Shown here: positions 1 to 64,000 of the stretch, piece by piece
Layout of the letters: the number at the start of each line of letters is the position of its first letter
How positions within the stretch are numbered: position 1 is the first letter of the stretch
Origin: a virus
Lineage: Duplodnaviria > Caudoviricetes
Virus record (IMG/VR): IMGVR_UViG_3300021093_000004
Direction: 5' to 3' (one strand)
DNA: 64,000 nt
Translations under genes and position numbers: made by a program
The notes under the pieces: model-generated
What the model was told of the DNA's origin: nothing
The model's input: only the letters and a program-made list of their open reading frames with translations
The model's database searches: none

Positions 1-15
1 TAATGGCCGCATTTA

Positions 16-1161
16 TTACTCGACAAAGCATACGTGGTTGGTTTGGGGTCCGGTTCCTACTATAGTTACCGGCAGACCAACCAAATCTTCAATGTCAAGT
101 ATGAAATCTTTCACCTTACTCGGTAGCTTGTTATAATCATTAGTCCCATAGCATGACCAATCGATATAGTTGGCAAAATTGAGGGCAATCTTCGTCGCCC
201 CGTTCGCAGCCACGGCGTCCAGAAGTTGTAATTTGGAGAAAGTGAACACCCGACGAAGCCGCTTGGTGACAGTGGTCAATTCGCCCTTCATAACATCTGG
301 TGGTGCACCACCGGCGGCAGCTACTTCGGCCCACGTAATTTCACTGTGGTCATCGTAACAATCACCGGAATATCCAACCGTATTGCCGTCTTCAATGACG
401 TTTCCCACGCGGATCGGATATGGTCTTATTACCAGATAAATATCGCCGATGAGAGAATGTCCGATTCCCATATCGGCGACGTTCTGAACTGCGGTTGTTC
501 CACGGCTGGTGCATTGTGGATAATGCGAACCGTGGTTGATATCGAGTGAGAACCCCTGTGATCCTTCATGCAGAGCGGTTTGCCCGTTTTGCAACAGGAA
601 TTTCAGAATCCGTGGAATTGACAGGTTCTCGGTGTTGCCGAGCTTAACGGTGAGTTCGTTCATCCGGCCAACAAATTGTTGAAGCTCTGGATAATCGCGT
701 GACAGCTTCAATTCCTTACGACGCATTACCTTGTCAGCAAGGAACGCCCCGCATCCTTGCATGGTGCTGGCGATGTGCTTTGTGCCGGTTTCGAGACTGG
801 CTTCTTGCTGTTTGTGTGAGTCGAGAATGACTCCAGCACGTGGATGAATGTGGGTGTTCTCTTGAACTCCGCAGATCTCGATTTCTTTCAGCATTTGGGC
901 CATGTCGTATGCCGATGACGCTCCTACGACGATGGCCGGTGAATAGTCTGTGCACCATTTCTTGAGAATTGCCGCCGATGGTAGTGCTTTAGCGACAAAA
1001 GCTTCTCCATCAATGTTGACCGCCGTATGTCCGGCGTTGCTCATGTTAGTTGTCGAGATTATTTCGGGTCGGTGTCTGTCTGCTAATGCAGTTGTGATAA
1101 GCCCTTTGCCGCAACTTCCCCACTGTCCATCAGTAACAACATTAAATCGGCCACTCAACAT
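16..1161 (-). CDS. purZ: PurZ-like 2-amino-2'-deoxyadenylosuccinate synthetase (adenylosuccinate synthetase family)
   Basis: GQWGSCGKG (Ser where PurA has Asp), NAGHT, EGSQGFSLD, TSR, RPYPIRV, ELTTVTKRLRRVFTFS, LNFANY (PurA has TKLD), GTGP. The family is certain; PurZ rather than PurA rests on these residues. Confidence 0.8.
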   Translation of the reverse strand: MLSGRFNVVTDGQWGSCGKGLITTALADRHRPEIISTTNMSNAGHTAVNIDGEAFVAKALPSAAILKKWCTDYSPAIVVGASSAYDMAQMLKEIEICGVQENTHIHPRAGVILDSHKQQEASLETGTKHIASTMQGCGAFLADKVMRRKELKLSRDYPELQQFVGRMNELTVKLGNTENLSIPRILKFLLQNGQTALHEGSQGFSLDINHGSHYPQCTSRGTTAVQNVADMGIGHSLIGDIYLVIRPYPIRVGNVIEDGNTVGYSGDCYDDHSEITWAEVAAAGGAPPDVMKGELTTVTKRLRRVFTFSKLQLLDAVAANGATKIALNFANYIDWSCYGTNDYNKLPSKVKDFILDIEDLVGLPVTIVGTGPQTNHVCFVE

Positions 1162-1236
1162 AGTGTATCTCCAAGAGCGGTGGTGTTTGACTACGCGGCT
1201 TCAATACCGCGTGGAACTTGTAGAAAGACCGTTTAT

Positions 1237-1623
1237 TTATCCGGTCGGTCGCAGGCGAGATGAAGTTGCGACATCATATCCATCGCCGTCCCACCCAGAA
1301 AGCTGAGCGGCGAAGTTCACTTCGTCGATCGTATCATTGCGATGTGCTCGTAATAGAGCTATAGCATCTGGCAAGTTCATAATTCTTACCAAGATGTCTT
1401 CAATATCACCATTTTCTGATCTGATAATCGATTGTACTGCAACTAAATTTCGCTGCTGAAGAAATCTTTTGATACGTTGAGCAGTTTGAATAGCGTGCAG
1501 TTCTCGTGCTATCCGGTCCAGCGACGCGGCTGTAGATTTTCGCTGTGCTTCTAACCATTCATCGCTTCTGGTTAGAAGATCAGCGTCATCGCCGATTTCA
1601 CTAATTAATGTCATTAGGCTCAT
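1237..1623 (-). CDS. hypothetical protein (helical)
   Basis: 128 aa ORF overlapping the upstream gene, same strand as neighbours. Confidence 0.65.
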   Translation of the reverse strand: MSLMTLISEIGDDADLLTRSDEWLEAQRKSTAASLDRIARELHAIQTAQRIKRFLQQRNLVAVQSIIRSENGDIEDILVRIMNLPDAIALLRAHRNDTIDEVNFAAQLSGWDGDGYDVATSSRLRPTG

Positions 1624-1957
1624 TGATTTTAACCCAGTGTTGTGGAACCCAAATTTTCCGACCCATGACTTCGATTCGGTAGAATAGTGGCTTCACGTCA
1701 CAAATGAGTGCAAATTCGTTGTACCATATATGTTCCGAATTGGTTACTTGAACCACATCTCCTATTTTTAATACCGCAAGACCATGTGGGTTTGTAATAT
1801 TTTCGGCTAGAGCCGCTTCTCCAGAAAATATCCCAACAGTGCCCAGATACCCACATACGGGGCACGTGACACACAACCCAGTAGGACCAACAACCACTTC
1901 GTTTGAATCAATCTCGAATGAAATGGAACAGTTCGGGCATATGAGATCTTTATGCAT
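1601..1957 (-). CDS. zinc-ribbon protein with C-terminal KOW/SH3-like segment
   Basis: CPNC...CPVC, LKIGDVVQV; the likely ATG at 1957 overlaps the stop of the DeoC-like gene. Confidence 0.65.
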   Translation of the reverse strand: MHKDLICPNCSISFEIDSNEVVVGPTGLCVTCPVCGYLGTVGIFSGEAALAENITNPHGLAVLKIGDVVQVTNSEHIWYNEFALICDVKPLFYRIEVMGRKIWVPQHWVKINEPNDIN

Positions 1958-2648
1958 CGAGTAATTCTCGAAGCTGATCCGGCTGAGACTGAAATTCTTT
2001 GATAATAGTCTTGGCTTGAGCGAGATTAACTCCAAATCTCGAAGCATTGGGGCATGCTGCCACTGACTTCAAACTGGCGATATTCCCACAAACCTTAACC
2101 GGCACCTTGATGATATCACGAACATATTGGATTTGCCGATTATGCTCGTCTGGGTTGGCTTTGCTTACTTGAAGTTTGAGTAGAGTATCAGTACGAACTA
2201 ACGCCGGTGTCCTAACGGTTAATAGACCACGGCACATTGCCATGATGTTATCATCGTTTCGGAGCGAAGTTCCAAGAACAAATCGGACTTCCGTCGCATC
2301 TGACAGATGTTGTTTCACGAACTCTGTCAGTGCTTTGGATTCGATTCTCGTCTCTAATTCGAGCTTACTGGGAGTCAGCAAGAATTCGAAACCATCCGTT
2401 TCGAGAGAATCGGTTGTTAGACCCCGCATTTTGTTGACACCAAAGATCTCACCCTTCGGCCAATCAATTGGTGTGATGATCTTGAATTTGCCCCCAGCCC
2501 GACTCCTAGCAATGAGCGCGTCTGATGATAAACCCGGATGGACGACAATGGCCGGGAATTTATATTTATGAGCAAGTTCTATAGATTCTTGAATCTCGTT
2601 CACTTGCATTACATCGATTTCTAATCGATTGAATACTGACCCACTCAT
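1950..2648 (-). CDS. DeoC (deoxyribose-phosphate aldolase)-like TIM barrel, divergent
   Basis: KYKFPAIVVHP, KIITPIDWPKG, VKVCGNI and ASRFG parallel the DeoC segments AVCVxP, TVxxFPxG, VKASGGI and ATRIG. LVRTDT sits where DeoC has FIKTST. Confidence 0.6.
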   Translation of the reverse strand: MSGSVFNRLEIDVMQVNEIQESIELAHKYKFPAIVVHPGLSSDALIARSRAGGKFKIITPIDWPKGEIFGVNKMRGLTTDSLETDGFEFLLTPSKLELETRIESKALTEFVKQHLSDATEVRFVLGTSLRNDDNIMAMCRGLLTVRTPALVRTDTLLKLQVSKANPDEHNRQIQYVRDIIKVPVKVCGNIASLKSVAACPNASRFGVNLAQAKTIIKEFQSQPDQLRELLDA

Positions 2649-3022
2649 GCTTTTAATTTCTCCAATGCGAACGTGAAAGCTTCATCAACCGACGAAAACC
2701 GAAACACGTTCGGTACAAAATAGAAGGTTTTCAATTCGGTAGTTGGCTCAAGGATCAGCACGACAGGCTTATTTGATACTATTGCTGCTCCGAGTTCAAC
2801 ATGAGTGCCACTCCTGGCCGGAGGTATCATGAAAAACAAATCGGCAGACGTAACACCATTTATTTCTGCGATTCCATATTGTTCCAATTCTGATTCAGAG
2901 AAAACTTGACCATGTGTGGTCCAATCATAAGATATTGATACACCGTGCCCACGAAATCGATCCATGACCGATTTTGCTTGATCTGAATTAAACAGGCTGG
3001 TTCCAACATATACGGTAGGCAT
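2645..3022 (-). CDS. nucleoside 2-deoxyribosyltransferase / dNMP N-glycosidase-like protein
   Basis: N-terminal VYVG, SADL, SGTHVELGAAI (conserved nucleophile Glu), KPVVLI; ATGA overlap with the DeoC-like gene. Confidence 0.75.
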   Translation of the reverse strand: MPTVYVGTSLFNSDQAKSVMDRFRGHGVSISYDWTTHGQVFSESELEQYGIAEINGVTSADLFFMIPPARSGTHVELGAAIVSNKPVVLILEPTTELKTFYFVPNVFRFSSVDEAFTFALEKLKA

Positions 3023-3059
3023 GATCGGTTAAATACAACTAAGATCACTGCGATATGAG

Positions 3060-4025
3060 TTATAATCTCTCAGCATGTGCAACAATTGTCGGCACAGATA
3101 TTTTATGGTCCATTTTGTTGAAGCGTTCTACGAAGTTCCATGGGTTTTCTGATGAACAGAACGTGAATTTTTGTCTTTCGCCCTCGTTGAGAACATCTGC
3201 CGCATAATCGTAAAATTCGGCTTCTTTCTGGAAACGTTCCCTTCGAACGTCTGGATTAACGTCTGGGTTGGTGCCATAGAAATGTAATTGCCCATTTAAC
3301 CCAGCTGGATTCATGTCGCAACCGAATATGTAAATGTGAGTATAACTCATCCAATACCCGAGTTGCATTGCTGCAAATACTGACGAACGCCCGATATGAA
3401 GCCCTTTTGTTAGGTCGCGGCTGAAGCCTTTGCCACCGAGATTCTTGACCTGCAATGAATTCTCTTTTTGCCGCTTGATTCCGGTACTATTGAAGATCAG
3501 GCCATTGTAACCGGCCCATAAATCTTCATGACGTCGCATTTGAGATTGGTCAAAGAATGCCCAGTGAGTTGTAGGCCAAATACGAGCGTCGGGCTTATTA
3601 ATCGACAATGTATGAATATTGGGATATCCTTTGAATTTCTCTAGTGGCACTTCGTTGATTGAAGGACCATTCCCAATTATAATTAAAATCTTGTTATAAC
3701 CATAATTCCTCAGTTGTTTGATTTTTACCAGCGAATCTGGGGTTATATCTCGACTGGTATATTTTACATTTGGTACCTTCTTGATGGCATTTTTGCGAGT
3801 TACGTGCTGTTTAGATACAGCCGCCGCCACCGGGATTTGTGGTGCGGGCTGAGATTGTTGGATTTTAACATGGACTCGGCGGTTGTTCAATTCATTGAGA
3901 TTTGCCGCCTGTCCGCTGGACGGCTTTACAACGATCTTTACAGACGACGAAGGGGTCTTAACGACTGTGCGTCTTCGCACCAGTTGTGGGCGAACCTTCA
4001 TTGTCACAATGTGATTGTTCGACAT
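3060..4025 (-). CDS. Maf/DUF115/GT42-like transferase domain with long basic N-terminal extension
   Basis: IIIGNGPSI, TLSINK, SSVFAAMQLGYWMSYTHIYIFGCDM. Confidence 0.65.
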   Translation of the reverse strand: MSNNHIVTMKVRPQLVRRRTVVKTPSSSVKIVVKPSSGQAANLNELNNRRVHVKIQQSQPAPQIPVAAAVSKQHVTRKNAIKKVPNVKYTSRDITPDSLVKIKQLRNYGYNKILIIIGNGPSINEVPLEKFKGYPNIHTLSINKPDARIWPTTHWAFFDQSQMRRHEDLWAGYNGLIFNSTGIKRQKENSLQVKNLGGKGFSRDLTKGLHIGRSSVFAAMQLGYWMSYTHIYIFGCDMNPAGLNGQLHFYGTNPDVNPDVRRERFQKEAEFYDYAADVLNEGERQKFTFCSSENPWNFVERFNKMDHKISVPTIVAHAERL

Positions 4026-4260
4026 CTGCTGTTTTCAATAAATTCTTCAAAAGATCTGCGAGGTAGCTCGCAAGCACACCTTTATTTAAGAATTTTGAGA
4101 AAACAACGATATCTGAATCTGTATCATTTGTGTCAACGCAGACTATCAGACCCTCACTGTGGGATTGAAGTACAGATTTTATATCATCTGGTACAGGCTT
4201 GTTTGGAACAACTCGCAACCGTGCTAACTCTAGGCTATCCGTGTTTGGATCGCCGCCCAT
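3958..4260 (-). CDS. hypothetical protein
   Basis: 100 aa ATG ORF between the sigma-like gene and the Maf-like gene. Confidence 0.5.
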   Translation of the reverse strand: MGGDPNTDSLELARLRVVPNKPVPDDIKSVLQSHSEGLIVCVDTNDTDSDIVVFSKFLNKGVLASYLADLLKNLLKTADVEQSHCDNEGSPTTGAKTHSR

Positions 4261-4334
4261 GCAGAATCTCCAAAAAATTTCCCCAAATGTATAAAATACA
4301 TCGCCACAACGGTTTGATACTTGACAAAAAACGC

Positions 4335-5123
4335 TCAGTTTGATTTAATAACACGACGGCTGTCAGTGTGAAGGCGAAAACTGCGGTGAGAATCTGGGAG
4401 AGTCCCGGCCTTCATATCATCCATCAACTTGAACATGCCATTCTTTTGTGTTTTACGGCGGTTCATGATGCTGAACATGCAGCGGTGAATTGTAGTTGTA
4501 AGCAGATTGAACACTGGTGCCCTTCCGGGAGTATAGACCAGTTTCTTTGCTCGCAATTTATTGGTGACTTGAAGAAGAGCTTCGTTTGAAAAATCTAGCT
4601 GCTCTTCTTCGGACGGGAGATTGAATTTCATGGCAATGCCTTGGCAGATTAAATTAACGTCTTCCAGCATCGCATGCCATGATTGTTCTGTTGGAATTTC
4701 GCGGATGTACCCATCATCCTGTAGTTTCGGAATGATCTCGTCGTATTGTACGAATATGTCAGTCTCAAGATGATGAATCTCTGAGTCCGAAAGGAGGGAC
4801 AATTCTTCTGCTTGTGGAAGGACACGCAATGCGGTTTCTCCGTTGCGATGCATCATTCCCTCCGCAGGAATCATACCATTATTGCTTTCGAAGTGGAAAG
4901 GCAGCCCGGTTGCGATACAATGCAGCCGTACAGGAGACATTGCGTCAGGCAGTGTTTTCCCGTTCTTCAGGATAGGTTGGCCATCTGCTCCGATAGCAAC
5001 CCCGATCACTTTGGTCCACAGTAACCCAAGTGCACGGTACGGTTCCAAGTCGGGAACGGATGACGATAAAAGCCATTGGAACCAACTTTTCTCTAGCTTG
5101 TTCGAATCGCAATATTGACCCAT
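4335..5123 (-). CDS. phage sigma factor, T4 gp55-like (late), with N-terminal insertion
   Basis: YCDSNKL...ICQGIAMKFN...LDFSNEALLQV...APVFNLLTTTIHRCMFSIMNRRK resembles gp55-type regions 2.1-2.4; AGGAG precedes ATG 5123. Confidence 0.55.
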   Translation of the reverse strand: MGQYCDSNKLEKSWFQWLLSSSVPDLEPYRALGLLWTKVIGVAIGADGQPILKNGKTLPDAMSPVRLHCIATGLPFHFESNNGMIPAEGMMHRNGETALRVLPQAEELSLLSDSEIHHLETDIFVQYDEIIPKLQDDGYIREIPTEQSWHAMLEDVNLICQGIAMKFNLPSEEEQLDFSNEALLQVTNKLRAKKLVYTPGRAPVFNLLTTTIHRCMFSIMNRRKTQKNGMFKLMDDMKAGTLPDSHRSFRLHTDSRRVIKSN

Positions 5124-5299
5124 GGTTGTCTCCTTGCCACAAAATCGTGTGATCAAAGGAGAGAAATACGACAGATTTCTTCTAGATCGAATAATCCATT
5201 GGTGTGCAACGTTCACGGGATGAACAAAGGAGTAACCGAGTGCCAATCATCCGACAAATGCCGGGGCTTTATCTCCGGGGGTCTATCGCTAACATTACC

Positions 5300-6553
5300 A
5301 TGGTGGGACTGTCTCCAGAGGAGAAAGCTCACATCGAGCTAGTTTTCGATCACGTCATCCACCACGAAGAGATGGTGCGGCACAAACAGAAGGTTATGAA
5401 GGAATTTGGTGTCACAATTCGTGCCGACTATGCCGACGATCGAGCCGCCGCTGAGCAAGAATTCAATATCGCCGTCTGGCGTGGGCTTGTCAGCATCTTC
5501 TATCACCGCACTTACGAATTCGAATGTACGAATTGCGGCGCGACCGCCAGCCTGACCCAACGCGGCAAGCCCAAGCCCATCGACCGAATGGTAACTCCGT
5601 GCCCAGTTTGCCACATGGCTGAAATCGTTGACCCCGGATGCTCTGACCACAATCCGGGCGATCTTGTCAATTACACCGAACTCCAAGAGCGTTATAAGCT
5701 CGTCGGGTTCGGGACGCCGACGTTCAAGAGCTGCATTCGGCCCATCCCGAAAGAGAAGAAATACGATAACCCAGACGAGATCATCGGGTGTCCCAAGCAG
5801 TTGAAACGATTCTTCGGCGAGTTCGTCTGGAATTACTTCCGCCAGCAGATTAAAGAGAACAAGCGGAAAGAACACAACAAGACGCCGGTGGAAATCACTG
5901 GCCCAGCAGATCAAATGATCGTCGAACTCATCTTGAGTCTCTGCTCACGAATGAATGTCGATTACAACCGGCACCACAAAGTCGAGCCGGTGAATGGCCG
6001 ATACACGATCGATCTGCTTGGCCTGCTCACGCCACCGGAATTTTCGATCGAACTCGCCCTTGTTCGAGTGTTGGCCGAAAGCCATGGAGTCGTCGTGACT
6101 ACCACGGCTCAAGCGATCGAAATAGCAGTTCACCCTAATCCTCCGACAATCAAAGTGTCGATAGTTCGTGCTGCGCATGTTACCATCATTGATAACCAAC
6201 TGACCGTGACTGACGATGAAGAGAATTCGGGATTCTCAATCAGTCAAGTCAGTTACAAGACTGTAGGAGCAAGACGAATGGACCAAGATGATCACGTGCA
6301 GACCACAGATATCAGGGAAGCCGCGACTAGGACGCGGGCAGCACTTCCTGATGGAGATTGCCAATCTGTCTACGACATTTATTGTCAGATCGGACCAGTA
6401 TACGATAAATTCTCTGAAGTCTACGGCAACGGAACGCCGAGAATTAATCACATCGCTGATTTTCTCGGCATCACCGCACGAGCCGTGAAGCAGTGTCGCG
6501 ATGTTATCCAAGTTCAGTGTCTTGCGAATGATTTCGTTCCGGCATCAACTTAG
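5300..6553 (+). CDS. divergent sigma70-family factor with zinc-ribbon insertion
   Basis: Region-2-like AEQEFNIAVWRGL and FVWNYFRQQIKENKRK separated by CTNC...CPVC; region-4-like ALPDGDCQSVYDIY...HIADFLGITARAVKQ. Start uncertain (5204 or 5300). Confidence 0.55.
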   Translation: MVGLSPEEKAHIELVFDHVIHHEEMVRHKQKVMKEFGVTIRADYADDRAAAEQEFNIAVWRGLVSIFYHRTYEFECTNCGATASLTQRGKPKPIDRMVTPCPVCHMAEIVDPGCSDHNPGDLVNYTELQERYKLVGFGTPTFKSCIRPIPKEKKYDNPDEIIGCPKQLKRFFGEFVWNYFRQQIKENKRKEHNKTPVEITGPADQMIVELILSLCSRMNVDYNRHHKVEPVNGRYTIDLLGLLTPPEFSIELALVRVLAESHGVVVTTTAQAIEIAVHPNPPTIKVSIVRAAHVTIIDNQLTVTDDEENSGFSISQVSYKTVGARRMDQDDHVQTTDIREAATRTRAALPDGDCQSVYDIYCQIGPVYDKFSEVYGNGTPRINHIADFLGITARAVKQCRDVIQVQCLANDFVPAST

Positions 6554-7288
6554 AGAGCCGATCTTGACACCAGTAGTTTTTGGGTGATCCCAGTTTATCT
6601 CGGATCGCCCAAAATCAAAAAATCCGGGGGATTTGCCTTTGAAGGCTACATTACCACCGTGTGGATCTTGAGACAGGACCCCCGTCCTTTGTTGTATATC
6701 ATATAATCCTTGAACAATACTGTATACGGCTTTCTGCGTAGACTCATCTCCTTGATATGTTTTTGGAAGATGCTTCGACGTTACTATCGAGATGATCTGA
6801 TCTGGGTCTTGGATAAGTCCGGGGTTGTGATCTAAATAATCATACACAGCGTTGGCTGCTACACGATATCGCTTTCCTACGCCTGTCGACAGTCTTTCCA
6901 TTGCTATTACATATAATTCCGATTTCCCAGATTTCATCAGTGGATTCGGAAATGATTTTACCAATTTCACATCATAAATCGACGCCGCATTTGGCGAATC
7001 ATGCCCTTTCATAACAGCAGCAGCCGATGCTTCTTTGCGATCTGTGGTGAATTTCAAGATATAACGATCGCCCACAGGATACGCTCTTCCAGCCCCACCG
7101 GCCATTGATGATCCAATCTTACCATCGATTCCAAGCGAGTTGATCCATGATTGGAAGCGGGGGTCGTCTAAGATTGAGTCGGCCCACTCTTCAGGCCACG
7201 AAGCCTCCATTATCGGACCGCAATCATAGAGCCGGAGTGCGGTCAAAAACATTTCAGGAATATAAGAATGAATGTTACGTAGTTTCAT
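6545..7288 (-). CDS. protein kinase-like (ELK/APH fold) protein
   Basis: Gly-rich GGAGRAY, ILKFT, VIAMERL, catalytic loop DPHGGN, DFG. Confidence 0.75.
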   Translation of the reverse strand: MKLRNIHSYIPEMFLTALRLYDCGPIMEASWPEEWADSILDDPRFQSWINSLGIDGKIGSSMAGGAGRAYPVGDRYILKFTTDRKEASAAAVMKGHDSPNAASIYDVKLVKSFPNPLMKSGKSELYVIAMERLSTGVGKRYRVAANAVYDYLDHNPGLIQDPDQIISIVTSKHLPKTYQGDESTQKAVYSIVQGLYDIQQRTGVLSQDPHGGNVAFKGKSPGFFDFGRSEINWDHPKTTGVKIGSLS

Positions 7289-7502
7289 AATGGCGTCCGT
7301 CGCAGTCGTCGGAGATTTTCCAAGGCGAACACGTTCATTGCGGCTAAAAATATGTTTGGAGGAACCGATGAAATTTGAAAAATCCGAAATCTTCGATTAT
7401 TATTACCGCACGTAATTTGGTTAATCTACACTATGCATTTTATCCCATCTTCGTGTCTGGGATCTGCTTCGTCTAGAAAACTTCCATTCAGATATCGATT
7501 GT

Positions 7503-8189
7503 TTAGTCATTTTCTATAAACATTTTTAAGAGTTCATTAGCCAAATAATCTCCTGCATCTCGATCAGAGGGATAGTGAAAACCTGCTTTTACACGATAAT
7601 CACCAAGCTCCTTGCCTAATTTGGCGAGATCCTTTTTATGTTTTGGATACAGTTTCGATAACCATTTTGCCATAAAAGTCCCGATTACTGCGTGTGTCGA
7701 AGGATAAGAGGGTGAGCCGGTGGTGTTTCCCTTTGGTATTGTCCTGTCTTTCATAGATTTCAGAAGTTGATAAGGTCTTGCTCGGTCATATTTAACTTTG
7801 TGTTTCAAACTTATTGTGGAAAGTTCTTTTGAAACTTTACTAATTTTTTTGACTAATTGTTTATTTATCTCAACGTCTTTTTTTTGTAGTAAATCTACAA
7901 ACAATAATTCAATATCAGGAACATCTTGTTTTTTAATTTTATTCAAATCTTCCGCAGAATTTGCGTCGAGATAATCTAGAATTACTTCTAGTTCTTTTTG
8001 AGTTTTTGGACTTTCGTTTTTGGGTGGTTGCGGTAATTCTATTTCTTGCCATTTTGGGTTAAAATGCTTGACGGGCTTATCAATCAAATGTGCATCTTGT
8101 TTAAGCTTGCCATATCTCAAATCGGATAGTGGGGTTTTGCCCTCCAGAAGACGTGATGATTTGTCTAACGCAATTTCCGATAAAAGCAT
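7503..8189 (-). CDS. PAP2-superfamily phosphatase
   Basis: KVKYDRARP, PSYPSTH and RVKAGFHYPSD match the three PAP2 motifs; visibly AT-rich. Confidence 0.85.
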   Translation of the reverse strand: MLLSEIALDKSSRLLEGKTPLSDLRYGKLKQDAHLIDKPVKHFNPKWQEIELPQPPKNESPKTQKELEVILDYLDANSAEDLNKIKKQDVPDIELLFVDLLQKKDVEINKQLVKKISKVSKELSTISLKHKVKYDRARPYQLLKSMKDRTIPKGNTTGSPSYPSTHAVIGTFMAKWLSKLYPKHKKDLAKLGKELGDYRVKAGFHYPSDRDAGDYLANELLKMFIEND

Positions 8190-8215
8190 GTTAATACCCT
8201 AAACTGGTGTCATGG

Positions 8216-8517
8216 CCGGAACGTGTGAAGAATTGTTGTGACATACCCATAATACCTGAATTAAGAATTAATAATAGTAATACCATATTTATCAATATCT
8301 TGTTGCAAATCGGGCAGCTTCTTCCATGCAGTAACTCTTAGTTTTGAAAGTAACAAAGTTTTTAAACCAATAATCTCAAATTCGTCGTCGCCAAGTGCAA
8401 CAAATGTATTATTGTTGTAATTAAAAATCACTTCCTTTTCGTAATGACTTTTAAGTGTAAAAGAAAAAATCTTTACGTGCCATAACCGGAACGTGTGAAG
8501 AATTGTTGTGGCATACC
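8216..8517. repeat. 32-bp direct repeat (31/32 identical), copies at 8216-8247 and 8486-8517
   Basis: ccggaacgtgtgaagaattgttgtg[a/g]catacc read directly at both positions. Confidence 0.95.
8261..8431 (-). CDS. small ORF or gene fragment between the direct repeats
   Basis: GTG-started 56-codon frame (VIFNYNNNTFVALGDDEFEIIGLKTLLLSKLRVTAWKKLPDLQQDIDKYGITIINS); the frame stays open upstream; not in the ORF track. Confidence 0.35.
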   Translation of the reverse strand: MIFNYNNNTFVALGDDEFEIIGLKTLLLSKLRVTAWKKLPDLQQDIDKYGITIINS

Positions 8518-9039
8518 AGCTAATGTCTGTTTCGCAGCATATGGTTCTCCAGGTGGCCGATACGGGACAGTTGTCGGGTTCAAATCGACATACCCATCTT
8601 CGTGATCACCCAGAACACGAGTAATAAAATGAACTACTCGCCGTGGAGTTGTCTGCTTTCTGGCAGTTGCGAATGTACCAATCCCTTCTGGCACTCGAAT
8701 TGCACCCATCCTGATTTGGCGAGATAGATCGTGTAGACTATTGTGGTATGTCTCGCCAAGATACATCCGATGGCTGCCAAGAATAAACATGTTCCAGCCA
8801 AGAACAGCTCGACCAAGTGAAGTATCAATTTCTTTTGCGTGCGGAACGACCTCGATCTTGTTCGATAGAATCGGGATAGTCAATGCAAGATCTTGAATTA
8901 TCGCCGGATACATTTGACGGTCGAAACTCTCAGTAAATCCCTTGTCGAAGAAATACTTAATCAACAATCGACGTACAATATCTGTATTGGCTACGTGCTT
9001 GATACGATCGATTGTGTACGAATCAAGTTGTTGAATCAT
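8473..9039 (-). CDS. hypothetical protein
   Basis: 188 aa ORF with GAGGAG SD; its 3' end contains one repeat copy. Confidence 0.75.
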   Translation of the reverse strand: MIQQLDSYTIDRIKHVANTDIVRRLLIKYFFDKGFTESFDRQMYPAIIQDLALTIPILSNKIEVVPHAKEIDTSLGRAVLGWNMFILGSHRMYLGETYHNSLHDLSRQIRMGAIRVPEGIGTFATARKQTTPRRVVHFITRVLGDHEDGYVDLNPTTVPYRPPGEPYAAKQTLAGMPQQFFTRSGYGT

Positions 9040-9066
9040 ATAGCTCCTCTCGATATATTTGTCCGG

Positions 9067-9858
9067 CTATTGGTTTTTCCGTCGCCTTCGAAGTCGTGTC
9101 TGCTTCTCCGCCACACCATCCTTTAATCTTCCACGAAGTTCTGCGATATACAGACGTGGAGAACTTAATAATGTAGAAGTCAGATCTTGGTAAATTTTCT
9201 TGTGGAGTCGCTGATCCAGAATGTGCTTATAGAACGCATATTGTGCAGACCGGAATCCCAACCCACGGGAGCCAGCACAATGATGATAAAACAAATCCCC
9301 ATAAATAGACGCATACACAGGATGTGGGCATAAATAATTGGTCTTGATCAACGGTAGCCAAACTTGCCGGTTGTTAATTGATTGTGGCATAGCCGCACCG
9401 ACATCCGAAATATCAATTCCCAACAGATTATTGATTCGGCTAAAATTGAAATCGACGATTTCCAGGGCTTCACGCTTCATATAGAATGCACATGGGTGCG
9501 GGAAGTTGTCGAAATTTTCGGTCCGCATTGGAGCAGCATAAAGGTAATTATGACCAAGCATGCCGTCTAATATTCTGTTCCAATCTTTCTTGATCGGCCA
9601 ACAATCACTGTCCAAAATCAAGAAGCGATCGTAATTGTTTTTCTTGAAGTATTCAACAACTACGTTGATACATTGCAAGTGGGGTAATTGTTTATTCGTG
9701 TGGTAGATGACATTTTGATATTTTGTCGAGTCATCACCATTCACGACGACACCATAGGAATAATCAGTGGTGTTGTCTGAGATAAATTGAGGCTGTAATT
9801 TTCGCCAATATTGACTATTACGATGAGCTACATGGATGGAAACTATTAAGACACTCAT
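9067..9858 (-). CDS. putative glycosyltransferase (GT-A-like)
   Basis: RFLILDSDCWP DxD motif after a GT-A-like N-terminus. Confidence 0.5.
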   Translation of the reverse strand: MSVLIVSIHVAHRNSQYWRKLQPQFISDNTTDYSYGVVVNGDDSTKYQNVIYHTNKQLPHLQCINVVVEYFKKNNYDRFLILDSDCWPIKKDWNRILDGMLGHNYLYAAPMRTENFDNFPHPCAFYMKREALEIVDFNFSRINNLLGIDISDVGAAMPQSINNRQVWLPLIKTNYLCPHPVYASIYGDLFYHHCAGSRGLGFRSAQYAFYKHILDQRLHKKIYQDLTSTLLSSPRLYIAELRGRLKDGVAEKQTRLRRRRKNQ

Positions 9859-11672
9859 AAGACTTCAAGAGTTGAGAATCTGTCTTTACGAATGACACGC
9901 ATTTCTCGTGGAAATGTGTCGAACATAAGGTTTCGGTGTGAGATCACCAAGATAGTTTCAACTCTGTGGGCTAGATCGGTTTTGATGATATTGATTAACG
10001 CATCAATACCATCATCATCGAGACGCCCATCAACCTCATCAAGCACCAACACATTGCATTGTCGGCCATACATCTGCTCGTGAAAATCGAACATGGCCAA
10101 CATGAAAGCTACGTCTGTCCGTTTTCGCTCGCCACCAGATTCGAATTCATATCCCCACATATTACTGGTGATACCAAGAGCTTCGGTGAGCTCGATCTTA
10201 ACATCGAGGTCGAAAACCTCCAGGTAATGTTTCAAACGTGAATTAATAAATGGAATATGATCCCTGAAAATGAAGCTTTTGATCTTCGTTCGGTCGTTAT
10301 ATGCTTTATAGACATAATGATAATGTTTATTCAGCAACTCCGAACGCTTCAACTCCTGTTCGGTATCCTGAATTCCTGTCTTTGCGGTCTCTATTCGCTT
10401 TTGTACGTCAAGAATCGACGTGTCATGTGGATTTTGCTCTTTGAGAACTTTGTCGGCACTAGTCTTTAGCCGTGCGGCTTCGGTGTCGTGTTGCTTCCAA
10501 CGAGTGTGAATGCTTTTGGCATCCTCGATAGTCGTCGTTGGGCGACGATCGGCTAATGTCGCCTCGATCTGTTTGATTTTACCGGCTAATGTCGTTTGTT
10601 GTTTTTTCAATTCCGCGACAGCATTTTGCATTGCATCTCGCTGTTCGATGATGGGACCGATTTTTGCAGATACGTGATCACCGGGAATAGCCTGTTCACA
10701 TGATGCACATATTTTTCCTGATTTATGCTCCCAAAGTCGGATTTTGTCGTTGAGGCTTTGAACGTGGCCGGACATTTCGGCGATCTGCCCGCCGACTTTA
10801 TGAGATTCTCGCCGCATTTCTGATATGCGTTCTTCGATTTTTCTCACCACCGCCCACCGCTCGGCTAGTTTCGCGACATCCGGAAGCTCAATAGCATCAC
10901 GCCTTTGCGTTTCGGTGTTGGCTTGAATCTGGAGATCCTGTGTTCGTTTGGTCTTGTTCGTTACGAAGCTCTCTGATGCCGATTTTAGACGCTCTAATTC
11001 TTGCTCCAGTCGAGTGATATTCGATTTTGCGAATTCGATGGTTTGTCGTTGCTTATCGACTAATTTATCGAGGTTGTCACATTTGATTTTTGCGGCTTGC
11101 GCATAGAATGTTAGCCGATCGACGTGGAGAACTCGCTCGATGGCCTTCTTCCGAGTCGCGTCGGCCATCTCCATCCATGGCTTGCCATATTGGTTGAAAA
11201 ACACCGATCCGCAAAACACTTCCCAATCCAGACCGAAGATTCGGTTTAATTGTTGCTGCTGATTTGTCGCTGTTGATAACGTATCAGAGACCAAATTGGT
11301 CTCGTCGCCATCTTTCGAGATTAATAATTCGTTCTTGCCGTCAGTATTGCGGGTTCTGGTGATACTGTCACCATTCTTGAATACGATCTTGCCCCAGCAA
11401 TCCTTTCCTGAAAACCAATTGACGACGTTGTTGCCGGGCGTCCGAGAGTGCATAGTACGACCAAACAGTACCCATTGAATCACACTCGGAATTGTTGATT
11501 TCCCGGCACCGTTGGATTTACGAATTTGGCCGGGATTATTAGAGTAGTCTTGATCTTCGTCGATCACTTCGCCGATGATCAGGCATTGTCCTAATTTATC
11601 CAACTCGATGGTAGTAGGATAGTCACCGTAGCTTAGAAAATTCTGCCACGATACGGATTTTAATTCCAACAT
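9855..11672 (-). CDS. SbcC/Rad50/T4 gp46-like recombination ATPase
   Basis: NFLSYG, Walker A NGAGKST, coiled coil with CASC hook, SGGERKR signature, LVLDEVDGRLD, VISH. Confidence 0.93.
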   Translation of the reverse strand: MLELKSVSWQNFLSYGDYPTTIELDKLGQCLIIGEVIDEDQDYSNNPGQIRKSNGAGKSTIPSVIQWVLFGRTMHSRTPGNNVVNWFSGKDCWGKIVFKNGDSITRTRNTDGKNELLISKDGDETNLVSDTLSTATNQQQQLNRIFGLDWEVFCGSVFFNQYGKPWMEMADATRKKAIERVLHVDRLTFYAQAAKIKCDNLDKLVDKQRQTIEFAKSNITRLEQELERLKSASESFVTNKTKRTQDLQIQANTETQRRDAIELPDVAKLAERWAVVRKIEERISEMRRESHKVGGQIAEMSGHVQSLNDKIRLWEHKSGKICASCEQAIPGDHVSAKIGPIIEQRDAMQNAVAELKKQQTTLAGKIKQIEATLADRRPTTTIEDAKSIHTRWKQHDTEAARLKTSADKVLKEQNPHDTSILDVQKRIETAKTGIQDTEQELKRSELLNKHYHYVYKAYNDRTKIKSFIFRDHIPFINSRLKHYLEVFDLDVKIELTEALGITSNMWGYEFESGGERKRTDVAFMLAMFDFHEQMYGRQCNVLVLDEVDGRLDDDGIDALINIIKTDLAHRVETILVISHRNLMFDTFPREMRVIRKDRFSTLEVL

Positions 11673-11746
11673 ACACAGCCTTCCCAAGCGGTTAGATGAT
11701 TTTATGAATAAATACGTAACTATCTAACCGATCGGGAAAACGATTA

Positions 11747-13528
11747 TCAGACACGGACTATTGCTTCAGTGAACCAACCCGGCAACATCCGCTTTGCATC
11801 TGTAAGAAATTTATCTATTGCAGCATCAATGATATACGTGTCAGCGTGATCTGTTTCACTTCTGATGCTGCGACCATATGATTGAACCAATTTCAAGGCA
11901 GTAAGCCATGTATAATACTGTGGGTCTACCTCGACACGTCGAGCCAATTGTTCGTTATCATAGAAATTCGCATATGGAACCTTACAGATCACCTGAAATC
12001 GGCTTAAATCACCGATAAGATCGATACCTTCATGCATCGCAGGTGCGACGATCACACTGTCAGGTATCTTCGCATGGGCTTCCAGCATATTCCGCTTGTC
12101 TGGAAATTCTCGCTGGGTCAAAAGCCGCTTGGAAATAGCGGGTTTACATTTGGAAATAATGGCCTCCATAATGGCGAAATTATGTGTGTGAATAATACCG
12201 CGTTGACCCGGATATTTTTGGATAATTTCTTCGACACTTTTGACCAGTTTTGGTATCCATTCAGCCATCTTATCCTTACCACCGGTCATTTTGGCTGCTG
12301 GCTTGATATAGATGGGCCGATTCTCGACTGGGAAGCGATTCTTCATGCGGAAAGCAGCGACTTCATCACGATTCAGACCCAATGATCGACACATGACATC
12401 GACATCGAGAATCGTGGCACTCATCAGCAAGACTTTCGTACCGAACTTGAGCAGCAAGCTTTCGGCAAAATCGGTCGCATAAACCGGTTTCAATGTCAAG
12501 CTTCGCCACGTTTTGCCTTTCTCGTCCTTGGAGTTGTATTCGGCAACCCATTCAGAGCCTGCTCGTGACAAGTGGTGCATGAAGATTTCATATTTCTTCG
12601 CTAGCCGTTCGAGGTCATCGGCTTCTTTTTGGTTTTCGCCAGTATCAGCAAGATCGATTAATTCCCTGAGTATTTCCTCGAACTTGATCTCGCTGAACCA
12701 TGCTGCATAATCTAATGCAGTATCCAACTGAGGAATAAAAATGCCGTGATTTTGCAGCATCGAATCATTGATGCTCAACGACACGAAATCAAGAATTTGC
12801 GGCTCGATATTATGGGCCTCGTCGATAATCAACAAATCCCGTGGATTGAAGCGACGAGTTAGAGTAGTTTGGTACAGGAAGCTCGAAAAATTCATCAACA
12901 CCTTTTGAGCTTCGATCGCTTTAAACACTTGCTCATAGTATGGACATGTGCTGTAGCGGACATCTGGAGGTAATCGCGTGAGATCGCCCTTCGGGATTCG
13001 TGTAGACGATTTTTGTAATATCAATTGTGTCTGGGCGAAACATTTTGAACAAGAATGCTTTCGTTCTTTCTTCCCCGGTTCTCGATTGAATTTGGTTCGA
13101 CAGAATCCAGAGCCACAATCTGGTCGCTTGTGAAGATTCTCATCGAGTTCCGATTGTTTGAGAATAGTACGCCGAACGAATTCGGTACCATATCGCTGGT
13201 AGAATGTGCACGGATATGCATTCCGACCTTTCACATCAACGATGTCGTCAAAATCGCGGGTTAACTGATCCTGTAAGATTTTGGTGACGGTAAGATAATA
13301 TGATTCCGGCACCATGTCAGCAATCGTCATCCCGATAGCCGATTTACCACTACCAGTTGGACATTCGAGGATGACAATTCGCTTACCGCTATTGAAAGCA
13401 TTGATAGCGAATTCTATGCATCGTTTTTGTCCATCCCGATATGATTCCATCGGGAAATGGGCGTCTATATTTGCGACATTAAGAATTGGAAACGGGCGTA
13501 CTGGTTCTTCAACGTTTAGATCGTCCAT
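11747..13528 (-). CDS. DinG/Rad3/XPD-family SF2 helicase
   Basis: PTGSGKS, KGRNAYPC, CPYY, DEAH, SAT, EGID, QSYGRSIR; AGGAG before ATG 13528. Confidence 0.9.
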   Translation of the reverse strand: MDDLNVEEPVRPFPILNVANIDAHFPMESYRDGQKRCIEFAINAFNSGKRIVILECPTGSGKSAIGMTIADMVPESYYLTVTKILQDQLTRDFDDIVDVKGRNAYPCTFYQRYGTEFVRRTILKQSELDENLHKRPDCGSGFCRTKFNREPGKKERKHSCSKCFAQTQLILQKSSTRIPKGDLTRLPPDVRYSTCPYYEQVFKAIEAQKVLMNFSSFLYQTTLTRRFNPRDLLIIDEAHNIEPQILDFVSLSINDSMLQNHGIFIPQLDTALDYAAWFSEIKFEEILRELIDLADTGENQKEADDLERLAKKYEIFMHHLSRAGSEWVAEYNSKDEKGKTWRSLTLKPVYATDFAESLLLKFGTKVLLMSATILDVDVMCRSLGLNRDEVAAFRMKNRFPVENRPIYIKPAAKMTGGKDKMAEWIPKLVKSVEEIIQKYPGQRGIIHTHNFAIMEAIISKCKPAISKRLLTQREFPDKRNMLEAHAKIPDSVIVAPAMHEGIDLIGDLSRFQVICKVPYANFYDNEQLARRVEVDPQYYTWLTALKLVQSYGRSIRSETDHADTYIIDAAIDKFLTDAKRMLPGWFTEAIVRV

Positions 13529-13559
13529 ATATGCTCCTAACCTTTCCAACACAATGTGG

Positions 13560-14153
13560 TCACGCGATCTTTTTCGCGAGAACTATACCAACGCTGGCAG
13601 GAGCGGTTAATGTGCTAAGAATCTGCCATGTCGGAAGATTTTCGAGATAAGGCCGGATCAGAGTAGCCTTTGTGGAAGATAAACCATCTGCACGAGTTCC
13701 AAGATCCCAGTCATGCATACAGAAGTAAGTTCCGACTGGTAAATGTGGATCTAACAACTTGAAATCATTGATATTTAATTCTGGATCTTCCGGACCATCG
13801 AAAAACACGAATCCAAGTTGTGATGCTTGTCCCGATTGAATCAATTCGTTGATTAACACGGTAGATGGTTTGTTATTGAAATTGACATATGGTCGAAGGT
13901 GAGTGTTTTCAAATGCCGCAACAGCTTCATTGAAAAGATTTAGATCAACTTCGCAAGTATGTAATAATCGTGCACTCCATGTGCCATGCTCATAGAGAGC
14001 AGAAGTTATGTGAAGTGTAGAACCTCCACCCTTCCAAGTTCCGACTTCGAGTGCTACTACCGGGTTTCGCTCACGAACGGCTTCATATAAGAATCTCCGT
14101 TCTTCTGGCCACATTTGACCTTCCATTGAACGATGAGGCATCATCTTAGTCAC
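13560..14153 (-). CDS. class I SAM-dependent methyltransferase
   Basis: LEVGTWKGGGST, VFFDG, MHD. Confidence 0.8.
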   Translation of the reverse strand: MTKMMPHRSMEGQMWPEERRFLYEAVRERNPVVALEVGTWKGGGSTLHITSALYEHGTWSARLLHTCEVDLNLFNEAVAAFENTHLRPYVNFNNKPSTVLINELIQSGQASQLGFVFFDGPEDPELNINDFKLLDPHLPVGTYFCMHDWDLGTRADGLSSTKATLIRPYLENLPTWQILSTLTAPASVGIVLAKKIA

Positions 14154-14767
14154 TTTCTTGTGATTTCAAACATATGGTCTTCGCCGCTCCCAGATAACCC
14201 AATATGAGCACAACTGAAAGTTGCTGGAATTAATTTGAACAGATCATCAGGCACTCTGGCCAGCCACACGTGACGCTCGTTCGGAACTGCATCGGACAGC
14301 GGAGTAACCACATACACTTTCCCCCCAGATGTCATTCTGTCTGCGAGACGTGTGAATAACCTTGTCACCTGATCTGGATAAATGTGTTCGACGACATCAA
14401 ACGCGATGACATGTGAAATGGTCAGATTCAGATATTGAAGAATATTTTCGATATCATCGCAAATTTGGATGATTTTCCTCTGAGTTTCGAGCGACTCTTG
14501 TTTGAGCCATTCCATGAACATGATAACAGCATCATAACTGTAATCGATTGATAGGACACCATCCACCTGCGGAAGTCTTGCGGCTCGTATGCTCAATTCA
14601 CCACGTCCAAAACCCAGATCAAGGACAACGCCACTAATTCGTGGTGCGATCCAATGTTCGAAATTTTTCAACCGTGGGCTGAGAGATTCGACGTTATTCT
14701 CGAATCCTTCGCAACTGGTTTCGTAATAATGTCGATCGTATAGACCGCGAGGGGGACTGCTGGACAT
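14150..14767 (-). CDS. class I SAM-dependent methyltransferase
   Basis: VLDLGFGRGEL, SIDYS, DVVEHI. Confidence 0.85.
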   Translation of the reverse strand: MSSSPPRGLYDRHYYETSCEGFENNVESLSPRLKNFEHWIAPRISGVVLDLGFGRGELSIRAARLPQVDGVLSIDYSYDAVIMFMEWLKQESLETQRKIIQICDDIENILQYLNLTISHVIAFDVVEHIYPDQVTRLFTRLADRMTSGGKVYVVTPLSDAVPNERHVWLARVPDDLFKLIPATFSCAHIGLSGSGEDHMFEITRK

Positions 14768-14953
14768 CGTAACCTCTTTTATCAGTTATGAGACTCCGAA
14801 ACTCCGCTCTCTTGAATCAACTTGACTACTCGCTGAATGTTTCATGCTAAGCATGATACTCTTTTCGGGTCCGATTCATAAATCACCATTAAGATAAATA
14901 CTTTTTTGAAGTATTAAAATACTGCGTATTATATTTTAATTGGAGTTTTCGTT

Positions 14954-16042
14954 ATGTCGAAAGTGGCGATTACCGCAGATTTCCATTTTGGAGTTCCTGG
15001 GCGTCTAAATGACATCCTATGGGCAGCACGGACAATCCGCGAATATTGCAAAATTGCCCAAATTGATACTGTCCTGATCCTGGGCGATATGTTCCACGAT
15101 CGCCGGTCCATCGAAATCGATGTCTTATCGTCGGTTGCGAAGTTTTTCGAGGAGACAACAAACGAATACAACCAGCAATGGATCGTCTTCCCTGGTAATC
15201 ATGACATGTTTCTTCGCCATTCGTGGGATGTTAACAGTCTCACGACGTTGCGGAAACATCTGACAGTCATTGAAGATATCAAAATTTTAAAAATCGATGA
15301 TACCCGATTCTGGGTAGTACCGTTCATTACATATGAGAAACCTTTCATGAAGGTTCTGCGAAAGATTGAATCACAATATGAAGATGGCGATATCTTATTG
15401 ACCCATGTGGGTGTTCGCGGAGCGACCTTGAACACTTGCTTCCTGCTGAAGGATTGGTCCACTATCACGTTTGAACATAGCAAGTTTCGCAGAGTATACA
15501 CCGGCCACTTTCACAGTAAACAACAGATCGGCGAAAATGTTTGGTATCCGGGATCTCCAATTCCATTCAAGTTCGACGAAGGAGATGTTCCGCACGGTTT
15601 TTACGTATATGATCTTGAAGAAAAGAATCATAAATTCATTAACATTTGGAAGGCTGGTGAGAAGTTCTTTCCGAAAGAGGTTCCGCCGCCTCAATTCTAC
15701 ACTATTACCGATGACGTTCTCGGCCAACTTACAGAAACTGATGTTAAGAATGGAATCGTGCGGATCGCTTTGCAGAAAGATTATACTGTTGATGAGCGGA
15801 AACAAATGAAAGCTCGTTTGATGGAGCTTGGGGTGAAAACTGTACGATGGATGGATTTAACACAAAAAATCGAGAAGCATGAGGTTATCGCGGCCACACC
15901 ATCCAGAAATTTGTTTCAATCGTGGGTAGAGATAGATAAAAGTGGTACTAAAGGATATGATCTAGCGATTCTTCAAAGATTGAATGATGAAATTATTCAC
16001 GAAGGGGATGAAAAATACTCTGTTGAGGAATCTGAGGTATGA
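14954..16042 (+). CDS. SbcD/Mre11/T4 gp47-like nuclease
   Basis: ADFHFG, LGDMFHDR, PGNHD, THVG, GHFH, YPGSP. Confidence 0.92.
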   Translation: MSKVAITADFHFGVPGRLNDILWAARTIREYCKIAQIDTVLILGDMFHDRRSIEIDVLSSVAKFFEETTNEYNQQWIVFPGNHDMFLRHSWDVNSLTTLRKHLTVIEDIKILKIDDTRFWVVPFITYEKPFMKVLRKIESQYEDGDILLTHVGVRGATLNTCFLLKDWSTITFEHSKFRRVYTGHFHSKQQIGENVWYPGSPIPFKFDEGDVPHGFYVYDLEEKNHKFINIWKAGEKFFPKEVPPPQFYTITDDVLGQLTETDVKNGIVRIALQKDYTVDERKQMKARLMELGVKTVRWMDLTQKIEKHEVIAATPSRNLFQSWVEIDKSGTKGYDLAILQRLNDEIIHEGDEKYSVEESEV

Positions 16043-16045
16043 GAT

Positions 16046-16243
16046 ATGATCCGTACATCGCAACCAATTCATTTCATTGATGATTTGCTCAAAAAATTTC
16101 GATTGGGTTATATTACATTGGATGAAGCGTGGGAAAGATTGGACGAGTTTTTGGAGACGGAATGTAAGCCTAAACCAAAAACTTCCGAATTCCGTGTTAC
16201 CAATAGAATCTCTACATATCTCGATTCCGAAAGAATCGATTGA
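16046..16243 (+). CDS. small hypothetical protein
   Basis: 65 aa ORF directly after the nuclease gene. Confidence 0.55.
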   Translation: MIRTSQPIHFIDDLLKKFRLGYITLDEAWERLDEFLETECKPKPKTSEFRVTNRISTYLDSERID

Positions 16244-16982
16244 GACGCACCTCTCATATTGATCAAACTTCTTTGTGGCTTTGTATTTAGCTGTTGGCGA
16301 CTCTCTGGCGTCGCCTCCGGTAGGGATTCCTATTGGAACATAGTAGCACCGTTCGCTACGAAGGGATTGTTCACTACATTGGTTGGTTGAGGCGTGGTTC
16401 TTAGGATGTTCTTATTGATCTCGCAAGGGTCTCCTGCCTCAACTGAACTATCATGGACTGATAGTGATAAAAGAAATATCCGTGGACGTGCATATGCTCA
16501 ACAGGAAGTTGGGTGTCCATTAACCGATTACCGTGAACATACTCGTGGAGCCAGATTCATCCGATGTGGCCACAGATTTTCTCGTAACGACATTCGTCAT
16601 TATTTTGACACAAAGTCAAGTGAGAGTCATTCTGGAAGCATCGGCAGTGATGAACACGAGTATGGAACTCGAAGCTTCTGAGGCACCGAACCTGATAGAG
16701 TGTACGGCTCTTGGGGACAAGAGCGACGGCGGCAGAAGCAAGACAACAGAATTCGACCAGCACAAACTCCACCTAACCTGAGATGCTGGTGCTTTTCTGT
16801 GAGTCGTGGTAGTGCCTGCTTTATTAGAGAGAACTTTTTAAAAAGTTTTTTCAATTAGGGCGGGTGGAGGTAATAAGTATATTCATATCGTTGTGAAATA
16901 ATTCCGAACAACTAAAAACCAAACTACTCTTAATGCTGTAATTAAAACATACGGGTAGTCAATATTTGTAGAAACGAGATAA

Positions 16983-18734
16983 ATGGCTGGACCTACCATA
17001 CCAAAGTTGCCACGAAACCCAGCCGATGGCTCGGAAGTGTGCGATCGGTATGGCAATCGTTGGCAATATACGTCAGTTGAAGACGCCTGGATCTCCAAGG
17101 GGACTATTTCTTCATATTCGGTCGTCACCGAAGACAATAATGGATTGGTCGATCCGGAAATTTTCGCTAAGATCAAGAATCTAGAAACATTTTCTGGCAT
17201 ACATGATTTATCGACCGCACTCAAAATCTTGCCGGGCACAGATGCATATTGGTATTATTTCCGTTCTAGCGACAAATTAATCAAATTCAAACCAGAGGGA
17301 GAATCAACTCTACGAATCGAGGTTGATAAGGGTAGACTATATCAACTATTGGCCAAAAATCGCAGACCGGGATTGCGTGGAGCCAAAGGTGATACTGGGC
17401 TAGATGGACCCGATGGACTACCGGGGGCTAGCATATGCTATCCAGACGGCGGTGAACCATGTTATTCTCCATCAGCGGTTGTGAAAACGCGGCTTGATTT
17501 CGCAATATTCACTCCTACACCGTTGGTAACAGACGGACCGATCGATCTACCTAACAACCATACACCAACAATTGCAGTCAGATTATACAAGATCTTAAAG
17601 CGATCTGGTAGTGCTCAGAAACTAGATCCTCTACGAGCATTACATGACATGTATGCGAATGGGTTTGACACAGCCCAGAAATTCACCTATACTCGGAATA
17701 TTCTAGCACAACGCAGTATGGGTGTGAAACAAAGCACTAATTTGTGCGACATCCCATTGAGCCCCATAATAACATCGCCGGGCACGCTCGATTCTAAACC
17801 ATCGGTCACGATTGACATTAATCCACTGAAGCCGTCAGAGATTACTATTGCTACAGCTAGTGGACTCAAAGTCGATATCGAGGCAACCAAGAAGACGATT
17901 ATTTATGATCAGGTAACACATATTGTGTGTGGATCGGTCATTTTGATAGACCCAGCACGTTGGGACAAGGACGATTGGTGTGTAAAATCCAGACAACGTG
18001 GCCCTGATGGTGTGGATGGCACGTCTGGCGAATGTCGTATCAAAATCTCCGAATGCACGGTCGATGATACAAACATCGAAGCCACGTGCCCAATCGTTAA
18101 TGTGCGGTTAGATTGTGACCGCGATGTGCTCTATACATTGTGTGCGAACCTCCTTGATGAAATCTGCGTCGAGAGAGTTCGAATAGAAGGATTATCAGAG
18201 ACATTAACGCATCGTAACACTTTACAGAGTGTATTCGGTGCGGCTCAAATGATTCTTGATGAATGCAAGTATGTTTATAGGTTTATTCTTAATCTTCCTG
18301 AATATGAGATTCCGGATCTTGAATTCGTCCATTGGGACCCACAGCCCGGCTGTTTCTCTCGTCGGCATTTTAATCGCCATAAGTTTAATTGGGTTCCTGA
18401 TACTGTGATTCCTAGATGTGATGATCGCGGTGCTTGGTTTAGCCCGACCACCGTGCGACCTGGGAAATATCCGTGGCAGATTTTACTTCCAAGTATACCG
18501 CCGCCTGACGATTGCTGCCAAGAAGACTTTTTCTATTGCCCTAACGTTCAAGACGGTCCGTGTCCGGATGAGCCACCTCCGCCTCCACCACCTCCACCAC
18601 CTCCACCTCCGCCACCAAGCCCGCTGCGTGCAGCGGCGGTTCGAGCGTCAGAGGTGCACGAGATTGGCGTGTCTGCAAGTATCCCAACCAAGACAGTTGC
18701 GTTGGGAGCACGTCGTTGGAACGTCAAGTCGTAG
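16983..18734 (+). CDS. putative fibre/structural protein with collagen-like repeats, Cys-rich region and poly-Pro
   Basis: GLRGAKGDTGLDGPDGLPG, GPDGVDGTSG, many Cys, 15 consecutive Pro. Confidence 0.6.
   Translation: MAGPTIPKLPRNPADGSEVCDRYGNRWQYTSVEDAWISKGTISSYSVVTEDNNGLVDPEIFAKIKNLETFSGIHDLSTALKILPGTDAYWYYFRSSDKLIKFKPEGESTLRIEVDKGRLYQLLAKNRRPGLRGAKGDTGLDGPDGLPGASICYPDGGEPCYSPSAVVKTRLDFAIFTPTPLVTDGPIDLPNNHTPTIAVRLYKILKRSGSAQKLDPLRALHDMYANGFDTAQKFTYTRNILAQRSMGVKQSTNLCDIPLSPIITSPGTLDSKPSVTIDINPLKPSEITIATASGLKVDIEATKKTIIYDQVTHIVCGSVILIDPARWDKDDWCVKSRQRGPDGVDGTSGECRIKISECTVDDTNIEATCPIVNVRLDCDRDVLYTLCANLLDEICVERVRIEGLSETLTHRNTLQSVFGAAQMILDECKYVYRFILNLPEYEIPDLEFVHWDPQPGCFSRRHFNRHKFNWVPDTVIPRCDDRGAWFSPTTVRPGKYPWQILLPSIPPPDDCCQEDFFYCPNVQDGPCPDEPPPPPPPPPPPPPPPSPLRAAAVRASEVHEIGVSASIPTKTVALGARRWNVKS
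18573..18617 (+). repeat. CCN run encoding 15 consecutive prolines
   Basis: cca cct ccg cct cca cca cct cca cca cct cca cct ccg cca cca. Confidence 0.95.
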
Positions 18735-18756
18735 TACGTAAGACTAGGACTTTGAT

Positions 18757-20181
18757 ATGCCAACATCCATTATCATATACGCAACGAATCTGACTTATCT
18801 TGACAAGACCATTGATGGGATCTTGGATCAGACTCCCGCCAATCTTGTTCAGGAGATAGTCGTATACAATGCTGGTGGCTCAAATTATTCTCGTGACAAT
18901 GTTAGGGTTATCGCCGGAACGAACGTGGGAAGGGCACAAGCATGGAATCAGGCTATTGCTCAAACTACAGGCGATACGATTGTCTTTGTTAAGGGAACTA
19001 CGAAATTCGGGGTTGATTGGCTGCAACCTATATTAGAAATCCTGAAAGAAGAACCATCGGCACTGGTTACTCCGATTGTCCATGTTCTTGATACAACATT
19101 ATGGCTGTCAGAACCGAACAGATGGAAACGCTTTGGATGGAGATGGGACCTTGAATTGTACGACCGACCGTGTGTTGGTAGTCCAGATTCACCGGCAATT
19201 TCATCAAATTGCATTGCAGCAAACCGGGCATGGCTAACAGAAATTGGCCAATTTGATGATGGTATGGTTGTTGGTGCCGGAGAAGATCTCGAATTATCAA
19301 TTAGAAATTGGTTACTGGGTGGACATATATTCGTGGCTGACGAATCCACGGTGGCATGTGTGCACGAAGTGGACGCGGGATCTGGAACGATAAATAACCA
19401 TGCACGAATCGCAGAAGCATGGCTACAGAAGTACGCACATCTATTCTATAATCTGAAAGGCATAAAACCTTCCGAAGTTAATACCGGTCGGTTGAATAAT
19501 TTTTTACGATTTCGAGAAAAGCAAAAACATTCATTTGAATGGTACCTCTCAACTCAACTTCCTGAACTGTATGGAATTTATTCACTGAAAGGCACGGCGG
19601 CACAGAAACGCATTGCAGTTGTCGGGCCTGGATCGTCGCTCGATTATGTTGACAATGGCTATATTAATTCATTCGATATGATAATTGGTGTTGATTATGT
19701 CGGAAAGATATTCGATTGTGATTATATTGTGTCAGATTCGGCTACGGTGGTGACTGAGCTGCGGGCGACATATTCACCGACAAAATTCGTGTTACCAATG
19801 GCTATTAAAAACACAGTTATTGGAGAATACACTGCTACTTCGGAACTTGTCGAGGGTTCGCATCAATTTGAGTATGGCGTAAAAGGTGCACTACCTAAGG
19901 ATTTGAACCCGCCTTTCTGCAACTTTGGCAGTTCTCTTCTCGCGGCGATTCACTTTGCACTATTTCTTCAACCGAGTCAGATAACATTGTTTGGCTGCGA
20001 TAATAAATTAATTGGTGGAAGAAGCCATACAACGAAAATAGAATATTATGAAGATGGTAAGATTTGGCCGAATTCTGATAGTACCAGACGCAACTTGGCA
20101 TATTATGAGTTCGGCCTAGATCATTTGGGAAAACTTGGTAATTCTCACGGAATACCGATATTGAGAATCACACATGCATGA
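18757..20181 (+). CDS. GT-A (ppGalNAc-T/GT27-like) domain fused to a Maf/GT42-like domain
   Basis: DWLQPIL...LVTPIVHVLD, FDDGM...EDLELSIRNWLLGG, ARIAEAWL, SFEWYL...PEL; C-terminal IAVVGPGSSL...ITLFGCD. Confidence 0.7.
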   Translation: MPTSIIIYATNLTYLDKTIDGILDQTPANLVQEIVVYNAGGSNYSRDNVRVIAGTNVGRAQAWNQAIAQTTGDTIVFVKGTTKFGVDWLQPILEILKEEPSALVTPIVHVLDTTLWLSEPNRWKRFGWRWDLELYDRPCVGSPDSPAISSNCIAANRAWLTEIGQFDDGMVVGAGEDLELSIRNWLLGGHIFVADESTVACVHEVDAGSGTINNHARIAEAWLQKYAHLFYNLKGIKPSEVNTGRLNNFLRFREKQKHSFEWYLSTQLPELYGIYSLKGTAAQKRIAVVGPGSSLDYVDNGYINSFDMIIGVDYVGKIFDCDYIVSDSATVVTELRATYSPTKFVLPMAIKNTVIGEYTATSELVEGSHQFEYGVKGALPKDLNPPFCNFGSSLLAAIHFALFLQPSQITLFGCDNKLIGGRSHTTKIEYYEDGKIWPNSDSTRRNLAYYEFGLDHLGKLGNSHGIPILRITHA

Positions 20182-20473
20182 CGTATATGCAATATCGTTA
20201 ATTGTTATTGTTATGATTCTCGCTTGTGGTTCGTGGGTGATCTTGAACCGATTTATTGCGTTGGGCTATTATATTGCCGATATTTGGAAGTCTAAACAAC
20301 CATCTCAAATTATTCGCACATCTGGGGCTCTGCCTGATCTTTCAGAAGCTAAGAAACACAGGTCGTCTAAGGTGGAGGTCGAACAATTACCATTAGATGT
20401 ACTTGCACCCAGATTGAAAGATCCACCGAGATCTCCCGGTGGCTTTGGGAGCAGAGTGTCTGAGGATACGTAA
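20174..20473 (+). CDS. small membrane protein
   Basis: N-terminal hydrophobic helix, overlaps the previous stop. Confidence 0.65.
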   Translation: MHDVYAISLIVIVMILACGSWVILNRFIALGYYIADIWKSKQPSQIIRTSGALPDLSEAKKHRSSKVEVEQLPLDVLAPRLKDPPRSPGGFGSRVSEDT

Positions 20474-20485
20474 CATGAGTATCAC

Positions 20486-21880
20486 ATGGTGGAATTCAAG
20501 TACATCAAAAGATCAGCGTTGTCTTTGATTGAATTACTATGTGATTCAAGTAAGAAACCAGTTACGCTTGATGTTGAGCAGAAACCGGCCCCACCGGTTA
20601 CACGAAAAAGAGTTCGAGATCTTCCGACTAAAAAGAAACCACTCAATCAAATCGGTGAAACTCCGGTAATTCAACCACCCTCACCACCAACAGAACCAGA
20701 GTTAATTGCACGACCGACAGTCGAGTCTATTGAATTAATTGATAATGAATCCAAAGTATATAGACTCGGCGAGGTCTATACAGGTAGGAGAGTTATGATG
20801 AAGCACCTTGGACTCGATATTGGCACAAAAACTGTTGTGGTTGCGTTTCGCAACGGAGGCAAGGTTGATTATATCTCTGAGATTAATGGATATTGGCCGT
20901 TTGAACGAGCTACACCATTCGTCGAAAATATGCTCAACGATCCGAACAAAATTCGATCTGACGGGACACAACGTCCAGCGAGATGGATCAAGCTTGATTC
21001 CGGGCAGCTAGTCGTCCTTGGTCGAGACGCAGAAGAATTTGCGTATGCAAAGAACGATACTTTATTACGCCCGATGGCAGAAGGTGGTATCAGTCCGGAT
21101 GAAGAAGCATTGACGGTTCTTGCCAGTATCGTTCATGGGCTGCTTGAAACTGCTGAGCACGAACTCGGAAAATTTGAGGACGGTGTGCGTATATGCTATT
21201 GCACTACTGCCACCGCGATTAACAAGGACACGAATATTCAGTATCATGAACGTGTCGTCAATATGATTCTGGAGAGTTATAAGACTAAATCCAAGTTGAC
21301 TTACACGTCTGTGAAAGAGTCGCATGCGATTGTTCTGAATATGAGTGACGATGGAACCGGGATCGGTATATCGTGGGGTGCTGGAACTGTCACGGTTAGT
21401 TATGTCCGATACGGCATTGAGATCTATTCGTTTTGTTGGGTGGGGGCCGGTGACTGGATTGATGAGCAGGTCGCGATGCGACACGGTTACAATGTAGAAC
21501 GTTCAAAGACCAGAACCAAAGTTGCGAAAGAGACACCGACTACCGTCTCTAAACGAAAAATGGATGTTGATTTGACACCTGGGAAAGAACCTGAAGACCG
21601 TGTGGGTCTCGATATCGCATTGCACTATGATGTGTTGATTAGTCAAGTCATTGATGGGATTGTGTCTGGATTCAATGAACATGAATCTCAAGCACGAATC
21701 GATGGCGGTATTAATGTTTACATGGCGGGAGGCACATCATCTCCGAAGGGGTTTGCCAAACGGGTGGAACGAAAATTCGATGAGAAAAACCCACCGTTCG
21801 AAATCAATCTAATCACATGTCATGAGAAGCCGTTATATTGCGTGGCCGAAGGCTGCTTGAGAGCGGCTGAGATGAGTTAG
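20486..21880 (+). CDS. actin-fold (MreB/ParM-like) ATPase with Pro-rich N-terminal extension
   Basis: Phosphate-1 GLDIGTKTVV, LLRPMAEG, phosphate-2 GISWGAGTVTV, GAGDWID, adenosine MAGGTS, VAEGCL. Confidence 0.8.
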   Translation: MVEFKYIKRSALSLIELLCDSSKKPVTLDVEQKPAPPVTRKRVRDLPTKKKPLNQIGETPVIQPPSPPTEPELIARPTVESIELIDNESKVYRLGEVYTGRRVMMKHLGLDIGTKTVVVAFRNGGKVDYISEINGYWPFERATPFVENMLNDPNKIRSDGTQRPARWIKLDSGQLVVLGRDAEEFAYAKNDTLLRPMAEGGISPDEEALTVLASIVHGLLETAEHELGKFEDGVRICYCTTATAINKDTNIQYHERVVNMILESYKTKSKLTYTSVKESHAIVLNMSDDGTGIGISWGAGTVTVSYVRYGIEIYSFCWVGAGDWIDEQVAMRHGYNVERSKTRTKVAKETPTTVSKRKMDVDLTPGKEPEDRVGLDIALHYDVLISQVIDGIVSGFNEHESQARIDGGINVYMAGGTSSPKGFAKRVERKFDEKNPPFEINLITCHEKPLYCVAEGCLRAAEMS

Positions 21881-21934
21881 ACCGGATTTCCCATGTGATG
21901 TCTTCGGATTTCAATACCATCGCTTTATCGGTGA

Positions 21935-22678
21935 TTGGTAGTAACGATTGTGATGAAATCCATGTCTTCTTTACAAATCAAGTACGCTACTAAGGATGTT
22001 GTGGGATTCGTAGTCAACAGCGAGCTTTTCTATTTAAAATTCGGACCAAATATTCCACAATTGTTCGATGAATCTCTGTCTGGTCTCGTTATACCAAATC
22101 TCGATTCTTGGATTCAGTCAAAGACTCAACAGCGATATTCTTATCAATCACTGCGAGACATGGCGTTAGCGTTCCATGCGGGAATTTCTGCGGCTTATAA
22201 TCTCGACGATGTGCATACGTTGTGTGATTCAACTATTCAGTTCACAGTTCATGAAGTTAACCATAATAGTTTGATTTATGATTATTCTCTGATATATTGG
22301 ATCGAAATTCTTGGTCCGGATCAAATGGAGCTATATCTGAAAAAGATTAGGGACAACTTTGTCCGTATTCGTTCGCAGATTGGTGATGATAAATTATACA
22401 ATAATCTATGCCGAATGTATAAAACCTGTCTACGCCAGCAACCTCATAACGCCAATGTGTGTGAAAAACTTATTAAGCGTTTGGGCAGGATGCCGACAGA
22501 GCCGAGCTATCCTAAGACAGACGAGACCGATCAGCAGGTATTATTGAACACAAGAGAAGCTGTACGAAAGTCACTCGGCACGCACTATAAGAATATACCC
22601 GACCACATAGTAGAGGCTGTAAATGGTATACAAAGCGGAAGACTACCAAGGGCCGAAGGAATTCGTCCATCTTCATAA
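21935..22678 (+). CDS. hypothetical protein
   Basis: 247 aa ORF in a + strand operon; start uncertain. Confidence 0.65.
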   Translation: MVVTIVMKSMSSLQIKYATKDVVGFVVNSELFYLKFGPNIPQLFDESLSGLVIPNLDSWIQSKTQQRYSYQSLRDMALAFHAGISAAYNLDDVHTLCDSTIQFTVHEVNHNSLIYDYSLIYWIEILGPDQMELYLKKIRDNFVRIRSQIGDDKLYNNLCRMYKTCLRQQPHNANVCEKLIKRLGRMPTEPSYPKTDETDQQVLLNTREAVRKSLGTHYKNIPDHIVEAVNGIQSGRLPRAEGIRPSS

Positions 22679-24047
22679 TCATACGGTATTCTCCGCATTA
22701 GATGGCGTAGCCACTCCTGAGCAGTATGCCGAGCAATGCTATAAACGTGGATATCCGGCCATGAGTGCCACCGAGCATGGCCACATGGCATCTGTACCGG
22801 ACATGTACTTGGCATTTAAGAAATATAAGTTGAAATATATTCCCGGATGTGAGATTTATTTCAACGATTTCGAGCCAAAGAGACAAGAACTAGTCGCTCA
22901 AAAAGTGAAAATCCGCTCTCCTGAATGGCGGCAAGAAAACTTGGAGTTGGCCCAACGTATCGGTCGAAATCGACATCTCACTGTTCTATGTAAGAATGAA
23001 GTCGGTTTCCATAATCTAATAAAACTGACTACCCAGGCATATTCGACCGGACTGTTCGGACTGGGCCGAATACAATATAATCGAATCTGGTTTGATAAAT
23101 TGTGTGAATTCAAAGAAGGGCTTATTATTCTGTCTGGGTGCTTGAATGGCCCGGTGTGTCACGAACTGCGATATAAACAGTTGATGGACAGAGAAGGCAA
23201 TGTGCTGAAAGAACGCACTAAGAACGAACGTGTTCTCGATGCTGTTCGTTGGATTAAGAAATTCAAAGAGGCATTTGGAGAAGATTATTTTATCGAACTT
23301 CAAATGCCCGGAATCGAGGGTGACGACGTAATATTTCGTAACCTCGTCGATCTTGCCGATAGGTTCAAAATTCCGCTGGTACTCGCTAATGATTGCCATT
23401 ATCTGGGCCGCGAAGACTTCATTATTCAGAAAGTGATGATGGCTATTGAGCAGGAGACTACTGTTGACTCGCCTGACCTGTTTCATGTCAATAGCGACGA
23501 ACAATATATGAAGACCCGCGAAGAGCTGTGGGCCAGATTTAAGAACAATGGATATTCAAACGGGGTCGATGATCGAGTCTTTGAGCAGATGTGTGACAAT
23601 ACTCTGTTGGTTGCCGAGCGATGCCGTTCGCTTGATGTCGACATGTCCCCGAAGATTCCAGAAATAAACCGTGCTGACGATGAATTGAAACGAATCACTG
23701 CGGTTCGCTTGAAGCAGCTTGGATTGGATAAGAACCCTAAGCGATTTCTGATTGATGGGCGTGAAGTCACATATGTCGAGCAAGCGAAAATCGAACTTCA
23801 GCGGTTCATCGATAAGGGTTTCGCCAGTTACTTTTTAATCACACGCGATCTGGTAAGATATGGCCGATCTAAAGGTTGGCCGTTTAGCCCTCGTGGTAGT
23901 GCTGGTGGTTCACTGGTGTGTTACCTGCTTGGTATACATGTTATAGACCCCATGCTGTGGAATTTGTCATTCGACAGGTTTTTGTCGCCAAGTCGCGGCG
24001 GTTACATGCTAAATGTAACTATGCCGAAAGAGGAGTACATAAGTTAA
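22623..24047 (+). CDS. dnaE: DNA polymerase III alpha-like, N-terminal part (PHP domain plus RGS segment)
   Basis: HLHNHT..S.LDG, TEHG, GCEIY, SGCL, NDCHY, RGSAGGSLVCYLLGI, FDRFLSPSR; ends before PDIDxD. Confidence 0.9.
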   Translation: MVYKAEDYQGPKEFVHLHNHTVFSALDGVATPEQYAEQCYKRGYPAMSATEHGHMASVPDMYLAFKKYKLKYIPGCEIYFNDFEPKRQELVAQKVKIRSPEWRQENLELAQRIGRNRHLTVLCKNEVGFHNLIKLTTQAYSTGLFGLGRIQYNRIWFDKLCEFKEGLIILSGCLNGPVCHELRYKQLMDREGNVLKERTKNERVLDAVRWIKKFKEAFGEDYFIELQMPGIEGDDVIFRNLVDLADRFKIPLVLANDCHYLGREDFIIQKVMMAIEQETTVDSPDLFHVNSDEQYMKTREELWARFKNNGYSNGVDDRVFEQMCDNTLLVAERCRSLDVDMSPKIPEINRADDELKRITAVRLKQLGLDKNPKRFLIDGREVTYVEQAKIELQRFIDKGFASYFLITRDLVRYGRSKGWPFSPRGSAGGSLVCYLLGIHVIDPMLWNLSFDRFLSPSRGGYMLNVTMPKEEYIS

Positions 24048-24076
24048 CCCAACTGCCTTTTTAGGATGTACACTTT

Positions 24077-24619
24077 ATGAGTGCCGAATTTCCAAGATTG
24101 CCCGATGATCAGCCAAACATTTTGACAGAAGCAGAGTCTGGGCCTGAAGTCTTGGAAGTGGATTTGGGGACGTATCCGGGATTTATTAGTCAGGCGGCGT
24201 TGCAAGAATTAAAACACTCGATTCGTATGCACCTGATTCTTATGGCCGGGCCATCACAACAACTGTGTTCGTTTCTGATCAAGACCATTGACTTTTTTGA
24301 AGATTCGGACGAGGCACGCCGCGACAGGGAAATGCTCTCGCTGAGCTTCCATATCATTGAAGGTCTCGCTCTGTTCGTTCAGCAATCTGTGGACGAACGG
24401 GCAGACAAAGCGAAAGCGATGAATCAAGAATTCCCTCAGAGAATCAGGTTGGCTTCTGATAATATCCTGGTCATGGTCGGCAAGAGCCGTAATCTTGATG
24501 ATCGGGTCGCAGCCAAGTACGCGGTGTTGAGAACTGTCGCGGACGCATTACGAGAATTGGCTACATTCACGAAGGCTGTGTACCCACAAATCATTGATGC
24601 ATCTGGTAATGTTTTATGA
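24077..24619 (+). CDS. hypothetical protein
   Basis: 180 aa ATG ORF in operon. Confidence 0.7.
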   Translation: MSAEFPRLPDDQPNILTEAESGPEVLEVDLGTYPGFISQAALQELKHSIRMHLILMAGPSQQLCSFLIKTIDFFEDSDEARRDREMLSLSFHIIEGLALFVQQSVDERADKAKAMNQEFPQRIRLASDNILVMVGKSRNLDDRVAAKYAVLRTVADALRELATFTKAVYPQIIDASGNVL

Positions 24620-25080
24620 AATTCACCATCTTCTGCGATGTTGTTGTAAAGGACGAAGGTCAGGCCACTCAAATGGCGGGATGTGGTGTCGCCATTATCG
24701 CTGAAGAAGGTGCACGATCGAAAAAACGATCATACTCGTTCGGTCTTGGTGGTTCTGATACCGAACTATCTAATATCCAGGTTGTCAGGCTTGCATTAGC
24801 ATCGGTGCTGCCGCCGTTTCGCAAGTCTGAAGTTCTTCTGCATGTCACTGACAGAAGAGCGATCGATCTTTTGGCCCGGTCTGGGGCTGATTATAGTATA
24901 ACGCCTGACAAATATCAAGTCGAAATCGCTGAATTGCGAAAATGGTATAAGTATTATTCCAATATCACATTTATCCTTGATGCCAGTGCTGATAAAAATA
25001 TCATTGAAGCCCATGGTTTGGCAACTGCTGCTTGCCAGACTCAGAAGAATACTGATTCTAACACCATTGATATCTCGTAG
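24616..25080 (+). CDS. RNase H-like fold protein, degenerate
   Basis: FTIFCD, GCGVAII, LALASV, LLHVTD, AHGLATAA follow the RNase HI layout, but the Glu and last Asp equivalents are not evident. Confidence 0.5.
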   Translation: MKFTIFCDVVVKDEGQATQMAGCGVAIIAEEGARSKKRSYSFGLGGSDTELSNIQVVRLALASVLPPFRKSEVLLHVTDRRAIDLLARSGADYSITPDKYQVEIAELRKWYKYYSNITFILDASADKNIIEAHGLATAACQTQKNTDSNTIDIS

Positions 25081-25129
25081 TGTTGAAATAGCGACATGAT
25101 TCGCTTTATCGAGATTGATTGAGGATTAA

Positions 25130-25900
25130 ATGTCTCTTGAAGTTAAATTGACTAGCATACGAGTTAATAAAAGTCGAAAGATTAATGATGTAGATGTAAA
25201 ACGAGACAGCGAAGAAATCTATAATATTGATGGAACAGAATACTCACTCGATGGTGCTGTAGAATATTTGTCATCCAAAAAATCGCATAATCCCGGCGAA
25301 ATCGCCTATTCAAAGACTGCGTTTTTGTTGGTAGAACCTCCTTCACGGGTAATCTCTGCGCATCAAGCCAAGAATCGGCAGGACCACAAGGCATTAATTG
25401 CCAAAGCGAATGTAAAAGGATTATATCTATATTATGCGGACGTGAAATGTAGAGATGGGAAATATTATGCCGTCAAACCATGGATAGTCGATTGGGAGAC
25501 CGTCCCTGAACACCCAGAAGAAATTGCGAAACGCGAGGCCCAACAGGAGAAAAAGAAGGCAAAGGAAGCAACAAAAGAGGTACCTGAAACGCCAGAACAA
25601 GACTCGCTTACATGCCCGTATTGCTCCAAACGTATGTCAAGTACATCTGGCTTGACGCTTCATATAAAATCCAAACATCCGGATAAATTAAACCAGCATC
25701 AAACAAGCACGATGCTGGATGAAGACGACGTGGTAAGTCGTGCGTCTGAAGTGGAAGAAGTCGGACAATCACAGAGTCTCGATAGTCTTCAATGTCCGTT
25801 TTGTGATAAAAAGATGACCAGCACTCCTGGCAGAACTCTGCATATTAAAAGCAAGCATCCAGAGCGATTAGCGGAATATTTGGAGATGGATCGTGACTGA
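25130..25900 (+). CDS. protein with two C2H2 zinc fingers
   Basis: CPYCSKRMSSTSGLTLHIKSKHP and CPFCDKKMTSTPGRTLHIKSKHP. Confidence 0.8.
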   Translation: MSLEVKLTSIRVNKSRKINDVDVKRDSEEIYNIDGTEYSLDGAVEYLSSKKSHNPGEIAYSKTAFLLVEPPSRVISAHQAKNRQDHKALIAKANVKGLYLYYADVKCRDGKYYAVKPWIVDWETVPEHPEEIAKREAQQEKKKAKEATKEVPETPEQDSLTCPYCSKRMSSTSGLTLHIKSKHPDKLNQHQTSTMLDEDDVVSRASEVEEVGQSQSLDSLQCPFCDKKMTSTPGRTLHIKSKHPERLAEYLEMDRD

Positions 25901-28631
25901 CACATGGGAACAGCTAGAATCACTTGCCCGATCCGCATTAGAGAAACGCGGACTGAATGGCGTGTATAGCGAACGTCTCGATTTCGAACTCAAAGAGATC
26001 GATAAGCAAGGTGCGAATGCTTATTGGCTTGCACTGGTGTCTGCTGATAAAAAGTTTAAGTCCAATCCGAGCATGCTGGTATTGCCATGGTTGTTGGGAA
26101 TGGTTCAAGATGACCCCATTGCCAATCGTAAGGAACCGATGCTGTGCAGTGTGCGTGCGTCGGTGGTCAAAGAGCATTTGCGAACGCACGGCAAAATCCC
26201 ATCGGATCTGATTAAAGATCAGGACATGCCGGATATTGACCTCGATTGCTTGCCGGAAGCACGAGACCCGATTAAAGAATATGCAATGGAGCAATATGGG
26301 GTCGGATTGAATGATGATGGTTACGGTCCTGTGTGTAGTGTCGGCACGTGGCAGACATATAAATTCAAATCGGCGATCATGGACGTGTCAAAAGCTCTGG
26401 AAGCTGTTGATCCGGCAAGAGTTTTCGAACTAACCAAGAAACTACCGGAAGACGTAGACAATCTTAAAGATGGCGGATATGCTGCGTGCAAGAACCGCGT
26501 TATCGATGGAATTACTAATCAAGAAAAAGAATGTGGGACAGTTCACGATCAAGCTGTGTGTCCGTCGTGTGGGTCATCGGACACTGATGCTCCCACTATT
26601 GGTAAGCTTTTGCAAGAACACGCTGATTTAGCTGCGTTCAATCGGCTTTTTCCAACAGTTATAGACTATGCAGTGAAACTAGTTGGGCGTATCCGAAATA
26701 TGGGTATGCACGCCGGGGCGTTGATTATCGCCGATCGAACGTTGTATGGCAATATTCCACTCGCGAAGAATAGCAATCGTGGATACTGGGTGTCGATGTG
26801 GACAGAAGGCAGAAATACTCAACTGTCGAAATTTGGATATTGCAAATGGGACGTTCTTGGATTAAAGACTCTTGAATATATCTTCAGATGCTCTCAGCTT
26901 ATTGAACAAAATCGCGGTATTACATTTGGTCCAAATGCCGAAGGCTGGGATGATATTGACCCTCTTCAAAATCGTGCGGGGCATTATTTTGATGGCTGTG
27001 GGAAAAAGTGCTACATCAATCTGAATGATCCACACGCTCTCAAACTTGCTAACGAGCAGAAGACTGATGCTGTTTTCCAATTTGATACCGATCTAGCCAA
27101 AAGTTTTTTGGCACACGGTGTCCGGCATTTTAATGACTTGATGTTGATAAACGCTATGGGCCACCCTGGGCCGATGGCATCGATTCCTGAAGCAATGCAA
27201 AATCGAGATGATAAGAAGGCATTGTGGAAACAGAAGCTTCATCCGGATATCTTGCAAGTTCTCGAAGACACTTATGGGGTTATTGTCTATCAAGAGCAGT
27301 TGCAGGCCATATGGCAACGCTTGGCTGGGTTCACCGCGCCGGAAGCTCAGGAAGCCCGGAAAGCTGTTGCTAAAAAATGGGCACATAAATTGAAGCCGAT
27401 TCGGGCTAAATGGATCGATGGTGCCTCGAAAACTCTTGGTCGTGCTGAAGCCGAATTATGGTGGACCAAGATGGAAACGTTCGGGCGATATGCATTCAAT
27501 AAATCTCACTCTGTGTCATATTGTTTAGTGGCTCTTCGCTGTTTATGGTTAAAGGCCCATTTCGCTCCGGAGTTTTGGGCTGCGGTGATGAGCGATTGTC
27601 ATCCGGATAAACTGGTTAGGTATATGAGTGTTGCTCGTGCCGAAGACTGGCACCCGACTGATATCACGTATTCCGGGCGTGCTCCGAAAGTGCGAGCCAA
27701 AGGCATCACATTTGGAACGTTGAACATTGATAATCTCACCGTCAATTATACTGTTACTGATGATATTGTCAATCAGGGACTCATTGGAATTAAAAAAGTC
27801 GGTGACAAAGCTGCTGAAGTATTCGCCGGTCGTGGTAATTGGACTAGCATCGATGAATTTGTTGAGTCGTCAGAAGGCAGACGAAATAAGACTGTTTTAG
27901 AGCGATTCATCAAACTTGGCGCGTTCGGTTCAATTAAGGGTCATGAAAATTCTCAAGCATTGTGGCAGTGGTACCAATACCAATATTGCTCTGGTGTGAC
28001 TGCATTGAGGACGGAAATTCGGCAGAAACTACTGGCCGAAGATGGTTGGAATGACAAGACCATCAATGAGGAACGGAATCGACAGATTGACGAATATAAG
28101 CGTCAATTTCCGAATCGTCGTAAAATTCCGCCTAAATTCAATAATTGGGTACCTAAGCCTGACGACACCCGCGAACGAGTAATGGCGTTGTATCGGGAAG
28201 ACTTTAGCCAAGCCGAGAAACTTGCGTTTCAGAAAGAATTTTTGGGCTATTATCTTGACTCACCTTTGGAATTGTTTGCTATTCGCGGTGGATGCACTAT
28301 CAAAGATGCAAAAGCTGCGTGCATTGCTGGTGCTGAAGATGCTCATCTTGAGGTCATGGTGGTTGACCAACAGTTTGCGACTACGAAACCGCGTGACGGT
28401 CGAAGTGGGTCACAATATGTCAAACTGACTGTGACAGATGGCATTCAACGAACCATGATATTTATATGGAATAATGAATTATCTTGTCAAGATCCTCAAA
28501 ATTTGGTCGAAGGTGCAGGCATCCGCATGCGAGTACGATACGACAAGCAGCGTGGCACATTCAGTATGTGTCATGGTTCGAATATAATTAGCTTACGTCG
28601 CTATCAAGAAGACGAAAATGCAACTACCTGA
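25893..28631 (+). CDS. dnaE: DNA polymerase III alpha-like, C-terminal catalytic part
   Basis: MPDIDLD, GMHAGALII, KWDVLGLKTL, VFQF, YGVIVYQEQ, FGRYAFNKSHSVSY, EFLGYYL, C-terminal OB-like region. Confidence 0.93.
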   Translation: MTDTWEQLESLARSALEKRGLNGVYSERLDFELKEIDKQGANAYWLALVSADKKFKSNPSMLVLPWLLGMVQDDPIANRKEPMLCSVRASVVKEHLRTHGKIPSDLIKDQDMPDIDLDCLPEARDPIKEYAMEQYGVGLNDDGYGPVCSVGTWQTYKFKSAIMDVSKALEAVDPARVFELTKKLPEDVDNLKDGGYAACKNRVIDGITNQEKECGTVHDQAVCPSCGSSDTDAPTIGKLLQEHADLAAFNRLFPTVIDYAVKLVGRIRNMGMHAGALIIADRTLYGNIPLAKNSNRGYWVSMWTEGRNTQLSKFGYCKWDVLGLKTLEYIFRCSQLIEQNRGITFGPNAEGWDDIDPLQNRAGHYFDGCGKKCYINLNDPHALKLANEQKTDAVFQFDTDLAKSFLAHGVRHFNDLMLINAMGHPGPMASIPEAMQNRDDKKALWKQKLHPDILQVLEDTYGVIVYQEQLQAIWQRLAGFTAPEAQEARKAVAKKWAHKLKPIRAKWIDGASKTLGRAEAELWWTKMETFGRYAFNKSHSVSYCLVALRCLWLKAHFAPEFWAAVMSDCHPDKLVRYMSVARAEDWHPTDITYSGRAPKVRAKGITFGTLNIDNLTVNYTVTDDIVNQGLIGIKKVGDKAAEVFAGRGNWTSIDEFVESSEGRRNKTVLERFIKLGAFGSIKGHENSQALWQWYQYQYCSGVTALRTEIRQKLLAEDGWNDKTINEERNRQIDEYKRQFPNRRKIPPKFNNWVPKPDDTRERVMALYREDFSQAEKLAFQKEFLGYYLDSPLELFAIRGGCTIKDAKAACIAGAEDAHLEVMVVDQQFATTKPRDGRSGSQYVKLTVTDGIQRTMIFIWNNELSCQDPQNLVEGAGIRMRVRYDKQRGTFSMCHGSNIISLRRYQEDENATT

Positions 28632-29181
28632 TAAATCCGGAATCTCTTGTGATTCGTGTGGGATCACGTATCGCACAGATTTTTCATATTATTCGTTTGA
28701 TTTTCATAATGTCGCTGTTTATAATAATCAGCGACCTCCCATAGATACCATTATTCGATCCAATACTATATTTTCTGTTGATATTTGTACCAATTGCTTC
28801 GAAATTATAAGGAAAACGCTGATAGACAACTATTCCGAAATCATGGCTCCGAAGCGTGCAGCAAAACCGACACCGACTGTTACATGTGAGATGACCGGAA
28901 AGAAGCTTGCCGGAACATATGAATATTATTATTGTGTCGTCGCCAAAGCAAATGTCAAAATGTCTGGACAGCCAAATGTGTGCGTCAAATGCAGGACGCA
29001 GACTTTTGACAGCGATAAGCCGTGTTCGAAATGCTCTGGGAAGGAATTTATTCGGCTCGCTGCTATGGACATTGATCGTCGGCATGTCGAGATAAGTATG
29101 TGCGAGGAAGCGTACAAAGCATTTGTAATCAAAGCCGAGACGATTCGCAAGACGGCTGGGCAATGGTCAACTAAATCATGA
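28618..29181 (+). CDS. Cys-rich hypothetical protein
   Basis: Several CxxC pairs (CDSC, CTNC, CVKC, CSKC). Confidence 0.7.
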   Translation: MQLPDKSGISCDSCGITYRTDFSYYSFDFHNVAVYNNQRPPIDTIIRSNTIFSVDICTNCFEIIRKTLIDNYSEIMAPKRAAKPTPTVTCEMTGKKLAGTYEYYYCVVAKANVKMSGQPNVCVKCRTQTFDSDKPCSKCSGKEFIRLAAMDIDRRHVEISMCEEAYKAFVIKAETIRKTAGQWSTKS

Positions 29182-29344
29182 AGCGAACATGGTTGCGTGC
29201 GATCTTGGTTTACCTTATTCGTATAAATATATAGACAACACCGCAGTAATAATTATCACAATGATAGCCCACAAAGCCTGTTCGAAATGCCGGTTAATCA
29301 AACATGAAATATATCAGTAACTGTGACTCGACAGGAATATTGAG

Positions 29345-29635
29345 ATGAGAGCTTTCACTGAAGCATATGCGGAGTTACTCGAAGGAGTGGCTAAAAAATA
29401 TCAGAATCCAGAAGGCGGATTAAATTCCAAGGGTAGAGCACATTTCAAACGCACGGAAGGGGCGAATTTAAAGCCTCCTGTAAGCTCAAAGCAAGCATCC
29501 AAGTCTCCTGCTAAAGCTAAAAGAAGACGGTCTTTCTGTTCTCGGATGGGCGGTCAGAAGAAAATGCATAATATAGACTGTAGTGCCACACCTGATAAAG
29601 ATATATGTAAGGCACTTAGAAAATGGGATTGTTAA
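29345..29635 (+). CDS. DUF6321-like small basic phage protein
   Basis: NPEGGLNSKGR...RRRSFCSRM...KALRKWDC pattern recognised from large-phage proteins. Confidence 0.7.
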   Translation: MRAFTEAYAELLEGVAKKYQNPEGGLNSKGRAHFKRTEGANLKPPVSSKQASKSPAKAKRRRSFCSRMGGQKKMHNIDCSATPDKDICKALRKWDC

Positions 29636-29706
29636 TCAATGAGTCGGCTTACGATAAGCTGACCAAGTATGAAGACTAGCGATGTATATATTGCGTGGAG
29701 GACACC

Positions 29707-30282
29707 ATGCAATATAATCCATACGATCTTGTGCCGCTAGTTCTAAACGGTCAATCTACGTTCGGGCGACCAACCGCTTTCGATTCTGATGTCGTCGATC
29801 AGATGGCGATGAAGAATGCGTTTGGAAAATATGTCAAGCCGACACAAGTTACGACAACTTGCCCTGATTGCGGGCAGGGGTTTACGCTTGATGTGGAACT
29901 GTCAGAACCCCCATTTAATTCACATCAATGTTCGTGCCCGATCTGTAAGCCAGCACCGCCCCCGATGCTCGATCCGTTTACAAATCCAATAACGTCTGAG
30001 CGGATCACTGTTAACGAGCTTGATCCGATGCTTCACAATATCTCTAAACCTGTTGTACCCACAACGACGGTTGCAGAACGGATTAAGGAGCCGAAGAAAA
30101 AGAAACGCAAAGAAGAAAAACCGAAAGAAGAAAAACCGAAAGAAATACTCAAGCAAGCGGAACGACCTATACATTCTGATGGTGGTTTTATTGAATATCC
30201 AGAAGCATCTCATAAACTAGAGCCAGCCGAAGGAATGGAGGATGAAATTGAATTTAATGACGATGATCTTGTGGAACCATAA
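29707..30282 (+). CDS. zinc-ribbon hypothetical protein
   Basis: CPDC...CPIC, GGAGGA SD, charged tail. Confidence 0.7.
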   Translation: MQYNPYDLVPLVLNGQSTFGRPTAFDSDVVDQMAMKNAFGKYVKPTQVTTTCPDCGQGFTLDVELSEPPFNSHQCSCPICKPAPPPMLDPFTNPITSERITVNELDPMLHNISKPVVPTTTVAERIKEPKKKKRKEEKPKEEKPKEILKQAERPIHSDGGFIEYPEASHKLEPAEGMEDEIEFNDDDLVEP

Positions 30283-31238
30283 TGAATATTATTTTCGGAT
30301 CTGGAATTGTCGGGTTATTAGCTCGCTTCCTGCTTGGGCCAAGCTGGAAAATAATTCCGTTTTATCGTAGCCGATTTTTCAGCTTTAATCCCGCATTAGA
30401 TGATAATTTTATAATCCGTGATGATAAATTAGATCCGTTCATCAATGATGTGTCTAAGATGATAAACGTACCAATCTTCGTTTACCAACGAGTTTGGTCT
30501 GTGTCCGGTGAATTGACTAAGCAGTTTGACAAAGATTTATGTCACGCTTGGATGTATAAACTCTTTGGAGCCGATATTCCATCACAGTCACAAGTATACT
30601 TTGCTGACCGTATGAATTTATTCGTGTATGATATAAGAATAAATCAGTTGTATCAAGCGTTGACCAATAAATTTATTGATGAATTGAAGGCGGAGAACGT
30701 GGCGGGTCCGGTGACAGAAATTGGAGATCATTATATAATAAGGGGTGGAAAACGCCTCGATTTTGATAATGCTGTTAGCACAATTCCTCTCGACGCACTA
30801 TTTGAATTGTCAAAATTTCAACATAACCTTCGTGCTAAGACCCTTCATTATTTGCATGTTCAAACCGATGATTTGAATTTTGAGGGGGCTAATCAGGTTT
30901 TGGTTACGGACCAACTCATCGACTTTTACAAAGTCACACACATTGCACCGAGACGATATCTATTTCATTGTCATAACAATATACCAAATCCTGGTTTGTA
31001 TTTGATGCAATTTATGCGGCAATTCGACATTATTGACGGAACGTCTATTGAAGGGGCGATTCCGATTGGTCAGATCCCAAAATTAGACGAATTAGAAAAA
31101 CGCGGGATTTATTGTATTGGAAGTTCAGCACAATGGGACTGGTGCATGGATGTCGGAAGTTGTATTTTGCGTCTAATGAGGTATTCGCAACGTGGCAATA
31201 AACCCAACACCGTTACAGAATTCAAACTCAACGAATAA
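30282..31238 (+). CDS. FAD-binding oxidoreductase/UDP-galactopyranose mutase-like protein, divergent
   Basis: N-terminal IIFGSGIVGL, AVSTIPLDAL, C-terminal YCIGSSAQW. Confidence 0.55.
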   Translation: MNIIFGSGIVGLLARFLLGPSWKIIPFYRSRFFSFNPALDDNFIIRDDKLDPFINDVSKMINVPIFVYQRVWSVSGELTKQFDKDLCHAWMYKLFGADIPSQSQVYFADRMNLFVYDIRINQLYQALTNKFIDELKAENVAGPVTEIGDHYIIRGGKRLDFDNAVSTIPLDALFELSKFQHNLRAKTLHYLHVQTDDLNFEGANQVLVTDQLIDFYKVTHIAPRRYLFHCHNNIPNPGLYLMQFMRQFDIIDGTSIEGAIPIGQIPKLDELEKRGIYCIGSSAQWDWCMDVGSCILRLMRYSQRGNKPNTVTEFKLNE

Positions 31239-31950
31239 TTATATAATTATTCCTGCTAGACTGGCATCGACAAGATTGCCAAGAAAATTATTACTGACCG
31301 ATACAGGCCATCCACTCATTTGGCACACCATTCAACGTGCATTGGAATCGAAACTTGCCGATAATATTATAGTCGCGACTGAAGATCCTGAGATTTACTC
31401 AGCCGTAGAGTCATATTCGATTCCTCGTGTTTCTGCTGTTATGACCCCACCCTGTAACAATGGTACGCAACGAGTCTCTGTAGTTCAGGAACGGCTTCCA
31501 GAATCTCGAATTATTATTAATTTACAGGGTGATGAACCAGAATTACCTGGAATCTATATTGATGAATTGATTGCTGTTCTAGATAATAGTCAATCTGCGA
31601 TTGCCACTATCGCTGCTCCAGCTACTGACGATGAAGTCAATTCGCCATCTGTCGTCAAAGTCACGGTAACGCAGCCACCGCATAGAGCATTATACTTCAG
31701 TCGTTCTCGGATTCCATACGCAGGTCCGGTATTAAAGCATTTTGGATTATATGCATATACCCCAATATTCTTTAATGCTTATCGGTCTGAAAAATTCGAC
31801 ACTCAGTATCCCTCCGAATCTTTAGAACAGTTATCATGGTTAGAAAATCGTTGGACTATCGATGTGCTTGTAAAGAATCGTATTGATAACGTCGGGATTG
31901 ATACCCGCGAAGAGTATGATGCTTTTGTACAACGATGGCGAGTTAGTTAG
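31192..31950 (+). CDS. kdsB: CMP-Kdo synthetase (3-deoxy-manno-octulosonate cytidylyltransferase)
   Basis: IIIPARLASTRLPRKLL, NLQGDEP, LYFSRSRIP, HFGLYAY, SLEQL, GIDT. Confidence 0.9.
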   Translation: MAINPTPLQNSNSTNNYIIIPARLASTRLPRKLLLTDTGHPLIWHTIQRALESKLADNIIVATEDPEIYSAVESYSIPRVSAVMTPPCNNGTQRVSVVQERLPESRIIINLQGDEPELPGIYIDELIAVLDNSQSAIATIAAPATDDEVNSPSVVKVTVTQPPHRALYFSRSRIPYAGPVLKHFGLYAYTPIFFNAYRSEKFDTQYPSESLEQLSWLENRWTIDVLVKNRIDNVGIDTREEYDAFVQRWRVS

Positions 31951-32371
31951 TCTCGTCGGTATTGGTGTCGTTAAATGGTGTAAATACATAATGCGGGACC
32001 CCATTAATTTTACTGCGTATTAATCGATATGGGTTTCCTTTCATGCTTAGGATATTGTTCATCCTGAGTGTGAAAGCTGACGAATTAGGAACAAATTGTT
32101 GGACGGACGAAACGATGTCTGCGACAGGAATACCTTTCAATCCAGCGGTCTCCAGTTTCTGGTACGCTGCATCCATCGCGGTCACGATTCCGCTGCTCTG
32201 TTCTGACTTCTGCTGTGTTTTTTCGTCCTTGATGCGTTTGGCAGATTCAGCAATTGCCAAAGCACCGTCCAATGCAGTCCGGGCGTTGGTTGTGAGATCC
32301 TGGGCACTCTCGGCTATGATTCCGTCGAGATTTATTCCAAGGTCTACGTCAATTACCATTACTTTTGCCAT
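31943..32371 (-). CDS. hypothetical protein
   Basis: GGAGG SD before ATG 32371. Confidence 0.7.
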   Translation of the reverse strand: MAKVMVIDVDLGINLDGIIAESAQDLTTNARTALDGALAIAESAKRIKDEKTQQKSEQSSGIVTAMDAAYQKLETAGLKGIPVADIVSSVQQFVPNSSAFTLRMNNILSMKGNPYRLIRSKINGVPHYVFTPFNDTNTDETN

Positions 32372-32392
32372 CGCTAAACCTCCGAGAACGCT

Positions 32393-33154
32393 ATGAACCT
32401 TAATCAATGTATATTCTGTGATGCGACTACAGATTTAAATACTAGCCTGACTATCACGTTAGAGGATGGTAGTAAGGTTGCTGTTCGAATCTGCGATGTT
32501 CATGCCGAAGACGCAACGGTGAAATCTGCTCGTGAGGCTTACCTTGAGAAGCGAAAAAAGATCGATGAACTGCTAGCTCAAGCAAGGTCGCTTGGATTAC
32601 AATTATCTGAAAGCCCATCCGGACTTGTGGTTGCGACCCAAAAACCAGAACCGAGGGTCATGCAAGTACAACCGACTGCTGAAGCTGCGGAGGCATTGGA
32701 AGGTCCGAATGTTGTGTCTACTTCAAAGCTTGATGGTCGCAAATTTCAGTCTGTCGGTGGGACAGCCGATGGTGTGGCGGTTTCGTCTCATGCTCCGTTA
32801 GACACGTCGTCTTTGATTGACCAATTACCAGAAGGTGCACTGGATGGTCAAGCTGAAATGACTGTTGTTGAAGGTCGTGGTGGACAGCCTTTGGCGATCC
32901 CGCAACGTCGAATTGATAAAACCGGTACTACCAGAATTTCTATCAAAAAGAGCACCGATGCTGCGTTGCAAGATAGATTCAAAAAGATGGCGGCAGACAC
33001 GATGGGCGACCGCACGCCGGATTTCGCCAGATCTGGGTATCAGAATACCCAGCGGCCTTGCCCTCTATGCAAAGGTGCGTGCGTCGTGAAGCAGGGCAGG
33101 CAAGAAGTGCCGTGTCCGAAATGCAATGGAAGCGGAATTATATCGATCTATTAA
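32393..33154 (+). CDS. hypothetical protein with N-terminal Zn site and C-terminal DnaJ-like CxxCxGxG repeats
   Basis: CIFC...CDVH; CPLCKG...CPKCNGSG. Confidence 0.7.
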   Translation: MNLNQCIFCDATTDLNTSLTITLEDGSKVAVRICDVHAEDATVKSAREAYLEKRKKIDELLAQARSLGLQLSESPSGLVVATQKPEPRVMQVQPTAEAAEALEGPNVVSTSKLDGRKFQSVGGTADGVAVSSHAPLDTSSLIDQLPEGALDGQAEMTVVEGRGGQPLAIPQRRIDKTGTTRISIKKSTDAALQDRFKKMAADTMGDRTPDFARSGYQNTQRPCPLCKGACVVKQGRQEVPCPKCNGSGIISIY

Positions 33155-33387
33155 AGGCGAATTGTGCCCGGTCGGTGTGTCAATCCAAGAAATTTTCGAT
33201 GTCTTGGGCTTTTGGGGACGGTTGACAATGCTGAATATCCGGCAGTTCTACTGCCTGAATCATAGCCAGAACTGGCTTCATATGGACGATCGCTGTGAAG
33301 TATGGGCCGATTGAAGTATCCGGATGATTGCAATTGATCTCGGAGCTTGTGCAATATAAAGCTTTCACTTAATTGTCGTAGTTTCAT
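33151..33387 (-). CDS. small hypothetical protein (MKLRQLSES N-terminus)
   Basis: ATG overlaps the upstream stop; N-terminus shared with two other ORFs. Confidence 0.65.
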   Translation of the reverse strand: MKLRQLSESFILHKLRDQLQSSGYFNRPILHSDRPYEASSGYDSGSRTAGYSALSTVPKSPRHRKFLGLTHRPGTIRL

Positions 33388-33935
33388 GACAATCGATTCG
33401 CAGAACCGTCTGGTGTTCGGCTTGGGCTAGCCTCTCCGAGCCGCGACATCACGTTTTTATTGTTGTATCCCTCTCGATCATGAATCGTGAAATCGAGCGG
33501 TTGTTCTGGCTTGCTCATTTCCTTGATCTCATCGAGCTTTGGGTTGAATCCGGAGTCTTTCTCCGCCCATTCTCTCTGGTCTTCTTTGAGTTCTTCGATG
33601 ATCTTAGGTATGAAGCCAAGAGCTTTATTGCGTTCTTCTGCTGGGATTGCTTGTGCGACCATCTCTTTTTCCATGGCGGTAGAAAAAGTCGGGTCATCGA
33701 GGTATTTGTACGAGTGAACCTTTCCGAATGCTTGGCATACGCCTTCAGCATGCACCAGTTCGGCGGCTTTCACGAGAAACATCTCGTTGATATGTCCATG
33801 CAAATATTCGAGGCCACGCCAGTCTTGGCCTGCATATGGATCGTTAGCGTGGATAGATAATCCAAGCTGGGCGTCTTGGCTGAGCATTGATTTGACTGCT
33901 TCGACCAGCAGTCTTTCATTGTCATTCAGAGGCAT
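33384..33935 (-). CDS. hypothetical protein
   Basis: Strong GGGAGGGG SD before ATG 33935. Confidence 0.7.
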   Translation of the reverse strand: MPLNDNERLLVEAVKSMLSQDAQLGLSIHANDPYAGQDWRGLEYLHGHINEMFLVKAAELVHAEGVCQAFGKVHSYKYLDDPTFSTAMEKEMVAQAIPAEERNKALGFIPKIIEELKEDQREWAEKDSGFNPKLDEIKEMSKPEQPLDFTIHDREGYNNKNVMSRLGEASPSRTPDGSANRLS

Positions 33936-33971
33936 GTTCCCCTCCCGATAGTCTAATAGTAGATTTGAGCG

Positions 33972-34304
33972 ATGGATACTCAAAGCACGAAATTCAGTAG
34001 GTTTGATCAAGTCAAAATAGTTACTGTTCGTAACGTCCATTATCTATCTGCACCACCGGGTTCTGTCGTCTCACCAAAAGGCGTTTGGCAAGTATCTGCG
34101 GCCATTGGTGATGAATTGTTGCTTGTTAAGGGGAATGCAACTATTAAGATCCCGGTGACAGACGTTTTGAAGGTGGTTGACTATAACGTAAATGCCGTCA
34201 CGGCTAAATTTGGGAGACTGAGTGAATATGGCCAAGAGCGAAAAGTCGGAGAAGAAGACGACCCCGATCCCCAAAAATCTGGAAGAACTTCAGAAGGGAA
34301 TTGA
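33972..34304 (+). CDS. hypothetical protein
   Basis: 110 aa ORF preceding recA. Confidence 0.55.
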   Translation: MDTQSTKFSRFDQVKIVTVRNVHYLSAPPGSVVSPKGVWQVSAAIGDELLLVKGNATIKIPVTDVLKVVDYNVNAVTAKFGRLSEYGQERKVGEEDDPDPQKSGRTSEGN

Positions 34305-35361
34305 AAAGGAATTTGGCTCTGGGGCCGTTATGCGTGGTCGTGGCTCAGTAGTAAAGGTCGATGTCTTCCCAACCGATGTGGCGTCTATTGATATCGCCTT
34401 GGGATGTGGTGGATTACCACAAGGCAGGATTATTGAAGTCTACGGTGCTGAAAGCAGCGGTAAGACTACCACATGTCTACAATTCATTGCCGCGTGCCAG
34501 CAGCACGAATTTGCCGCGAAATCTCGGAAGGGTGTTGCTGCGTTTGTTGATGCCGAGCATGCACTTGATCCGACATGGGCAGGAAAGGTCGGGGTCAATA
34601 TGTCCGATCTTTTAGTATCTCAACCAGATAGCGGCGAAGAAGCGTTGATGATTGTTGAACGGATAGTCGATTCTGGGCTGATCGACCTGATCGTCGTGGA
34701 TTCGGTTGCCGCTCTCACACCAAAAGCTGTTCTCGATGGAGAAGTGGGAGATTCGACAATGGCGGCTTTGGCACAATTGATGTCCAAAGCTATGAATCGC
34801 CTCAAGGGGAAATGTAACCGTACCAAAACAACGGTTATTTTTATCAATCAAGTTCGCGAGAAGGTAGGGATTGTGTTTGGAAATCCAGAACTTACCCCAG
34901 GTGGCCGAGCACTGAAATTCTATGCTTCTGTACGAGCGGAAGTGAAGAAAGGAAGTCCTATCAAGCATGGCGATGTCATCGTTGGTTTCCGCCCGTCGAT
35001 AAAGATTGTGAAGAACAAAGTTGCTCCGCCATTTATGATTGGCGAATTCGACATTTGTGTGGGGATGAAAGAACGACCGGTATTTGGCATCGATACCGTT
35101 GCATCCTTGCTGGAAGTTGCGTCGACTCAGAAAATTGTATCAAGAAACGGGTCGTTTTATGTTTATGGCGACCAACGTCTTGGAAATGGGTTGGCAAACG
35201 CATTGAGTACTCTTAGGAGCAACCCTAAGATTGTGGACGAACTCAAAACGAAAATATATGATGGGATTTGTTCTCATAATGTCGTCGAAGACGAGTGTGA
35301 TGAGAATGATTCCTTTGATGTAACGGACGACATTTCGGATACCACAGAGGCAGAATTATGA
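34228..35361 (+). CDS. recA: RecA recombinase
   Basis: GLPQGRIIEVYGAESSGKTT, DAEHALD, SQPDSGEEAL, VDSVAAL, FINQVREK, GGRALKFY, KNKVAPP. Confidence 0.97.
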   Translation: MAKSEKSEKKTTPIPKNLEELQKGIEKEFGSGAVMRGRGSVVKVDVFPTDVASIDIALGCGGLPQGRIIEVYGAESSGKTTTCLQFIAACQQHEFAAKSRKGVAAFVDAEHALDPTWAGKVGVNMSDLLVSQPDSGEEALMIVERIVDSGLIDLIVVDSVAALTPKAVLDGEVGDSTMAALAQLMSKAMNRLKGKCNRTKTTVIFINQVREKVGIVFGNPELTPGGRALKFYASVRAEVKKGSPIKHGDVIVGFRPSIKIVKNKVAPPFMIGEFDICVGMKERPVFGIDTVASLLEVASTQKIVSRNGSFYVYGDQRLGNGLANALSTLRSNPKIVDELKTKIYDGICSHNVVEDECDENDSFDVTDDISDTTEAEL

Positions 35362-35693
35362 CACCTCCAAAATTTGATATCAATGATACCGTGTATCTGC
35401 GAGAATCGGCAGCTTTGGGGTTTCTCGAAGCTGTGAGGATTACGGGGGTACACAAGTATAAGGATGGTTGGGTTTATACTATCGGATCACGGGTCGCAAA
35501 CCCCCGCCATCCTGCGACTTTTGGAGATCGGATTTCTCATGTACATGGTCAAACGTTGTATTTCAGTGAGGACGAGTTCGTAACACACTGCGACGCATTG
35601 TTTTTGGCAGAAGCAAACGCGACGAATATGTTGCAACGAATTCAATCTCAACGAATGGCTATCTGTCCTACTGAATTTACTGGTGCTCCTTAA
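35358..35693 (+). CDS. hypothetical protein
   Basis: ATGA-coupled to recA. Confidence 0.7.
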   Translation: MTPPKFDINDTVYLRESAALGFLEAVRITGVHKYKDGWVYTIGSRVANPRHPATFGDRISHVHGQTLYFSEDEFVTHCDALFLAEANATNMLQRIQSQRMAICPTEFTGAP

Positions 35694-37141
35694 TGTCGGC
35701 TACATTATCCAAATTGAAAGAAGCCGATGAGAAGTCGCGATCTAATACAAATGGTGAAAAAACTACAGTAAAGCCATTTAAGCATTTTCAAGAAGAAGCG
35801 ATAATCTCTCTTTCTCTTGATCACCCAGACTTCTTTGGCGTAGTTGCACAATTCCTCAAGCCAGAGATGTTTTCCAGGCTTGAGACCCGTTGGGTCATCG
35901 CAGAGATTTTGAATTTATATGAGAAGTATGATACTGTCCCGACCCGCACAATTCTAAGAGAATATCTTGAAGGCACTCTTACCGAAGATGACCCGCACGA
36001 AGAAGTGCTGAAATTAGTAGATCGGAAATCGGACTATCGCGAAGTCCCGATCATCAAAGAACTCTTATTAACATGGGCTAGGAAAAAAGCGTTCGGAATG
36101 TTGTATAAGCCTGAAGCGATCGCCGCATATCGCGAGGGCAATTATGAATATTTGGAAACATTGTTTACGGAAGCTAACCGTATTGTTGATATCGGTGATA
36201 ATACCGGTTTTTGGTTTTTCGAAAATCTAGAGTTACTATTCCAACCTAATGTAATTGAACATCGCACAACCGGGTTCGCACGGCTTGATCGTTTATTGAA
36301 TAATGGTGGTCCGTCACCTAAAGAAGTGGTCTGCTGGATGGCGGCGACGAACGTCGGTAAATCGATTCTCCTGTGTAATAATGCAATCACTTCTCTTAAG
36401 GGTCCCGGCCTAGGAGGACAACTGGGCCAAGATGTACTGTTGGTGACTTTCGAATTGGATGCTATCAAAACGGCGATGCGGTGTTTAGCGACAGCTACCC
36501 ACTTACCTATTGACCAGTTGGACCAACATCAAGAGTTGGCTCGACGCACGATCAGATCGCTTGAAACGACATATCAGAAGAAATTCTATATTTATGAATT
36601 ATCACCAGATGAATGCAGTGTTAATCATATCTATGCATTATTGGCTAATTTGAAACGTCTGAAAGGCTGGAAGCCAGATGTTATTATTATTGACTATATG
36701 GATTTGATGGTTAGCAGGCACAAGGCGTACAACCAAAAAGAGTACGATAGACAGAAACATGTTGCTACCGAGATTCGCGGTTTGGCAAAAAATGAGAATG
36801 TCCTTGTTTACACCGCCACGCAGACTAACCGTGGTGGCATGGACGGTGGCCTTGTCGATTTAAATAAGGTGGCAGAAAGTTTCGGAAAGCAGTTTCCGCT
36901 TGACTATATCATTAGCCTTAATCAAGGCATTGATGAACGTAAATCGACTCCCGCTCAGTTACGATTTTTCATAGCTAAAAATCGTAATGGTCCGAAGCAC
37001 GAAACTATCACCTGCGAAATCGATTATAAGACAATGGTTGTCAACGAGGCTAAGATTCAGCCCACATTGTCAGTGCCATGTAAAGATGAAGATGATGACG
37101 ATGACGACAAACCAAAGAAACGCACGAAACGCAAAGGATGA
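35693..37141 (+). CDS. DnaB/T4 gp41-like replicative helicase
   Basis: AATNVGKS, VTFEL, IIIDYMD, TATQTNR, AESF, KNRNG. Confidence 0.92.
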   Translation: MSATLSKLKEADEKSRSNTNGEKTTVKPFKHFQEEAIISLSLDHPDFFGVVAQFLKPEMFSRLETRWVIAEILNLYEKYDTVPTRTILREYLEGTLTEDDPHEEVLKLVDRKSDYREVPIIKELLLTWARKKAFGMLYKPEAIAAYREGNYEYLETLFTEANRIVDIGDNTGFWFFENLELLFQPNVIEHRTTGFARLDRLLNNGGPSPKEVVCWMAATNVGKSILLCNNAITSLKGPGLGGQLGQDVLLVTFELDAIKTAMRCLATATHLPIDQLDQHQELARRTIRSLETTYQKKFYIYELSPDECSVNHIYALLANLKRLKGWKPDVIIIDYMDLMVSRHKAYNQKEYDRQKHVATEIRGLAKNENVLVYTATQTNRGGMDGGLVDLNKVAESFGKQFPLDYIISLNQGIDERKSTPAQLRFFIAKNRNGPKHETITCEIDYKTMVVNEAKIQPTLSVPCKDEDDDDDDKPKKRTKRKG

Positions 37142-37452
37142 CCATGAAATTTCGCGTATACGTTGAGGTTGATGTATCTAGAACGATCGCGGAGACTATT
37201 CAACGGAACGGATTCCAGGTGTGCCCTGACGGGTCTGCCATGCAAATCAAAGTTCCCCATGCTCCAACTATTCCACAGCGTAAAACCAAAGTTGTATTTG
37301 TTGAGAATCCAACAGACACTCTTGATGACGCCATTCACCATTGTGCTGCGCTTGAGTTGTTACGCCGTTTGGCACAGTGGAATATGCTCGATACTGCTGC
37401 TGATGGGCAATATTGGAAGGATGAGATCAAGAAAGTTACCGGTTCTGATTGA
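37138..37452 (+). CDS. hypothetical protein
   Basis: ATGA-coupled ORF. Confidence 0.6.
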   Translation: MTMKFRVYVEVDVSRTIAETIQRNGFQVCPDGSAMQIKVPHAPTIPQRKTKVVFVENPTDTLDDAIHHCAALELLRRLAQWNMLDTAADGQYWKDEIKKVTGSD

Positions 37453-37511
37453 CGGTCAATGTGTAGATACTGCACTTCTCGATATTACGCATTGGAGATA
37501 ACGGAGACGAT

Positions 37512-37955
37512 ATGGCGACCCCAAAGAGTGCGAAATTGTTGCGTGAAGAAGCTACCGACAGCGACAGAGGCGAGGACATATACATCCCCAGTTCATTCAT
37601 GGTTGAAACCCCGGAAGATCCAAGCGGTCCAATCGAGATCCGTGAAATTCCGTGCTTGAATGAATTTGTCGCGATATTGCTCTTCCGCATCAAGAGCGAT
37701 ATCGTGATGCCGGATAAGCAACAATACCGCAATGAAGGTATTGTGGTCGGGATTGGCCCAGGTCTTCCTGATGGGGTCGGTGGTCGCGTTATCACCCAAT
37801 TACAATTGGGTGACGTGGTTCTGTTCCAAGACAGAAACATCGTTTTAGACATTACTTCGGATAAGCCACCGTACAAAGGTCAAAAGGTGGTAATCATCTC
37901 CGAACGAAGCTTAATTTGTAAGCTTCCTCCCGTTGAATTCAAAATGGGGCAGTAG
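37512..37955 (+). CDS. groES: GroES-like co-chaperonin
   Basis: IPCLNEFVAI, IVMPD, EGIVVGIGPG, LGDVVLF. Confidence 0.8.
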   Translation: MATPKSAKLLREEATDSDRGEDIYIPSSFMVETPEDPSGPIEIREIPCLNEFVAILLFRIKSDIVMPDKQQYRNEGIVVGIGPGLPDGVGGRVITQLQLGDVVLFQDRNIVLDITSDKPPYKGQKVVIISERSLICKLPPVEFKMGQ

Positions 37956-37956
37956 C

Positions 37957-38433
37957 ATGCCGTTATATGATTACGCTTGTGCCGATTGCGAGAAAGCCGC
38001 ATTAGATCGGCTCAAGCGAGATCTCACATCTGAAGAATATGATGAGTTGGTATTATTTGAAACATCTCATTCAATAAATCCGACCCAAGAAGAATTACTA
38101 GAGGCTATGACCTGTCCTCGATGTAATGGTATTAATTGTGAACGGTCGATGAAAAATTCGAACGTTATCGGTTATGTCCGTGGGAACGGTTATCTTGACA
38201 AAGACGGTGCACGCCGAGATATGAACATATTTCATCTCACGCAAGACGATCCGTACGCTGAATACCGACAGCCCGGAGAAGTTGATGAGATGAAAGCTAA
38301 ATTGCAGCGTGGCGGACGGCACGATCCTAAGCGGAAACATTTCCAAGTATCATCGTCTGAAATGCAACAGGCGGTCCGTGAATCGGTGTCTAATCAGCCG
38401 ACCGAATCTAATCATCCGCCCGAATCGAATTAG
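37957..38433 (+). CDS. FmdB-family zinc-ribbon protein
   Basis: MPLYDYACADC...CPRC. Confidence 0.8.
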   Translation: MPLYDYACADCEKAALDRLKRDLTSEEYDELVLFETSHSINPTQEELLEAMTCPRCNGINCERSMKNSNVIGYVRGNGYLDKDGARRDMNIFHLTQDDPYAEYRQPGEVDEMKAKLQRGGRHDPKRKHFQVSSSEMQQAVRESVSNQPTESNHPPESN

Positions 38434-38456
38434 ATTGTTTAATTAATGCAGAGGCG

Positions 38457-39764
38457 GTGTGTTTTGAGGATGTGAGCACTATCTATTTTTACACATTGTT
38501 TGATCCCACGTCCGGTAAGCCGCGATGTGCGGGCATACGTATTGGCGACAAGATTACTGTTTATGATCTATTCCGCCCCGGTGCTGGTAAGAAAATTCGC
38601 ACTATCAATGAGACTATAGCCAAAATCCGCGAGTTTCTTATAACATCGAATGATCGTGGCCACACGATCATAGCTTCTAACTTCAAAAAGCTCCTGCATA
38701 CGTATGGTCTGCCATTAGATTCTCGACAGTATAATGTGTATGATGTTCACATCGATAATCCGGCTAATCCGATTCGTCCGACCAACAGTCAATCAAAAGA
38801 CAATTTGCTGTTGCGAAAGATTCTAGAACGAATGGCATCGGGCCATCACTATGAATACCAGAAATTAATATCTAATGCTGCCGTAGTTTACCAAGATTTG
38901 GAAAATCGTGGCCTTTTTATTAATGACGAATTATTTAGACCAGAATGGTCTATGATTACATTCTCTGGTCGTAGCAAGACTACTGGATTCAATATTCAAG
39001 GATTTCATGAAGACCACTATGTCCGAACAGTTGATGCATCAATGAATAGTGTGCTGCTGCATTTTGACTGGATTTCGGCTGATATTCGTGCTGCGTCATT
39101 ATTATCTGGGGACCCATTATTAACTAAAAGTTTCGAATCCTCTGACCCGTACACTGAAATGGTCGGGTTCTTCCAGAAGCACAGAGCCGGGGAGATAGAC
39201 AGAGAGGAATGTAAAAAGTATCTGCTGCGTTCTATAAACTCGATGGACATTGAAAGCGATGCATTTGTCATTTATCAGCAATTGGGTGAATGGATACTGA
39301 AATGTTATAATATCACTCGTAAATCTGATGGATTCCTTGAAACATTATTACATCGTAGGTTTAAGGTTTCTCGTGCGAAAAATGCATTGGCAGTGTTGAA
39401 TGGAGCTATGCAAGGATCAGTCGCCCATGCAATGCACGCTGCTATTAGAAGGATTTGGGAGCGTCTTGGGTCATATATTTTGGTCGAGATTCATGACTCT
39501 ATTATTATGTCGGTTCCAAATGATTCGGCTGTGATACGGGCTACGATAGATACTGTAGCACCGATAATGATGCATCCGTTTTCGGGATTATTAGCAGATG
39601 ACCCATTGTTTCCAGTCAGAGTGAGTATTGGAAAGCGTTGGAAGAAATGGCAATTATTAGAGACTCATCGAGCGTCTGGAATTGAACGTGTCCAAAAAAC
39701 GCGACAAGCAACTCCAACGACAGCGATCGAAGGCCAAGAAACGGGAAAACCGGCTGAAGCGTGA
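38457..39764 (+). CDS. minimal family A DNA polymerase-like protein (palm/fingers, no clear exonuclease)
   Basis: TFSGR, motif A HFDWISADIR, motif B REECKK, NGAMQGSVA, motif C VEIHDS. Confidence 0.8.
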   Translation: MCFEDVSTIYFYTLFDPTSGKPRCAGIRIGDKITVYDLFRPGAGKKIRTINETIAKIREFLITSNDRGHTIIASNFKKLLHTYGLPLDSRQYNVYDVHIDNPANPIRPTNSQSKDNLLLRKILERMASGHHYEYQKLISNAAVVYQDLENRGLFINDELFRPEWSMITFSGRSKTTGFNIQGFHEDHYVRTVDASMNSVLLHFDWISADIRAASLLSGDPLLTKSFESSDPYTEMVGFFQKHRAGEIDREECKKYLLRSINSMDIESDAFVIYQQLGEWILKCYNITRKSDGFLETLLHRRFKVSRAKNALAVLNGAMQGSVAHAMHAAIRRIWERLGSYILVEIHDSIIMSVPNDSAVIRATIDTVAPIMMHPFSGLLADDPLFPVRVSIGKRWKKWQLLETHRASGIERVQKTRQATPTTAIEGQETGKPAEA

Positions 39765-40080
39765 AAAGCGTCAATTAGCGAAACAGGCGAAACGAAAACA
39801 ACGTCCTCCTAAACCACGTTCGACGCAAACATTAAACGTCCAGACAACCTTTTCCCGATCTGCGTGGCTACCTTTGGGCAATGCCCATCAAGCCGAATTA
39901 GCAGGTCGTGTATTAGGAAGGACAGCGACACCGAAAACGGGCTTCGATAAGGAAGCCTGGCAACCAGACCCAGATACGGTAGATCGACCATCGGTCATTA
40001 CGCCAGATATGGCAACTAGACCACCGGTCACAATGCCAAACGGGTTTAATGCAGAATCATGGAAACCACATGACAGATAA
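39682..40080 (+). CDS. basic hypothetical protein
   Basis: Lys/Arg-rich ORF overlapping both neighbours. Confidence 0.5.
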   Translation: MNVSKKRDKQLQRQRSKAKKRENRLKREKRQLAKQAKRKQRPPKPRSTQTLNVQTTFSRSAWLPLGNAHQAELAGRVLGRTATPKTGFDKEAWQPDPDTVDRPSVITPDMATRPPVTMPNGFNAESWKPHDR

Positions 40081-40612
40081 GAAATTACCTTCATGGATAG
40101 AAGAAAATTTAATGACTGTAGCCCCAGAATTGCGGGGGACTACACTATTCAAATTCAAGGTCAAATTACAAGTCACTGAAGGTAAAGATCCTTCCACCGG
40201 CAAATACCGGCAAAAAGAGCTTGAAGTCGATCTTCTACCAGACCTTGATCTCGATTACGAAATTCTCGAACAACAGATGCTAGATTTCCCGGCCCAATAT
40301 GCTTTTTGGGCATCGGTATACTCTGAAGTCAGGATGGGTGTTGCTGTCGCAGAACGCAGACTCAAGATGCGTTATGGGACAGCGATGGAGCGTGTGCAGC
40401 AGGAATTCGCAGACCGTAACCTTAAACCAACAGTGGAGGTGATAAAGAAAATAGTCGAGAAAGACGCAGATTTAGCCAAAGCAGATTTAGAGTACCAGAA
40501 ATTGCAAATGCAAGCTGGCAAACTATATCACATGCTTGAGGCACTCAAGGCCAAGATTGACGTTGCCCGGTCTGTCGTGGGCTTCAAACGACAGGAATAC
40601 GAAAAGGGCTAA
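40070..40612 (+). CDS. UvsY-like recombination mediator
   Basis: Helical; LEQQMLDFPAQYAFW...LEALKAK; lies just upstream of the SSB as in T4-like phages. Confidence 0.6.
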   Translation: MTDKKLPSWIEENLMTVAPELRGTTLFKFKVKLQVTEGKDPSTGKYRQKELEVDLLPDLDLDYEILEQQMLDFPAQYAFWASVYSEVRMGVAVAERRLKMRYGTAMERVQQEFADRNLKPTVEVIKKIVEKDADLAKADLEYQKLQMQAGKLYHMLEALKAKIDVARSVVGFKRQEYEKG

Positions 40613-40698
40613 TACCTAGCTCTTCCTAACTTCACAAACAGTGTTTGGCACTACGACCATAGGTCACTACGCCAGATCACACAAGGAGAAAGAAACTC

Positions 40699-41847
40699 AT
40701 GCCGTACGATATTGACGCAATCCGTAAGAACATCAAGAAGGCTGTCAGTGGCAAGTTCACTGACCCTGACGAATTCAAGCCTGAAAAGGCCAAGGAAGGA
40801 ACCGAGATCAAATACAGGTTCTTCGTCCTTCCTCCGATTAAGCAAGGTGATGTCCTCAAATCTGGTACTGCCACCAGATCGATGGACAACTTCTTCCTGA
40901 CCCATGGCAATCACTGGATCAACGATCGTCCACATGCCTGCCCACGAATCTGGGACGGTTCTGATTGCGAAATCTGCCAATATGGATTTGACTTGTACAA
41001 AGAGTGCAAGGAAAAGAAGCTTGGCGAGGAACGCAAGAAGGAGATCGGTAAGCAATGGATGCCCAATACCAACTACATGGTGAATATCTTCTTCACCCAG
41101 TGGAAGGGCAATCCGGAAGACCTTCGTGGAAAGGTCAAGTTCTACAACGCTCCCAAGACCTGTCTGGACAAATGGATGGCCACCCTGATGAAGGATGACA
41201 AGGGTGACGCGGAAGATCCAGAAGCTTACGGTGTCTTTTTCGACGAGAACTCTGCTTTCTGCTTCGAGTTGGTTGTCACGAAGGACGGTCGTACCAACGG
41301 TTATAAGACCTCTGGCTTCATAAAGAACAACGGCACTCCTGTGCCGATGATCATGAACGAAGATCGGACGCCTAACAAGAAGAAGATCGAGCAGTTGTTG
41401 CAACTTAGAATCGACCTTTTCACCAAGGTGGAGACGCCAGATCCGGGTAAGATTGCTCGTCTCGCTAATACCATGATCAGCGGCGACGATGATGACGCTG
41501 AAGTTGGCGGCGGATTCGATGCTGATGAAACCGAACCTGAAGCACCGGCTGCGACCACTCAGGCCGCACCAGCAAAAAAGGTTGAGAAGCCCGCTGGGAA
41601 GCCTGCGGCGGCTGCGACGCAGAAGTCGTCCAAACCCGTTCAATCCCGAACGGAAACGAAGAAAACCACAGAGCAGCCCGCTCCGTCGCCGGGCGATGAT
41701 GACGATGATATCGCATCGCAGATGGGCGATGCTTTCGGCGATGAGGCTCAGCTCGATAGTTCTTCAGAAGATTCTACTCCTGCCAATAATGATGATGACA
41801 TCGGCGGAGAAGATATCGACGCACTTCTGAACCAGTTAGACGACTAA
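40699..41847 (+). CDS. T4 gp32-like single-stranded DNA-binding protein
   Basis: YRFFVLPP, HGNH...CP...CEIC, NYMVNI, GKVKFY, acidic tail ending DIDALLNQLDD; AGGAG SD. Confidence 0.85.
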   Translation: MPYDIDAIRKNIKKAVSGKFTDPDEFKPEKAKEGTEIKYRFFVLPPIKQGDVLKSGTATRSMDNFFLTHGNHWINDRPHACPRIWDGSDCEICQYGFDLYKECKEKKLGEERKKEIGKQWMPNTNYMVNIFFTQWKGNPEDLRGKVKFYNAPKTCLDKWMATLMKDDKGDAEDPEAYGVFFDENSAFCFELVVTKDGRTNGYKTSGFIKNNGTPVPMIMNEDRTPNKKKIEQLLQLRIDLFTKVETPDPGKIARLANTMISGDDDDAEVGGGFDADETEPEAPAATTQAAPAKKVEKPAGKPAAAATQKSSKPVQSRTETKKTTEQPAPSPGDDDDDIASQMGDAFGDEAQLDSSSEDSTPANNDDDIGGEDIDALLNQLDD

Positions 41848-41866
41848 TGTCGATTGGTGTTGGTGA

Positions 41867-41897
41867 GGTCGGGGGAGACATTACGTCTCCCCCGACC
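41867..41897 (+). terminator. perfect 13-bp GC-rich hairpin after the SSB gene
   Basis: ggtcgggggagac-attac-gtctcccccgacc; no U-tract. Confidence 0.6.
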
Positions 41898-41912
41898 GTA
41901 TATAGAGTAATT

Positions 41913-42752
41913 ATGGATAGACTCGCATTATTGGTTGACGCTCGAAATGTGCTCTATCGAGCAATTTATGCAGTTCGTGCTGATCGTCAGCACGAAGTGA
42001 AATACCATTATATAGTGATATTATTGCGTCAGTTCACGAATTGGATGCGAACTCATAATCCATCATCTGTCCACGTCTTTTGGGATGCTCCCAGAGATAC
42101 AGTATGGCGACGAGCTGCGTTGAAGACTTACAAAGATCGATCGGTAAGCCAATATGTCGAAGATATTTCTCAAGATCTTGCGACCACCACGATGGCCGCG
42201 ATGGAATTATTCTCGGTTTTGAATGTCCGACAGTATTCTCGAAAGCAGATGGAGGCGGACGACCTGATTTATGCAGCAACGACTATATTGCATCCATGTA
42301 AATCAGTGATCATATCGACAGACAGTGATTTACTGCAAATCCCTTTTCTCTATAGCAGTGCTTCCGTCTTCGATCCTAAGAAGATGGAATTTGCGGAGAT
42401 TCCAGCACATCATCCTGCTTTGATGAAGTCAATTGTAGGGGATAAAGCGGACTCGATTGAAGGGTATCATGGGATTGGCCCTAAGAAGGGCACCATGCTG
42501 CTTGAAAATCCACTACATCTACAAGAATTCCTGGATTTAAAGGGTAGAGATCGTTACCACCGAAATTTGTTATTGACAGATCTTTCTTTGTGTCCGCGTC
42601 TGCTCGCGAACAAATTATATATACAGAGAGTCATGGCGGAGCCTGTGACGTTTGATAAATCCAAGATCTCAGAATTGGTTAGGAAACATAAATTGCTGGG
42701 GTTGGATTCCGAATATGCTAATCTCATCCCACCTTTCTCCAGATTATCATGA
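41913..42752 (+). CDS. 5'-3' exonuclease / flap endonuclease (T4 RNase H-like)
   Basis: LVDARNVLYRA, EADDLI, STDSDLLQ, GDKADSIEGYHGIGPKK. Confidence 0.93.
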   Translation: MDRLALLVDARNVLYRAIYAVRADRQHEVKYHYIVILLRQFTNWMRTHNPSSVHVFWDAPRDTVWRRAALKTYKDRSVSQYVEDISQDLATTTMAAMELFSVLNVRQYSRKQMEADDLIYAATTILHPCKSVIISTDSDLLQIPFLYSSASVFDPKKMEFAEIPAHHPALMKSIVGDKADSIEGYHGIGPKKGTMLLENPLHLQEFLDLKGRDRYHRNLLLTDLSLCPRLLANKLYIQRVMAEPVTFDKSKISELVRKHKLLGLDSEYANLIPPFSRLS

Positions 42753-43530
42753 GCCTGATCAGGTTCCCATACCGTTCGTAATTCTCTCGCAACCTCGAAC
42801 GGGATCTACCCTGGTGTGTTCGTTGCTGTCGAGCCATCCAAGTATACGTGCTCTCGTCGAACCAATAAATCCGCTTGGTCATTCGCACCACATGAAGCCG
42901 ATCAAGGGTTCAAAATGTCTATTACCAGAAGCGATGGTGCAAACGAATTTGCCGCGTGCCTTACGCCTCTTGTTCGATAGAAAGCCTCCTCCAGAAAAAT
43001 GGGTGTTGAGTCGGAAAGAGGCACCCAAAGCCGCTGGTTTCAAGATTATGGCACATCAATTGATGGCCTTGAAGAGTGAACCAGTTTTTTGGCAATATTT
43101 GGTCGATCACAAAATTAAAGTCATTCTTGTATTCAGATACAATACTGTAATGCAATATATCTCTGATCTTATCGTCCAAAAGACTTACCAACCGACTTGT
43201 TGGGATGGTGATATTAAAACTGCTCAGGTCAAGGTTCCAATCGAATCGTTAGAGAAAAATCTTCGAAGAATTATGATGGAGAAACGATACTTAGTCAAGA
43301 AAGTCACAGAACTTGGTCTTGAGAAACGTAGATTGAAATATGAAGATTTTAAGGACGATATTACTCCGGTAAGTCGTTTGATCCCATGGTTGATCGGTGA
43401 ACGTGCCCCATTGACTACTAAGTTATCAAAGCAAAATCCCGACAGTATGAGGGCACGGGTGAAAAATTACAATGAGTTGGTGCGTGAACTTCAACGACTG
43501 AATTTGGACCATCTGATCGTAGATAATTAG
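42715..43530 (+). CDS. sulfotransferase (Stf0-like)
   Basis: ILSQPRTGSTLV 5'-PSB loop, GFKIM, YEDF; start uncertain. Confidence 0.75.
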   Translation: MLISSHLSPDYHEPDQVPIPFVILSQPRTGSTLVCSLLSSHPSIRALVEPINPLGHSHHMKPIKGSKCLLPEAMVQTNLPRALRLLFDRKPPPEKWVLSRKEAPKAAGFKIMAHQLMALKSEPVFWQYLVDHKIKVILVFRYNTVMQYISDLIVQKTYQPTCWDGDIKTAQVKVPIESLEKNLRRIMMEKRYLVKKVTELGLEKRRLKYEDFKDDITPVSRLIPWLIGERAPLTTKLSKQNPDSMRARVKNYNELVRELQRLNLDHLIVDN

Positions 43531-43543
43531 TGGAGAACCTACT

Positions 43544-43819
43544 ATGGCAATAGCAGTACACGTAGCTCGCGTCGGTGTTTTCACAGTTGATCAAAACGGC
43601 CAACGTATCGACAAAGGTAGTCCGAATACTACCATCAATCAACTGAAAAACACTGGCCAAGACATATTGGTTATTCCAGACGCCGCGATTCCGGCGTCTG
43701 CGAGCTATCCAACGGTGAAGGCGTATTTAGAAGCTGAAGCAGCTTCGGATTTCGTTTTGCATCACATGGATCAGACCTGCATCGTCACGTATAACCAATC
43801 TCAGGTAAATTCTGCATAA
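43544..43819 (+). CDS. hypothetical protein
   Basis: GGAG SD, 91 aa. Confidence 0.7.
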   Translation: MAIAVHVARVGVFTVDQNGQRIDKGSPNTTINQLKNTGQDILVIPDAAIPASASYPTVKAYLEAEAASDFVLHHMDQTCIVTYNQSQVNSA

Positions 43820-44511
43820 TGGGCCATCGTATACGATTGCATTTGGCACCAAACTACGATAAATCGCTGGCTCCAATGCCAGCGAAAAAACTTCGTGATT
43901 GGTGGGAGGACAACAACAGAACTAAAGACCACGCCAAGCATTGCCTTCCGCTTTCTATGGCAAACAGTCTTGGCTTCTATATTCGTTCTCCAGGCACATT
44001 TCTTGTCAGATGGAATGGTGATATTCAAGCTCCGGCCAAAGTCGAAGCCGTAGAGAAATCATCACATTATGAAGTTGACGCACATGCCGCTTTCGGGTCG
44101 TTCACTATTCAGGCCAAATTTGTGCCAGTGACCGATGATCCGGGAGATTTTGTTTATATCAAGGGCATTCCGAATGAGCGATCGATGCCCTATTCATGTA
44201 TGGAGGCTTGCATTGAAGCATGGTGGAATGTCGGTAATTTCGGCTTGGTGTATCTCCTGAATCAACCAGGGGAATTTATGATTCATATGGGGCAGCCCAT
44301 CGCACACATGTTTCTGTATCACGGGGCTGCTGGGTCGGCGGACTTGGAGCTTGCTGATAATTATCCAGAGCAACATGTGGGGTGGCATTATAAACGCACA
44401 CGTCCAGATTATCAAAAAGATCTCGATTATATGCGAGGTCTTACTTTTGATGGTCAGAAGATTGAATCGCATATAACCAATTGGCGAGATGCTGCAAAAT
44501 TTAGGAAATAG
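43819..44511 (+). CDS. DUF6065-like protein
   Basis: HCLPLSMANSLGFYIRSP, GFGSFT-like HAAFGSFT, GQPIAH. Confidence 0.6.
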   Translation: MGHRIRLHLAPNYDKSLAPMPAKKLRDWWEDNNRTKDHAKHCLPLSMANSLGFYIRSPGTFLVRWNGDIQAPAKVEAVEKSSHYEVDAHAAFGSFTIQAKFVPVTDDPGDFVYIKGIPNERSMPYSCMEACIEAWWNVGNFGLVYLLNQPGEFMIHMGQPIAHMFLYHGAAGSADLELADNYPEQHVGWHYKRTRPDYQKDLDYMRGLTFDGQKIESHITNWRDAAKFRK

Positions 44512-44514
44512 ACC

Positions 44515-45285
44515 ATGAGTGTGCTTGATGACTGGATTAATCCGTATTATCTAACCGACGATGCCGTCGAAGACATCCACGAATCAATACTCGCTAAACC
44601 ATCTATTAGATATGCCGTTCTTGATGATTTCTTCAAGACCGACAAATTAGACCAACTAATTGCACACCATCACACATTGCAATTTAGTGAAGAGATGGAT
44701 CGTCGTTCTCCTAAAAATGGCGAACTTTTGCCATACGATGGGTCCGTGTGCTTTGCCCAGCCCGGCGTTCACTTTGGATCTGAACTGTTTTTCGACGATG
44801 AATGGCATCGATATTGTTGCTATCTTACTGGTGCGAAGTTGAATTTTCCTGCCGGGACTGAAATAAAACTTCGTTATCACAGACCAAAAGCAGATGGGTT
44901 CTGGATTCATACTGATAGCACAATCAGGGCGGTGGTCGCAATCGCATATTTCAATAAGAATTGGAGACTATCAGACGGTGGAGTGTTACAGCTATGGAGG
45001 GTTGATGAGGCCACCGACCCAGACGCTTTTACAATTGAAAGTCCAAAAGGACGTATGGATTTTCTAACTCGTCATACCAGAATTCGAACTCGAACTCCGG
45101 GTGGTGGTTTTCCTGACAAACAACCGCATGATCTGGTACTGATTGATCAGGTAGTGCCTGCGTATAATCGATTGTTTTTATGCAATTTTCAACATTCGCC
45201 AGCGTACCATAGTGTAACTCCAAGTGGTGAAAAAGCACGACTTGGATTTGTACAATGGCTTTTTGAACGTAATTCGAGATTATAA
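44515..45285 (+). CDS. 2OG-Fe(II) oxygenase (prolyl-hydroxylase-like)
   Basis: HTD, AYFNKNW..DGGVLQLW, PAYNRL, HSV, R. Confidence 0.85.
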   Translation: MSVLDDWINPYYLTDDAVEDIHESILAKPSIRYAVLDDFFKTDKLDQLIAHHHTLQFSEEMDRRSPKNGELLPYDGSVCFAQPGVHFGSELFFDDEWHRYCCYLTGAKLNFPAGTEIKLRYHRPKADGFWIHTDSTIRAVVAIAYFNKNWRLSDGGVLQLWRVDEATDPDAFTIESPKGRMDFLTRHTRIRTRTPGGGFPDKQPHDLVLIDQVVPAYNRLFLCNFQHSPAYHSVTPSGEKARLGFVQWLFERNSRL

Positions 45286-45947
45286 TGCCAAAACCAACTT
45301 CTGAAGAAATGTCCCGGATCGGACGTTCGAATGTCCGCCGTAGCAAGAGCCACGAACGTCGTGTTGCTCACCTGTTGACCGATTGGGCCGGGGTCGAATT
45401 TCGCCGCCGCCGCGTTGAAGGCCGAGATTCAACGGTTATTGAACGGGAATCGACAGCAGATGTTATCCCTGTCAAAGGAGACATTCTATTCTCTATTGAA
45501 GCCAAGTGCGGAGAATGCACAAGCCTGGACGGGTTATTGTCAAATCCGATGTCGAATAAATTCACCGGATGGTGGCATCAGTGTGTCTATGATGCCGAAT
45601 TGTTGTCGGCCACATTCAAACGGAAATTTTATCCTCTGTTGTTTTTCAAACCACATCCGAACTTCGATTGGATAGCCGTCGATCAAGAGGTTTTCGTATC
45701 TAAGATCTTGACCCCAACCGAAGCGGCGAAACCTTCACATGTCTTGGCATCCGATCACAATATGCCCATTTGGATGCCGAATATAGCCTATGATGGTTAT
45801 AATCTCGTTGGACCAGTCACCCACGATGTATCGCACTCGAAGAAACATCCGGTGATGAAAACATTGACACTGCCATCTCTCTATATGATCCGTTGGAAAG
45901 ACTTTGCACATACAGTTAATCCAACATCGGTGTTTGTCCAAACCTAA
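45285..45947 (+). CDS. PD-(D/E)xK nuclease, Holliday junction resolvase-like
   Basis: KSKSHERRVA, ADVI, SIEAK, WWHQ. Confidence 0.75.
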   Translation: MPKPTSEEMSRIGRSNVRRSKSHERRVAHLLTDWAGVEFRRRRVEGRDSTVIERESTADVIPVKGDILFSIEAKCGECTSLDGLLSNPMSNKFTGWWHQCVYDAELLSATFKRKFYPLLFFKPHPNFDWIAVDQEVFVSKILTPTEAAKPSHVLASDHNMPIWMPNIAYDGYNLVGPVTHDVSHSKKHPVMKTLTLPSLYMIRWKDFAHTVNPTSVFVQT

Positions 45948-45969
45948 AAATAGCTTGGAGACACAATAT

Positions 45970-46140
45970 ATGTCTTGCTGTGGAAAATCTGCAACTATTC
46001 GTGTTGAGCGAACTCATGTTGCAGCAAGTAACCGTCCGAAAATCGTGCGAACAACGAAGCACAATTTGAGTGCTAAGGTTGCAGTACCATCATCTACAGC
46101 GGTAAAACCAGCAAATGACCGTGAAAAATACAGGGTATAA
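45970..46140 (+). CDS. small basic protein (MSCCG start)
   Basis: ATG at 45970 after GGAG; 56 aa. Confidence 0.65.
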   Translation: MSCCGKSATIRVERTHVAASNRPKIVRTTKHNLSAKVAVPSSTAVKPANDREKYRV

Positions 46141-46142
46141 TT

Positions 46143-46412
46143 ATGGCATGCTGTGGCGGTGGAAGTAGTAAACGCTCTGTACGTTCGGCTTCTGTGGTGT
46201 CTGCTCATGCAGCCCCCAAACCGCCCAAGACGCCCGCTATACGGAAAATCACACGTCAGCGGAACGCGGCGACACCGGCCTCAATTCAGAGGCAATATGT
46301 AATCCCGCGACACGTATGTCCAAAGTGCGGACATCCGACTATGTTAGTACATATTGCTAACCGTGAAAGGCAGCAGTGTACGAACATAGATTGTAGATTT
46401 GTAATCCAATGA
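46143..46412 (+). CDS. small basic zinc-ribbon protein (MACCG start)
   Basis: CPKC...CTNIDC. Confidence 0.7.
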   Translation: MACCGGGSSKRSVRSASVVSAHAAPKPPKTPAIRKITRQRNAATPASIQRQYVIPRHVCPKCGHPTMLVHIANRERQQCTNIDCRFVIQ

Positions 46413-46846
46413 CATCAATTTTTATATGGATCATGCTGATCATCGCCACTGAGCGGGCGACTGAACTTATCGTGGAGTCGAAGATATTCGAGCCACTTCG
46501 ACTAAGAGTAAAACGATTGGTTTATCCCGGTGATGCTCCCCCGCCAGACACGTTTTTCCAACATGTGAAAGTCATGTTCGATTACTTGTTACATTGCGGG
46601 TATTGTGTAAGCGTATGGATGGGCGGGTTCTTTGCATTGTTTGCAGAGAGGTATTTTGAACCAATATTTCTAAATTGGTTCTTGTCTGCATTATTCCTTC
46701 ACGGGATGTCCAATCTTCACCATGTTGGATACGAATTGGCACGCAGAGGAAGAATCAAAACGTACGATGTTATGTTCAAGGTGGCAATAGACGAATCAAT
46801 TTCAATTCCTGCCGATGAGGAGTCCGAGGGGTCCGATGCCGTTTGA
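46409..46846 (+). CDS. DUF1360-like membrane protein
   Basis: Hydrophobic helices with LLHCGYCVSVW. Confidence 0.65.
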   Translation: MTSIFIWIMLIIATERATELIVESKIFEPLRLRVKRLVYPGDAPPPDTFFQHVKVMFDYLLHCGYCVSVWMGGFFALFAERYFEPIFLNWFLSALFLHGMSNLHHVGYELARRGRIKTYDVMFKVAIDESISIPADEESEGSDAV

Positions 46847-47354
46847 AGATCTTGAAAAAGCGATGGCACGGCAGAGTCAAAAGCTGAACCCATCTGTGGT
46901 TCTTCAGCCGGTAGCGGTATATCAGGTAGATGATATCAAACGAGTATTGTCGGAAATCGATCCCAAGAATACTCGTCCAGCACCTGAGATTCAACTCGCT
47001 GCTCTATTGAGTGCTATGGAAGATGGGAAGAATAATACGTATCGTGTAACGGCTGTCACCAAATCCAGAAGCAAAAGGGAAATGTTGCTTGAAGGCATGG
47101 ACCTTATCAAGCGGCAAATCGAAGCCACAGATCAAATCGCTGAAAAATTAGAACCCACTGAAGTCAATGGCGTTCTGATGCAACCACCGAAATTTGGAAA
47201 AGCCGGTAAAGGCCAAACCTGGATAGATCCGCTAATTCGCCACTGGCTTGGTGGCTATCGTGACGGATTGACGATTTGTTGGGATCTGGATGGATACCAG
47301 TACCGTTATGACATCTATGAGCATAAGCTTGGTCGAGTAAAACATGAAGCCTGA
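46836..47354 (+). CDS. hypothetical protein
   Basis: ORF overlapping neighbours. Confidence 0.65.
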   Translation: MPFEDLEKAMARQSQKLNPSVVLQPVAVYQVDDIKRVLSEIDPKNTRPAPEIQLAALLSAMEDGKNNTYRVTAVTKSRSKREMLLEGMDLIKRQIEATDQIAEKLEPTEVNGVLMQPPKFGKAGKGQTWIDPLIRHWLGGYRDGLTICWDLDGYQYRYDIYEHKLGRVKHEA

Positions 47355-47661
47355 TCAAGATTTACCACACTTGGCTCAATATCGGCAACTGGCCGACTAT
47401 TCACCAGCATATGGCGATTTTGTCGTATGGTCTGGGTGGTTTATCACTTGGCACGGCGTCGTATCAAATTATGACCTGAAGACAGAGGAGTTGTACATAA
47501 TTTTCGCTGGAGTTCCGTTCCTATTGTTCACGATGGACGAAGAGGAACAGAAGCGGGAAACCAAGAAAATCAAACTATCGAAGATTAAAAATGCGTCGCA
47601 AGGGAACTGGGCAATCCAACAGCACGACCACGCCAGAAACGCGGTCATCTGGTATATCTAA
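47344..47661 (+). CDS. hypothetical protein
   Basis: ORF overlapping neighbours. Confidence 0.65.
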   Translation: MKPDQDLPHLAQYRQLADYSPAYGDFVVWSGWFITWHGVVSNYDLKTEELYIIFAGVPFLLFTMDEEEQKRETKKIKLSKIKNASQGNWAIQQHDHARNAVIWYI

Positions 47662-48244
47662 ACTACCGCAACTTCCACAAGTTTTAACTTATCCTTCATA
47701 TCTGCCATTTGCTAAATTAGAAAAGACTGTCCATAGCTTATTCTGTTATGTGATTCGGCACTACGGGAACGATGGGCTTTCTGTTCTTGTATATCGTCAA
47801 CCGACTAAGGATCAAGTAGTCGTCATCTGCGGTGATTGGAAGGGCAATAATTTAGATATAACTTACGATTCGCCGCTATCCAATATTGCGAACAAATTTC
47901 TCCAAGAGTCCGTCGCAACGTTTATTGGCACAATGCGACTGATTAAATTGGATCAAGCACAATTCTTCTTTGGTGTCATTGACGACGAATTGGTACTTGT
48001 TGATATTCAAGTATCGCGTAATAAATTGACCGGACCCGGCATGGTTCGTGATATTTTTGGCAAAATATTCAAGACCCAGGAGATTCTAAAAGTCGAAGTT
48101 CTTGATGATCGAGCTATAGAAGGTATCCGTGATGGTGCTGGTACCTATGCTGGAGATCTGATTATTAAGCCATCTCGATTTCGTATGTATCACGACGAGA
48201 AAATTAATTCATTCGCTCCGATGTATGTTGAGGTGGTACGCTAA
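47591..48244 (+). CDS. hypothetical protein
   Basis: Long ORF in operon; start uncertain. Confidence 0.65.
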   Translation: MRRKGTGQSNSTTTPETRSSGISKLPQLPQVLTYPSYLPFAKLEKTVHSLFCYVIRHYGNDGLSVLVYRQPTKDQVVVICGDWKGNNLDITYDSPLSNIANKFLQESVATFIGTMRLIKLDQAQFFFGVIDDELVLVDIQVSRNKLTGPGMVRDIFGKIFKTQEILKVEVLDDRAIEGIRDGAGTYAGDLIIKPSRFRMYHDEKINSFAPMYVEVVR

Positions 48245-50211
48245 TGCCCGAATATGTCAATCCGAATGCGTTTACCGTGCACTTGGCCGGACCCGATGGG
48301 AAGATTATCAAGGTAAAGAGCCGCCAGAAAGTGGTTTTGTCTGAATTCTACGAGAGGTATCGGACCAGGGGGTTTATTAAGCTAGTATCTGAGGTTCAAT
48401 CGCCGCCTGTTTCGGCTCAAATTGCTCCGACTAGGAAAATTCAGGCTAAAATCAATCTAACCACCCCAGTCAAGAGACGGCAACAACAATCGGCTACGCG
48501 ACCACCAGTCGCTCAGCCACAACCCCAGCCTCAGATTCCAAGCCAAGGACAGATAATTCAAAATCGCAAACAACGTCGAGAAGAAATCGCAAGAGCACGG
48601 AAGATTTCAAAAACTAAACCAGCAAAAACGGTAGTGAAGAGACCTCAAATAATTGGTCGGACGATTAATACGAATCCGACAGAACTGCTAAAATCGAATT
48701 TGGCGAGAGGCAACTATCCCATCAGCAATGGTGTCGGGGTTGGTATACTATCATTTAATCGGAAAGATGCTCTTCAACGCCTCGTCAATTCGATCATTGC
48801 CACAACCGATCTTCGTCGTACGACCATCTTTGTCAGTGATGACGGCAGTACAAATGAGGATATCAAAGCGTATCTCGACGAATTAGCACAAAATGATAAT
48901 TTTGTGATAATCAGAAACGAGAACAGGATTGGTATCGCCGGAAATACTAATCGATTGCTTCGCTGCTTGTCCAGATTCGCATATGGCATAATTTTAAATG
49001 ATGATATCGAAATTATGGGACAGGGGTGGGATACGTTCTATGTGGAGGCGATGGCGAAATCCGCAATGCACCATTTCATTTATCGTCAAGAAGGCGTATA
49101 TGGGGCGACACTTGGCAGTTCGAGAAAGATAAACGATGTCGACATAAGTATGGTGTCTGAAAGGCCGCACGGAGCGGTGCTGGCATTTACGAATCATATG
49201 CTTGAGAAATGTGGTTATTTTGATGAGGGATATGGCTTATACGGAATGGAGCATGTGGATTGGTCTAGAAAAGCATGGGAATTTGGATTGCAGCCAGAAG
49301 GCTTTTTCGACGTAGCCGGATCAGACCAGTTTTTCTATCTGCATTCTGATGTCTCTGCTGTTGAGAATCGGCAAACGTTGCTGAAAGATGCGAAGAAGAG
49401 ATTCGAGGAACGAATCATCCAACGCTGTGCTCCAACTGATGCATCACAGGTGCCGGAAATTAGTTATATTATTCCATTCAGAAATATTGGTCGCACTGAC
49501 GCAATAAGAAGTGTCGTCAACAATATTAGAAGCCAGCGGTTCCCTGTTATTAATATCTTGCTTGTAGAACAAGATGTCGAATCACGTATCACAGCTTCAG
49601 ACTTTAGTCCAGTTAATTACTATCTTGCTAGTGAGGTTAACAACCCGCTTTTTAACAAATCAATGGCGTTCAATTTTGCTGCATCGAAAGTCGCAACCCA
49701 ACGAGTGATACTTCACGACGCCGATACCATTGTTCAAGGGCATTATACTGCATCTGTGTACAAGACGCTTGATACTCATACGGCTTGTCACGTTGGTAAT
49801 GCTGTGATTTATGCAGACACTGCTTCCAGCGACATCATAAACGCGACGGGTCTTGTCACTAACGAAACTCGTTGTGAACGTGTAGTCGGATATTTTGAAG
49901 GTGGGTCACTTGCTTGTCATATGAAAACCTACTGGCAATGCGGAGCCTTTAATGAAGATTTTTGGGGATATGGCTGCGAGGATTGTGATTTTTATGCTCG
50001 ATTATCAGCAAATAGTGTGTGGTCGGAAGACCGCGTATTTGACTTCTTGCACTTGTGGCACGGACGAGTAGCGGGATGGAACATGCACCACGAGACTAAT
50101 CGGCGTATTGAAGCAGCACTGACTAGCCGTCAGATGTATGAACGAGTTCAGCTTCAATATTCGCAACTCCATCGGTTAGGATATGGGCATTTCATCTCCA
50201 AATCTGAATGA
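48244..50211 (+). CDS. tandem GT2/GT7-like glycosyltransferase with low-complexity N-terminal region
   Basis: VGILSFNR...VSDDGS...ILNDD...YGMEHVDW; second domain YIIPFR...FNKS...LHDAD...WGYGCEDCDF. Confidence 0.88.
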   Translation: MPEYVNPNAFTVHLAGPDGKIIKVKSRQKVVLSEFYERYRTRGFIKLVSEVQSPPVSAQIAPTRKIQAKINLTTPVKRRQQQSATRPPVAQPQPQPQIPSQGQIIQNRKQRREEIARARKISKTKPAKTVVKRPQIIGRTINTNPTELLKSNLARGNYPISNGVGVGILSFNRKDALQRLVNSIIATTDLRRTTIFVSDDGSTNEDIKAYLDELAQNDNFVIIRNENRIGIAGNTNRLLRCLSRFAYGIILNDDIEIMGQGWDTFYVEAMAKSAMHHFIYRQEGVYGATLGSSRKINDVDISMVSERPHGAVLAFTNHMLEKCGYFDEGYGLYGMEHVDWSRKAWEFGLQPEGFFDVAGSDQFFYLHSDVSAVENRQTLLKDAKKRFEERIIQRCAPTDASQVPEISYIIPFRNIGRTDAIRSVVNNIRSQRFPVINILLVEQDVESRITASDFSPVNYYLASEVNNPLFNKSMAFNFAASKVATQRVILHDADTIVQGHYTASVYKTLDTHTACHVGNAVIYADTASSDIINATGLVTNETRCERVVGYFEGGSLACHMKTYWQCGAFNEDFWGYGCEDCDFYARLSANSVWSEDRVFDFLHLWHGRVAGWNMHHETNRRIEAALTSRQMYERVQLQYSQLHRLGYGHFISKSE

Positions 50212-50410
50212 TATTATCAAATTCGTGGTGGTTACTTCTGAAGCCGCTGAGTTCTGCATGCGCCGTGGGATAACAGGAAAAGTTGTCGGACAACATGGCC
50301 CCATGCTGGAAATAGACGTTGGGTTTGGGTATAATATTTATACCCATTTACCTGAAGTTGAAGTCGTTGCAGTGCGATCAGAGATTCCGATTCCGGAGGA
50401 TGTAACATGA
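50183..50410 (+). CDS. small hypothetical protein
   Basis: 75 aa ORF in operon. Confidence 0.55.
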   Translation: MGISSPNLNDIIKFVVVTSEAAEFCMRRGITGKVVGQHGPMLEIDVGFGYNIYTHLPEVEVVAVRSEIPIPEDVT

Positions 50411-51354
50411 AAGTATTAGTCTGCCATCGTCCCGGTGGTGCGTTCGGATATATTAGTGACAGTTGGATTAATGCCCTACGAGATAAAGGGCATACGGTTC
50501 AACGCTGGGATGGGCATGACCACTCATGGCATGATTTTTCGCCGAATTTGTATATCGGGTGCTCTGGGCATAAACAGCCGATTCCACATCAACGGTCTGC
50601 GAAAATCGCTATCCATGTGAATCCCTATGGTCCGACAAAAATTCAGGGCATTGCTGAGTCCGATGAGAATATTCGTTGGACATTAAATCAAAAGCCCGAT
50701 GTGGTGTTCGGGTATGGTCACGAAGACGACCGAATTTTGTGGTCTTATTGGACTCAAAAACATGATATTCCGTGGGTTCCGATGCCGACCGCTGGAGATA
50801 AGACGCTGTTTCATCAATCTTCAGAAAATGATAAACAATATGATATTGTGTATCTTGGGGGTCGATGGCAGTACAAGGGTCTAATCATTGATGCTTATCT
50901 TATTCCATTCCTACAACAATCGAATAATTATAAACTTCACGGGTGGGGAGATTGGCCATCTAATATCTGTTCTGGGATTCTTGCAGAAGACCAAGTGAAC
51001 CGATTTCTTGGGAGTGGGCGTGTTGGTCCATGCATCTCGGAACGCCATACTCACGAATATGGCATCGATATTCCGGAGCGAGCATTCAAAGTTGCTCTAT
51101 GTGGTACGTTGGTGGTCCATGATGCAGTGGTTGCTATTCGCAGAATGATTCCATCCGCAATCATTGCAACCAATCCGGATCAATTTCGCAACTATTGTCT
51201 TCATTTCGCTAAACCGGAAAACGCTGCGGAAAGAATTGAAGTTACAAATCGCCAACGGAACGAAGTTTTGGAGGCACATACATACCATCATAGGATGGCG
51301 ACATTATTTGCCGCATTAGGGTTTCATACTGAAGCACAGCAAATGCTTTCATGA
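50407..51354 (+). CDS. CgeB-like GT-B glycosyltransferase
   Basis: YDIVYLGGR, IPERAFKVALCG, HTYHHRM. Confidence 0.8.
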   Translation: MKVLVCHRPGGAFGYISDSWINALRDKGHTVQRWDGHDHSWHDFSPNLYIGCSGHKQPIPHQRSAKIAIHVNPYGPTKIQGIAESDENIRWTLNQKPDVVFGYGHEDDRILWSYWTQKHDIPWVPMPTAGDKTLFHQSSENDKQYDIVYLGGRWQYKGLIIDAYLIPFLQQSNNYKLHGWGDWPSNICSGILAEDQVNRFLGSGRVGPCISERHTHEYGIDIPERAFKVALCGTLVVHDAVVAIRRMIPSAIIATNPDQFRNYCLHFAKPENAAERIEVTNRQRNEVLEAHTYHHRMATLFAALGFHTEAQQMLS

Positions 51355-51369
51355 TGTCTGGGAGACACA

Positions 51370-52017
51370 ATGGCTCTGGCGACCGATAAGTGTATTTTCC
51401 TGCACATTCCGAAAACCGGTGGAATTTGGATTCGCCATGTTTTCAAAGTGTGTGGAATCCCTCATTATGAAATCGGTGAGCAACACTCTCATTTTCCTTT
51501 TCTATTCAATCTTCAGCCGCCAGAATTTTATAAAAATCACTATATCTTCACATTTGTTCGGCATCCGTTGACTTGGTATCAATCGAGATGGGCATTTCGA
51601 GTTAAGTATGGATGGCGAGCACAGCATCCTCTTGATTTTAATGCCGCATCAAACGATTTCCATGTTTTCATAGAGAATGTACTCAACTACAAGCCGAACG
51701 GTTGGGTTACATGGGAATATCTGAATTATATTGATGAAGTTCCGAACAAGATCGATTTTGTTGGCAGGATGGAAAACCTTGTGGAAGACACCATCTTCGC
51801 TTTGCGTGCTGCGGGTGAACGCTTTAGTGAGAATGCGGTTCGTTCGATTCCCCGTATTAATGATTCCGATATGGACGGCCACTCTTCGAAATATTGGGCA
51901 ACTTATACACCGGCATTAGTGGACAGAGTTTTGGCTGTTGACGGTGAGATCATTCGCAGATATTATCACGGATTTAATCTTGATCCCAGTATCCTTTGCA
52001 AACCCCGTCCGTATTGA
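51370..52017 (+). CDS. sulfotransferase family 2
   Basis: FLHIPKTGG, FTFVRHP...S, FVGRMENL. Confidence 0.85.
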   Translation: MALATDKCIFLHIPKTGGIWIRHVFKVCGIPHYEIGEQHSHFPFLFNLQPPEFYKNHYIFTFVRHPLTWYQSRWAFRVKYGWRAQHPLDFNAASNDFHVFIENVLNYKPNGWVTWEYLNYIDEVPNKIDFVGRMENLVEDTIFALRAAGERFSENAVRSIPRINDSDMDGHSSKYWATYTPALVDRVLAVDGEIIRRYYHGFNLDPSILCKPRPY

Positions 52018-52699
52018 CATGCTTTAATTTCCACTCTTGATATCCAGGCCCATCGTCTTGACGAAGATGCAGGACGTGAACGTTGGCAGCAATCCCTATG
52101 AAACGGTCCTGATTCGCCGCCGCTTTGCATAATTTTCCGTCATCGCTCCCATATAACTGATTTTGAGAATACCCACCAACACTCTCGAAGAATTCTCGAT
52201 CAATCAAGAATAACGGCCCCGCTGTGTGCCGATTGTAATATATCTCATCGACTATGTGATAGAATATTTTCTGGTTATGCATCACCAGATCACTCTTCTG
52301 TGTAATGAACCATTCGCCATACTTGTTCATGATAACAGGAGCGAGAATTCCGAATGGAACTGCTATTTTCTTTCTGGCCGCATAGAGTCTGGGCAGCCAA
52401 TTCGGGTATACCTCAATATCGGCGTCAATCGAAATAAAGTAATCAGATGATGTGGACTGCATGATTTGTGGATACCATCTCATTACACCGATACCTTTCC
52501 CCACGTTTGTTTCATTTCGATAAATAGTGACTTTTGGGTGGGACTCGTATTTGTCGAGAAATGCGTCAAGTCCTCCATGCGAATTATCGATAATAGATAG
52601 ATGGAAAGGTACAGCGGTGTTGTTGAGGACGGATTGTACTGATCGCTCGAAATCGTTCGGACGGAAGTACGATATCATAATTATTTGCACAGCATCCAT
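51974..52699 (-). CDS. GT2 glycosyltransferase
   Basis: IIDNS, NVGKG, SIDADI, YGSDD. Confidence 0.82.
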   Translation of the reverse strand: MDAVQIIMISYFRPNDFERSVQSVLNNTAVPFHLSIIDNSHGGLDAFLDKYESHPKVTIYRNETNVGKGIGVMRWYPQIMQSTSSDYFISIDADIEVYPNWLPRLYAARKKIAVPFGILAPVIMNKYGEWFITQKSDLVMHNQKIFYHIVDEIYYNRHTAGPLFLIDREFFESVGGYSQNQLYGSDDGKLCKAAANQDRFIGIAANVHVLHLRQDDGPGYQEWKLKHVNTDGVCKGYWDQD

Positions 52700-52714
52700 A
52701 CATTATGGTACGTC

Positions 52715-53194
52715 ATGATTGAGCAAAAAGGCGATATTTGGGAGTTTTACTACGAAGTTCGATGGCTCGTAATAACGACGAACATTGGATGGAAGAAAGA
52801 CGGAACTAACCCAATGGGCGCAGGGATTGCGAAACAAGCTGCCGATATGTTCCCAGACATGCCTGAATGGTATGGGGCAAGATGTAAAAAATTCGGAGCG
52901 AATACCGCTGTTGCTCCCTATGATCCGGCACGATTTTTTCTGTTTCCAACCAAGCCTCTCGATGAGGATAAACCGTGGATGTCTTGGCAGAACATGTCCA
53001 CGGTTGCATTAATAACTCGGTCGGCTAAACAATTATCTGCTTTGGTTGATATATTATCGAAGAGGAAAAATCACTTCTTCACTAAAATCGGCTTACCTAT
53101 GGTCGGATGTGAGAACGGGGGCTTACGCCCCCGTGATGTGTTGCCGATTTTACACGAGCTTCTTGATGATAGGTTCGTGCTATTTCAGAAATGA
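52715..53194 (+). CDS. macrodomain (ADP-ribose-binding/hydrolase) protein
   Basis: KGDIW, VITTN, MGAGIAKQ, FPTK, LPMVGCENGGL. Confidence 0.85.
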   Translation: MIEQKGDIWEFYYEVRWLVITTNIGWKKDGTNPMGAGIAKQAADMFPDMPEWYGARCKKFGANTAVAPYDPARFFLFPTKPLDEDKPWMSWQNMSTVALITRSAKQLSALVDILSKRKNHFFTKIGLPMVGCENGGLRPRDVLPILHELLDDRFVLFQK

Positions 53195-53425
53195 CTATCT
53201 GACGACGTAGGTAAGTAGACCGAGATGACGCAACTGCTCAAGCTGCCCTTGGTCCAGGCGACGGCTCTCGATGGAGAATTCGGCTCCTGGAGCAATCGGC
53301 ATCTGGGATGCTGTCGCAGATGGGATATCAGACCCACTGGCAGCATTGGCAGTTGGGATGCTGTTAACGAGAATGGGGACAACTTGCTTCGAAACATTCG
53401 TAATTGTCGTCAGGCTGGTTGCCAT
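53195..53425 (-). CDS. small hypothetical protein
   Basis: 76 aa ATG ORF, convergent on the macrodomain gene. Confidence 0.55.
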   Translation of the reverse strand: MATSLTTITNVSKQVVPILVNSIPTANAASGSDIPSATASQMPIAPGAEFSIESRRLDQGQLEQLRHLGLLTYVVR

Positions 53426-53462
53426 CGTATTTCTCCTGAGTATTTATTGTAATTGGGCCGCT

Positions 53463-54317
53463 ATGCCAGAAATCTCGATCATAACCTGCATTTCTCGACC
53501 AGACGTTTATAATAAATGTTTGCTTGATTCTATCAACAAAAATCGAAAAAACCACGACATTGAAATAATTCCAATTATCAACAATGATAATAAGTATTCT
53601 GCTAGCAACGCATTAAATATTGGAATCGATGTGGCGAGGTCGAATATTCTCGTTTTTGCCCATCAAGATGTTCGACTTCTCCATGGCTGGTTTGACAGAC
53701 TCGTAGACGCCTTGTCTAAGTTAGATGATAATTGGGGTGTTATCGGGTCTGCTGGAATCGCGTTGCAGTATGGAAGAAATGACATCGGGCGGTGGGGCGG
53801 GTCCGTAGATGTCCAAACAGTTGCTGTGGGATCGGTGTGGGATACCGATGAAAACCTGACACAACCACCATATTGGGATGGAATCAAAGAAATCACTCCG
53901 GTTCACTGTATCGACGAATGCGTCTTTGTACTAAATCGTCGAACCGGTCTCCGCTTCGATTCAATGTTTACCGGGTTCCATTTCTATGGCGTGGATATGT
54001 GTTTGCAAGCACGTGCCGCCGCATATTCGGTTTATGGCACACACTTACCAATGATCCATTATGGACAATATTCCGCCAGCTTCACTGGCGATAGGAAATA
54101 TTGGGTATATTTTCGATTCCTGCATCATAAATGGTCTAGGCGGTTCCCGGAACTGCTCGGTACGCACATGCATTGGGCACCGGGAGAGTTGACGAGTTAC
54201 ATATCGATAGGTCTCGAAGACGATGAATCTGGAACGACGGTCCAACTGAAAGCCATGGGAATAGATAAATCCAGATTCCGCAATGATAAAGACAGAGGGT
54301 TTATAGATGAGGTGTAA
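53463..54317 (+). CDS. GT2-like glycosyltransferase
   Basis: ISIITC, SASNALN, FAHQDV, GFHFYGVDMCLQ. Confidence 0.82.
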   Translation: MPEISIITCISRPDVYNKCLLDSINKNRKNHDIEIIPIINNDNKYSASNALNIGIDVARSNILVFAHQDVRLLHGWFDRLVDALSKLDDNWGVIGSAGIALQYGRNDIGRWGGSVDVQTVAVGSVWDTDENLTQPPYWDGIKEITPVHCIDECVFVLNRRTGLRFDSMFTGFHFYGVDMCLQARAAAYSVYGTHLPMIHYGQYSASFTGDRKYWVYFRFLHHKWSRRFPELLGTHMHWAPGELTSYISIGLEDDESGTTVQLKAMGIDKSRFRNDKDRGFIDEV

Positions 54318-54319
54318 TC

Positions 54320-55207
54320 TTGATTAAAGCTATAATCCTGTGCCATCCACAATCTAAAGACCTACTGTCCAAAAAGGCTTTCCACAGTTCTCTTGTGACG
54401 CCCATTCGTATTGCGTGCGGGACTACCAAACCAAAGGGTGTTGATTACTATGAATCAAATGACTTCTTTCCAACATATGCGTCATGGAATTCCGCGCTGT
54501 TCGAAACTTCGGTTATCTTAACAACGTGGGAACATGCGGATCAATTAATCGGCGACGATCACGTTGCGATCATGCATACTGATGTCACTCTTCACTTTAG
54601 AGCGGGAGAGACTTGGAAGAGATTGCACAAATCTTTAGAATCAGAACCAGACAGACCGATAGGGTTAACTGTTGCTTCTGCGTACCAAAACATGTGGGAT
54701 GAATGGATGGTGCCAGACAATGCACCATTTACTCCAAAATTCGATCCACAGAAAATACACGCATTTGATAATGAGATTTTTGTCTGGGATTTTATCAAGA
54801 AATATGATCAAGATATTCACGATTGGGCGATGGATACTAACCCCAAGTTAATCTATTCACATCAATTTGCGTGCACTAGGCCGATGTTCGATCAATTGGG
54901 CAACCGGCTTTATGCGGTTGCCCATCGGTTACGTCTGTCCGATATTGGCTTTTGGACGCCACACATGTTCGAGAGATTGATTGCTCTTTATTTGGCTAAA
55001 CTTGGTAAGCCGATTTTGACAACGGCTTTTTGGCATTATTCATCATCAGGTACGTTCGGACCCGGTGAATTTAGTCTTTATGGTCCACGAGCATTTCGAT
55101 ATTATCGGGTATACACGCGATGGAATGAGCAGAAACTGCTAGGTTCTACGGCAGACAGCCTTGAATTAGTGCCAGAAATGCCGCCTCAACCGATTCAAAG
55201 AATGTAG
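54320..55207 (+). CDS. hypothetical protein, possibly glycan-related
   Basis: HTD and MFERL motifs; located in the GT cluster. Confidence 0.6.
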   Translation: MIKAIILCHPQSKDLLSKKAFHSSLVTPIRIACGTTKPKGVDYYESNDFFPTYASWNSALFETSVILTTWEHADQLIGDDHVAIMHTDVTLHFRAGETWKRLHKSLESEPDRPIGLTVASAYQNMWDEWMVPDNAPFTPKFDPQKIHAFDNEIFVWDFIKKYDQDIHDWAMDTNPKLIYSHQFACTRPMFDQLGNRLYAVAHRLRLSDIGFWTPHMFERLIALYLAKLGKPILTTAFWHYSSSGTFGPGEFSLYGPRAFRYYRVYTRWNEQKLLGSTADSLELVPEMPPQPIQRM

Positions 55208-55499
55208 GGTCAAGATCGTCGATTGATTCGATGCCAACATTGATATTTAATGGAATATTGATGCTGATGGTTTTCGAGACCCAATCCAGTTCGCATGGAT
55301 CTAATCTAACGTCTGTCCCCCATTTGACCCCAGGAAGGTCCTTTCCGGGTTTCCGTTTGACTATTGCATAGATATACGCATCAAAGTGGTCCACGACCGG
55401 TGGTAGTGCTTGTAAAAAGGGTGTTGTGACTCTTCTTACGATTCTGATTTCTTTGGTATTACGATCCATATGGTTATGTACTGGGAGATCCAATGACAC
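55146..55499 (-). CDS. hypothetical protein
   Basis: 117 aa ORF. Confidence 0.5.
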   Translation of the reverse strand: MSLDLPVHNHMDRNTKEIRIVRRVTTPFLQALPPVVDHFDAYIYAIVKRKPGKDLPGVKWGTDVRLDPCELDWVSKTISINIPLNINVGIESIDDLDPTFFESVEAAFLALIQGCLP

Positions 55500-55831
55500 A
55501 ACTTGATCCGCAATTGGTAGCAGCAGAAGCTCTTGAACTCCAAAAAGCCATTAATGGCCTTTTGGCTGATTTGGAAGAGAAAAAGACTCAATTACGAACT
55601 ATCGCAGACGGTAATCCGCTCAAAATAGTTGTGCCGGGATCTGGAGAAGTGAGCGTGTCTCGCCCTCGAAAGGGTGGAGAGAAAACAGGTACGAGAATCA
55701 AGCTGGTCGTGGATCGTCTTAATCTTGTGCCGGAACTTAAGAATCGTCTTCTTGAAAAAGGCGTTCTTGTTGAGGAAGATACGATCTCTACACCCGCTGC
55801 TGCATCGGTCGCGATTAAACCGAACGTCTAA
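55493..55831 (+). CDS. hypothetical protein
   Basis: GGAG SD; coiled-coil N-terminus. Confidence 0.65.
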   Translation: MTQLDPQLVAAEALELQKAINGLLADLEEKKTQLRTIADGNPLKIVVPGSGEVSVSRPRKGGEKTGTRIKLVVDRLNLVPELKNRLLEKGVLVEEDTISTPAAASVAIKPNV

Positions 55832-55965
55832 GATATTCTTCGAAGGTAGTATTGATGGTTGGATTCGTGAACGATGTCCGCATGTCGAAATTGTTCATGT
55901 GCGTCTAACTCCGTCAAGTTAATAGATAACTGATTGGAAGTGTGCGAACACTTTATTGTGTCGTA

Positions 55966-56084
55966 CCCGGTGTAGCTCAGCCCGAAAGGGGGCTAACTGT
56001 TTGTGGTAAACCGCTTACAGTGGTAGCCCAGAGCGGACCTCTAACGGAGGTAAGGTCGCGGGTGCAAATCCTAGCCATCGGCCA
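55966..56084 (+). ncRNA. tRNA-like RNA with an expanded D-loop
   Basis: T8-A9-GCTC-AG start, TGGTA...GAGC, stem ACCT/AGGT around loop CTAACGG, AGGTC variable loop, G-TGCAAAT-C T-loop, CCGGTG/CATCGG acceptor pairing followed by CCA. Confidence 0.55.
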
Positions 56085-56167
56085 GGCTTGAGAGCCGTAA
56101 GGTGAGAATGGTAAACCATTCGATCCCCAAGGCTCTCAAGCGTATTTTGATTCTTCAAGGCAGAGAT

Positions 56168-56422
56168 ATGACCCGTGATCAAGTCGAAACCAAAATTGCT
56201 GAAATATTAGATCACGCACTTGGGATTGATCGCGACGAAATAGCTTCTAATGCTTTAATCCAACGTGACCTTGGTGCCGATTCACTCGATATGTTGGAAA
56301 TCAAATTCAGGCTTGGAGAGGTATTTGATCTTAATATTCGTGAAATCGAGTTCGACAATATATCCAATATGCTTACTGTGTCTGGGTTGGTCGATTTTAT
56401 AAACACGAAATTAACGAAATAA
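56168..56422 (+). CDS. acpP: acyl carrier protein
   Basis: DLGADSLD phosphopantetheine site, TVSGLVDFI; acidic, 84 aa. Confidence 0.88.
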   Translation: MTRDQVETKIAEILDHALGIDRDEIASNALIQRDLGADSLDMLEIKFRLGEVFDLNIREIEFDNISNMLTVSGLVDFINTKLTK

Positions 56423-56466
56423 GAATTCGTTGACACAGTGATATAGAATGTATTTTGATCCACCAG

Positions 56467-58572
56467 ATGAGATCCTTCATGAAAACGATTCAGAAAATGC
56501 GTGATCGTGGCTTTGCTGAAGCCGCTAACAATTTGACACTTGCTCAACTGTCCGATCTGCTTGACAAAGCAGATATTCGATATTACCGTCCCGGCCTACA
56601 GCCAATCATGGCTGATTCTGAGTACGATCTTCTCAAGCAGAAATTGCAAGAGATTGATCCGGAAAATGAACGTCTGACTCGCGTCGGGTCTCCATACTCA
56701 ATTGACGATCTCCGGACGAAAGTGACCCACAATATCCCCATGGGGTCGCTGGACAATACCGACGAAGGCATCCTTGGATTACAGGACTGGATCGACACGC
56801 TTCAAAAGAAATTGAATCATATTCCCGCGATTTTCGCATCGTTGAAAATCGATGGTGGTAGTATCTGTGCGACGTACCAAAATGGCGAGCTGGTGCGTGT
56901 GGCTACACGAGGGAATGGCGAAGTCGGGGATGACATTACTGCCAATGGTGTGAACTTTATAGATCTGCCGACGCAGCTTCCAGAACCTCTTAATCTCGAT
57001 GTTCGTGGAGAGGCTATTCTGTACAAAGCCGATTTTGACGAAATTTGCGACCGCGATCAGATCCCGGTCGCAGATCGCAGTAACCCACGGAACGTTGGTA
57101 ACGGAATTTTAGGCCGCGACGACGGTCAAGACAGTGACCGATTGCGTTTTATCGCTTTCAATATGGAGGGCGAGTCGGTTCCAACCGAAATGGCGAAAAT
57201 GGAGAGATTGAAGGCTCTCGGATTTCAGCCGGTTCCACACAAGCTCTGCCAAGGTCTCGACACATTCACGGCGTTCTACGATGGAGTTATTGGTAAGCGT
57301 GACCAACTGCCGTTTGAAATCGATGGTATCGTTGTTGTGGTCAACGAGATTGCTCAACAGCAACCATTTATCACCAAGGATATCAAGACCCGCCTGCGAC
57401 CGAAATATGCTCGTGCGGTCAAATTCCCGCATAAATCAAACACGACCGAACTGATCGATGTGCTGTTGACTGTCGGACACACCAGAGCCATCATCCCAAC
57501 TGCCGTGCTAAAGGAAGTCCGCATTGGCGGTGTCAATGTCTCACACGCATTGCTCAACAATTGGGACGAAATTGCTCGCCTCAACATTGCTATTGGTGAC
57601 GAAGTTGAAGTCGTCTTGGCTGGTGATATCATTCCGAAGGTCATCAGAAGGGTAAAGGTCGGGACGAATCGAAAACCAATTGCAGAACCACATCGTTGCC
57701 CGGCGTGCGGGGACGTGGCAAGCCGTGAATATCGTGGGAAGAAAGGTGCGAACACATACTGTGCTAACCCCACCTGCCATGCGGCTGCTCTGGCGAAGGT
57801 CAGTCATTGGATTGGAACATCCAAAAAAGGTGTTGGTATCCTTGGGATCGGCGATACGATTTTAAAAGTATTGTGGGATATGAACCTGATCCAAAATCCG
57901 TCTGATTTGTATACTCTAACTGTAGAGCAAATTCAGGATATGAAATTGGATGGTGATGTGCGAATTGGCAAATCGCGAGCGACCCAAATCATTGCCAATA
58001 TCAACGGGAAAAAGAGACTCCCGTTGCATACGTTCCTTGGCTCGCTTGGGATTGACCTATTAGGCAGGCGGCGAGTGAAGATTCTTGCTGATGCATCTGG
58101 TGGTAGGTTGACCAAACTGAAACATTGGCTTGATCGTGAACTCTTGACCACGATCGAATTGCCGGGGTTCGGTGATACAATTCGTGACGCAATCGTCGAT
58201 GGTATTGACGAGAATCGTGCACTGATTGAAAAGCTGCTATCGGTCGGGGTTGAGATTGAAGGTGAAGGAAGTAACACTGAAGCCGCCCCCGTTGAAAATG
58301 GGAACGAGCCGAGTGCTGATAGGCTTTTTGTTGGTTATTCATTTTGTTTGACCGGTACTCGTGCTTATCAGGACGATATCGTGCGTCTCGGTGGGGAGTT
58401 GAAAAGCGGTGTATCTAAGGGTCTGACGTTTTTGGTTCAAGCAGATCCGCTCAGCACTTCGAACAAGACGAAAAAAGCTGAGGAATACGGAACAGCGATA
58501 ATTTCTCTTGAGTATTTAAAGCAAGCCATTGATGGGCTTGTTGTGCTTGAACCTATGAACGCACCCGTATGA
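56467..58572 (+). CDS. ligA: NAD-dependent DNA ligase
   Basis: YY...D.EYD, MGSLDN, KIDG, TRGNGEVGDDIT, NPRN, IDGIVV, AVKF, CPAC zinc finger, BRCT C-terminus. Confidence 0.97.
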   Translation: MRSFMKTIQKMRDRGFAEAANNLTLAQLSDLLDKADIRYYRPGLQPIMADSEYDLLKQKLQEIDPENERLTRVGSPYSIDDLRTKVTHNIPMGSLDNTDEGILGLQDWIDTLQKKLNHIPAIFASLKIDGGSICATYQNGELVRVATRGNGEVGDDITANGVNFIDLPTQLPEPLNLDVRGEAILYKADFDEICDRDQIPVADRSNPRNVGNGILGRDDGQDSDRLRFIAFNMEGESVPTEMAKMERLKALGFQPVPHKLCQGLDTFTAFYDGVIGKRDQLPFEIDGIVVVVNEIAQQQPFITKDIKTRLRPKYARAVKFPHKSNTTELIDVLLTVGHTRAIIPTAVLKEVRIGGVNVSHALLNNWDEIARLNIAIGDEVEVVLAGDIIPKVIRRVKVGTNRKPIAEPHRCPACGDVASREYRGKKGANTYCANPTCHAAALAKVSHWIGTSKKGVGILGIGDTILKVLWDMNLIQNPSDLYTLTVEQIQDMKLDGDVRIGKSRATQIIANINGKKRLPLHTFLGSLGIDLLGRRRVKILADASGGRLTKLKHWLDRELLTTIELPGFGDTIRDAIVDGIDENRALIEKLLSVGVEIEGEGSNTEAAPVENGNEPSADRLFVGYSFCLTGTRAYQDDIVRLGGELKSGVSKGLTFLVQADPLSTSNKTKKAEEYGTAIISLEYLKQAIDGLVVLEPMNAPV

Positions 58573-59417
58573 ACGATTGGTTTCAGCCACGAAGGGTTAT
58601 TGAAAAAGCAATAAATGGGGCATTGAAATCGTCAATCAATGCCCATGGCCCTATAAATCTCGATAATATATCTAGTGCCTCGAAGCGGGTATATTCAACG
58701 CTTCGGGGTATTCGTAAATCTTCAAGCCAACCAGTTGAGCGAGCGGTTCGGATTGAACTTCAATTATCGCGTGGAGCGGTATGTTCATTTACTGTTCAGC
58801 TTAAATTCTTGTATGCTCCACAGACACACGATTTTCTTGTGTTTGAATCTAACGCACAAATTACTACAAAAATCTCACATATCTGCCATTATTTCAAGCA
58901 ATCTGGGAATCTTATTCTAACAGAACCAATAATATGTGAATCGTATGACGGGTTACTGTTAGCTCTTGATTGGTTTAAAGCGAATTTTATGCTGACTGAT
59001 ATTAAGTCAGACGACAATCCACAATCCTATTACATATTCTATAGATCTCTTTTACAGTTATTGAAGCGATCTAAGGAGGTTGATCCGCGTATTAATTTAG
59101 ATCCTACAGCGATAAAGATATTCGCTGAATCATGTCGAGCTATTCTCTTAGCTGAAATTGGTGGTGGTAGTGACGACATTACTAATTTTAATCCTGCCAT
59201 TGAGGATTTACATAGATTAATATTATTTAAAAAGTTAGAGGAACCCGATGGGGTTAGAATGCTTCTGGTTGTTAAGGAATGGGAACAGCGATTCAATCAG
59301 ACTGGCAAATTACAATGGACCGCATCGCTCCAACAATGTCAGCAAGCCGCACGGTTGGTGTTCGGGAAGATAAGATCAATTCCGACTCATGAGTTACCAG
59401 ATTTCGGAGATGGGTAA
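58569..59417 (+). CDS. hypothetical protein
   Basis: ATGA-coupled, 282 aa. Confidence 0.7.
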   Translation: MNDWFQPRRVIEKAINGALKSSINAHGPINLDNISSASKRVYSTLRGIRKSSSQPVERAVRIELQLSRGAVCSFTVQLKFLYAPQTHDFLVFESNAQITTKISHICHYFKQSGNLILTEPIICESYDGLLLALDWFKANFMLTDIKSDDNPQSYYIFYRSLLQLLKRSKEVDPRINLDPTAIKIFAESCRAILLAEIGGGSDDITNFNPAIEDLHRLILFKKLEEPDGVRMLLVVKEWEQRFNQTGKLQWTASLQQCQQAARLVFGKIRSIPTHELPDFGDG

Positions 59418-60658
59418 TGACTGTGATATATGGCACAATTGTAGATGATGCTGTTTATAAAGGAGTCATTGAATTTGGTACAAAAATCACCAAAACATAT
59501 CCATGTGAATCTTCGCCTCCACATGCTCGTGTCTATTCCGATGATTATCTGATTTTCCCAGGATTTATTGACATCAATACCCATTGTCGAGAGGATACTA
59601 GCGGAGTCGAGACCCACAAAGAATGTTATCAGACCGCTGGCATGGCGGCATTAAATGGCGGCGTGACTTATATTGCCGATATGCCAGATAATCACATCCC
59701 TACAGTTGATGCTGAAACATATGCGGCAAAACAGGAATTAGCGAAAAAATGCCCAATCGATGTGTTATTATATGCCGGAATTGGACCAAAAACTTCGCCA
59801 TTTTCCAAACATGTGCCATATAATGTGTACATGGGGCCAAATGTCGGTAATTTGTTTTTCAGAGATCAACATGAATTAGATGTGGCTCTCGAACGTTATC
59901 GTAATATGTCTGTCAGTTTCCATTGTGAATGTCCGGTCATGTTGAATCGTTGCAAGAACGAATCGAAGCATGAAGCACGCCGCCCACAGATTTGTGAAAC
60001 GGACGCGATCAATTTTGCGATTGGTTTAATAAGCAAATACCGGTTGCAAGGGAAGATTTGTCAAGTTTCCACTGTTGCTAGTTTGAATTCGATTGATAGC
60101 ATTCGCAGGTCCGGTGTTCACGTATATGCTGAGATTACTCCGCATCACCTGTTTTTCAATCTTGATATGATTAAGCCAGAGAATCGGCCATTTCTTCAGA
60201 CAAACCCGCCCTTGAGAACAAAAGCGGACGCCGAAGCCCTTTTACAAGCATTGAGGCGTGGTGAGTTTGAATTCTTGGCTTCTGGTCATGCTCCGCATAC
60301 CGTCGCAGAGAAGATGACAAATGTTTCCGGAATTCCACATTTAGACACATATGGTGGCTTTGTGTCTTGGCTGATTTCTGCAGGAAATGTCGATCCAATC
60401 AGGATATTCAGAATGTGTTGCATGCTGCCCGGTCAATGGATCAATCAATTTACGGGCAGGAAAGTCGGTCGGATTTTGCCGGATTACGAGGCTTCAATTA
60501 CAATATTGAATATGACAAAATCAGTCGCAGATAGTCGTGGATTGTATACTAGATGTAATTGGAGTCCGTTTGATTTGCGGAAACTTCCCGGTTCTGTGGA
60601 GACGGTTTATTTGAAGGGGGAGAAGGTTGTCGATGGTGCTTATATGAAAAATTTCTAG
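59417..60658 (+). CDS. dihydroorotase-like amidohydrolase, probably catalytically degenerate
   Basis: PGFID, AALNGGVT...DMP, FHCE, EITPHHL, NPPLR, HAPH; metal ligands altered. Confidence 0.85.
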   Translation: MTVIYGTIVDDAVYKGVIEFGTKITKTYPCESSPPHARVYSDDYLIFPGFIDINTHCREDTSGVETHKECYQTAGMAALNGGVTYIADMPDNHIPTVDAETYAAKQELAKKCPIDVLLYAGIGPKTSPFSKHVPYNVYMGPNVGNLFFRDQHELDVALERYRNMSVSFHCECPVMLNRCKNESKHEARRPQICETDAINFAIGLISKYRLQGKICQVSTVASLNSIDSIRRSGVHVYAEITPHHLFFNLDMIKPENRPFLQTNPPLRTKADAEALLQALRRGEFEFLASGHAPHTVAEKMTNVSGIPHLDTYGGFVSWLISAGNVDPIRIFRMCCMLPGQWINQFTGRKVGRILPDYEASITILNMTKSVADSRGLYTRCNWSPFDLRKLPGSVETVYLKGEKVVDGAYMKNF

Positions 60659-61194
60659 AATTTCTTTGTCGGATCGACATTTGGGAGATCTTCTTCTGCG
60701 GCTTTGATTAAGCCTTTCCCGTTTTTTGCTGTGCCTTTAAGTAAATGTTTAGCTTGGCTATTATTTACCTCTCCTCCAAGGTTTGAGAGGGAGCTAATAT
60801 ATCCTTCTGGTCCTAGCGACACTTTCAATTTGTCTCTTAGCGGTTTGCTCAGAGCAGTCTTTTGGAGAGGCGTTCCTTTGGCTTTTCTTGGGTCAACATC
60901 GTACAAGGACGCTGATACCGTTGGCGATGTGAGAGACTTTAAGAAGGCCCAATCCTTGGCTCTGGATGCCGTTTCTGGTGCAGCCCCAGCCTGTTTAATG
61001 GCACTATCGACAACCCACTTCGTTTGTTCCCATCCTCTGGCGGTTGGTTTTTGAAGGAATGCTTGCATCGCTTGTGCCTCTGCACTTTTGGGGTCGAAGC
61101 TGGTGTTGATATATTGTATGAGATCCCCGATCGCGTTGGCGGAATCGCGGATTGGTTCGTCTGATTTTGCTTCTGCGATAGTTCTGAGTTTCAT
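60655..61194 (-). CDS. hypothetical protein (MKLRTIAEA N-terminus)
   Basis: 179 aa ATG ORF. Confidence 0.7.
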   Translation of the reverse strand: MKLRTIAEAKSDEPIRDSANAIGDLIQYINTSFDPKSAEAQAMQAFLQKPTARGWEQTKWVVDSAIKQAGAAPETASRAKDWAFLKSLTSPTVSASLYDVDPRKAKGTPLQKTALSKPLRDKLKVSLGPEGYISSLSNLGGEVNNSQAKHLLKGTAKNGKGLIKAAEEDLPNVDPTKKF

Positions 61195-61266
61195 ACAATA
61201 GCTTTGTCGAATAAATATGCTTGTTATGTGTTAGCTACGTAGATACAATCATTGGAGAATGAACGA

Positions 61267-62238
61267 ATGTCATGTCAGAAACGAGCATTGATTAGCGGTA
61301 TTACCGGGCAGGATGGGTCGTATCTGGCTGAATTGTTACTGTCGAAGGGATATGAAGTCCACGGTTTAGTTCGGAGGATCAGTTCACCGAATTTTGAGCG
61401 AATTCAGCCATTTATCAATTTGGTCACATTACATCAAGCTGATATTCTTGATCAATCATCGCTCATCCGGCTCGTCTCCGAAGTTCAACCAGATGAAATT
61501 TATAATCTGGCATCTCAATCATTTGTGCCGGAAAGCTGGAAGAGTCCTCTTGCCACTTCGGAGATGACTGGTTTAGGGGTTACTCGATTTCTAGAAGCAG
61601 TGCGGTATTCTGGAAAACCGATTAAATTTTATCAGGCAAGTTCGAGTGAAATGTTCGGTAAAGTTCAGGCGATGCCACAAACTGAACAAACGCCGTACTA
61701 TCCAAGAAGCCCGTACGGTGTCTCCAAATTATATGGCCATTGGATGACTGTTAATTATCGAGAAAGTTTCGATATTTTCGCTGCATCTGGAATATTATTC
61801 AATCATGAAAGCCCACGACGTGGCTTAGAATTTGTCACCAGAAAGATCACGAATGCTGTTGCCAGAATCAAGCTGAAGAAACAAGAAAAATTAATGCTTG
61901 GTAATCTGGAAGCGAAGCGTGATTGGGGATTTGCGGGTGACTATGTTCGGGCTATGTGGATGATGCTCCAACAAGGTGTGCCTGATGATTACGTGATCGC
62001 TACTGGAATTGCTCATAGTGTTCGAGACTTTGTTGCAGCCGCGTTCGCTAGGGTTGATCTCGATTGGAATAAATATGTCGAGATCGATCCTAAGTTGTTT
62101 CGCCCGGCTGAAGTCCACGTATTGTGTGGAGATGCGACGAAAGCTAAGACCCAACTCGGATGGGAACCTGAAACGAGTTTAGAGCAATTAGTCGCGATGA
62201 TGGTAGATCACGATTTGGTATTGGAATCCAAGTCGTAA
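61267..62238 (+). CDS. gmd: GDP-mannose 4,6-dehydratase
   Basis: [54 protein letters not shown]. Confidence 0.97.
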
Positions 62239-62312
62239 ACCGTGTGCGGGTTGGCCATCCGCATGAGCACACTTGGTAAGTCGGCCCCTTACTTTGTTCG
62301 AGGAAAAATTTC

Positions 62313-62768
62313 ATGAAGTGCGGTCTGTTTGCTTTGGCGTTGGTCGCTACGATGCTCGTGAGCGATTCAGCAGAAGCCTGTGGTCTTGGTGGCTTGTTCG
62401 GCGGTCGATTTTCCTGCCGCGAGCGAGTGGTCGTCCGTAACGGTTGTGGGATGTTAAATCGTGGCTGTAATCAGAGCCAATCTTGCTGTCAGCCGTTTTG
62501 TGAAGCACGAGCAGTCATTCGTAAGCGAGTAGTCGTCCGTGACGGCTTTGGGATTTTAGGCCTTTGGATTCTGAATTGCAACGGCGGTCAATGCGTTCTT
62601 CCAGCCGCACCAACAGTAGTCGCACCAGCCACAACCGTGCCTGCACCTACACAGGTTCCTGCTCCGGTTGAGAAGAGTGTTCCGACTCCAGAACCAACGC
62701 CAGCCCCGGTTGGGCTGATTTATCAGAGTTTCGGCCCTGTGATCGGGTTCAATATCACTTCGAAGTGA
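62313..62768 (+). CDS. secreted Cys/Gly-rich protein with Pro/Thr-rich tail
   Basis: Signal peptide ending SAEA, Cys-rich middle, PAPT/PEPT linker. Confidence 0.7.
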   Translation: MKCGLFALALVATMLVSDSAEACGLGGLFGGRFSCRERVVVRNGCGMLNRGCNQSQSCCQPFCEARAVIRKRVVVRDGFGILGLWILNCNGGQCVLPAAPTVVAPATTVPAPTQVPAPVEKSVPTPEPTPAPVGLIYQSFGPVIGFNITSK

Positions 62769-62929
62769 ATACGGAAGTTGCACGGCAACTACCTTTACCG
62801 CTCAGCGAGGCTAGGGTATTCGCAGAGCGTTTAACACTTAATTGCACTAGACCAACTTCACGCAAAAATAGATTGTGATAACCGAAACCTCGGTAATCAG
62901 GTAATTGGTCCCATAAGGAGGATAGTGCA

Positions 62930-63328
62930 ATGGCTGCTCAACCAGCTAACACCGAGATCAAGGTGTTCCGGACAGTTCGATCCTTCCGGCAAATGCACAG
63001 ACATGAATCTGTGGCCGCTTTGATCAAGCGACTCCGGCCATTGGTCATGAGTGTGCCTGCCGAAGAGATCCTCGTCGAGGTCAAATCTCGCGACACGAAT
63101 ACGATGGACATGTCGCCATACATGGGCGAAGCTCGTCACAACGCCAGTCGTGGTTTTCCAATCGTCATCGGACTCAAGAGTCAGGTGTCGTTTGCGAATG
63201 CTCAGACCAATATGGCGAGTGTGGACTTCGCATTCCAGGTTGGTCACGACAAGTTCATCACCCACACCGAAGCCGGCCTCACTGGTGATCTTCACCAGGA
63301 TGCTCGCGATCTGACGGCTGACCTGTAA
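62930..63328 (+). CDS. hypothetical protein, probably highly expressed
   Basis: TAAGGAGG SD, C-ending codon bias, strong downstream hairpin. Confidence 0.8.
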   Translation: MAAQPANTEIKVFRTVRSFRQMHRHESVAALIKRLRPLVMSVPAEEILVEVKSRDTNTMDMSPYMGEARHNASRGFPIVIGLKSQVSFANAQTNMASVDFAFQVGHDKFITHTEAGLTGDLHQDARDLTADL

Positions 63329-63356
63329 TCAGTCGTTTAACACCCTCGGATGTTCT

Positions 63357-63390
63357 ACACTGGCCCGGTGATACCTCACCGGGCCAGTGT
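63357..63390 (+). terminator. perfect 15-bp hairpin
   Basis: acactggcccggtga-tacc-tcaccgggccagtgt; no U-tract. Confidence 0.65.
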
Positions 63391-63439
63391 CGTATACAAA
63401 GATAATATGTCTATTTTAGGCAATATTGGAGATAAATAA

Positions 63440-63988
63440 ATGCCCGCAACAGTTGTAATATACCGGTGGACGGGATCTTCGGGATCTCCAACTAAGACGG
63501 CTATTCAGAGCGCGAACACTGTTGCAAACGCGACTGACACTCACCAAGCAACAGCCGCTGGTAGCTCGAACCCAATCAGAATTCCCGCTGCTGGTACTAA
63601 ATACAGCTTCTGGGTAGTCACTCGATTGAATGCCACGGTTACACCTTCCGGCACAATCGACAATATTGGCTGGCACACCGATGGTACCAACAACTTTGGT
63701 ACCGGCGTTACATGCTCTGGTAATTCGGCCACATCATATGTGCAGGCAACCGGAACAGCCGGTGACACGGGGAACCAATTAACCACTGGTAACTATGCAA
63801 CAGTGACAACGCCTGTTAGCGTCTTCACCTTTACATCCGGTTCTCCGAAAGCTGTTACCGGCTCGCTCACGAATCCGTCAACCGGCGACTTCGGTGACTT
63901 TTTCGTCTATCAGATCGAAGTTGGAACATCAGCATCGCCCGGCGTGACTGCACAAGAAACATTTACTTGGCTCTTTGACGAAACCTAA
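63440..63988 (+). CDS. putative virion structural protein
   Basis: Thr/Gly/Ser-rich, beta-type composition, terminal aromatic motif FTWLFDET. Confidence 0.6.
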   Translation: MPATVVIYRWTGSSGSPTKTAIQSANTVANATDTHQATAAGSSNPIRIPAAGTKYSFWVVTRLNATVTPSGTIDNIGWHTDGTNNFGTGVTCSGNSATSYVQATGTAGDTGNQLTTGNYATVTTPVSVFTFTSGSPKAVTGSLTNPSTGDFGDFFVYQIEVGTSASPGVTAQETFTWLFDET

Positions 63989-64000
63989 GAGGATGTCATG

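Follow-up and report, generated by a model that had tools for sequence, protein, structure and literature searches.

The gene at positions 16-1161 (minus strand) of the window, the whole stretch of 64,000 nucleotides analysed here, raises the question whether a large phage with a family C polymerase makes Z-DNA. In Z-DNA, adenine is replaced by 2-aminoadenine (Z), for which small phages rely on the enzyme PurZ. To our knowledge, the chemically confirmed Z genomes all come from sipho- and podophages of small size (about 40-70 kb), which use DpoZ or PrimPol. A literature search on PurZ together with jumbo or huge phages or with DnaE found descriptions of Z genomes in small phages only. The combination was not described; the coverage of the search was incomplete, hence this is no proof of its being unpublished.

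Replication and capsid genes of the phage

The window is part of a 157-kb IMG/VR contig with an estimated completeness of 43%. Contigs of related phages reach 230-440 kb, and one complete relative of 355,825 bp with terminal repeats was scored as 100% complete. A major capsid protein of the T4 gp23 type (E 3.5e-81) and a gp32-like SSB are encoded by the phage, together with bacterial-type RecA, DnaB, NAD ligase and 5'-3' exonuclease. DnaE is split into two pieces on the plus strand. The PHP domain and the beginning of the Pol III alpha domain are encoded by the N-terminal piece (22623-24047); the remainder of Pol III alpha, together with the catalytic MPDIDLD, fingers and HhH, is found in the C-terminal piece (25893-28631). 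With the gp23-type capsid, the gp32-like SSB, the split DnaE and 157 kb at 43% completeness, the preliminary description of a T4-like jumbo phage with a family C polymerase was broadly right.

The same description had mentioned DnaE, which is not the sole polymerase-like gene. No family B polymerase was found in the phage, but a gene for a 435-aa protein with a weak family A polymerase (PolA) domain, conserved in the clade, is located at 38457-39764 (plus strand). This protein is not DpoZ, as only 17.7 bits were reached against a cut-off of 500 bits. A dNMP kinase of the T4 type was looked for in the phage and not found, and the search for RNR gave weak matches only. Glycosyltransferase genes are plentiful in the genome, and a dihydroorotase-like gene was found as well.

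The PurZ-type synthetase and its relatives

The open reading frame at 16-1161 is intact, starts with ATG and encodes a protein of 381 aa. The motifs GSCGKG, TTVTK..RRVFTFS and LNFANY, which had been read as diagnostic for PurZ beforehand, were all located in this frame as residues 15-20, 296-309 (TTVTKRLRRVFTFS) and 327-332, respectively. The adenylosuccinate-synthetase fold was identified by the match to Pfam PF00709 (E 2.7e-37), and PHROG 1211, '2-aminooxy adenylosuccinate synthetase', was matched with E 2.6e-62. Due to these two matches a chance occurrence of the motifs is excluded; the family of the protein is directly established.

In a search of the PDB near-equal E-values were obtained for PurA of P. 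horikoshii (5K7X, 2.4e-39), PurZ of S-2L (7ODX, 7.9e-38) and PurZ of phiVC8 (6FM1, 2.1e-36). The PurZ0 structure 7VF6 was a far weaker match (4.7e-20). With the NCBIfam PurZ model NF038379 the protein scored 220 bits, below the cut-off of 300 bits, and this counts against a functional PurZ; the references S-2L and a phiVC8-like enzyme reached 350 and 397 bits. The archaeal PurA model gave a score of 211 bits, about equal to that of the PurZ model. The score below the cut-off can be attributed to a C-terminal segment resembling archaeal PurA, which is kept here and was lost from the PurZ of small phages. Among isolated phages the best identities were 34-38%, with none above 38%. A distant homologue of the Ser type is encoded by one lake isolate, Flavobacterium phage MaF61.

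The diagnostic residues were examined in an alignment with PurZ of S-2L, a phiVC8-like vibriophage, SH-Ab 15497 and PMBT28, with PurZ0 of Archimedes and Wayne, and with 15 PurA taken from genomes (four short archaeal, three long archaeal, eight bacterial). The roles of the residues at the dGMP and ATP sites were adopted from bioRxiv 10.1101/2025.10.22.683976 and are given in phiVC8 numbering. PurZ-like residues were found in the query and in each of the 13 close relatives sampled, at S14, T262, W252, Y244, P233 and N294-F295-x-x-Y298, positions at which each of the 15 PurA differs from PurZ. Every PurA (15/15) carries Asp in the P-loop, with T-[KCM]-x-D at the nucleotide-base site. The Ser of the P-loop and the N-F-A-N-Y of the query are matched by all four PurZ references. 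F295 and Y298 of the ATP-adenine site (N-F-x-x-Y) are present in LNFANY, which replaces the GTP motif TKxD. Furthermore, the catalytic His, the Lys of GKG, the Gln of EGSQG and the aspartate site TTVTK..RR are all intact. In the pocket for dGMP's 2-amino group (F12, S14, T262), S14 and T262 are kept and F12 is replaced by Trp, as in PurA. This Trp, also carried by 29 of the 55 Ser-type representatives from metagenomes, is the one departure from PurZ at the tested sites and counts against a functional PurZ.

With the ATP-dependent, dGMP-specific PurZ of S-2L (7ODX) and phiVC8 (6FM1) the query thus has in common the fold, the Ser of the P-loop, T262, W252, Y244, P233, N-F-x-x-Y and TTVTK..RR.FTFS. 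Unlike these enzymes, it keeps the archaeal-PurA-like C-terminal segment and carries Trp at position 12. Short archaeal PurA of the 5K7X type gave the best raw E-value in the PDB and has a C-terminal region like that of the query; unlike the query, it contains the catalytic Asp as well as T-[MC]-x-D, and the PurZ insertion containing W252 is missing from it. An identity as PurA of the short archaeal type is not supported, as the catalytic Asp of GDEGKG and the T-x-x-D guanine site are missing in the query and the AU test described below gave p 0.0037.

According to the preliminary description PurZ0 keeps the Asp of the P-loop. This statement was wrong, since PurZ0 also carries Ser: Archimedes and Wayne read GSEAKG, and for the PurZ and PurZ0 of phages a share of 100% with Ser was reported (PMC12884076). 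A Ser-type P-loop is therefore shared by PurZ0 and the query, at an identity of 27-29%. PurZ0 is set apart by S/T-M-x-D-Q at the NTP-base site (294-298), where the query has N-F-A-N-Y. Without this motif, and with a position outside the PurZ0 clade of the tree, the query was not assigned to PurZ0.

Two trees, a quick one with 93 rows and a careful one with 54 rows, resulted in the same branching order with short archaeal PurA in basal position. In the careful tree all Ser-type proteins form one clade (support 100/100). PurZ0 is the first split within this clade, branching off earlier than the remaining PurZ group (95/88), which includes the query and contains canonical PurZ (as a clade with 100/99) as well as a second clade (99/97). 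The jumbo-phage group of the query (100/98) sits inside the latter, apart from canonical PurZ; with respect to the PurZ/PurZ0 split, the query falls together with the PurZ of S-2L and phiVC8. Joining the jumbo group and short archaeal PurA in an exclusive clade was rejected by the AU test (p 0.0037). A position of the jumbo group basal to all other Ser-type enzymes was not rejected (p 0.22), which counts against a functional PurZ. The phylogeny, proposed beforehand as a check, places the query in the Ser-type supergroup on the side of ATP-type PurZ. The protein is therefore PurZ-like by its place in the tree and, apart from the Trp for F12, at the diagnostic sites examined in the alignment. 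Judged by sequence, the query belongs to a deep, uncharacterised branch of PurZ. In the best-supported view, 16-1161 is predicted to encode a functional PurZ-type enzyme of this new ATP-type branch.

Close homologues are widespread. By a word-indexed search, over 120 protein clusters were retrieved that share 60-85% identity; contigs of 200-440 kb carry many of them. GS[CTA]GKG is kept in 120 of 121 sequences (120 close homologues and the query), with one sequence without a match to the pattern, and the same numbers were obtained for LNFANY. An exhaustive search of representatives at 50% identity gave 351 clusters with E < 1e-30. Among the best 150 of these 351 clusters the P-loop was readable in 125, all of Ser type and none with Asp. 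As it is conserved in over 100 lineages, the PurZ-type enzyme may well have a core role. In a sister lineage of PurZ with 51% identity, the start of purZ is overlapped by a gene for a bona fide adenosine deaminase, and RNR, NDK, DnaB, dNMP kinase and full-length DnaE are encoded on the same contig. A 428-kb contig that encodes Pol III delta and delta' carries another member of the clade supported by 99/97.

The purZ gene module and the canonical helper genes

Synteny around purZ was observed directly. The gene order p321, NDT-like, DERA-fold, (zinc ribbon), p128, PurZ, isomerase-like, p74, p145 was found in 14-16 of 16 related loci, and within the window neighbouring genes of the module touch or overlap, which resembles a single operon. 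All of them are on the minus strand. The isomerase-like gene starts 3 nt after the purZ stop and runs past the left edge of the window (genome 40382-41164), so that only its first codons (1-12) are included. Its product of 260 aa resembles TIM barrels of sugar-phosphate isomerases/epimerases (PF01261, E 1.7e-12; Atlas TM 0.90) and is present in 14 of 16 loci. Between purZ and the DERA-fold gene, a conserved protein of 128 aa (p128; 1237-1623) is encoded in all 16 loci; no match to a family, feature, fold or structure was found for it. A zinc-ribbon protein of 148 aa (1601-2047; Zn_ribbon_4 below cut-off) is a variable member of the module (7/16 loci). The upstream member p321 (3060-4025; 15/16 loci) is an MptE/DUF115-like protein of 321 aa with weak matches to PF01973 and to a sialyltransferase PHROG.

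The DERA (deoxyribose-5-phosphate aldolase)-fold protein of 232 aa (1950-2648) occurs in 16/16 loci. For its model (pLDDT 86.5) the top 50 PDB matches were all DERA with TM 0.75-0.79. By sequence profile no PDB match was obtained, and hhalign with DeoC of E. coli aligned just 46 N-terminal columns. Since the profiles do not reach DERA, the active site was read by matching motif and strand, without residue-level superposition. The sequence read for strand 150-153 is L-V-R-T-D-T; R152 does not vary in 13 homologues, and neither does K185 (the Lys of beta-7). Hence, the Schiff-base Lys of the beta-6 motif V/I-K-T-S-T appears to be changed to Arg. The chemistry of the protein is uncertain due to this apparent replacement, which counts against the route proposed below.

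The stop of the NDT-like gene (2645-3022; 15/16 loci) overlaps the start of the DERA-fold gene. It encodes a protein of 125 aa with a weak match to PF05014, assigned to the NDT superfamily. Its model (pLDDT 95.5) was matched by Foldseek to the CMP N-glycosidases BcmB and MilB, to NDTs and to DNPH1. The profile search of the PDB gave BcmB with 3e-7, and also BlsM and MilB, via the catalytic-Glu motif P..G[TS]H.E.G.A. By model and profile the protein is closest to nucleoside-5'-monophosphate N-glycosidases (BcmB, MilB, BlsM, DNPH1), with which it has in common the fold and the motif P..G[TS]H[VI]E[IL]G.A. It is shorter than these enzymes, with 15-23% identity, and its context is DNA-precursor metabolism, that of MilB, BcmB and BlsM antibiotic biosynthesis. 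It is a candidate for a dAMP-removing enzyme. The NDT-like DmtZ of PurZ0 phages was reported to hydrolyze dAMP and to transfer deoxyribose-5-P to Z (PMC12884076), and NDT genes have been linked to dZ contigs in a preprint. The protein found here is nearer to MilB and BcmB than to DmtZ, with which the matches were marginal (BLAST E 0.04-0.6; hhalign E 0.0013 with a probability of 19%, covering the catalytic motif only). The lack of significant pairwise similarity to DmtZ counts against the proposed route.

Two further genes of purine metabolism were identified. Four of five clade genomes have kept an adenosine-deaminase-family (A_deaminase) gene. A PurB-like lyase is encoded in this genome (PDB E 1.8e-64), but it is C-terminally short (TIGR00928, 275 bits vs. 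a cut-off of 326) and the gene is absent from the relatives; both its shortness and this absence count against the proposed route.

None of the helpers DatZ (phrog_7076, PF13023/HD_3), MazZ/DUF550 (PF04447), MazG (PF03819) and DUF5664 (PF18909) was detected in the contig and four relatives, including the complete genome of 355,825 bp. As positive controls, PF04447 and PF18909 were detected in known Z phages. DpoZ was not found in the phage or in the complete relative, which together with the other absences counts against the route proposed below. The preliminary description had suggested to inspect the genes beyond the left edge of the window for datZ or mazZ. Neither gene is there, nor anywhere in the contig or the complete relative; left of purZ are the isomerase-like TIM barrel, small ORFs, a protein of 1653 aa and NucS. 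The sole HD protein, found in the complete relative, is unrelated to DatZ (PHROG 5889, BLAST E 0.67). In contrast to purZ of S-2L and phiVC8, the gene is thus not beside DatZ, MazZ or DpoZ, and the phage genome with its DnaE is about ten times larger than theirs. Because DatZ, MazZ/DUF550, DUF5664 and DpoZ are absent, adenine exclusion, if any, would use other enzymes.

In this respect the PurZ0 phages are comparable. Like in the phage investigated here, an NDT-superfamily enzyme and a dUTPase-family gene accompany their synthetase, and not DatZ and MazZ. A dUTPase-family gene is present in 5/5 clade genomes. Its product, considered as a possible DutZ, reaches the cut-off of the NCBIfam dut model (TIGR00576), a point of difference from the PurZ0 phages, and is 34-37% identical to DutZ over just 80-94 residues.

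Predicted route to Z-DNA and alternative readings

We consider it probable, with a value of roughly 0.58, that a functional PurZ feeds dZ into DNA replicated by DnaE and that adenine is removed by non-canonical enzymes; the substrates, the roles of the neighbours and both presence and extent of Z are what we infer here. The PurZ-type enzyme is predicted to convert dGMP, aspartate and ATP to N6-succino-2-amino-2'-deoxyadenylate. An adenylosuccinate lyase would then form dZMP, which kinases would convert to dZTP. This lyase would be the PurB of the host, with the short PurB-like gene of the phage also present. The DnaE-type replicase, presumed to accept dZTP, would put dZ opposite T. For the removal of adenine, the co-operonic NDT-like protein may cleave dAMP to adenine and deoxyribose-5-P, like DmtZ in PurZ0 phages, and the clade-conserved adenosine-deaminase-family protein is a possible second route. 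The sugar phosphate would be handled by the neighbouring DERA-fold and isomerase-like proteins. The PurZ branch is fixed in jumbo phages from freshwater that form a large clade with T4-type capsid and DnaE-type replicase, and Z-DNA across the whole lineage is plausible.

A further-reaching version is tentative and rather doubtful. The T4-capsid jumbo clade (230-440 kb) might be fully Z-substituted with a DnaE/Pol III-type replicase, adenine being excluded at the nucleoside-monophosphate level via the module of NMP N-glycosidase, DERA-fold and isomerase-like proteins and/or via the ADA-family enzyme, and not via DatZ and MazZ. This would be a third, independent solution for Z biosynthesis. If the lineage makes Z-DNA, Z chemistry would reach about tenfold larger genomes and the family C replicase of bacteria, and the precursor pool would be cleared of adenine in a new way. 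Furthermore, the PurZ branch, the NMP glycosidase and the DERA-like protein would be new enzymes for the production of Z-DNA in cells.

A true PurZ might also act without DatZ-type removal of dATP. In this case Z substitution would be partial, or dZ nucleotides would disturb pools or defence instead of rewriting the genome. The canonical pool-clearing enzymes are all absent with working positive controls, and complete replacement was reported to need dZTP synthesis as well as dATP degradation (PMC12697855). We regard this outcome as unlikely, however, for alternative candidates for adenine removal are conserved, namely the NDT-like gene of the operon and the ADA-family gene, and such strong conservation, in over 100 lineages, points to a core role.

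It is still less probable that the PurZ-like, NMP-glycosidase-like, DERA-fold (with altered site) and isomerase-like proteins constitute a pathway to another product, either a different modified purine deoxynucleotide or a nucleoside metabolite outside DNA. The PurZ-like residues would then reflect ancestry and not the chemistry from dGMP to dZMP. Against such a pathway, the residues reported as defining the use of dGMP and ATP are retained, with Trp for F12 as the one exception, and related lineages pair the enzyme with DNA-precursor genes (adenosine deaminase, NDK, RNR, DnaE). It would fit with operon partners unlike those of any described Z cluster, with the Arg read by motif matching for the Schiff-base Lys of DERA in 13/13 homologues, with a score under the curated PurZ cut-off and with a genome rich in glycosyltransferases.

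The least likely is an auxiliary metabolic PurA, which would form adenylosuccinate from IMP and Asp for conversion to AMP by the phage PurB-like lyase and would boost adenylate during infection alongside other nucleotide-synthesis genes: the PurB-like lyase and the dihydroorotase-like gene in the same genome, the C-terminal third resembling short archaeal PurA and the 211 bits with the archaeal PurA HMM are in agreement with it, but all readable homologues carry Ser for the catalytic Asp and have lost the GTP-base motif, the AU test rejects a grouping with archaeal PurA in one clade, and PurB is not conserved among the clade genomes.

The phage is abundant in lake-water metagenomes, many of which contain its contig.

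Genes around the purZ block and elsewhere in the contig

A NucS-type mismatch endonuclease is encoded on the minus strand of the ~157-kb contig G000 (genome 32859-33488; locus L004:2859-3488), and its synteny with the conserved purZ gene module was found in seven related loci. Two further genes of the contig also lie on the minus strand. A divergent protein of the adenosine deaminase family (genome 5853-6833, locus L002) is kept in four of the five clade genomes. In the sister PurZ lineage, the start of purZ is overlapped by 4 nt by a bona fide adenosine deaminase gene (L180:6934-8004). The second gene codes for a PurB-type adenylosuccinate lyase of 349 aa (genome 154776-155825; L170:1288-2337), which lacks ~85 C-terminal residues of the family and was not found in any of the four relatives searched.

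Other PurZ homologues

Five PurZ homologues of 750-1200 aa (P0122, P0123, P0126, P0135 and P0137) matched the query in two separated stretches. Genes split by inteins or other insertions would give such a pattern. Furthermore, a Ser-type (GSSGKG) homologue of 447 aa adjoins the terminase of Flavobacterium phage MaF61 (L152:3974-5317), a cultured lake isolate and large phage of 167.8 kb. MaF61 is a possible experimental handle, although its homologue is only 27% identical and sits on a long branch.

Split DnaE and further genes of the window

DnaE is encoded by two ORFs (window 22623-28631), an N piece (22623-24047) and a C piece (25893-28631). The 1.85-kb gap between them holds three ORFs of 180, 154 and 256 aa without clear family. 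The N piece stops just short of the catalytic MPDxDxD motif; the first ~110 residues of the C piece resemble a repeat of the segment before the break. For the complete 356-kb relative G001, intein-like sequence was detected at the end of a DnaE fragment, followed by an HD-domain gene.

At least four genes for GT2 and GT1-like glycosyltransferases (window 18757-20181, 48244-50211, 50407-51354 and 53271-54317) suggest an extensive capacity for glycan or DNA glycosylation. A dihydroorotase-like (PyrC) gene (59417-60658) is an auxiliary gene of pyrimidine synthesis. A 464-aa protein of this phage (20486-21880) matched the actin-like family Volactin (Pfam PF25216, E 6.9e-43).

Follow-up and report, generated by a model that had tools for sequence, protein, structure and literature searches.

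How might a phage that encodes PurZ keep dA out when it has no recognizable DatZ or MazZ? The Z-genome phages known previously are small sipho- and podoviruses, in which dA is kept out via DatZ/MazZ or DutZ/DmtZ. The locus considered here lies in a 64,000-nt window (the whole stretch of DNA that was analysed) on a record of 157,281 bp from an uncultured freshwater jumbo phage. We tentatively read it, with somewhat less than even confidence, as the nucleotide-pool part of the 2-aminoadenine (Z) DNA pathway of an uncultured freshwater jumbo-phage lineage with genomes of approximately 350–410 kb. The features of the locus are as follows:

1–12, minus strand: first codons of a sugar-phosphate isomerase/epimerase-type TIM barrel directly downstream of purZ (260 aa; G000:40382-41164)
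16–1161, minus strand: credible PurZ (succino-amino-deoxyadenylate synthase) of jumbo-phage clade I, 381 aa
1237–1623, minus strand: ORF128, a helical protein between the DERA-like gene and purZ, with no family match
1601–1957, minus strand: ORF118, with an N-terminal zinc ribbon and a C-terminal beta-rich domain (likely start 1957)
1950–2648, minus strand: TIM barrel with the DERA fold (DeoC-like), 232 aa; its family is unannotated and has Arg in place of the Schiff-base Lys
2645–3022, minus strand: NDT-fold protein, probable 2'-deoxynucleoside 5'-monophosphate N-glycosidase, 125 aa
3060–4025, minus strand: MptE/WaaZ-like (GNGPS-motif) transferase-like gene with weak profile matches, a kept upstream neighbour with a putative role in the module

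The order NDT-like gene, DeoC-like gene, two small ORFs and purZ, all on the minus strand, agrees with the original prediction. The stop codon of the NDT-like gene overlaps the start codon of the DERA-like gene by ATGA ('aaagcATGAgtggg'), ORF118 and ORF128 overlap by 23 nt, and a 75-nt gap, with GGAG ahead of the purZ start, separates the end of ORF128 (1237) from the start of purZ (1161). This order is not due to chance: all the related loci that were fetched show it again.

To which branch of the adenylosuccinate synthetases the PurZ-like protein belongs is the first point to settle. It matched phrog_1211 (2.6e-62) and PF00709 (2.7e-37), and scored 220 bits with the NCBIfam PurZ model NF038379, which is below the 300-bit cut-off; by its sequence it is a divergent lineage. 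The archaeal-type PurA model of NCBIfam gave nearly the same score (211 bits, also below its cut-off, 368), and Pyrococcus PurA was the best PDB sequence match (2.4e-39), alongside S-2L PurZ (7odx, 8e-38) and phiVC8 PurZ (6fko, 2e-36). These scores would suit an ordinary archaeal-type PurA, an auxiliary purine-salvage gene that makes AMP in a phage with canonical DNA, but we regard this as very improbable. Asp13, which is essential in PurA, is replaced with Ser in the PurZ-like protein (GQWGSCGKG) and in 24 of 24 phage PurZ-like sequences of the tree set; Asp is retained in E. coli PurA and in a separate, second PF00709 paralogue of the relative G014. The dGMP 2-amino pocket (T262) reads ELTTVTKR, compared with ELTTVTKK in phiVC8-type PurZ and FGATTGR in E. 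coli PurA, and the ATP site (F295/Y298) reads LNFANYID, compared with LNFCNYLS and LTKLDVL, so that both sites fit PurZ and not PurA; T262 (TTVTK) and F295/Y298 (LNFxNY) are listed as PurZ signature residues (bioRxiv 10.1101/2025.10.22.683976). In a midpoint-rooted tree with PurA represented by E. coli PurA and the paralogue from G014, and none from archaea, these two split first and PurZ0 next, and the clade of the PurZ-like protein fell on the PurZ side, grouped with BpsS-140, phiVC8-like and SH-Ab PurZ (support 84/87). The purZ identity first assigned to the gene is borne out by these residues and by its tree position, and this homologue of adenylosuccinate synthetase can credibly be called a PurZ, predicted to use dGMP. 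In one related locus (L012), purZ has been swapped in situ for a different PurZ clade.

The protein shares the Ser14, T262 and F295/Y298 signatures with the classical PurZ/DatZ/MazZ/DpoZ cluster of S-2L, phiVC8 and SH-Ab 15497, and the genome likewise has a family A DNA polymerase (PolA). Unlike in that cluster, HD-domain DatZ, MazG and DUF550 are absent, the PolA diverges strongly (it scores only 17.7 bits with the DpoZ model) and PurZ is 31–38% identical. Searches with HD (PF01966), MazG (PF03819) and MazG-like (PF12643) profiles found nothing in the whole 157,281-bp record, and 15 relatives, among them G003 and G014, whose genomes (354 and 408 kb) are 98% and 100% complete, likewise had neither HD nor MazG; DUF550 (PF04447), in a search run without a positive control, was found in neither the record nor the relatives. 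The lack of recognizable DatZ and MazZ noted for the window thus extends to the whole record, and a location of datZ or mazZ just outside the window is ruled out. The genome does encode a Dut paralogue, a NUDIX protein and a PurB-like lyase. All five canonical dUTPase motifs occur in the Dut paralogue, which adjoins ThyX and may be an ordinary dUTPase.

The NDT-like protein matched PF05014 with 1.7e-4 and 22.1 bits, below the Pfam gathering cut-off of 28.8 bits, and 12 of 17 homologues have a precomputed PF05014 match. Its AlphaFold2 (AF2) model (pLDDT 94.6) has the Rossmann-like NDT fold, and Foldseek returned MilB, DNPH1 and BcmB, all NMP N-glycosidases, as the closest solved structures; among the best 50 of 96 matches (E ≤ 0.001), 49 were MilB, DNPH1/Rcl, BcmB or NDTs and one was a TIR-domain protein. 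Invariant residues of the family are Y5, E53, D61, R70 and E76. The catalytic Glu is intact, as originally noted, given that Glu76 (G-T-H-V-E-L-G) is invariant in 18 homologues; Tyr5 and Glu76 correspond to the catalytic Tyr/Glu of NDTs, and either E53 or D61 is the candidate third acidic catalytic residue. Arg70, six residues before Glu76, occupies what we take from known structures to be the binding site of the 5'-OH in NDTs and of the phosphate in Rcl; Rcl has Ser here. Work on MilB F17Y reportedly links a Tyr in place of Phe at the first catalytic position to 2'-deoxy substrates, which by analogy suggests such substrates for the NDT-like protein. The protein shares the catalytic pair with DNPH1/Rcl, MilB and BcmB but is shorter than these N-glycosidases (125 aa) and 13–23% identical to them. 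Its structural proximity to the (d)NMP N-glycosidases agrees with the predicted kind of enzyme, and judging from the model and its relatives it is probably a 2'-deoxynucleoside 5'-monophosphate N-glycosidase.

An NDT-family enzyme that splits dAMP into adenine and deoxyribose-5-phosphate (dR5P), or salvages Z, had been put forward as new for this locus, but that idea is already published. DmtZ (Poubanne et al., NAR 2026, PMC12884076), an NDT-family enzyme from PurZ0 phages, hydrolyses dAMP and transfers dR5P; it forms a pathway with DutZ and PurZ0 in the actinophages Ghobes and Wayne, and its best structural matches, according to its authors, are Rcl/DNPH1 and MilB. Our phage resembles these actinophages in having no DatZ/MazZ, an NDT-superfamily enzyme near purZ and a Dut-family paralogue in the genome, and its NDT-like protein shares with DmtZ the nearest structures and the catalytic Tyr and Glu. 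Homology of the two was not detectable, however: the family HMM gave E 0.05 and 2.8 bits against Ghobes gp53, and tblastn against 50,697 phage records returned no match. The third catalytic and the specificity residues of DmtZ (D12, P57, W124) have no clear equivalents in the NDT-like protein, which has the invariant Arg70 instead. It would probably be a functional analogue of DmtZ, not a homologue. Also unlike in the actinophages, the tree places the PurZ of this phage with the PurZ rather than the PurZ0 sequences, and the NDT gene, here in a jumbo phage of approximately 360 kb, is in every case coupled to a DERA-fold gene that the actinophages lack. A second precedent is NDT-M2 (Yang et al., bioRxiv 10.1101/2025.10.22.683976), a PF05014 protein from dZ-enriched aquatic contigs that prefers dA and is statistically tied to dZ phages in aquatic viromes. 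The NDT-like protein is likewise of PF05014 type and from an aquatic phage, but NDT-M2 acts on nucleosides, co-occurs with DatZ and PolA and is not co-localized with purZ, whereas the NDT-like gene forms part of the purZ block in a phage without DatZ. What stands of the proposed new module is the phage lineage and the DERA-derived partner, which is the module's new element.

The AF2 model of the DERA-like protein (pLDDT 90) has the DERA (beta/alpha)8 fold. Its best 50 Foldseek PDB matches are all DERA or DERA-derived, one of them a designed Kemp eliminase (E 1e-12, TM 0.75–0.81), and its ESM Atlas structure matches are DeoC. Sequence profiles did not place it there: no Pfam, PHROG or PDB sequence match was found, PF01791 matched neither it nor 41 diverse family members, the NCBIfam deoC model TIGR00126 gave a marginal N-terminal match (E 0.011, residues 16–70 only), and hhalign against DeoC profiles gave a probability below 1% with only beta2–beta3 aligned. 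Motifs comparable to those of E. coli DeoC follow at beta6 (LVRTDT/FIKTST), beta7 (VKVCGN/FKPAGG) and beta8 (RFGVNL/RFGASS), the residue mapping over beta4–beta8 being one of motif similarity and secondary-structure register, not superposition. Among 131 representatives of this unannotated family, which comprises 209 clusters at 50% identity, the equivalents of the proton-relay residues and of the phosphate-binding glycine are retained (E/D88 for D102 in 99%, K185 for K201 in 93%, G188 in 92%). Thus, fold, beta6–beta8 motifs, phosphate-site glycine and D102/K201 equivalents are shared with DeoC/DERA (PF01791; BH1352 6d33, E. coli 1ktn), but position 152, which corresponds to the Schiff-base K167 on beta6, is Arg in 126 of the 131 (96%) and Lys in 5, the K137 equivalent is Arg in 94%, K73 (100%) and likewise E103 are new invariant residues, and membership in the sequence profiles is lost. 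The canonical Schiff-base aldolase mechanism is excluded on these sequence grounds because Arg takes the place of the Schiff-base Lys. The label 'DeoC-like' accordingly holds for the fold, and the accompanying argument that DeoC acts on dR5P is not simply transferable.

The scheme of the original prediction could still apply in full if the protein were an active dR5P aldolase whose Schiff-base lysine had moved to K185 or K73, with Arg152 lowering its pKa. The retained proton relay, the invariance of K73, the Lys at position 152 in 5 of 131 members and the coupling to an enzyme with dR5P as its expected product all fit such a rearrangement, but the K137 equivalent is also Arg, neither Pfam nor the marginal TIGR00126 match supports DeoC membership and we know of no DERA with a relocated nucleophile; we find this plausible but doubtful.

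Across relatives, the PurZ gene lay 0–4 kb downstream of the DERA-like gene in all 26 usable contexts (25 of 25 loci with enough flank, and also L042 and an ENA contig), and an NDT-fold gene was immediately upstream of the DERA-like gene in 27 of 29 loci, these upstream genes falling in two mutually undetectable subfamilies. This upstream placement persists even where the DERA-like proteins share no more than 24–30% identity and the other neighbours differ. In all contexts seen, the DERA-like family is carried by phages. Consistent with the expected co-occurrence near purZ, no NDT/DERA-like pair without purZ was found among the related loci fetched. These counts are not independent events, since the loci all come from a single broad lineage whose synteny is long-range and in which MptE-like and SbcC-like genes are conserved nearby as well.

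The strictest of these links, DERA-like gene to PurZ, allows the barrel to be placed in the PurZ branch, as a non-homologous lyase that frees fumarate from succino-dZMP, with two conserved Arg holding the succinyl carboxylates, or in dGMP supply, with the NDT-fold enzyme as an accessory. The two genes are directly adjacent in L027, L040 and L041 and stay together in L005 and L011, where the NDT gene is absent; Lys-to-Arg changes at two positions in the barrel centre with a kept phosphate site would suit an anionic nucleotide ligand, and a PurB gene is missing from 5 of 6 relatives. We nevertheless see only a small chance of this, given that the start/stop overlap of the DERA-like gene is with NDT and not PurZ, that the phage's own record has a PurB-like lyase, and that, to our knowledge, such a lyase is without precedent in the DERA fold. 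Host PurB, moreover, serves known Z phages without difficulty (PMC12884076).

Sugar-related neighbours point in another direction. The MptE/WaaZ-like gene, which weakly matches PF01973, phrog_4603 and TIGR04437 and falls by ESM Atlas features and structure into MptE-like/WaaZ clusters, lies upstream in 24 loci, every distant one included, and is positionally as conserved as the DERA-like gene. The barrel directly after purZ matches PF01261 (1.7e-12, 48 bits) and Atlas clusters of 'sugar phosphate isomerase/epimerase' (TM 0.9). With the NDT-like and DERA-like genes, these could make up a pathway of sugar or nucleoside modification with no connection to Z synthesis, for example DNA or virion-protein glycosylation, that stands near purZ by lineage gene order only; the insertion of genes for a DegT aminotransferase, a methyltransferase and a GT2 into the block of L004, the NAD-dependent epimerase that follows PurZ in L027, and the part that MilB and BcmB play in nucleoside-antibiotic sugar pathways are in keeping with this. 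The isomerase/epimerase-type gene is, however, retained in 17 near-clade loci and missing from distant ones, and the other sugar genes are also lost in distant relatives, which keep NDT, DERA-like and PurZ genes; the DERA-like family was never seen apart from PurZ, and two independent studies tie NDT-family enzymes experimentally to Z pathways (PMC12884076; bioRxiv 10.1101/2025.10.22.683976). We therefore consider a sugar pathway distinctly unlikely.

The reading that we prefer remains a Z pathway, of which the module is a lineage-specific variant; the phage probably removes adenine nucleotides by a route that is partly known and partly new. It is from PurZ alone that we infer Z in the phage DNA, and all substrates, as well as the reaction of the DERA-like protein, are predicted. 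PurZ would convert dGMP, Asp and ATP to succino-dZMP, which host PurB, or possibly the PurB-like lyase of the record, would complete to dZMP. In place of DatZ/MazZ, the NDT-fold enzyme would most likely, by analogy with DmtZ, split dAMP into adenine and dR5P, and may also move dR5P onto a purine base. The depletion of dA at the monophosphate level that had been proposed fits this enzyme's nearest structures, but presupposes a dATP-to-dAMP step, for which the Dut paralogue and the NUDIX protein encoded elsewhere are candidates. The DERA-derived barrel, translationally coupled to the NDT-fold enzyme and with its phosphate site and relay equivalents kept despite the Arg, most likely binds and disposes of dR5P in a non-canonical way, so that dA, once removed, could not be restored. 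Its nucleophile may be K185 or the invariant K73, or its chemistry may be altogether different. Going further, the barrel could be a new modified-DNA enzyme found only with PurZ, which destroys dR5P as a rewired aldolase or carries out a new reaction on a deoxynucleotide intermediate, and which with the NDT-fold N-glycosidase would provide jumbo phages with a third means of adenine exclusion, evolved independently; this we hold to be possible, if on balance unlikely.

With this lineage, the range of PurZ would come to include jumbo phages of approximately 350–410 kb, found repeatedly in lake water, and the enzyme sets for dA exclusion would number three. In its tightly linked, unannotated DERA-fold family it offers a defined and testable candidate for a missing step, and a natural aldolase scaffold minus the canonical nucleophile. 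Both enzymes are small and confidently modelled, which should help expression, and are of practical interest for the enzymatic synthesis of Z-DNA and nucleotide analogues.

The two small ORFs are conserved to different extents. ORF118 had been listed as 1601–2047, but its likely start is at 1957, and the resulting 118 aa fit the homologues of 106–111 aa in relatives; its Zn_ribbon_4 match (2.4e-5) is below the cut-off. A homologue fills this slot in 15 loci, and several relatives lack the ORF. ORF128 matched no family among the Pfam, PHROG and NCBIfam profiles, and its homologues are found in the same slot in 19 loci, the distant L029 included.

The window corresponds to bases 41,153-105,152 of its 157,281-bp IMG/VR record (G+C 45%; CheckV completeness 43%), and the genes around purZ are transcribed from the minus strand in the order MptE/WaaZ-like, NDT-like, DERA-like, Zn-ribbon ORF, ORF128 and PurZ, followed by a PF01261 barrel. 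The gene description in the original prediction proved accurate, as the coordinates, the ATGA overlap and the 75-nt gap to purZ were all confirmed.

Genes of the block (window positions; G000 is the window's own record, L024 a fetched locus)
3060-4025, minus strand: MptE/WaaZ-like gene
2645-3022, minus strand: NDT-like gene, 125 aa
1950-2648, minus strand: DERA-like gene, 232 aa, its ATG overlapping the NDT stop as ATGA
Probable start 1957, minus strand: Zn-ribbon ORF (ORF118)
1237-1623, minus strand: ORF128
16-1161, minus strand: PurZ, adenylosuccinate-synthetase homologue, 381 aa, 75 nt after ORF128 and preceded by GGAG
1-12 (start codon at 12; G000:40382-41164, L024:18383-19165), minus strand: PF01261 sugar-phosphate isomerase/epimerase-type TIM barrel, 260 aa

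A promoter and terminator scan of window 1-5400 gave counts near chance, with no intergenic terminator within the gene block. The PF01261 gene lies directly 3′ of purZ, is kept in 17 near-clade loci and is missing from distant relatives; endonuclease IV was ruled out as its identity, the look-alikes being sugar-phosphate isomerases/epimerases. At least 21 metagenome runs on lake water, dating from 2018 and probably belonging to one campaign, contain the window DNA, and its 24 holders were all Logan contigs from 2018 lake-water metagenomes. Neither megablast with the first 8 kb of the window nor tblastn searches of 50,697 phage records with four of its proteins (DERA-like, NDT-like, PolA-like and MptE-like) returned a match, indicating that a close cultured relative is absent.

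The 381-aa protein matched the PurZ PHROG (2.6e-62), the solved PurZ structures of S-2L and phiVC8 were among its matches, and its best phage-record matches, at 31-38% identity, were PurZ proteins from known or presumed Z phages. It scored below both curated cut-offs (220 bits with the PurZ model, 211 bits with the archaeal-type PurA model), which points to a divergent lineage. In the alignment, the residues that discriminate PurZ from PurA read Ser for Asp13 (GSCGKG), the dGMP pocket around T262 reads TTVTK, and the F295/Y298 ATP site reads LNFANY. In a midpoint-rooted maximum-likelihood tree, the PurA-type sequences (E. coli PurA and a paralogue from the complete relative G014) branched first, followed by PurZ0 of phages Ghobes and Wayne, and the window clade grouped with classical PurZ (support 84/87). 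Given these residues, and despite a PurA-model score close to that of the PurZ model, we consider a non-Z, PurA-like function very improbable. A second clade of large-phage PurZ-like genes includes that of Flavobacterium phage MaF61.

Several PurZ variants were seen in passing. G014 carries a second adenylosuccinate-synthetase-like gene (C1:258596-259693, L047; 471 aa) that retains the P-loop Asp (GDGGKG) and has a very long branch; possibly it is a genuine PurA-like auxiliary gene beside PurZ. At locus L012 (11478-12662), flanking genes of the window type enclose, in the purZ slot, a PurZ from the other large-phage clade (31% identical to the window's), an in-situ gene replacement. The PurZ ORF at L008:11726-15364 is 1,212 aa long and contains ~390 inserted aa, probably an intein.

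The NDT-like protein matched Pfam below threshold, PF05014 being precomputed for 12 of 17 homologues, and gave a confident AlphaFold model (pLDDT 94.6). Its best PDB structure matches were the nucleoside-5′-monophosphate N-glycosidases MilB, DNPH1/Rcl and BcmB, with true transferases ranking lower. Five residues are invariant (Y5, E53, D61, R70 and E76), E76 lying within the canonical G-x-x-x-E-L-G motif. By comparison with known structures, Arg70 would occupy the position contacting the 5′ substituent, and a Tyr in place of Phe at position 5 would favour 2′-deoxy substrates. The proposal that an NDT-type enzyme depletes dA at the monophosphate level thus agrees with the fold, which is closest to NMP N-glycosidases, but its novelty does not stand: DmtZ, an NDT-family enzyme of the PurZ0 actinophages, has been shown to hydrolyse dAMP, releasing adenine, and to pass dR5P on to the Z base (Poubanne et al., PMC12884076), and an association of PF05014 with dZ contigs has been reported together with an NDT that prefers dA (Yang et al., bioRxiv 10.1101/2025.10.22.683976). 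The window protein has no detectable homology to DmtZ of Ghobes (gp53). It would be an independently recruited counterpart of DmtZ, and as such the NDT component adds a new, non-homologous representative to a functional class described only recently.

Sequence searches of Pfam, PHROG and the PDB gave no match for the DERA-like protein. Its model (pLDDT 90) found DERA or DERA-derived structures in all of the best 50 structure matches (E 1e-12, TM 0.75-0.81), and an ESM Atlas structure search agreed with the DERA fold. A sequence-level link to DeoC was dropped: PDB profile searches with the family gave chance matches only, and in hhalign comparisons with E. coli DeoC, whether as a single sequence or as a profile of 8 sequences, only β2-β3 could be aligned, the DeoC homologue search having yielded only sequences at least 80% identical and hence little diversity. 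Residue equivalences were set by motif and strand register, and conservation was taken from 131 full-length representatives of the family, which comprises 209 clusters at 50% identity in an exhaustive profile search.

DERA-like positions against E. coli DeoC (conservation, n=131)
β4: E88 equals D102; Glu or Asp in 99%
β5: VRFVL versus LKVII, R122 equals K137; Arg in 94%
β6: LVRTDT versus FIKTST, R152 equals K167, the Schiff-base lysine; Arg in 96%, Lys in 4%
β7: VKVCGN versus FKPAGG, K185 equals K201; Lys in 93%
β8: RFGVNL versus RFGASS, the phosphate site
Position 73: Lys in 100%

The DeoC-like assignment of the original prediction accordingly holds for the modelled fold but not for the canonical mechanism, which, judging from the sequence, is excluded with Arg152 in place of the Schiff-base lysine. 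The protein may be an aldolase whose nucleophile has moved, or may catalyse some other reaction, with a phosphorylated deoxysugar or nucleotide as substrate. None of 41 diverse members had a relevant Pfam match, which defines a distinct, unannotated DERA-derived family, and the longer members (284-358 aa) gave no informative Pfam matches to indicate domain fusions. Complex prediction with NDT, PurZ and the DERA-like protein scored 0.00, giving no verdict either way.

We then surveyed co-occurrence near purZ. Within the near clade, gene order is conserved over the entire block, from an upstream 303-aa gene to a downstream protein of ~1,650 aa, so synteny alone says little there; the informative members are the distant DERA-like genes at 24-30% identity (loci L027-L029 and L038-L043 and one ENA contig). 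On the same strand, a PurZ-like gene followed 0-4 kb downstream in 25/25 loci with enough flank, and likewise at L042 and on the ENA contig. Immediately upstream of the DERA-like gene, usually with start/stop overlap, was an NDT-fold gene in 27 of 29 loci (L005 and L011 have none), which comes from either of two subfamilies, one of 125-150 aa and the other PF15891-like and of 180-220 aa, neither of which finds the other by jackhmmer. The remaining neighbours vary between loci, with losses of the isomerase, ORF118 and ORF128 and gains of RNase T, an epimerase and ThyX. An unrelated sugar pathway held nearby by synteny would fit the near clade; with the distant loci included, we regard it as unlikely. 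Conversely, PurZ occurs without the NDT/DERA-like pair in MaF61 and Bacillus phage vB_BpsS-140 (positive control included), so a DERA-like gene implies PurZ but PurZ does not imply a DERA-like gene. A further alternative, in which the barrel acts on the PurZ side, we hold to be somewhat less probable still than the unrelated sugar pathway. All these phages form one broad lineage, and the counts are thus not independent. Within the 41-sequence DERA-like alignment no stretch was conserved enough to serve as a query for a related-locus scan, and such a scan with P0277 gave no match.

MaF61, a cultured phage (168 kb, lake water), lacks both DERA-like and NDT genes; its clade-II PurZ-like gene (PQ858689.1 118051-119394, L046) has the P-loop Ser and lies between scaffold and terminase genes. 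In vB_BpsS-140, a weak NDT-like ORF (MH884512.1 29607-30083, L048) lies ~7 kb from purZ.

HD, MazG and MazG-like profiles matched nowhere in the window's own 157,281-bp record, and HD and MazG matched nowhere in 15 related IMG/VR records, including G003 (354 kb, 98% complete) and G014 (408 kb, 100% complete); this removes the objection that datZ or mazZ might sit a short way beyond the window. A PF04447 search, lacking a positive control, was also negative. Candidates for converting dATP or dGTP to the monophosphate are a Dut paralogue and a MutT-like NUDIX protein.

Supporting nucleotide genes
G000:15132-15740 (region 15132-17355, L033): Dut paralogue, 202 aa, adjoining ThyX and RNase H
G000:10845-11381: MutT-like NUDIX protein
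G000:154776-155825 (L034:9777-10826), minus strand: PurB-like adenylosuccinate lyase, 349 aa, TIGR00928 275 bits
Window 38457-39764, plus strand: very divergent family A DNA polymerase domain protein, 435 aa

Two Dut genes occur in each of the complete relatives, so the paralogue, which has an insertion between motifs 1 and 2, is possibly a DutZ-like dATP/dGTP pyrophosphatase; as a demonstrable DutZ it was dropped, since all canonical dUTPase motifs are present. The PurB-like lyase has a short C terminus and occurs in the window's own record alone among six records (0/5 relatives searched). The family A polymerase, without a phage-database match, is the sole replicative polymerase detected and is conserved in all six relatives searched, and family B polymerases were not detected.

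We tentatively favour, at a little short of an even chance, a lineage-specific Z pathway in which PurZ would make the Z precursor, the NDT-fold enzyme would remove dAMP, possibly re-using dR5P, and the DERA-derived barrel would handle the dR5P moiety; within it, rewired aldol cleavage and some different chemistry of the barrel carry roughly equal weight. The literature searched held no description of an obligate DERA-fold partner or of the jumbo-phage setting, and within it these two are what is new here.

The MptE/WaaZ-like gene (3060-4025) encodes a GNGPS motif and a basic low-complexity N terminus. Its place upstream of the NDT/DERA pair is conserved in 24 loci, all distant ones included, and it could be a module member or just syntenic; homologues at L005:5959-7974 and L008:7513-9561 are ~670-680 aa, the former with intein/LAGLIDADG matches. 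Unusual phage cargo includes a PAP2-superfamily phosphatase (228 aa, window 7503-8189, minus strand) and, upstream, a sulfatase-family protein (436 aa, G000:13828-15138).

Follow-up and report, generated by a model that had tools for sequence, protein, structure and literature searches.

How can a DnaE-type polymerase work when it is laid out in two genes, with three other genes between them and no intein in either? This is the question raised by a locus of a virus of the Caudoviricetes (IMG/VR record IMGVR_UViG_3300021093_000004). The window, that is, the whole stretch of DNA analysed, is 64,000 nucleotides long, and the contig it comes from, a fragment assembled from a metagenome, is about 43% complete. 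An earlier note on this DNA had proposed a DnaE split into two genes, and both open reading frames are confirmed here, together with the three genes that it had placed between them. The locus reads as follows.

22623-24047, + strand: dnaE part 1, 474 aa; PHP domain, then the N-terminal subdomain of the palm, which carries the nucleotide-binding GS loop.
24077-24619, + strand: g180, a conserved helical protein, first gene between the halves.
24616-25080, + strand: g154, an RNase HI-fold protein, second between the halves; its start overlaps the g180 stop.
25130-25900, + strand: g256, third between the halves, a protein bearing two zinc fingers of C2H2 type; the last 8 nt of the gene are shared with the start of part 2.
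25893-28631, + strand: dnaE part 2, 912 aa, beginning with GTG; decayed copy of the palm segment, strand with catalytic Asp residues, thumb carrying the Cys4 insert, fingers, HhH and C-terminal region.
28618-29181, + strand: g187, a Cys-rich conserved gene directly 3' of part 2, overlapping the end of part 2.

The gap between the two dnaE genes measures 1.85 kb and the whole forms one gene block, in which start and stop codons overlap or lie at most 50 nt apart and no terminator-like sites were seen on the + strand between the genes. Contigs from four independent lake-water runs, none of them flagged as the source, reproduce positions 22400-28800 at 99% or better, with neither an indel nor a joint. 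Surveying the split point in relatives finds part 1, then three small genes, then part 2 in 9 of the 9 examined. The first of the three, g180, has homologs at the equivalent position in L003, L005, L006 and L009, with more diverged ones in L004 and L008, and no match in Pfam, PHROG, NCBIfam, the PDB or Atlas. The AF2 model of g154 (pLDDT 89, pTM 0.85) matches RNase HI structures in Foldseek at E 2.6e-8 to 1e-6 and TM 0.70-0.79. By eye, its acidic residues D8, E50, D79 and D122 line up with the catalytic positions of RNase H, yet they vary among relatives; with the fold matched but these positions not conserved, an active RNase H was rejected. The fingers of g256 lie at aa 159-184 and about 222-246 (Pfam zf-Di19 4.4e-10, Zn_SUZ12, zf-BED) and are all that could be recognised in this protein, a homolog of which stands directly 5' of part 2 in 8 of 8 IMG/VR relatives. 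Apart from the zinc fingers, no Pfam, PHROG or NCBIfam family was found in the three intervening genes, and no homing-endonuclease family was seen. On the far side of part 2, homologs of g187 adjoin it downstream in relatives L003-L008; Pfam and NCBIfam searches gave no family match for this gene.

The arrangement extends well beyond this contig. At E <= 1e-10 there are 805 metagenomic homologs of part 1 and 783 of part 2; among the 120 listed for each, most are about 470 aa and about 900 aa long, respectively. Hundreds of homologs, some as distant as 46% identity, share this split architecture unchanged. Longer proteins with more than 38% identity do occur, and these combine PHP with PF07733, never with the fingers or HhH of part 2; most of them carry intein or Hint domains. 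The next matches to part 1 are bacterial full-length DnaE proteins at 30-35% identity, and no fused relative closer than 35% was found. Among cultured phages, a 12 kb megablast query returned no match, and the closest tblastn matches are single-chain DnaE proteins at about 25-32% identity; the one inspected, that of Moorella phage MTATph1, is contiguous. The phages that carry the pair form a clade of freshwater jumbo phages with genomes of roughly 350-400 kb. In a relative whose 408-kb genome is complete, this pair is the only DnaE, and a family B polymerase (PF00136) is absent both from that genome and from the window's record. The phage DnaE split is old and abundant, spanning hundreds of lake and marine phage lineages.

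What each half contributes can be read from its domains. Part 1 contains the following.

22668-23303, + strand: PHP domain core, aa 16-227 (Pfam).
23751-23996, + strand: intact copy of the duplicated palm segment, aa 377-458 (PF07733 positions 16-98).
23997-24047, + strand: C-terminal tail GGYMLNVTMPKEEYIS, conserved; putative Asp-strand remnant, then the stop codon.

First of all, the PHP domain (PF02811, 1.9e-31) retains H16, H18, D27, H52, E77, H118, C173, D257 and H259, each of them either invariant or conserved in 90% or more of 118 homologs, and by the motif and by comparison with the Taq and Mtb DnaE proteins these nine residues are putative metal ligands. Second, the palm segment, which hhalign aligns to canonical DnaE at E 2e-35, carries RGSAGGS at aa 424-430 (nt 23892-23912), with R424, G425, S426, G429 and S430 invariant across the same 118 homologs. 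In L009, one of the relatives, the segment is interrupted by a split intein precisely at G425|S426, which is the mark of a strongly constrained site. Third, the tail is conserved in its own right: G459, G460 and L463 are invariant and Y461 and M467 at least 90% conserved (118 homologs), and part 1 ends with the same tail in the distant relatives L004, L015 and L017. hhalign places its VTMPKEEYIS against canonical VSMPDIDVDF in an alignment that is short, at about 10 residues. Judged from its sequence, the tail (VTMPKEEY for VSMPDIDV) is a dead vestige of the VSMPDxDxDF strand of canonical DnaE.

Part 2 carries the remainder.

25893-26222, + strand: aa 1-110, the N-terminal extension; a paralog of the GS segment that has degenerated and lacks the GS loop.
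26223-26246, + strand: catalytic Asp strand DMPDIDLD (D114, D116, D118), aligned to Taq SMPDIDTD.
26487-26570, + strand: Cys4 (+His218) zinc-ribbon-like thumb insert (C199, C214, C223, C226).
26844-26852, + strand: third catalytic Asp strand, K318-W319-D320, invariant in 110 homologs and aligned to the Taq palm strand.
26871-27947, + strand: fingers (aa 327-513) and HhH (aa 609-685); PF17657 2.6e-30, PF14579 1.4e-6.

The MPDIDLD motif occupies aa 112-118, and its three aspartates are invariant in the 110 homologs. The zinc-finger insert proposed earlier is borne out by the same set, in which all four cysteines are invariant and H218 is at least 90% conserved. The region spans 67 aa (187-253) against 28 aa in Taq DnaE, and AF2 models the insert as short strands with pLDDT 92-97. 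It is present in 104 of 106 close-family proteins, but in 13 of 30 distant representatives. Pfam reported no OB-fold (PF01336) on part 2.

The break between the halves falls between RGSAGGS and MPDIDLD, part 1 ending just at the point at which MPDxDxD follows in canonical DnaE. The break is defined to a single profile position, 98|99, because the PF07733 match of part 1 is confined to positions 16-98 and that of part 2 covers 99-260, from residue 110 onwards, before PF17657 and PF14579. The phrog_405 match is likewise divided, with positions 41-439 on part 1 and 440-998 on part 2.

The earlier note had further claimed that part 2 begins with a degenerate copy of the segment that closes part 1, as an internal duplication. 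Direct BLASTP of the two is non-significant (E 0.36, 23% over 62 aa), and a profile of close-family extensions gives only P 0.0036 and finds nothing relevant among PDB sequences. Despite the BLASTP value, a profile of 107 wider-family extensions aligns by hhalign to the canonical bacterial DnaE segment with Prob 97.9 and E 3.7e-13, and to the part 1 C-terminus with Prob 95.7 and E 9e-9. The GPGRGSAAGS loop falls in a gap of the extension-profile alignment, the GS loop being lost family-wide from the part 2 copy. When 1.84 billion representatives (clusters at 50% identity) were searched with the same close-family extension profile, 182 matches were obtained at E <= 0.001; the best 150 of the 182 all carry the extension at the N-terminus of part 2-type proteins, and no internal DnaE segment is among them. 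HMMER is blind to this homology, since its matches were part 2-type only, and the wider-family profile-profile comparison was thus needed. PF07733, the family matched by most members, is matched in 11 of 110 members of the extension family, and in two relatives the match runs through the extension (profile 5-260 and 9-260). On these profile comparisons the extension is a real but decayed copy of part 1's terminal segment. The duplication therefore holds, but the word internal does not serve it well: it is better described as an overlap duplicated across the break that has decayed complementarily on the two genes, and as such it would be a visible record of fission.

In some relatives, L017 and L018 among them, the extension is a separate gene of 130 aa. 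Being separately encoded in some relatives, it is therefore an autonomous module. No Rfam intron was found in L017 or L018. The stand-alone 130-aa proteins have tails of about 50 aa that resemble intein block B; the tails gave no Pfam match, and no partner C-terminal intein half was found.

Whether the two halves can meet was addressed with a model of the complex, for which we used our own alignments. The model reaches an ipSAE of 0.88 against 0.00 for the best control, which supports binding of the two halves, with the reservation that memory of single-chain structures may partly be reflected in it. The ipSAE mark is reached by 58 of 80 solved complexes versus 2 of 110 mismatched pairs. Between runs, 86% or more of the contacts agree, and partner pLDDT is at least 81. 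The predicted interface includes residues 396-427 and 456-473 of chain 1, with residues 456-468 at its conserved tail, and residues 31-65 and 105-135 of chain 2. Conserved residues of the extension are enriched in it (12 of 19 versus 6 expected, p 0.002), a figure that is not independent of the alignments behind the model.

We thus read the locus, with a probability of roughly three in four, as encoding the clade's replicative family C (DnaE-type) polymerase from two co-transcribed genes, as a non-covalent heterodimer with a site completed by docking and a latch between the chains. A two-chain polymerase with an active site built from both was also what the earlier note had envisaged, and the computational evidence supports it: R424-G425-S426 are invariant on part 1, and D114/D116/D118 and K318-W319-D320 on part 2; the part 2 copy lacks the GS loop; no fused close relative was found; and the model of the complex passes its controls. 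Chain 1 would provide a metal-complete PHP domain, which is likely to proofread, and the palm subdomain with the R-G-S loop that would hold the triphosphate of the incoming dNTP. Chain 2, in turn, would provide the three catalytic aspartates, the thumb, the fingers and the DNA-binding modules. Because the catalytic parts are divided in this way, a single nucleotidyl-transfer site would be complete only on docking. The break would lie inside a duplicated overlap of about 120 residues, corresponding approximately to E. coli residues 290-410, which seems to have decayed complementarily: chain 1 would keep the working helices and the GS loop, with VTMPKEEY as the dead Asp strand, and chain 2 the working Asp strand, with a helix copy devoid of the GS loop. 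In the model the two dead remnants pack on each other and on the live segment, and may thus form the latch that joins the halves. The proteins probably reassemble without a covalent bond, helped by the decayed segment copies left over on both chains. The anatomy and its conservation are established, as are the homologous overlap and the lack of a fused form; binding, the role of the latch and polymerase activity are what we infer.

The extension might instead sit in the palm slot as long as part 2 is free, holding that chain in a folded, inactive state until the live segment of part 1 docks and displaces the extension, which would then serve as an assembly checkpoint. The AF2 monomer model of part 2 gives some weight to this, as the extension is confidently modelled (pLDDT about 90, with values of about 87-96) and, as already described, it is autonomous. 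The model follows the canonical sequence order from the start of the palm onwards (residue 284 in E. coli, 303 in Taq, 314 in Mtb), and its residues 1..327 align to 5lew 314..595 with Z 8.8. However, the rmsd is 12-13 A and the position of the extension is not closely canonical, and the complex model keeps extension residues 31-65 in contact with the part 1 tail and the live segment and does not expel them. We regard this alternative as improbable. A monomer model with the extension in canonical order fits a placeholder as well as a latch.

It is less probable still that the locus encodes two enzymes, a self-sufficient part 2 with the extension as its palm and a part 1 whose palm stub is vestigial and which acts on its own as a PHP nuclease or pyrophosphatase. 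PHP domains are also found as stand-alone proteins, and part 2 does have a copy of every palm element with the sequence order kept. On the other hand, the extension lacks the R-G-S triphosphate loop family-wide, and this loop is invariant on part 1, where it is the intein target in L009. The supposed stub, the part 1 palm piece (65-87% identity), is better conserved than part 2, and the palm of part 2 alone is modelled poorly, with pLDDT 54-76.

A single chain could also be restored by an intron, by protein trans-splicing or by ribosomal bypass, and inteins, split inteins included, do occur elsewhere in these genes of relatives, just as cyanobacterial DnaE is united by a split intein (PMC3919608). 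This we consider very improbable. Both parts are intein-free, as had been claimed, with no Pfam match to intein or Hint families at E <= 0.01 on either, and no Rfam intron was found at the break. The part 1 tail is only 16 aa long and the part 2 junction, DQD|MPD, offers neither HN nor a Cys/Ser/Thr nucleophile. The gap, moreover, is occupied by three conserved genes, and a united product would contain the segment twice. Finally, a recent disruption, a pseudogene or a misassembly, which the fragmentary contig might bring to mind, is refuted as far as sequence data can do so by the identical architecture in hundreds of homologs to 46% identity, the strong constraint on both parts and the indel-free agreement of the four independent runs.

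Beyond the heterodimer itself, a bolder version can be imagined, in which a tandem duplication of the palm helix-loop-strand unit followed by complementary decay gave rise to a reciprocal latch resembling a domain swap (on chain 2, the live strand would take up the live helices of chain 1, and the dead helices its dead strand) and so let a replicative active site be divided between two chains, the intervening genes encode further subunits of a new kind of phage replicase, and the polymerase is the first family C enzyme of a Z genome. We hold this version, taken as a whole, to be doubtful. For family C, no signature of Z use in the sequence is known to us. The suggestion that the polymerase may handle dZTP has as its sole basis one gene at the start of the window.

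16-1161, - strand: PurZ-like adenylosuccinate-synthetase homolog (NF038379 PurZ 3.7e-65, 220 bits; PF00709).

Its 220 bits lie below the NCBIfam PurZ cut-off of 300, and the short PurA model gives 211 bits. PurA/PurZ-like genes are present in the records of 4 of 5 relatives, and phage relatives are annotated as PurZ-type. Nothing links the split, the duplication or the zinc insert to Z. The known Z polymerases that PMC12884076 describes are family A DpoZ enzymes. Should the phage genome prove to contain 2-aminoadenine, its polymerase would be the first of family C to work on Z DNA.

It is rare for a replicative polymerase to be split non-covalently through its catalytic centre. The phage pair offers a natural test case for the sharing of an active site between chains, as well as a possible source of self-assembling polymerase halves. 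It may also guide annotation, as automatic pipelines label these genes as fragments or 'hypothetical'. Compared with the single-chain DnaE (Pol III alpha) proteins with a metal-complete PHP domain, represented by T. aquaticus (2HPI/4IQJ), M. tuberculosis (DnaE1, 5LEW/7PU7) and E. coli (2HNH), the phage enzyme has the same domain order (PHP, palm, thumb, fingers, HhH) and shares the motifs RGSxxGS, PDxDxD and KxD, with structural matches of Z 8.8 and 8.4. It differs in being made of two polypeptides, with about 120 residues doubled and each copy half decayed, and in a thumb with a Cys4 insert of roughly 40 aa; no OB-fold was detected.

A further parallel is found in group 2.2 jumbo phages, in which an intein-less split minimal Pol III alpha is made of an NTP-binding and a Mg2+/template-binding protein (Iyer et al. 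2021, PMC7824862). That form is divided at the same structural boundary, between the GS loop and the DxD strand, but is without PHP or other domains, is encoded by distant genes and occurs alongside a family B polymerase (PMC7824862). The pair described here, on the other hand, is full-size, with PHP, fingers and HhH, has its genes 1.85 kb apart and retains the duplicated overlap, and no family B polymerase was found in the complete relative. In the literature, the minimal form of Iyer et al. 2021 is the only precedent that we found for the full-size split.

The cyanobacterial DnaE (dnaE-n/dnaE-c, with the Ssp/Npu split intein) is also encoded by two genes, but its break lies elsewhere and is healed by trans-splicing, whereas the phage break is without intein halves. 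The true split intein of L009, at G425|S426, likewise occupies a site that differs from the phage break. Finally, the NrdA-a/NrdA-b pair of Aeh1, with mobE, is reportedly a gene left in pieces by the insertion of a mobile element. The phage DnaE resembles such pieces in being an essential enzyme with its active site across two separately translated chains and with foreign genes between them. Fractured genes of this kind have been described by Dassa et al. 2009 (PMC2677866). Unlike the endonuclease cassettes of such splits, however, the intervening genes here encode one protein with an RNase H fold, one with C2H2 fingers and one that is helical, and they are conserved clade-wide rather than sporadic.

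DnaE is encoded here in two intein-free genes separated by three others, as the earlier note had claimed, and the features of the locus are as follows.

20486-21880 (+): gene of the Volactin family (archaeal-type actin; Pfam 6.9e-43), shortly before part 1
22623-24047: part 1 of DnaE, 474 aa; PHP domain, then PF07733 profile positions 16-98 only
24077-24619: g180, a helical protein
24616-25080 (+): g154, RNase HI fold (pLDDT 89; Foldseek E 2.6e-8, TM 0.70-0.79)
25130-25900: g256, two C2H2 zinc fingers
25893-28631: part 2 of DnaE, 912 aa; PF07733 positions 99-260 from residue 110 on, then finger and HhH domains
28618-29181 (+): g187, Cys-rich with several CxxC pairs, overlapping the end of part 2

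The PF07733 coverage, together with that of PHROG 405, the full-length phage DnaE family (positions 41-439 in part 1 and 440-998 in part 2), thus places the cut between the RGSAGGS nucleotide-binding loop (part 1 aa 424-430) and the catalytic MPDIDLD (part 2 aa 112-118), a break that is exact to the residue. Part 1 continues for just 16 residues past its last canonical position, and the junction in part 2 reads DQD|MPD, with neither HN nor a nucleophile. Neither part matched the Hint or intein families searched, and an Rfam search of 21500-29500 found no intron. An assembly error is ruled out by contigs from four lake-water runs not flagged as source, which cover 22400-28800 at ≥99% with no indel and no joint; a single 3.4-kb lake-water contig runs from inside part 1 through the three intervening genes into part 2.

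Start and stop codons in the block overlap or lie at most 50 nt apart, no plus-strand terminator-like site was found between its genes, and the stretch from part 1 to part 2 reads, from its sequence, as one operon. Family searches of g180, g154 and g256 reported nothing besides the zinc fingers of g256, so none of the three looks like a homing endonuclease. The acidic residues of g154 that align with RNase H catalytic positions vary from relative to relative, and the protein may be an inactive RNase H-fold accessory of the replicase. g187, for which a family search gave no match, is conserved directly downstream of part 2 in six related contigs (L003-L008). The window is a piece of a 157-kb IMG/VR record with an estimated completeness of 43%, and many lake-water metagenomes contain near-identical DNA. 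Around the split dnaE lie genes for RecA, a DnaB-type helicase, a gp32-like protein, an NAD-dependent ligase, glycosyltransferases and the Volactin-family actin, a neighbourhood that therefore points to a jumbo phage as the source. The Volactin gene keeps its position upstream of part 1 in L004, L007, L008, L010 and L017, an actin-like gene thus being conserved beside the replicase of jumbo phages.

The first 110 residues of part 2, hereafter the extension, had been described as a degenerate copy of the segment that ends part 1. Pairwise BLAST between the two is not significant (E 0.36), and a test with the close-family profile gives just P 0.0036. A HMMER profile of 110 extensions found nothing in the PDB and 182 proteins among 1.84 billion representatives, the best 150 of which all carry the segment at their own N-terminus. 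Distant members look much closer to canonical DnaE (for example, NGLVLPWLLGITDIDPI versus GSLVAYLLGITDIDPL), and a profile of 107 of them aligns in hhalign with the same stretch of 35 bacterial DnaE proteins (probability 97.9, E 3.7e-13) and with the part 1 C-terminus (probability 95.7, E 9e-9); both times, a gap stands opposite the GPGRGSAAGS loop. Furthermore, 11 of the 110 extensions, taken by themselves, match PF07733, the family matched by most members, and in two relatives the Pfam model passes straight through the extension. In an AF2 model of part 2 residues 1-365, the extension reaches pLDDT ~87-96, and the model aligns to Pol III alpha with the residue order preserved, starting at residue 284 in E. 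coli, 303 in Taq and 314 in Mtb (Z 8.8 and 8.4; rmsd 12-13 Å). The degenerate copy is therefore real. Part 1 in turn ends in a conserved tail, GGYMLNVTMPKEEYIS, whose VTMPKEEYIS aligns to canonical VSMPDIDVDF and is thus, judged by this alignment, a putative dead remnant of the Asp strand. The overlap, approximately E. coli residues 290-410, is present on both genes with complementary decay.

How the catalytic residues are divided bears directly on whether the active site is built from both chains, as had been proposed. Chain 1 carries the invariant residues R424, G425 and S426, and chain 2 the invariant D114, D116, D118 and K318-W319-D320, while in the chain 2 copy the GS loop is gone across the whole family; this distribution would mean that a single active site requires both chains. 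The multimer modelling suggested earlier was carried out with part 1, part 2 residues 1-365 and three controls, and gave an ipSAE of 0.88 against 0.00 for the best control; of 80 solved complexes, 58 attain the ipSAE mark applied, as do 2 of 110 mismatched pairs. At least 86% of contacts recur between runs, and partner pLDDT is 81 or higher. Binding of part 1 to part 2 is thus supported by modelling, and the heterodimer proposal stands by computation, although the resemblance of the pair to solved single-chain Pol III alpha means that the model may have passed partly from its memory of those structures. In the predicted interface, PHP patches face the palm sheet, the live segment of part 1 (396-427) packs on the helix that follows the Asp strand (residues 410 and 413 contacting 130 and 131), and the part 1 tail meets the extension (L463 with E35). 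Conserved extension residues fall in this interface in 12 of 19 cases against 6 expected (p 0.002), a count that is not independent of the alignments used. The two dead remnants, the Asp stub of part 1 and the extension of part 2, would then act as a latch that holds the halves together; alternatively, the extension may be a placeholder, filling the palm slot of free part 2.

The arrangement is widespread. At E ≤ 1e-10, part 1 has 805 homologs and part 2 has 783; among the 120 listed for each, they are mostly ~470 and ~900 aa, respectively, on contigs of up to 438 kb. A survey of the split point, as the earlier note had proposed, found the order of part 1, three small genes and part 2 kept in nine relatives, eight from IMG/VR and one a more distant contig, and the part 1 of distant relatives too has the FDRFLSPSRGG[YR]ML.. 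tail. Longer proteins more than 38% identical to part 1 have PHP and PF07733, never the finger domain or the HhH domain that part 2 has, and most contain intein or Hint domains; the next longer matches are bacterial DnaE at ≤35% identity, and no fused close relative was found among the longer proteins searched with part 1. Selfish elements occupy other sites of these genes in relatives, most clearly in the related contig L009 (4506-6779), where a true split intein breaks part 1 exactly at G425|S426 of the GS loop (first piece ending PRG|CTTPDAL…TSDH, second piece VFSSN|SAGGSLVCYLLG, beginning SAGGS). Inteins favour the most constrained sites, and this insertion speaks for a functional GS loop in part 1. 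L009 has a second interruption, of more than 6 kb, in part 2 after approximately residue 347, and its DnaE is therefore, as read from the contig, in at least four pieces. In two further contigs (L017:4456-8124 and L018:488-4398), the extension stands as a gene of its own (130 aa), made up of ~80 aa of extension and a conserved ~50-aa tail resembling intein block B and located about 1 kb upstream of the remainder carrying the Asp strand; in L017, a reverse-strand DUF7487 gene lies between them, and neither an intron nor a matching C-terminal intein half was found in this region of either contig. In a relative with a complete 408-kb genome, family B polymerase is absent and the sole DnaE is this split pair; the split enzyme is therefore likely the replicase.

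The inserted C..C..CPSC ribbon of part 2 is borne out by 110 homologs, in which C199, C214, C223 and C226 never vary and H218 is conserved in 90% or more. These residues, modelled as short strands (pLDDT 92-97), lie in a 67-residue stretch that stands in for 28 residues of the Taq thumb region. The insert occurs in 104 of 106 close-family proteins and in just 13 of 30 distant representatives, and thus postdates the split.

The split enzyme had also been put forward as a candidate for handling dZTP, which it must accept if the phage DNA contains 2-aminoadenine (Z). A PurZ-like adenylosuccinate-synthetase homolog lies at 16-1161 (-); its top NCBIfam hit is PurZ, with a score of 220 bits that lies below the 300-bit cut-off. 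A PurA/PurZ-like gene occurs in the records of four of five relatives, and in one related record (G003) the homolog lies within a 1232-aa open frame that suggests an intein there too. The known Z-genome polymerases that PMC12884076 describes are family A DpoZ enzymes. A 435-aa protein at 38457-39764 (+) resembles family A polymerases in their C-terminal palm motifs only (PF00476, 1.2e-8) and matches the DpoZ model very weakly (E 9.5e-4). No observation connects dZTP with the split, with the overlap or with the zinc insert.

Our literature search found no paper on a full-size split DnaE with a duplicated overlap. The split itself is confirmed, and the heterodimer reading is supported by computation. 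Among the closest known systems is the minimal Pol III alpha of group 2.2 jumbo phages, which is split at the boundary between NTP-binding and Mg-binding parts (Iyer et al. 2021, PMC7824862), the same boundary that separates part 1 from part 2. The group 2.2 enzyme, on the other hand, has no PHP domain, its genes lie far apart, and it occurs beside a family B polymerase (PMC7824862).
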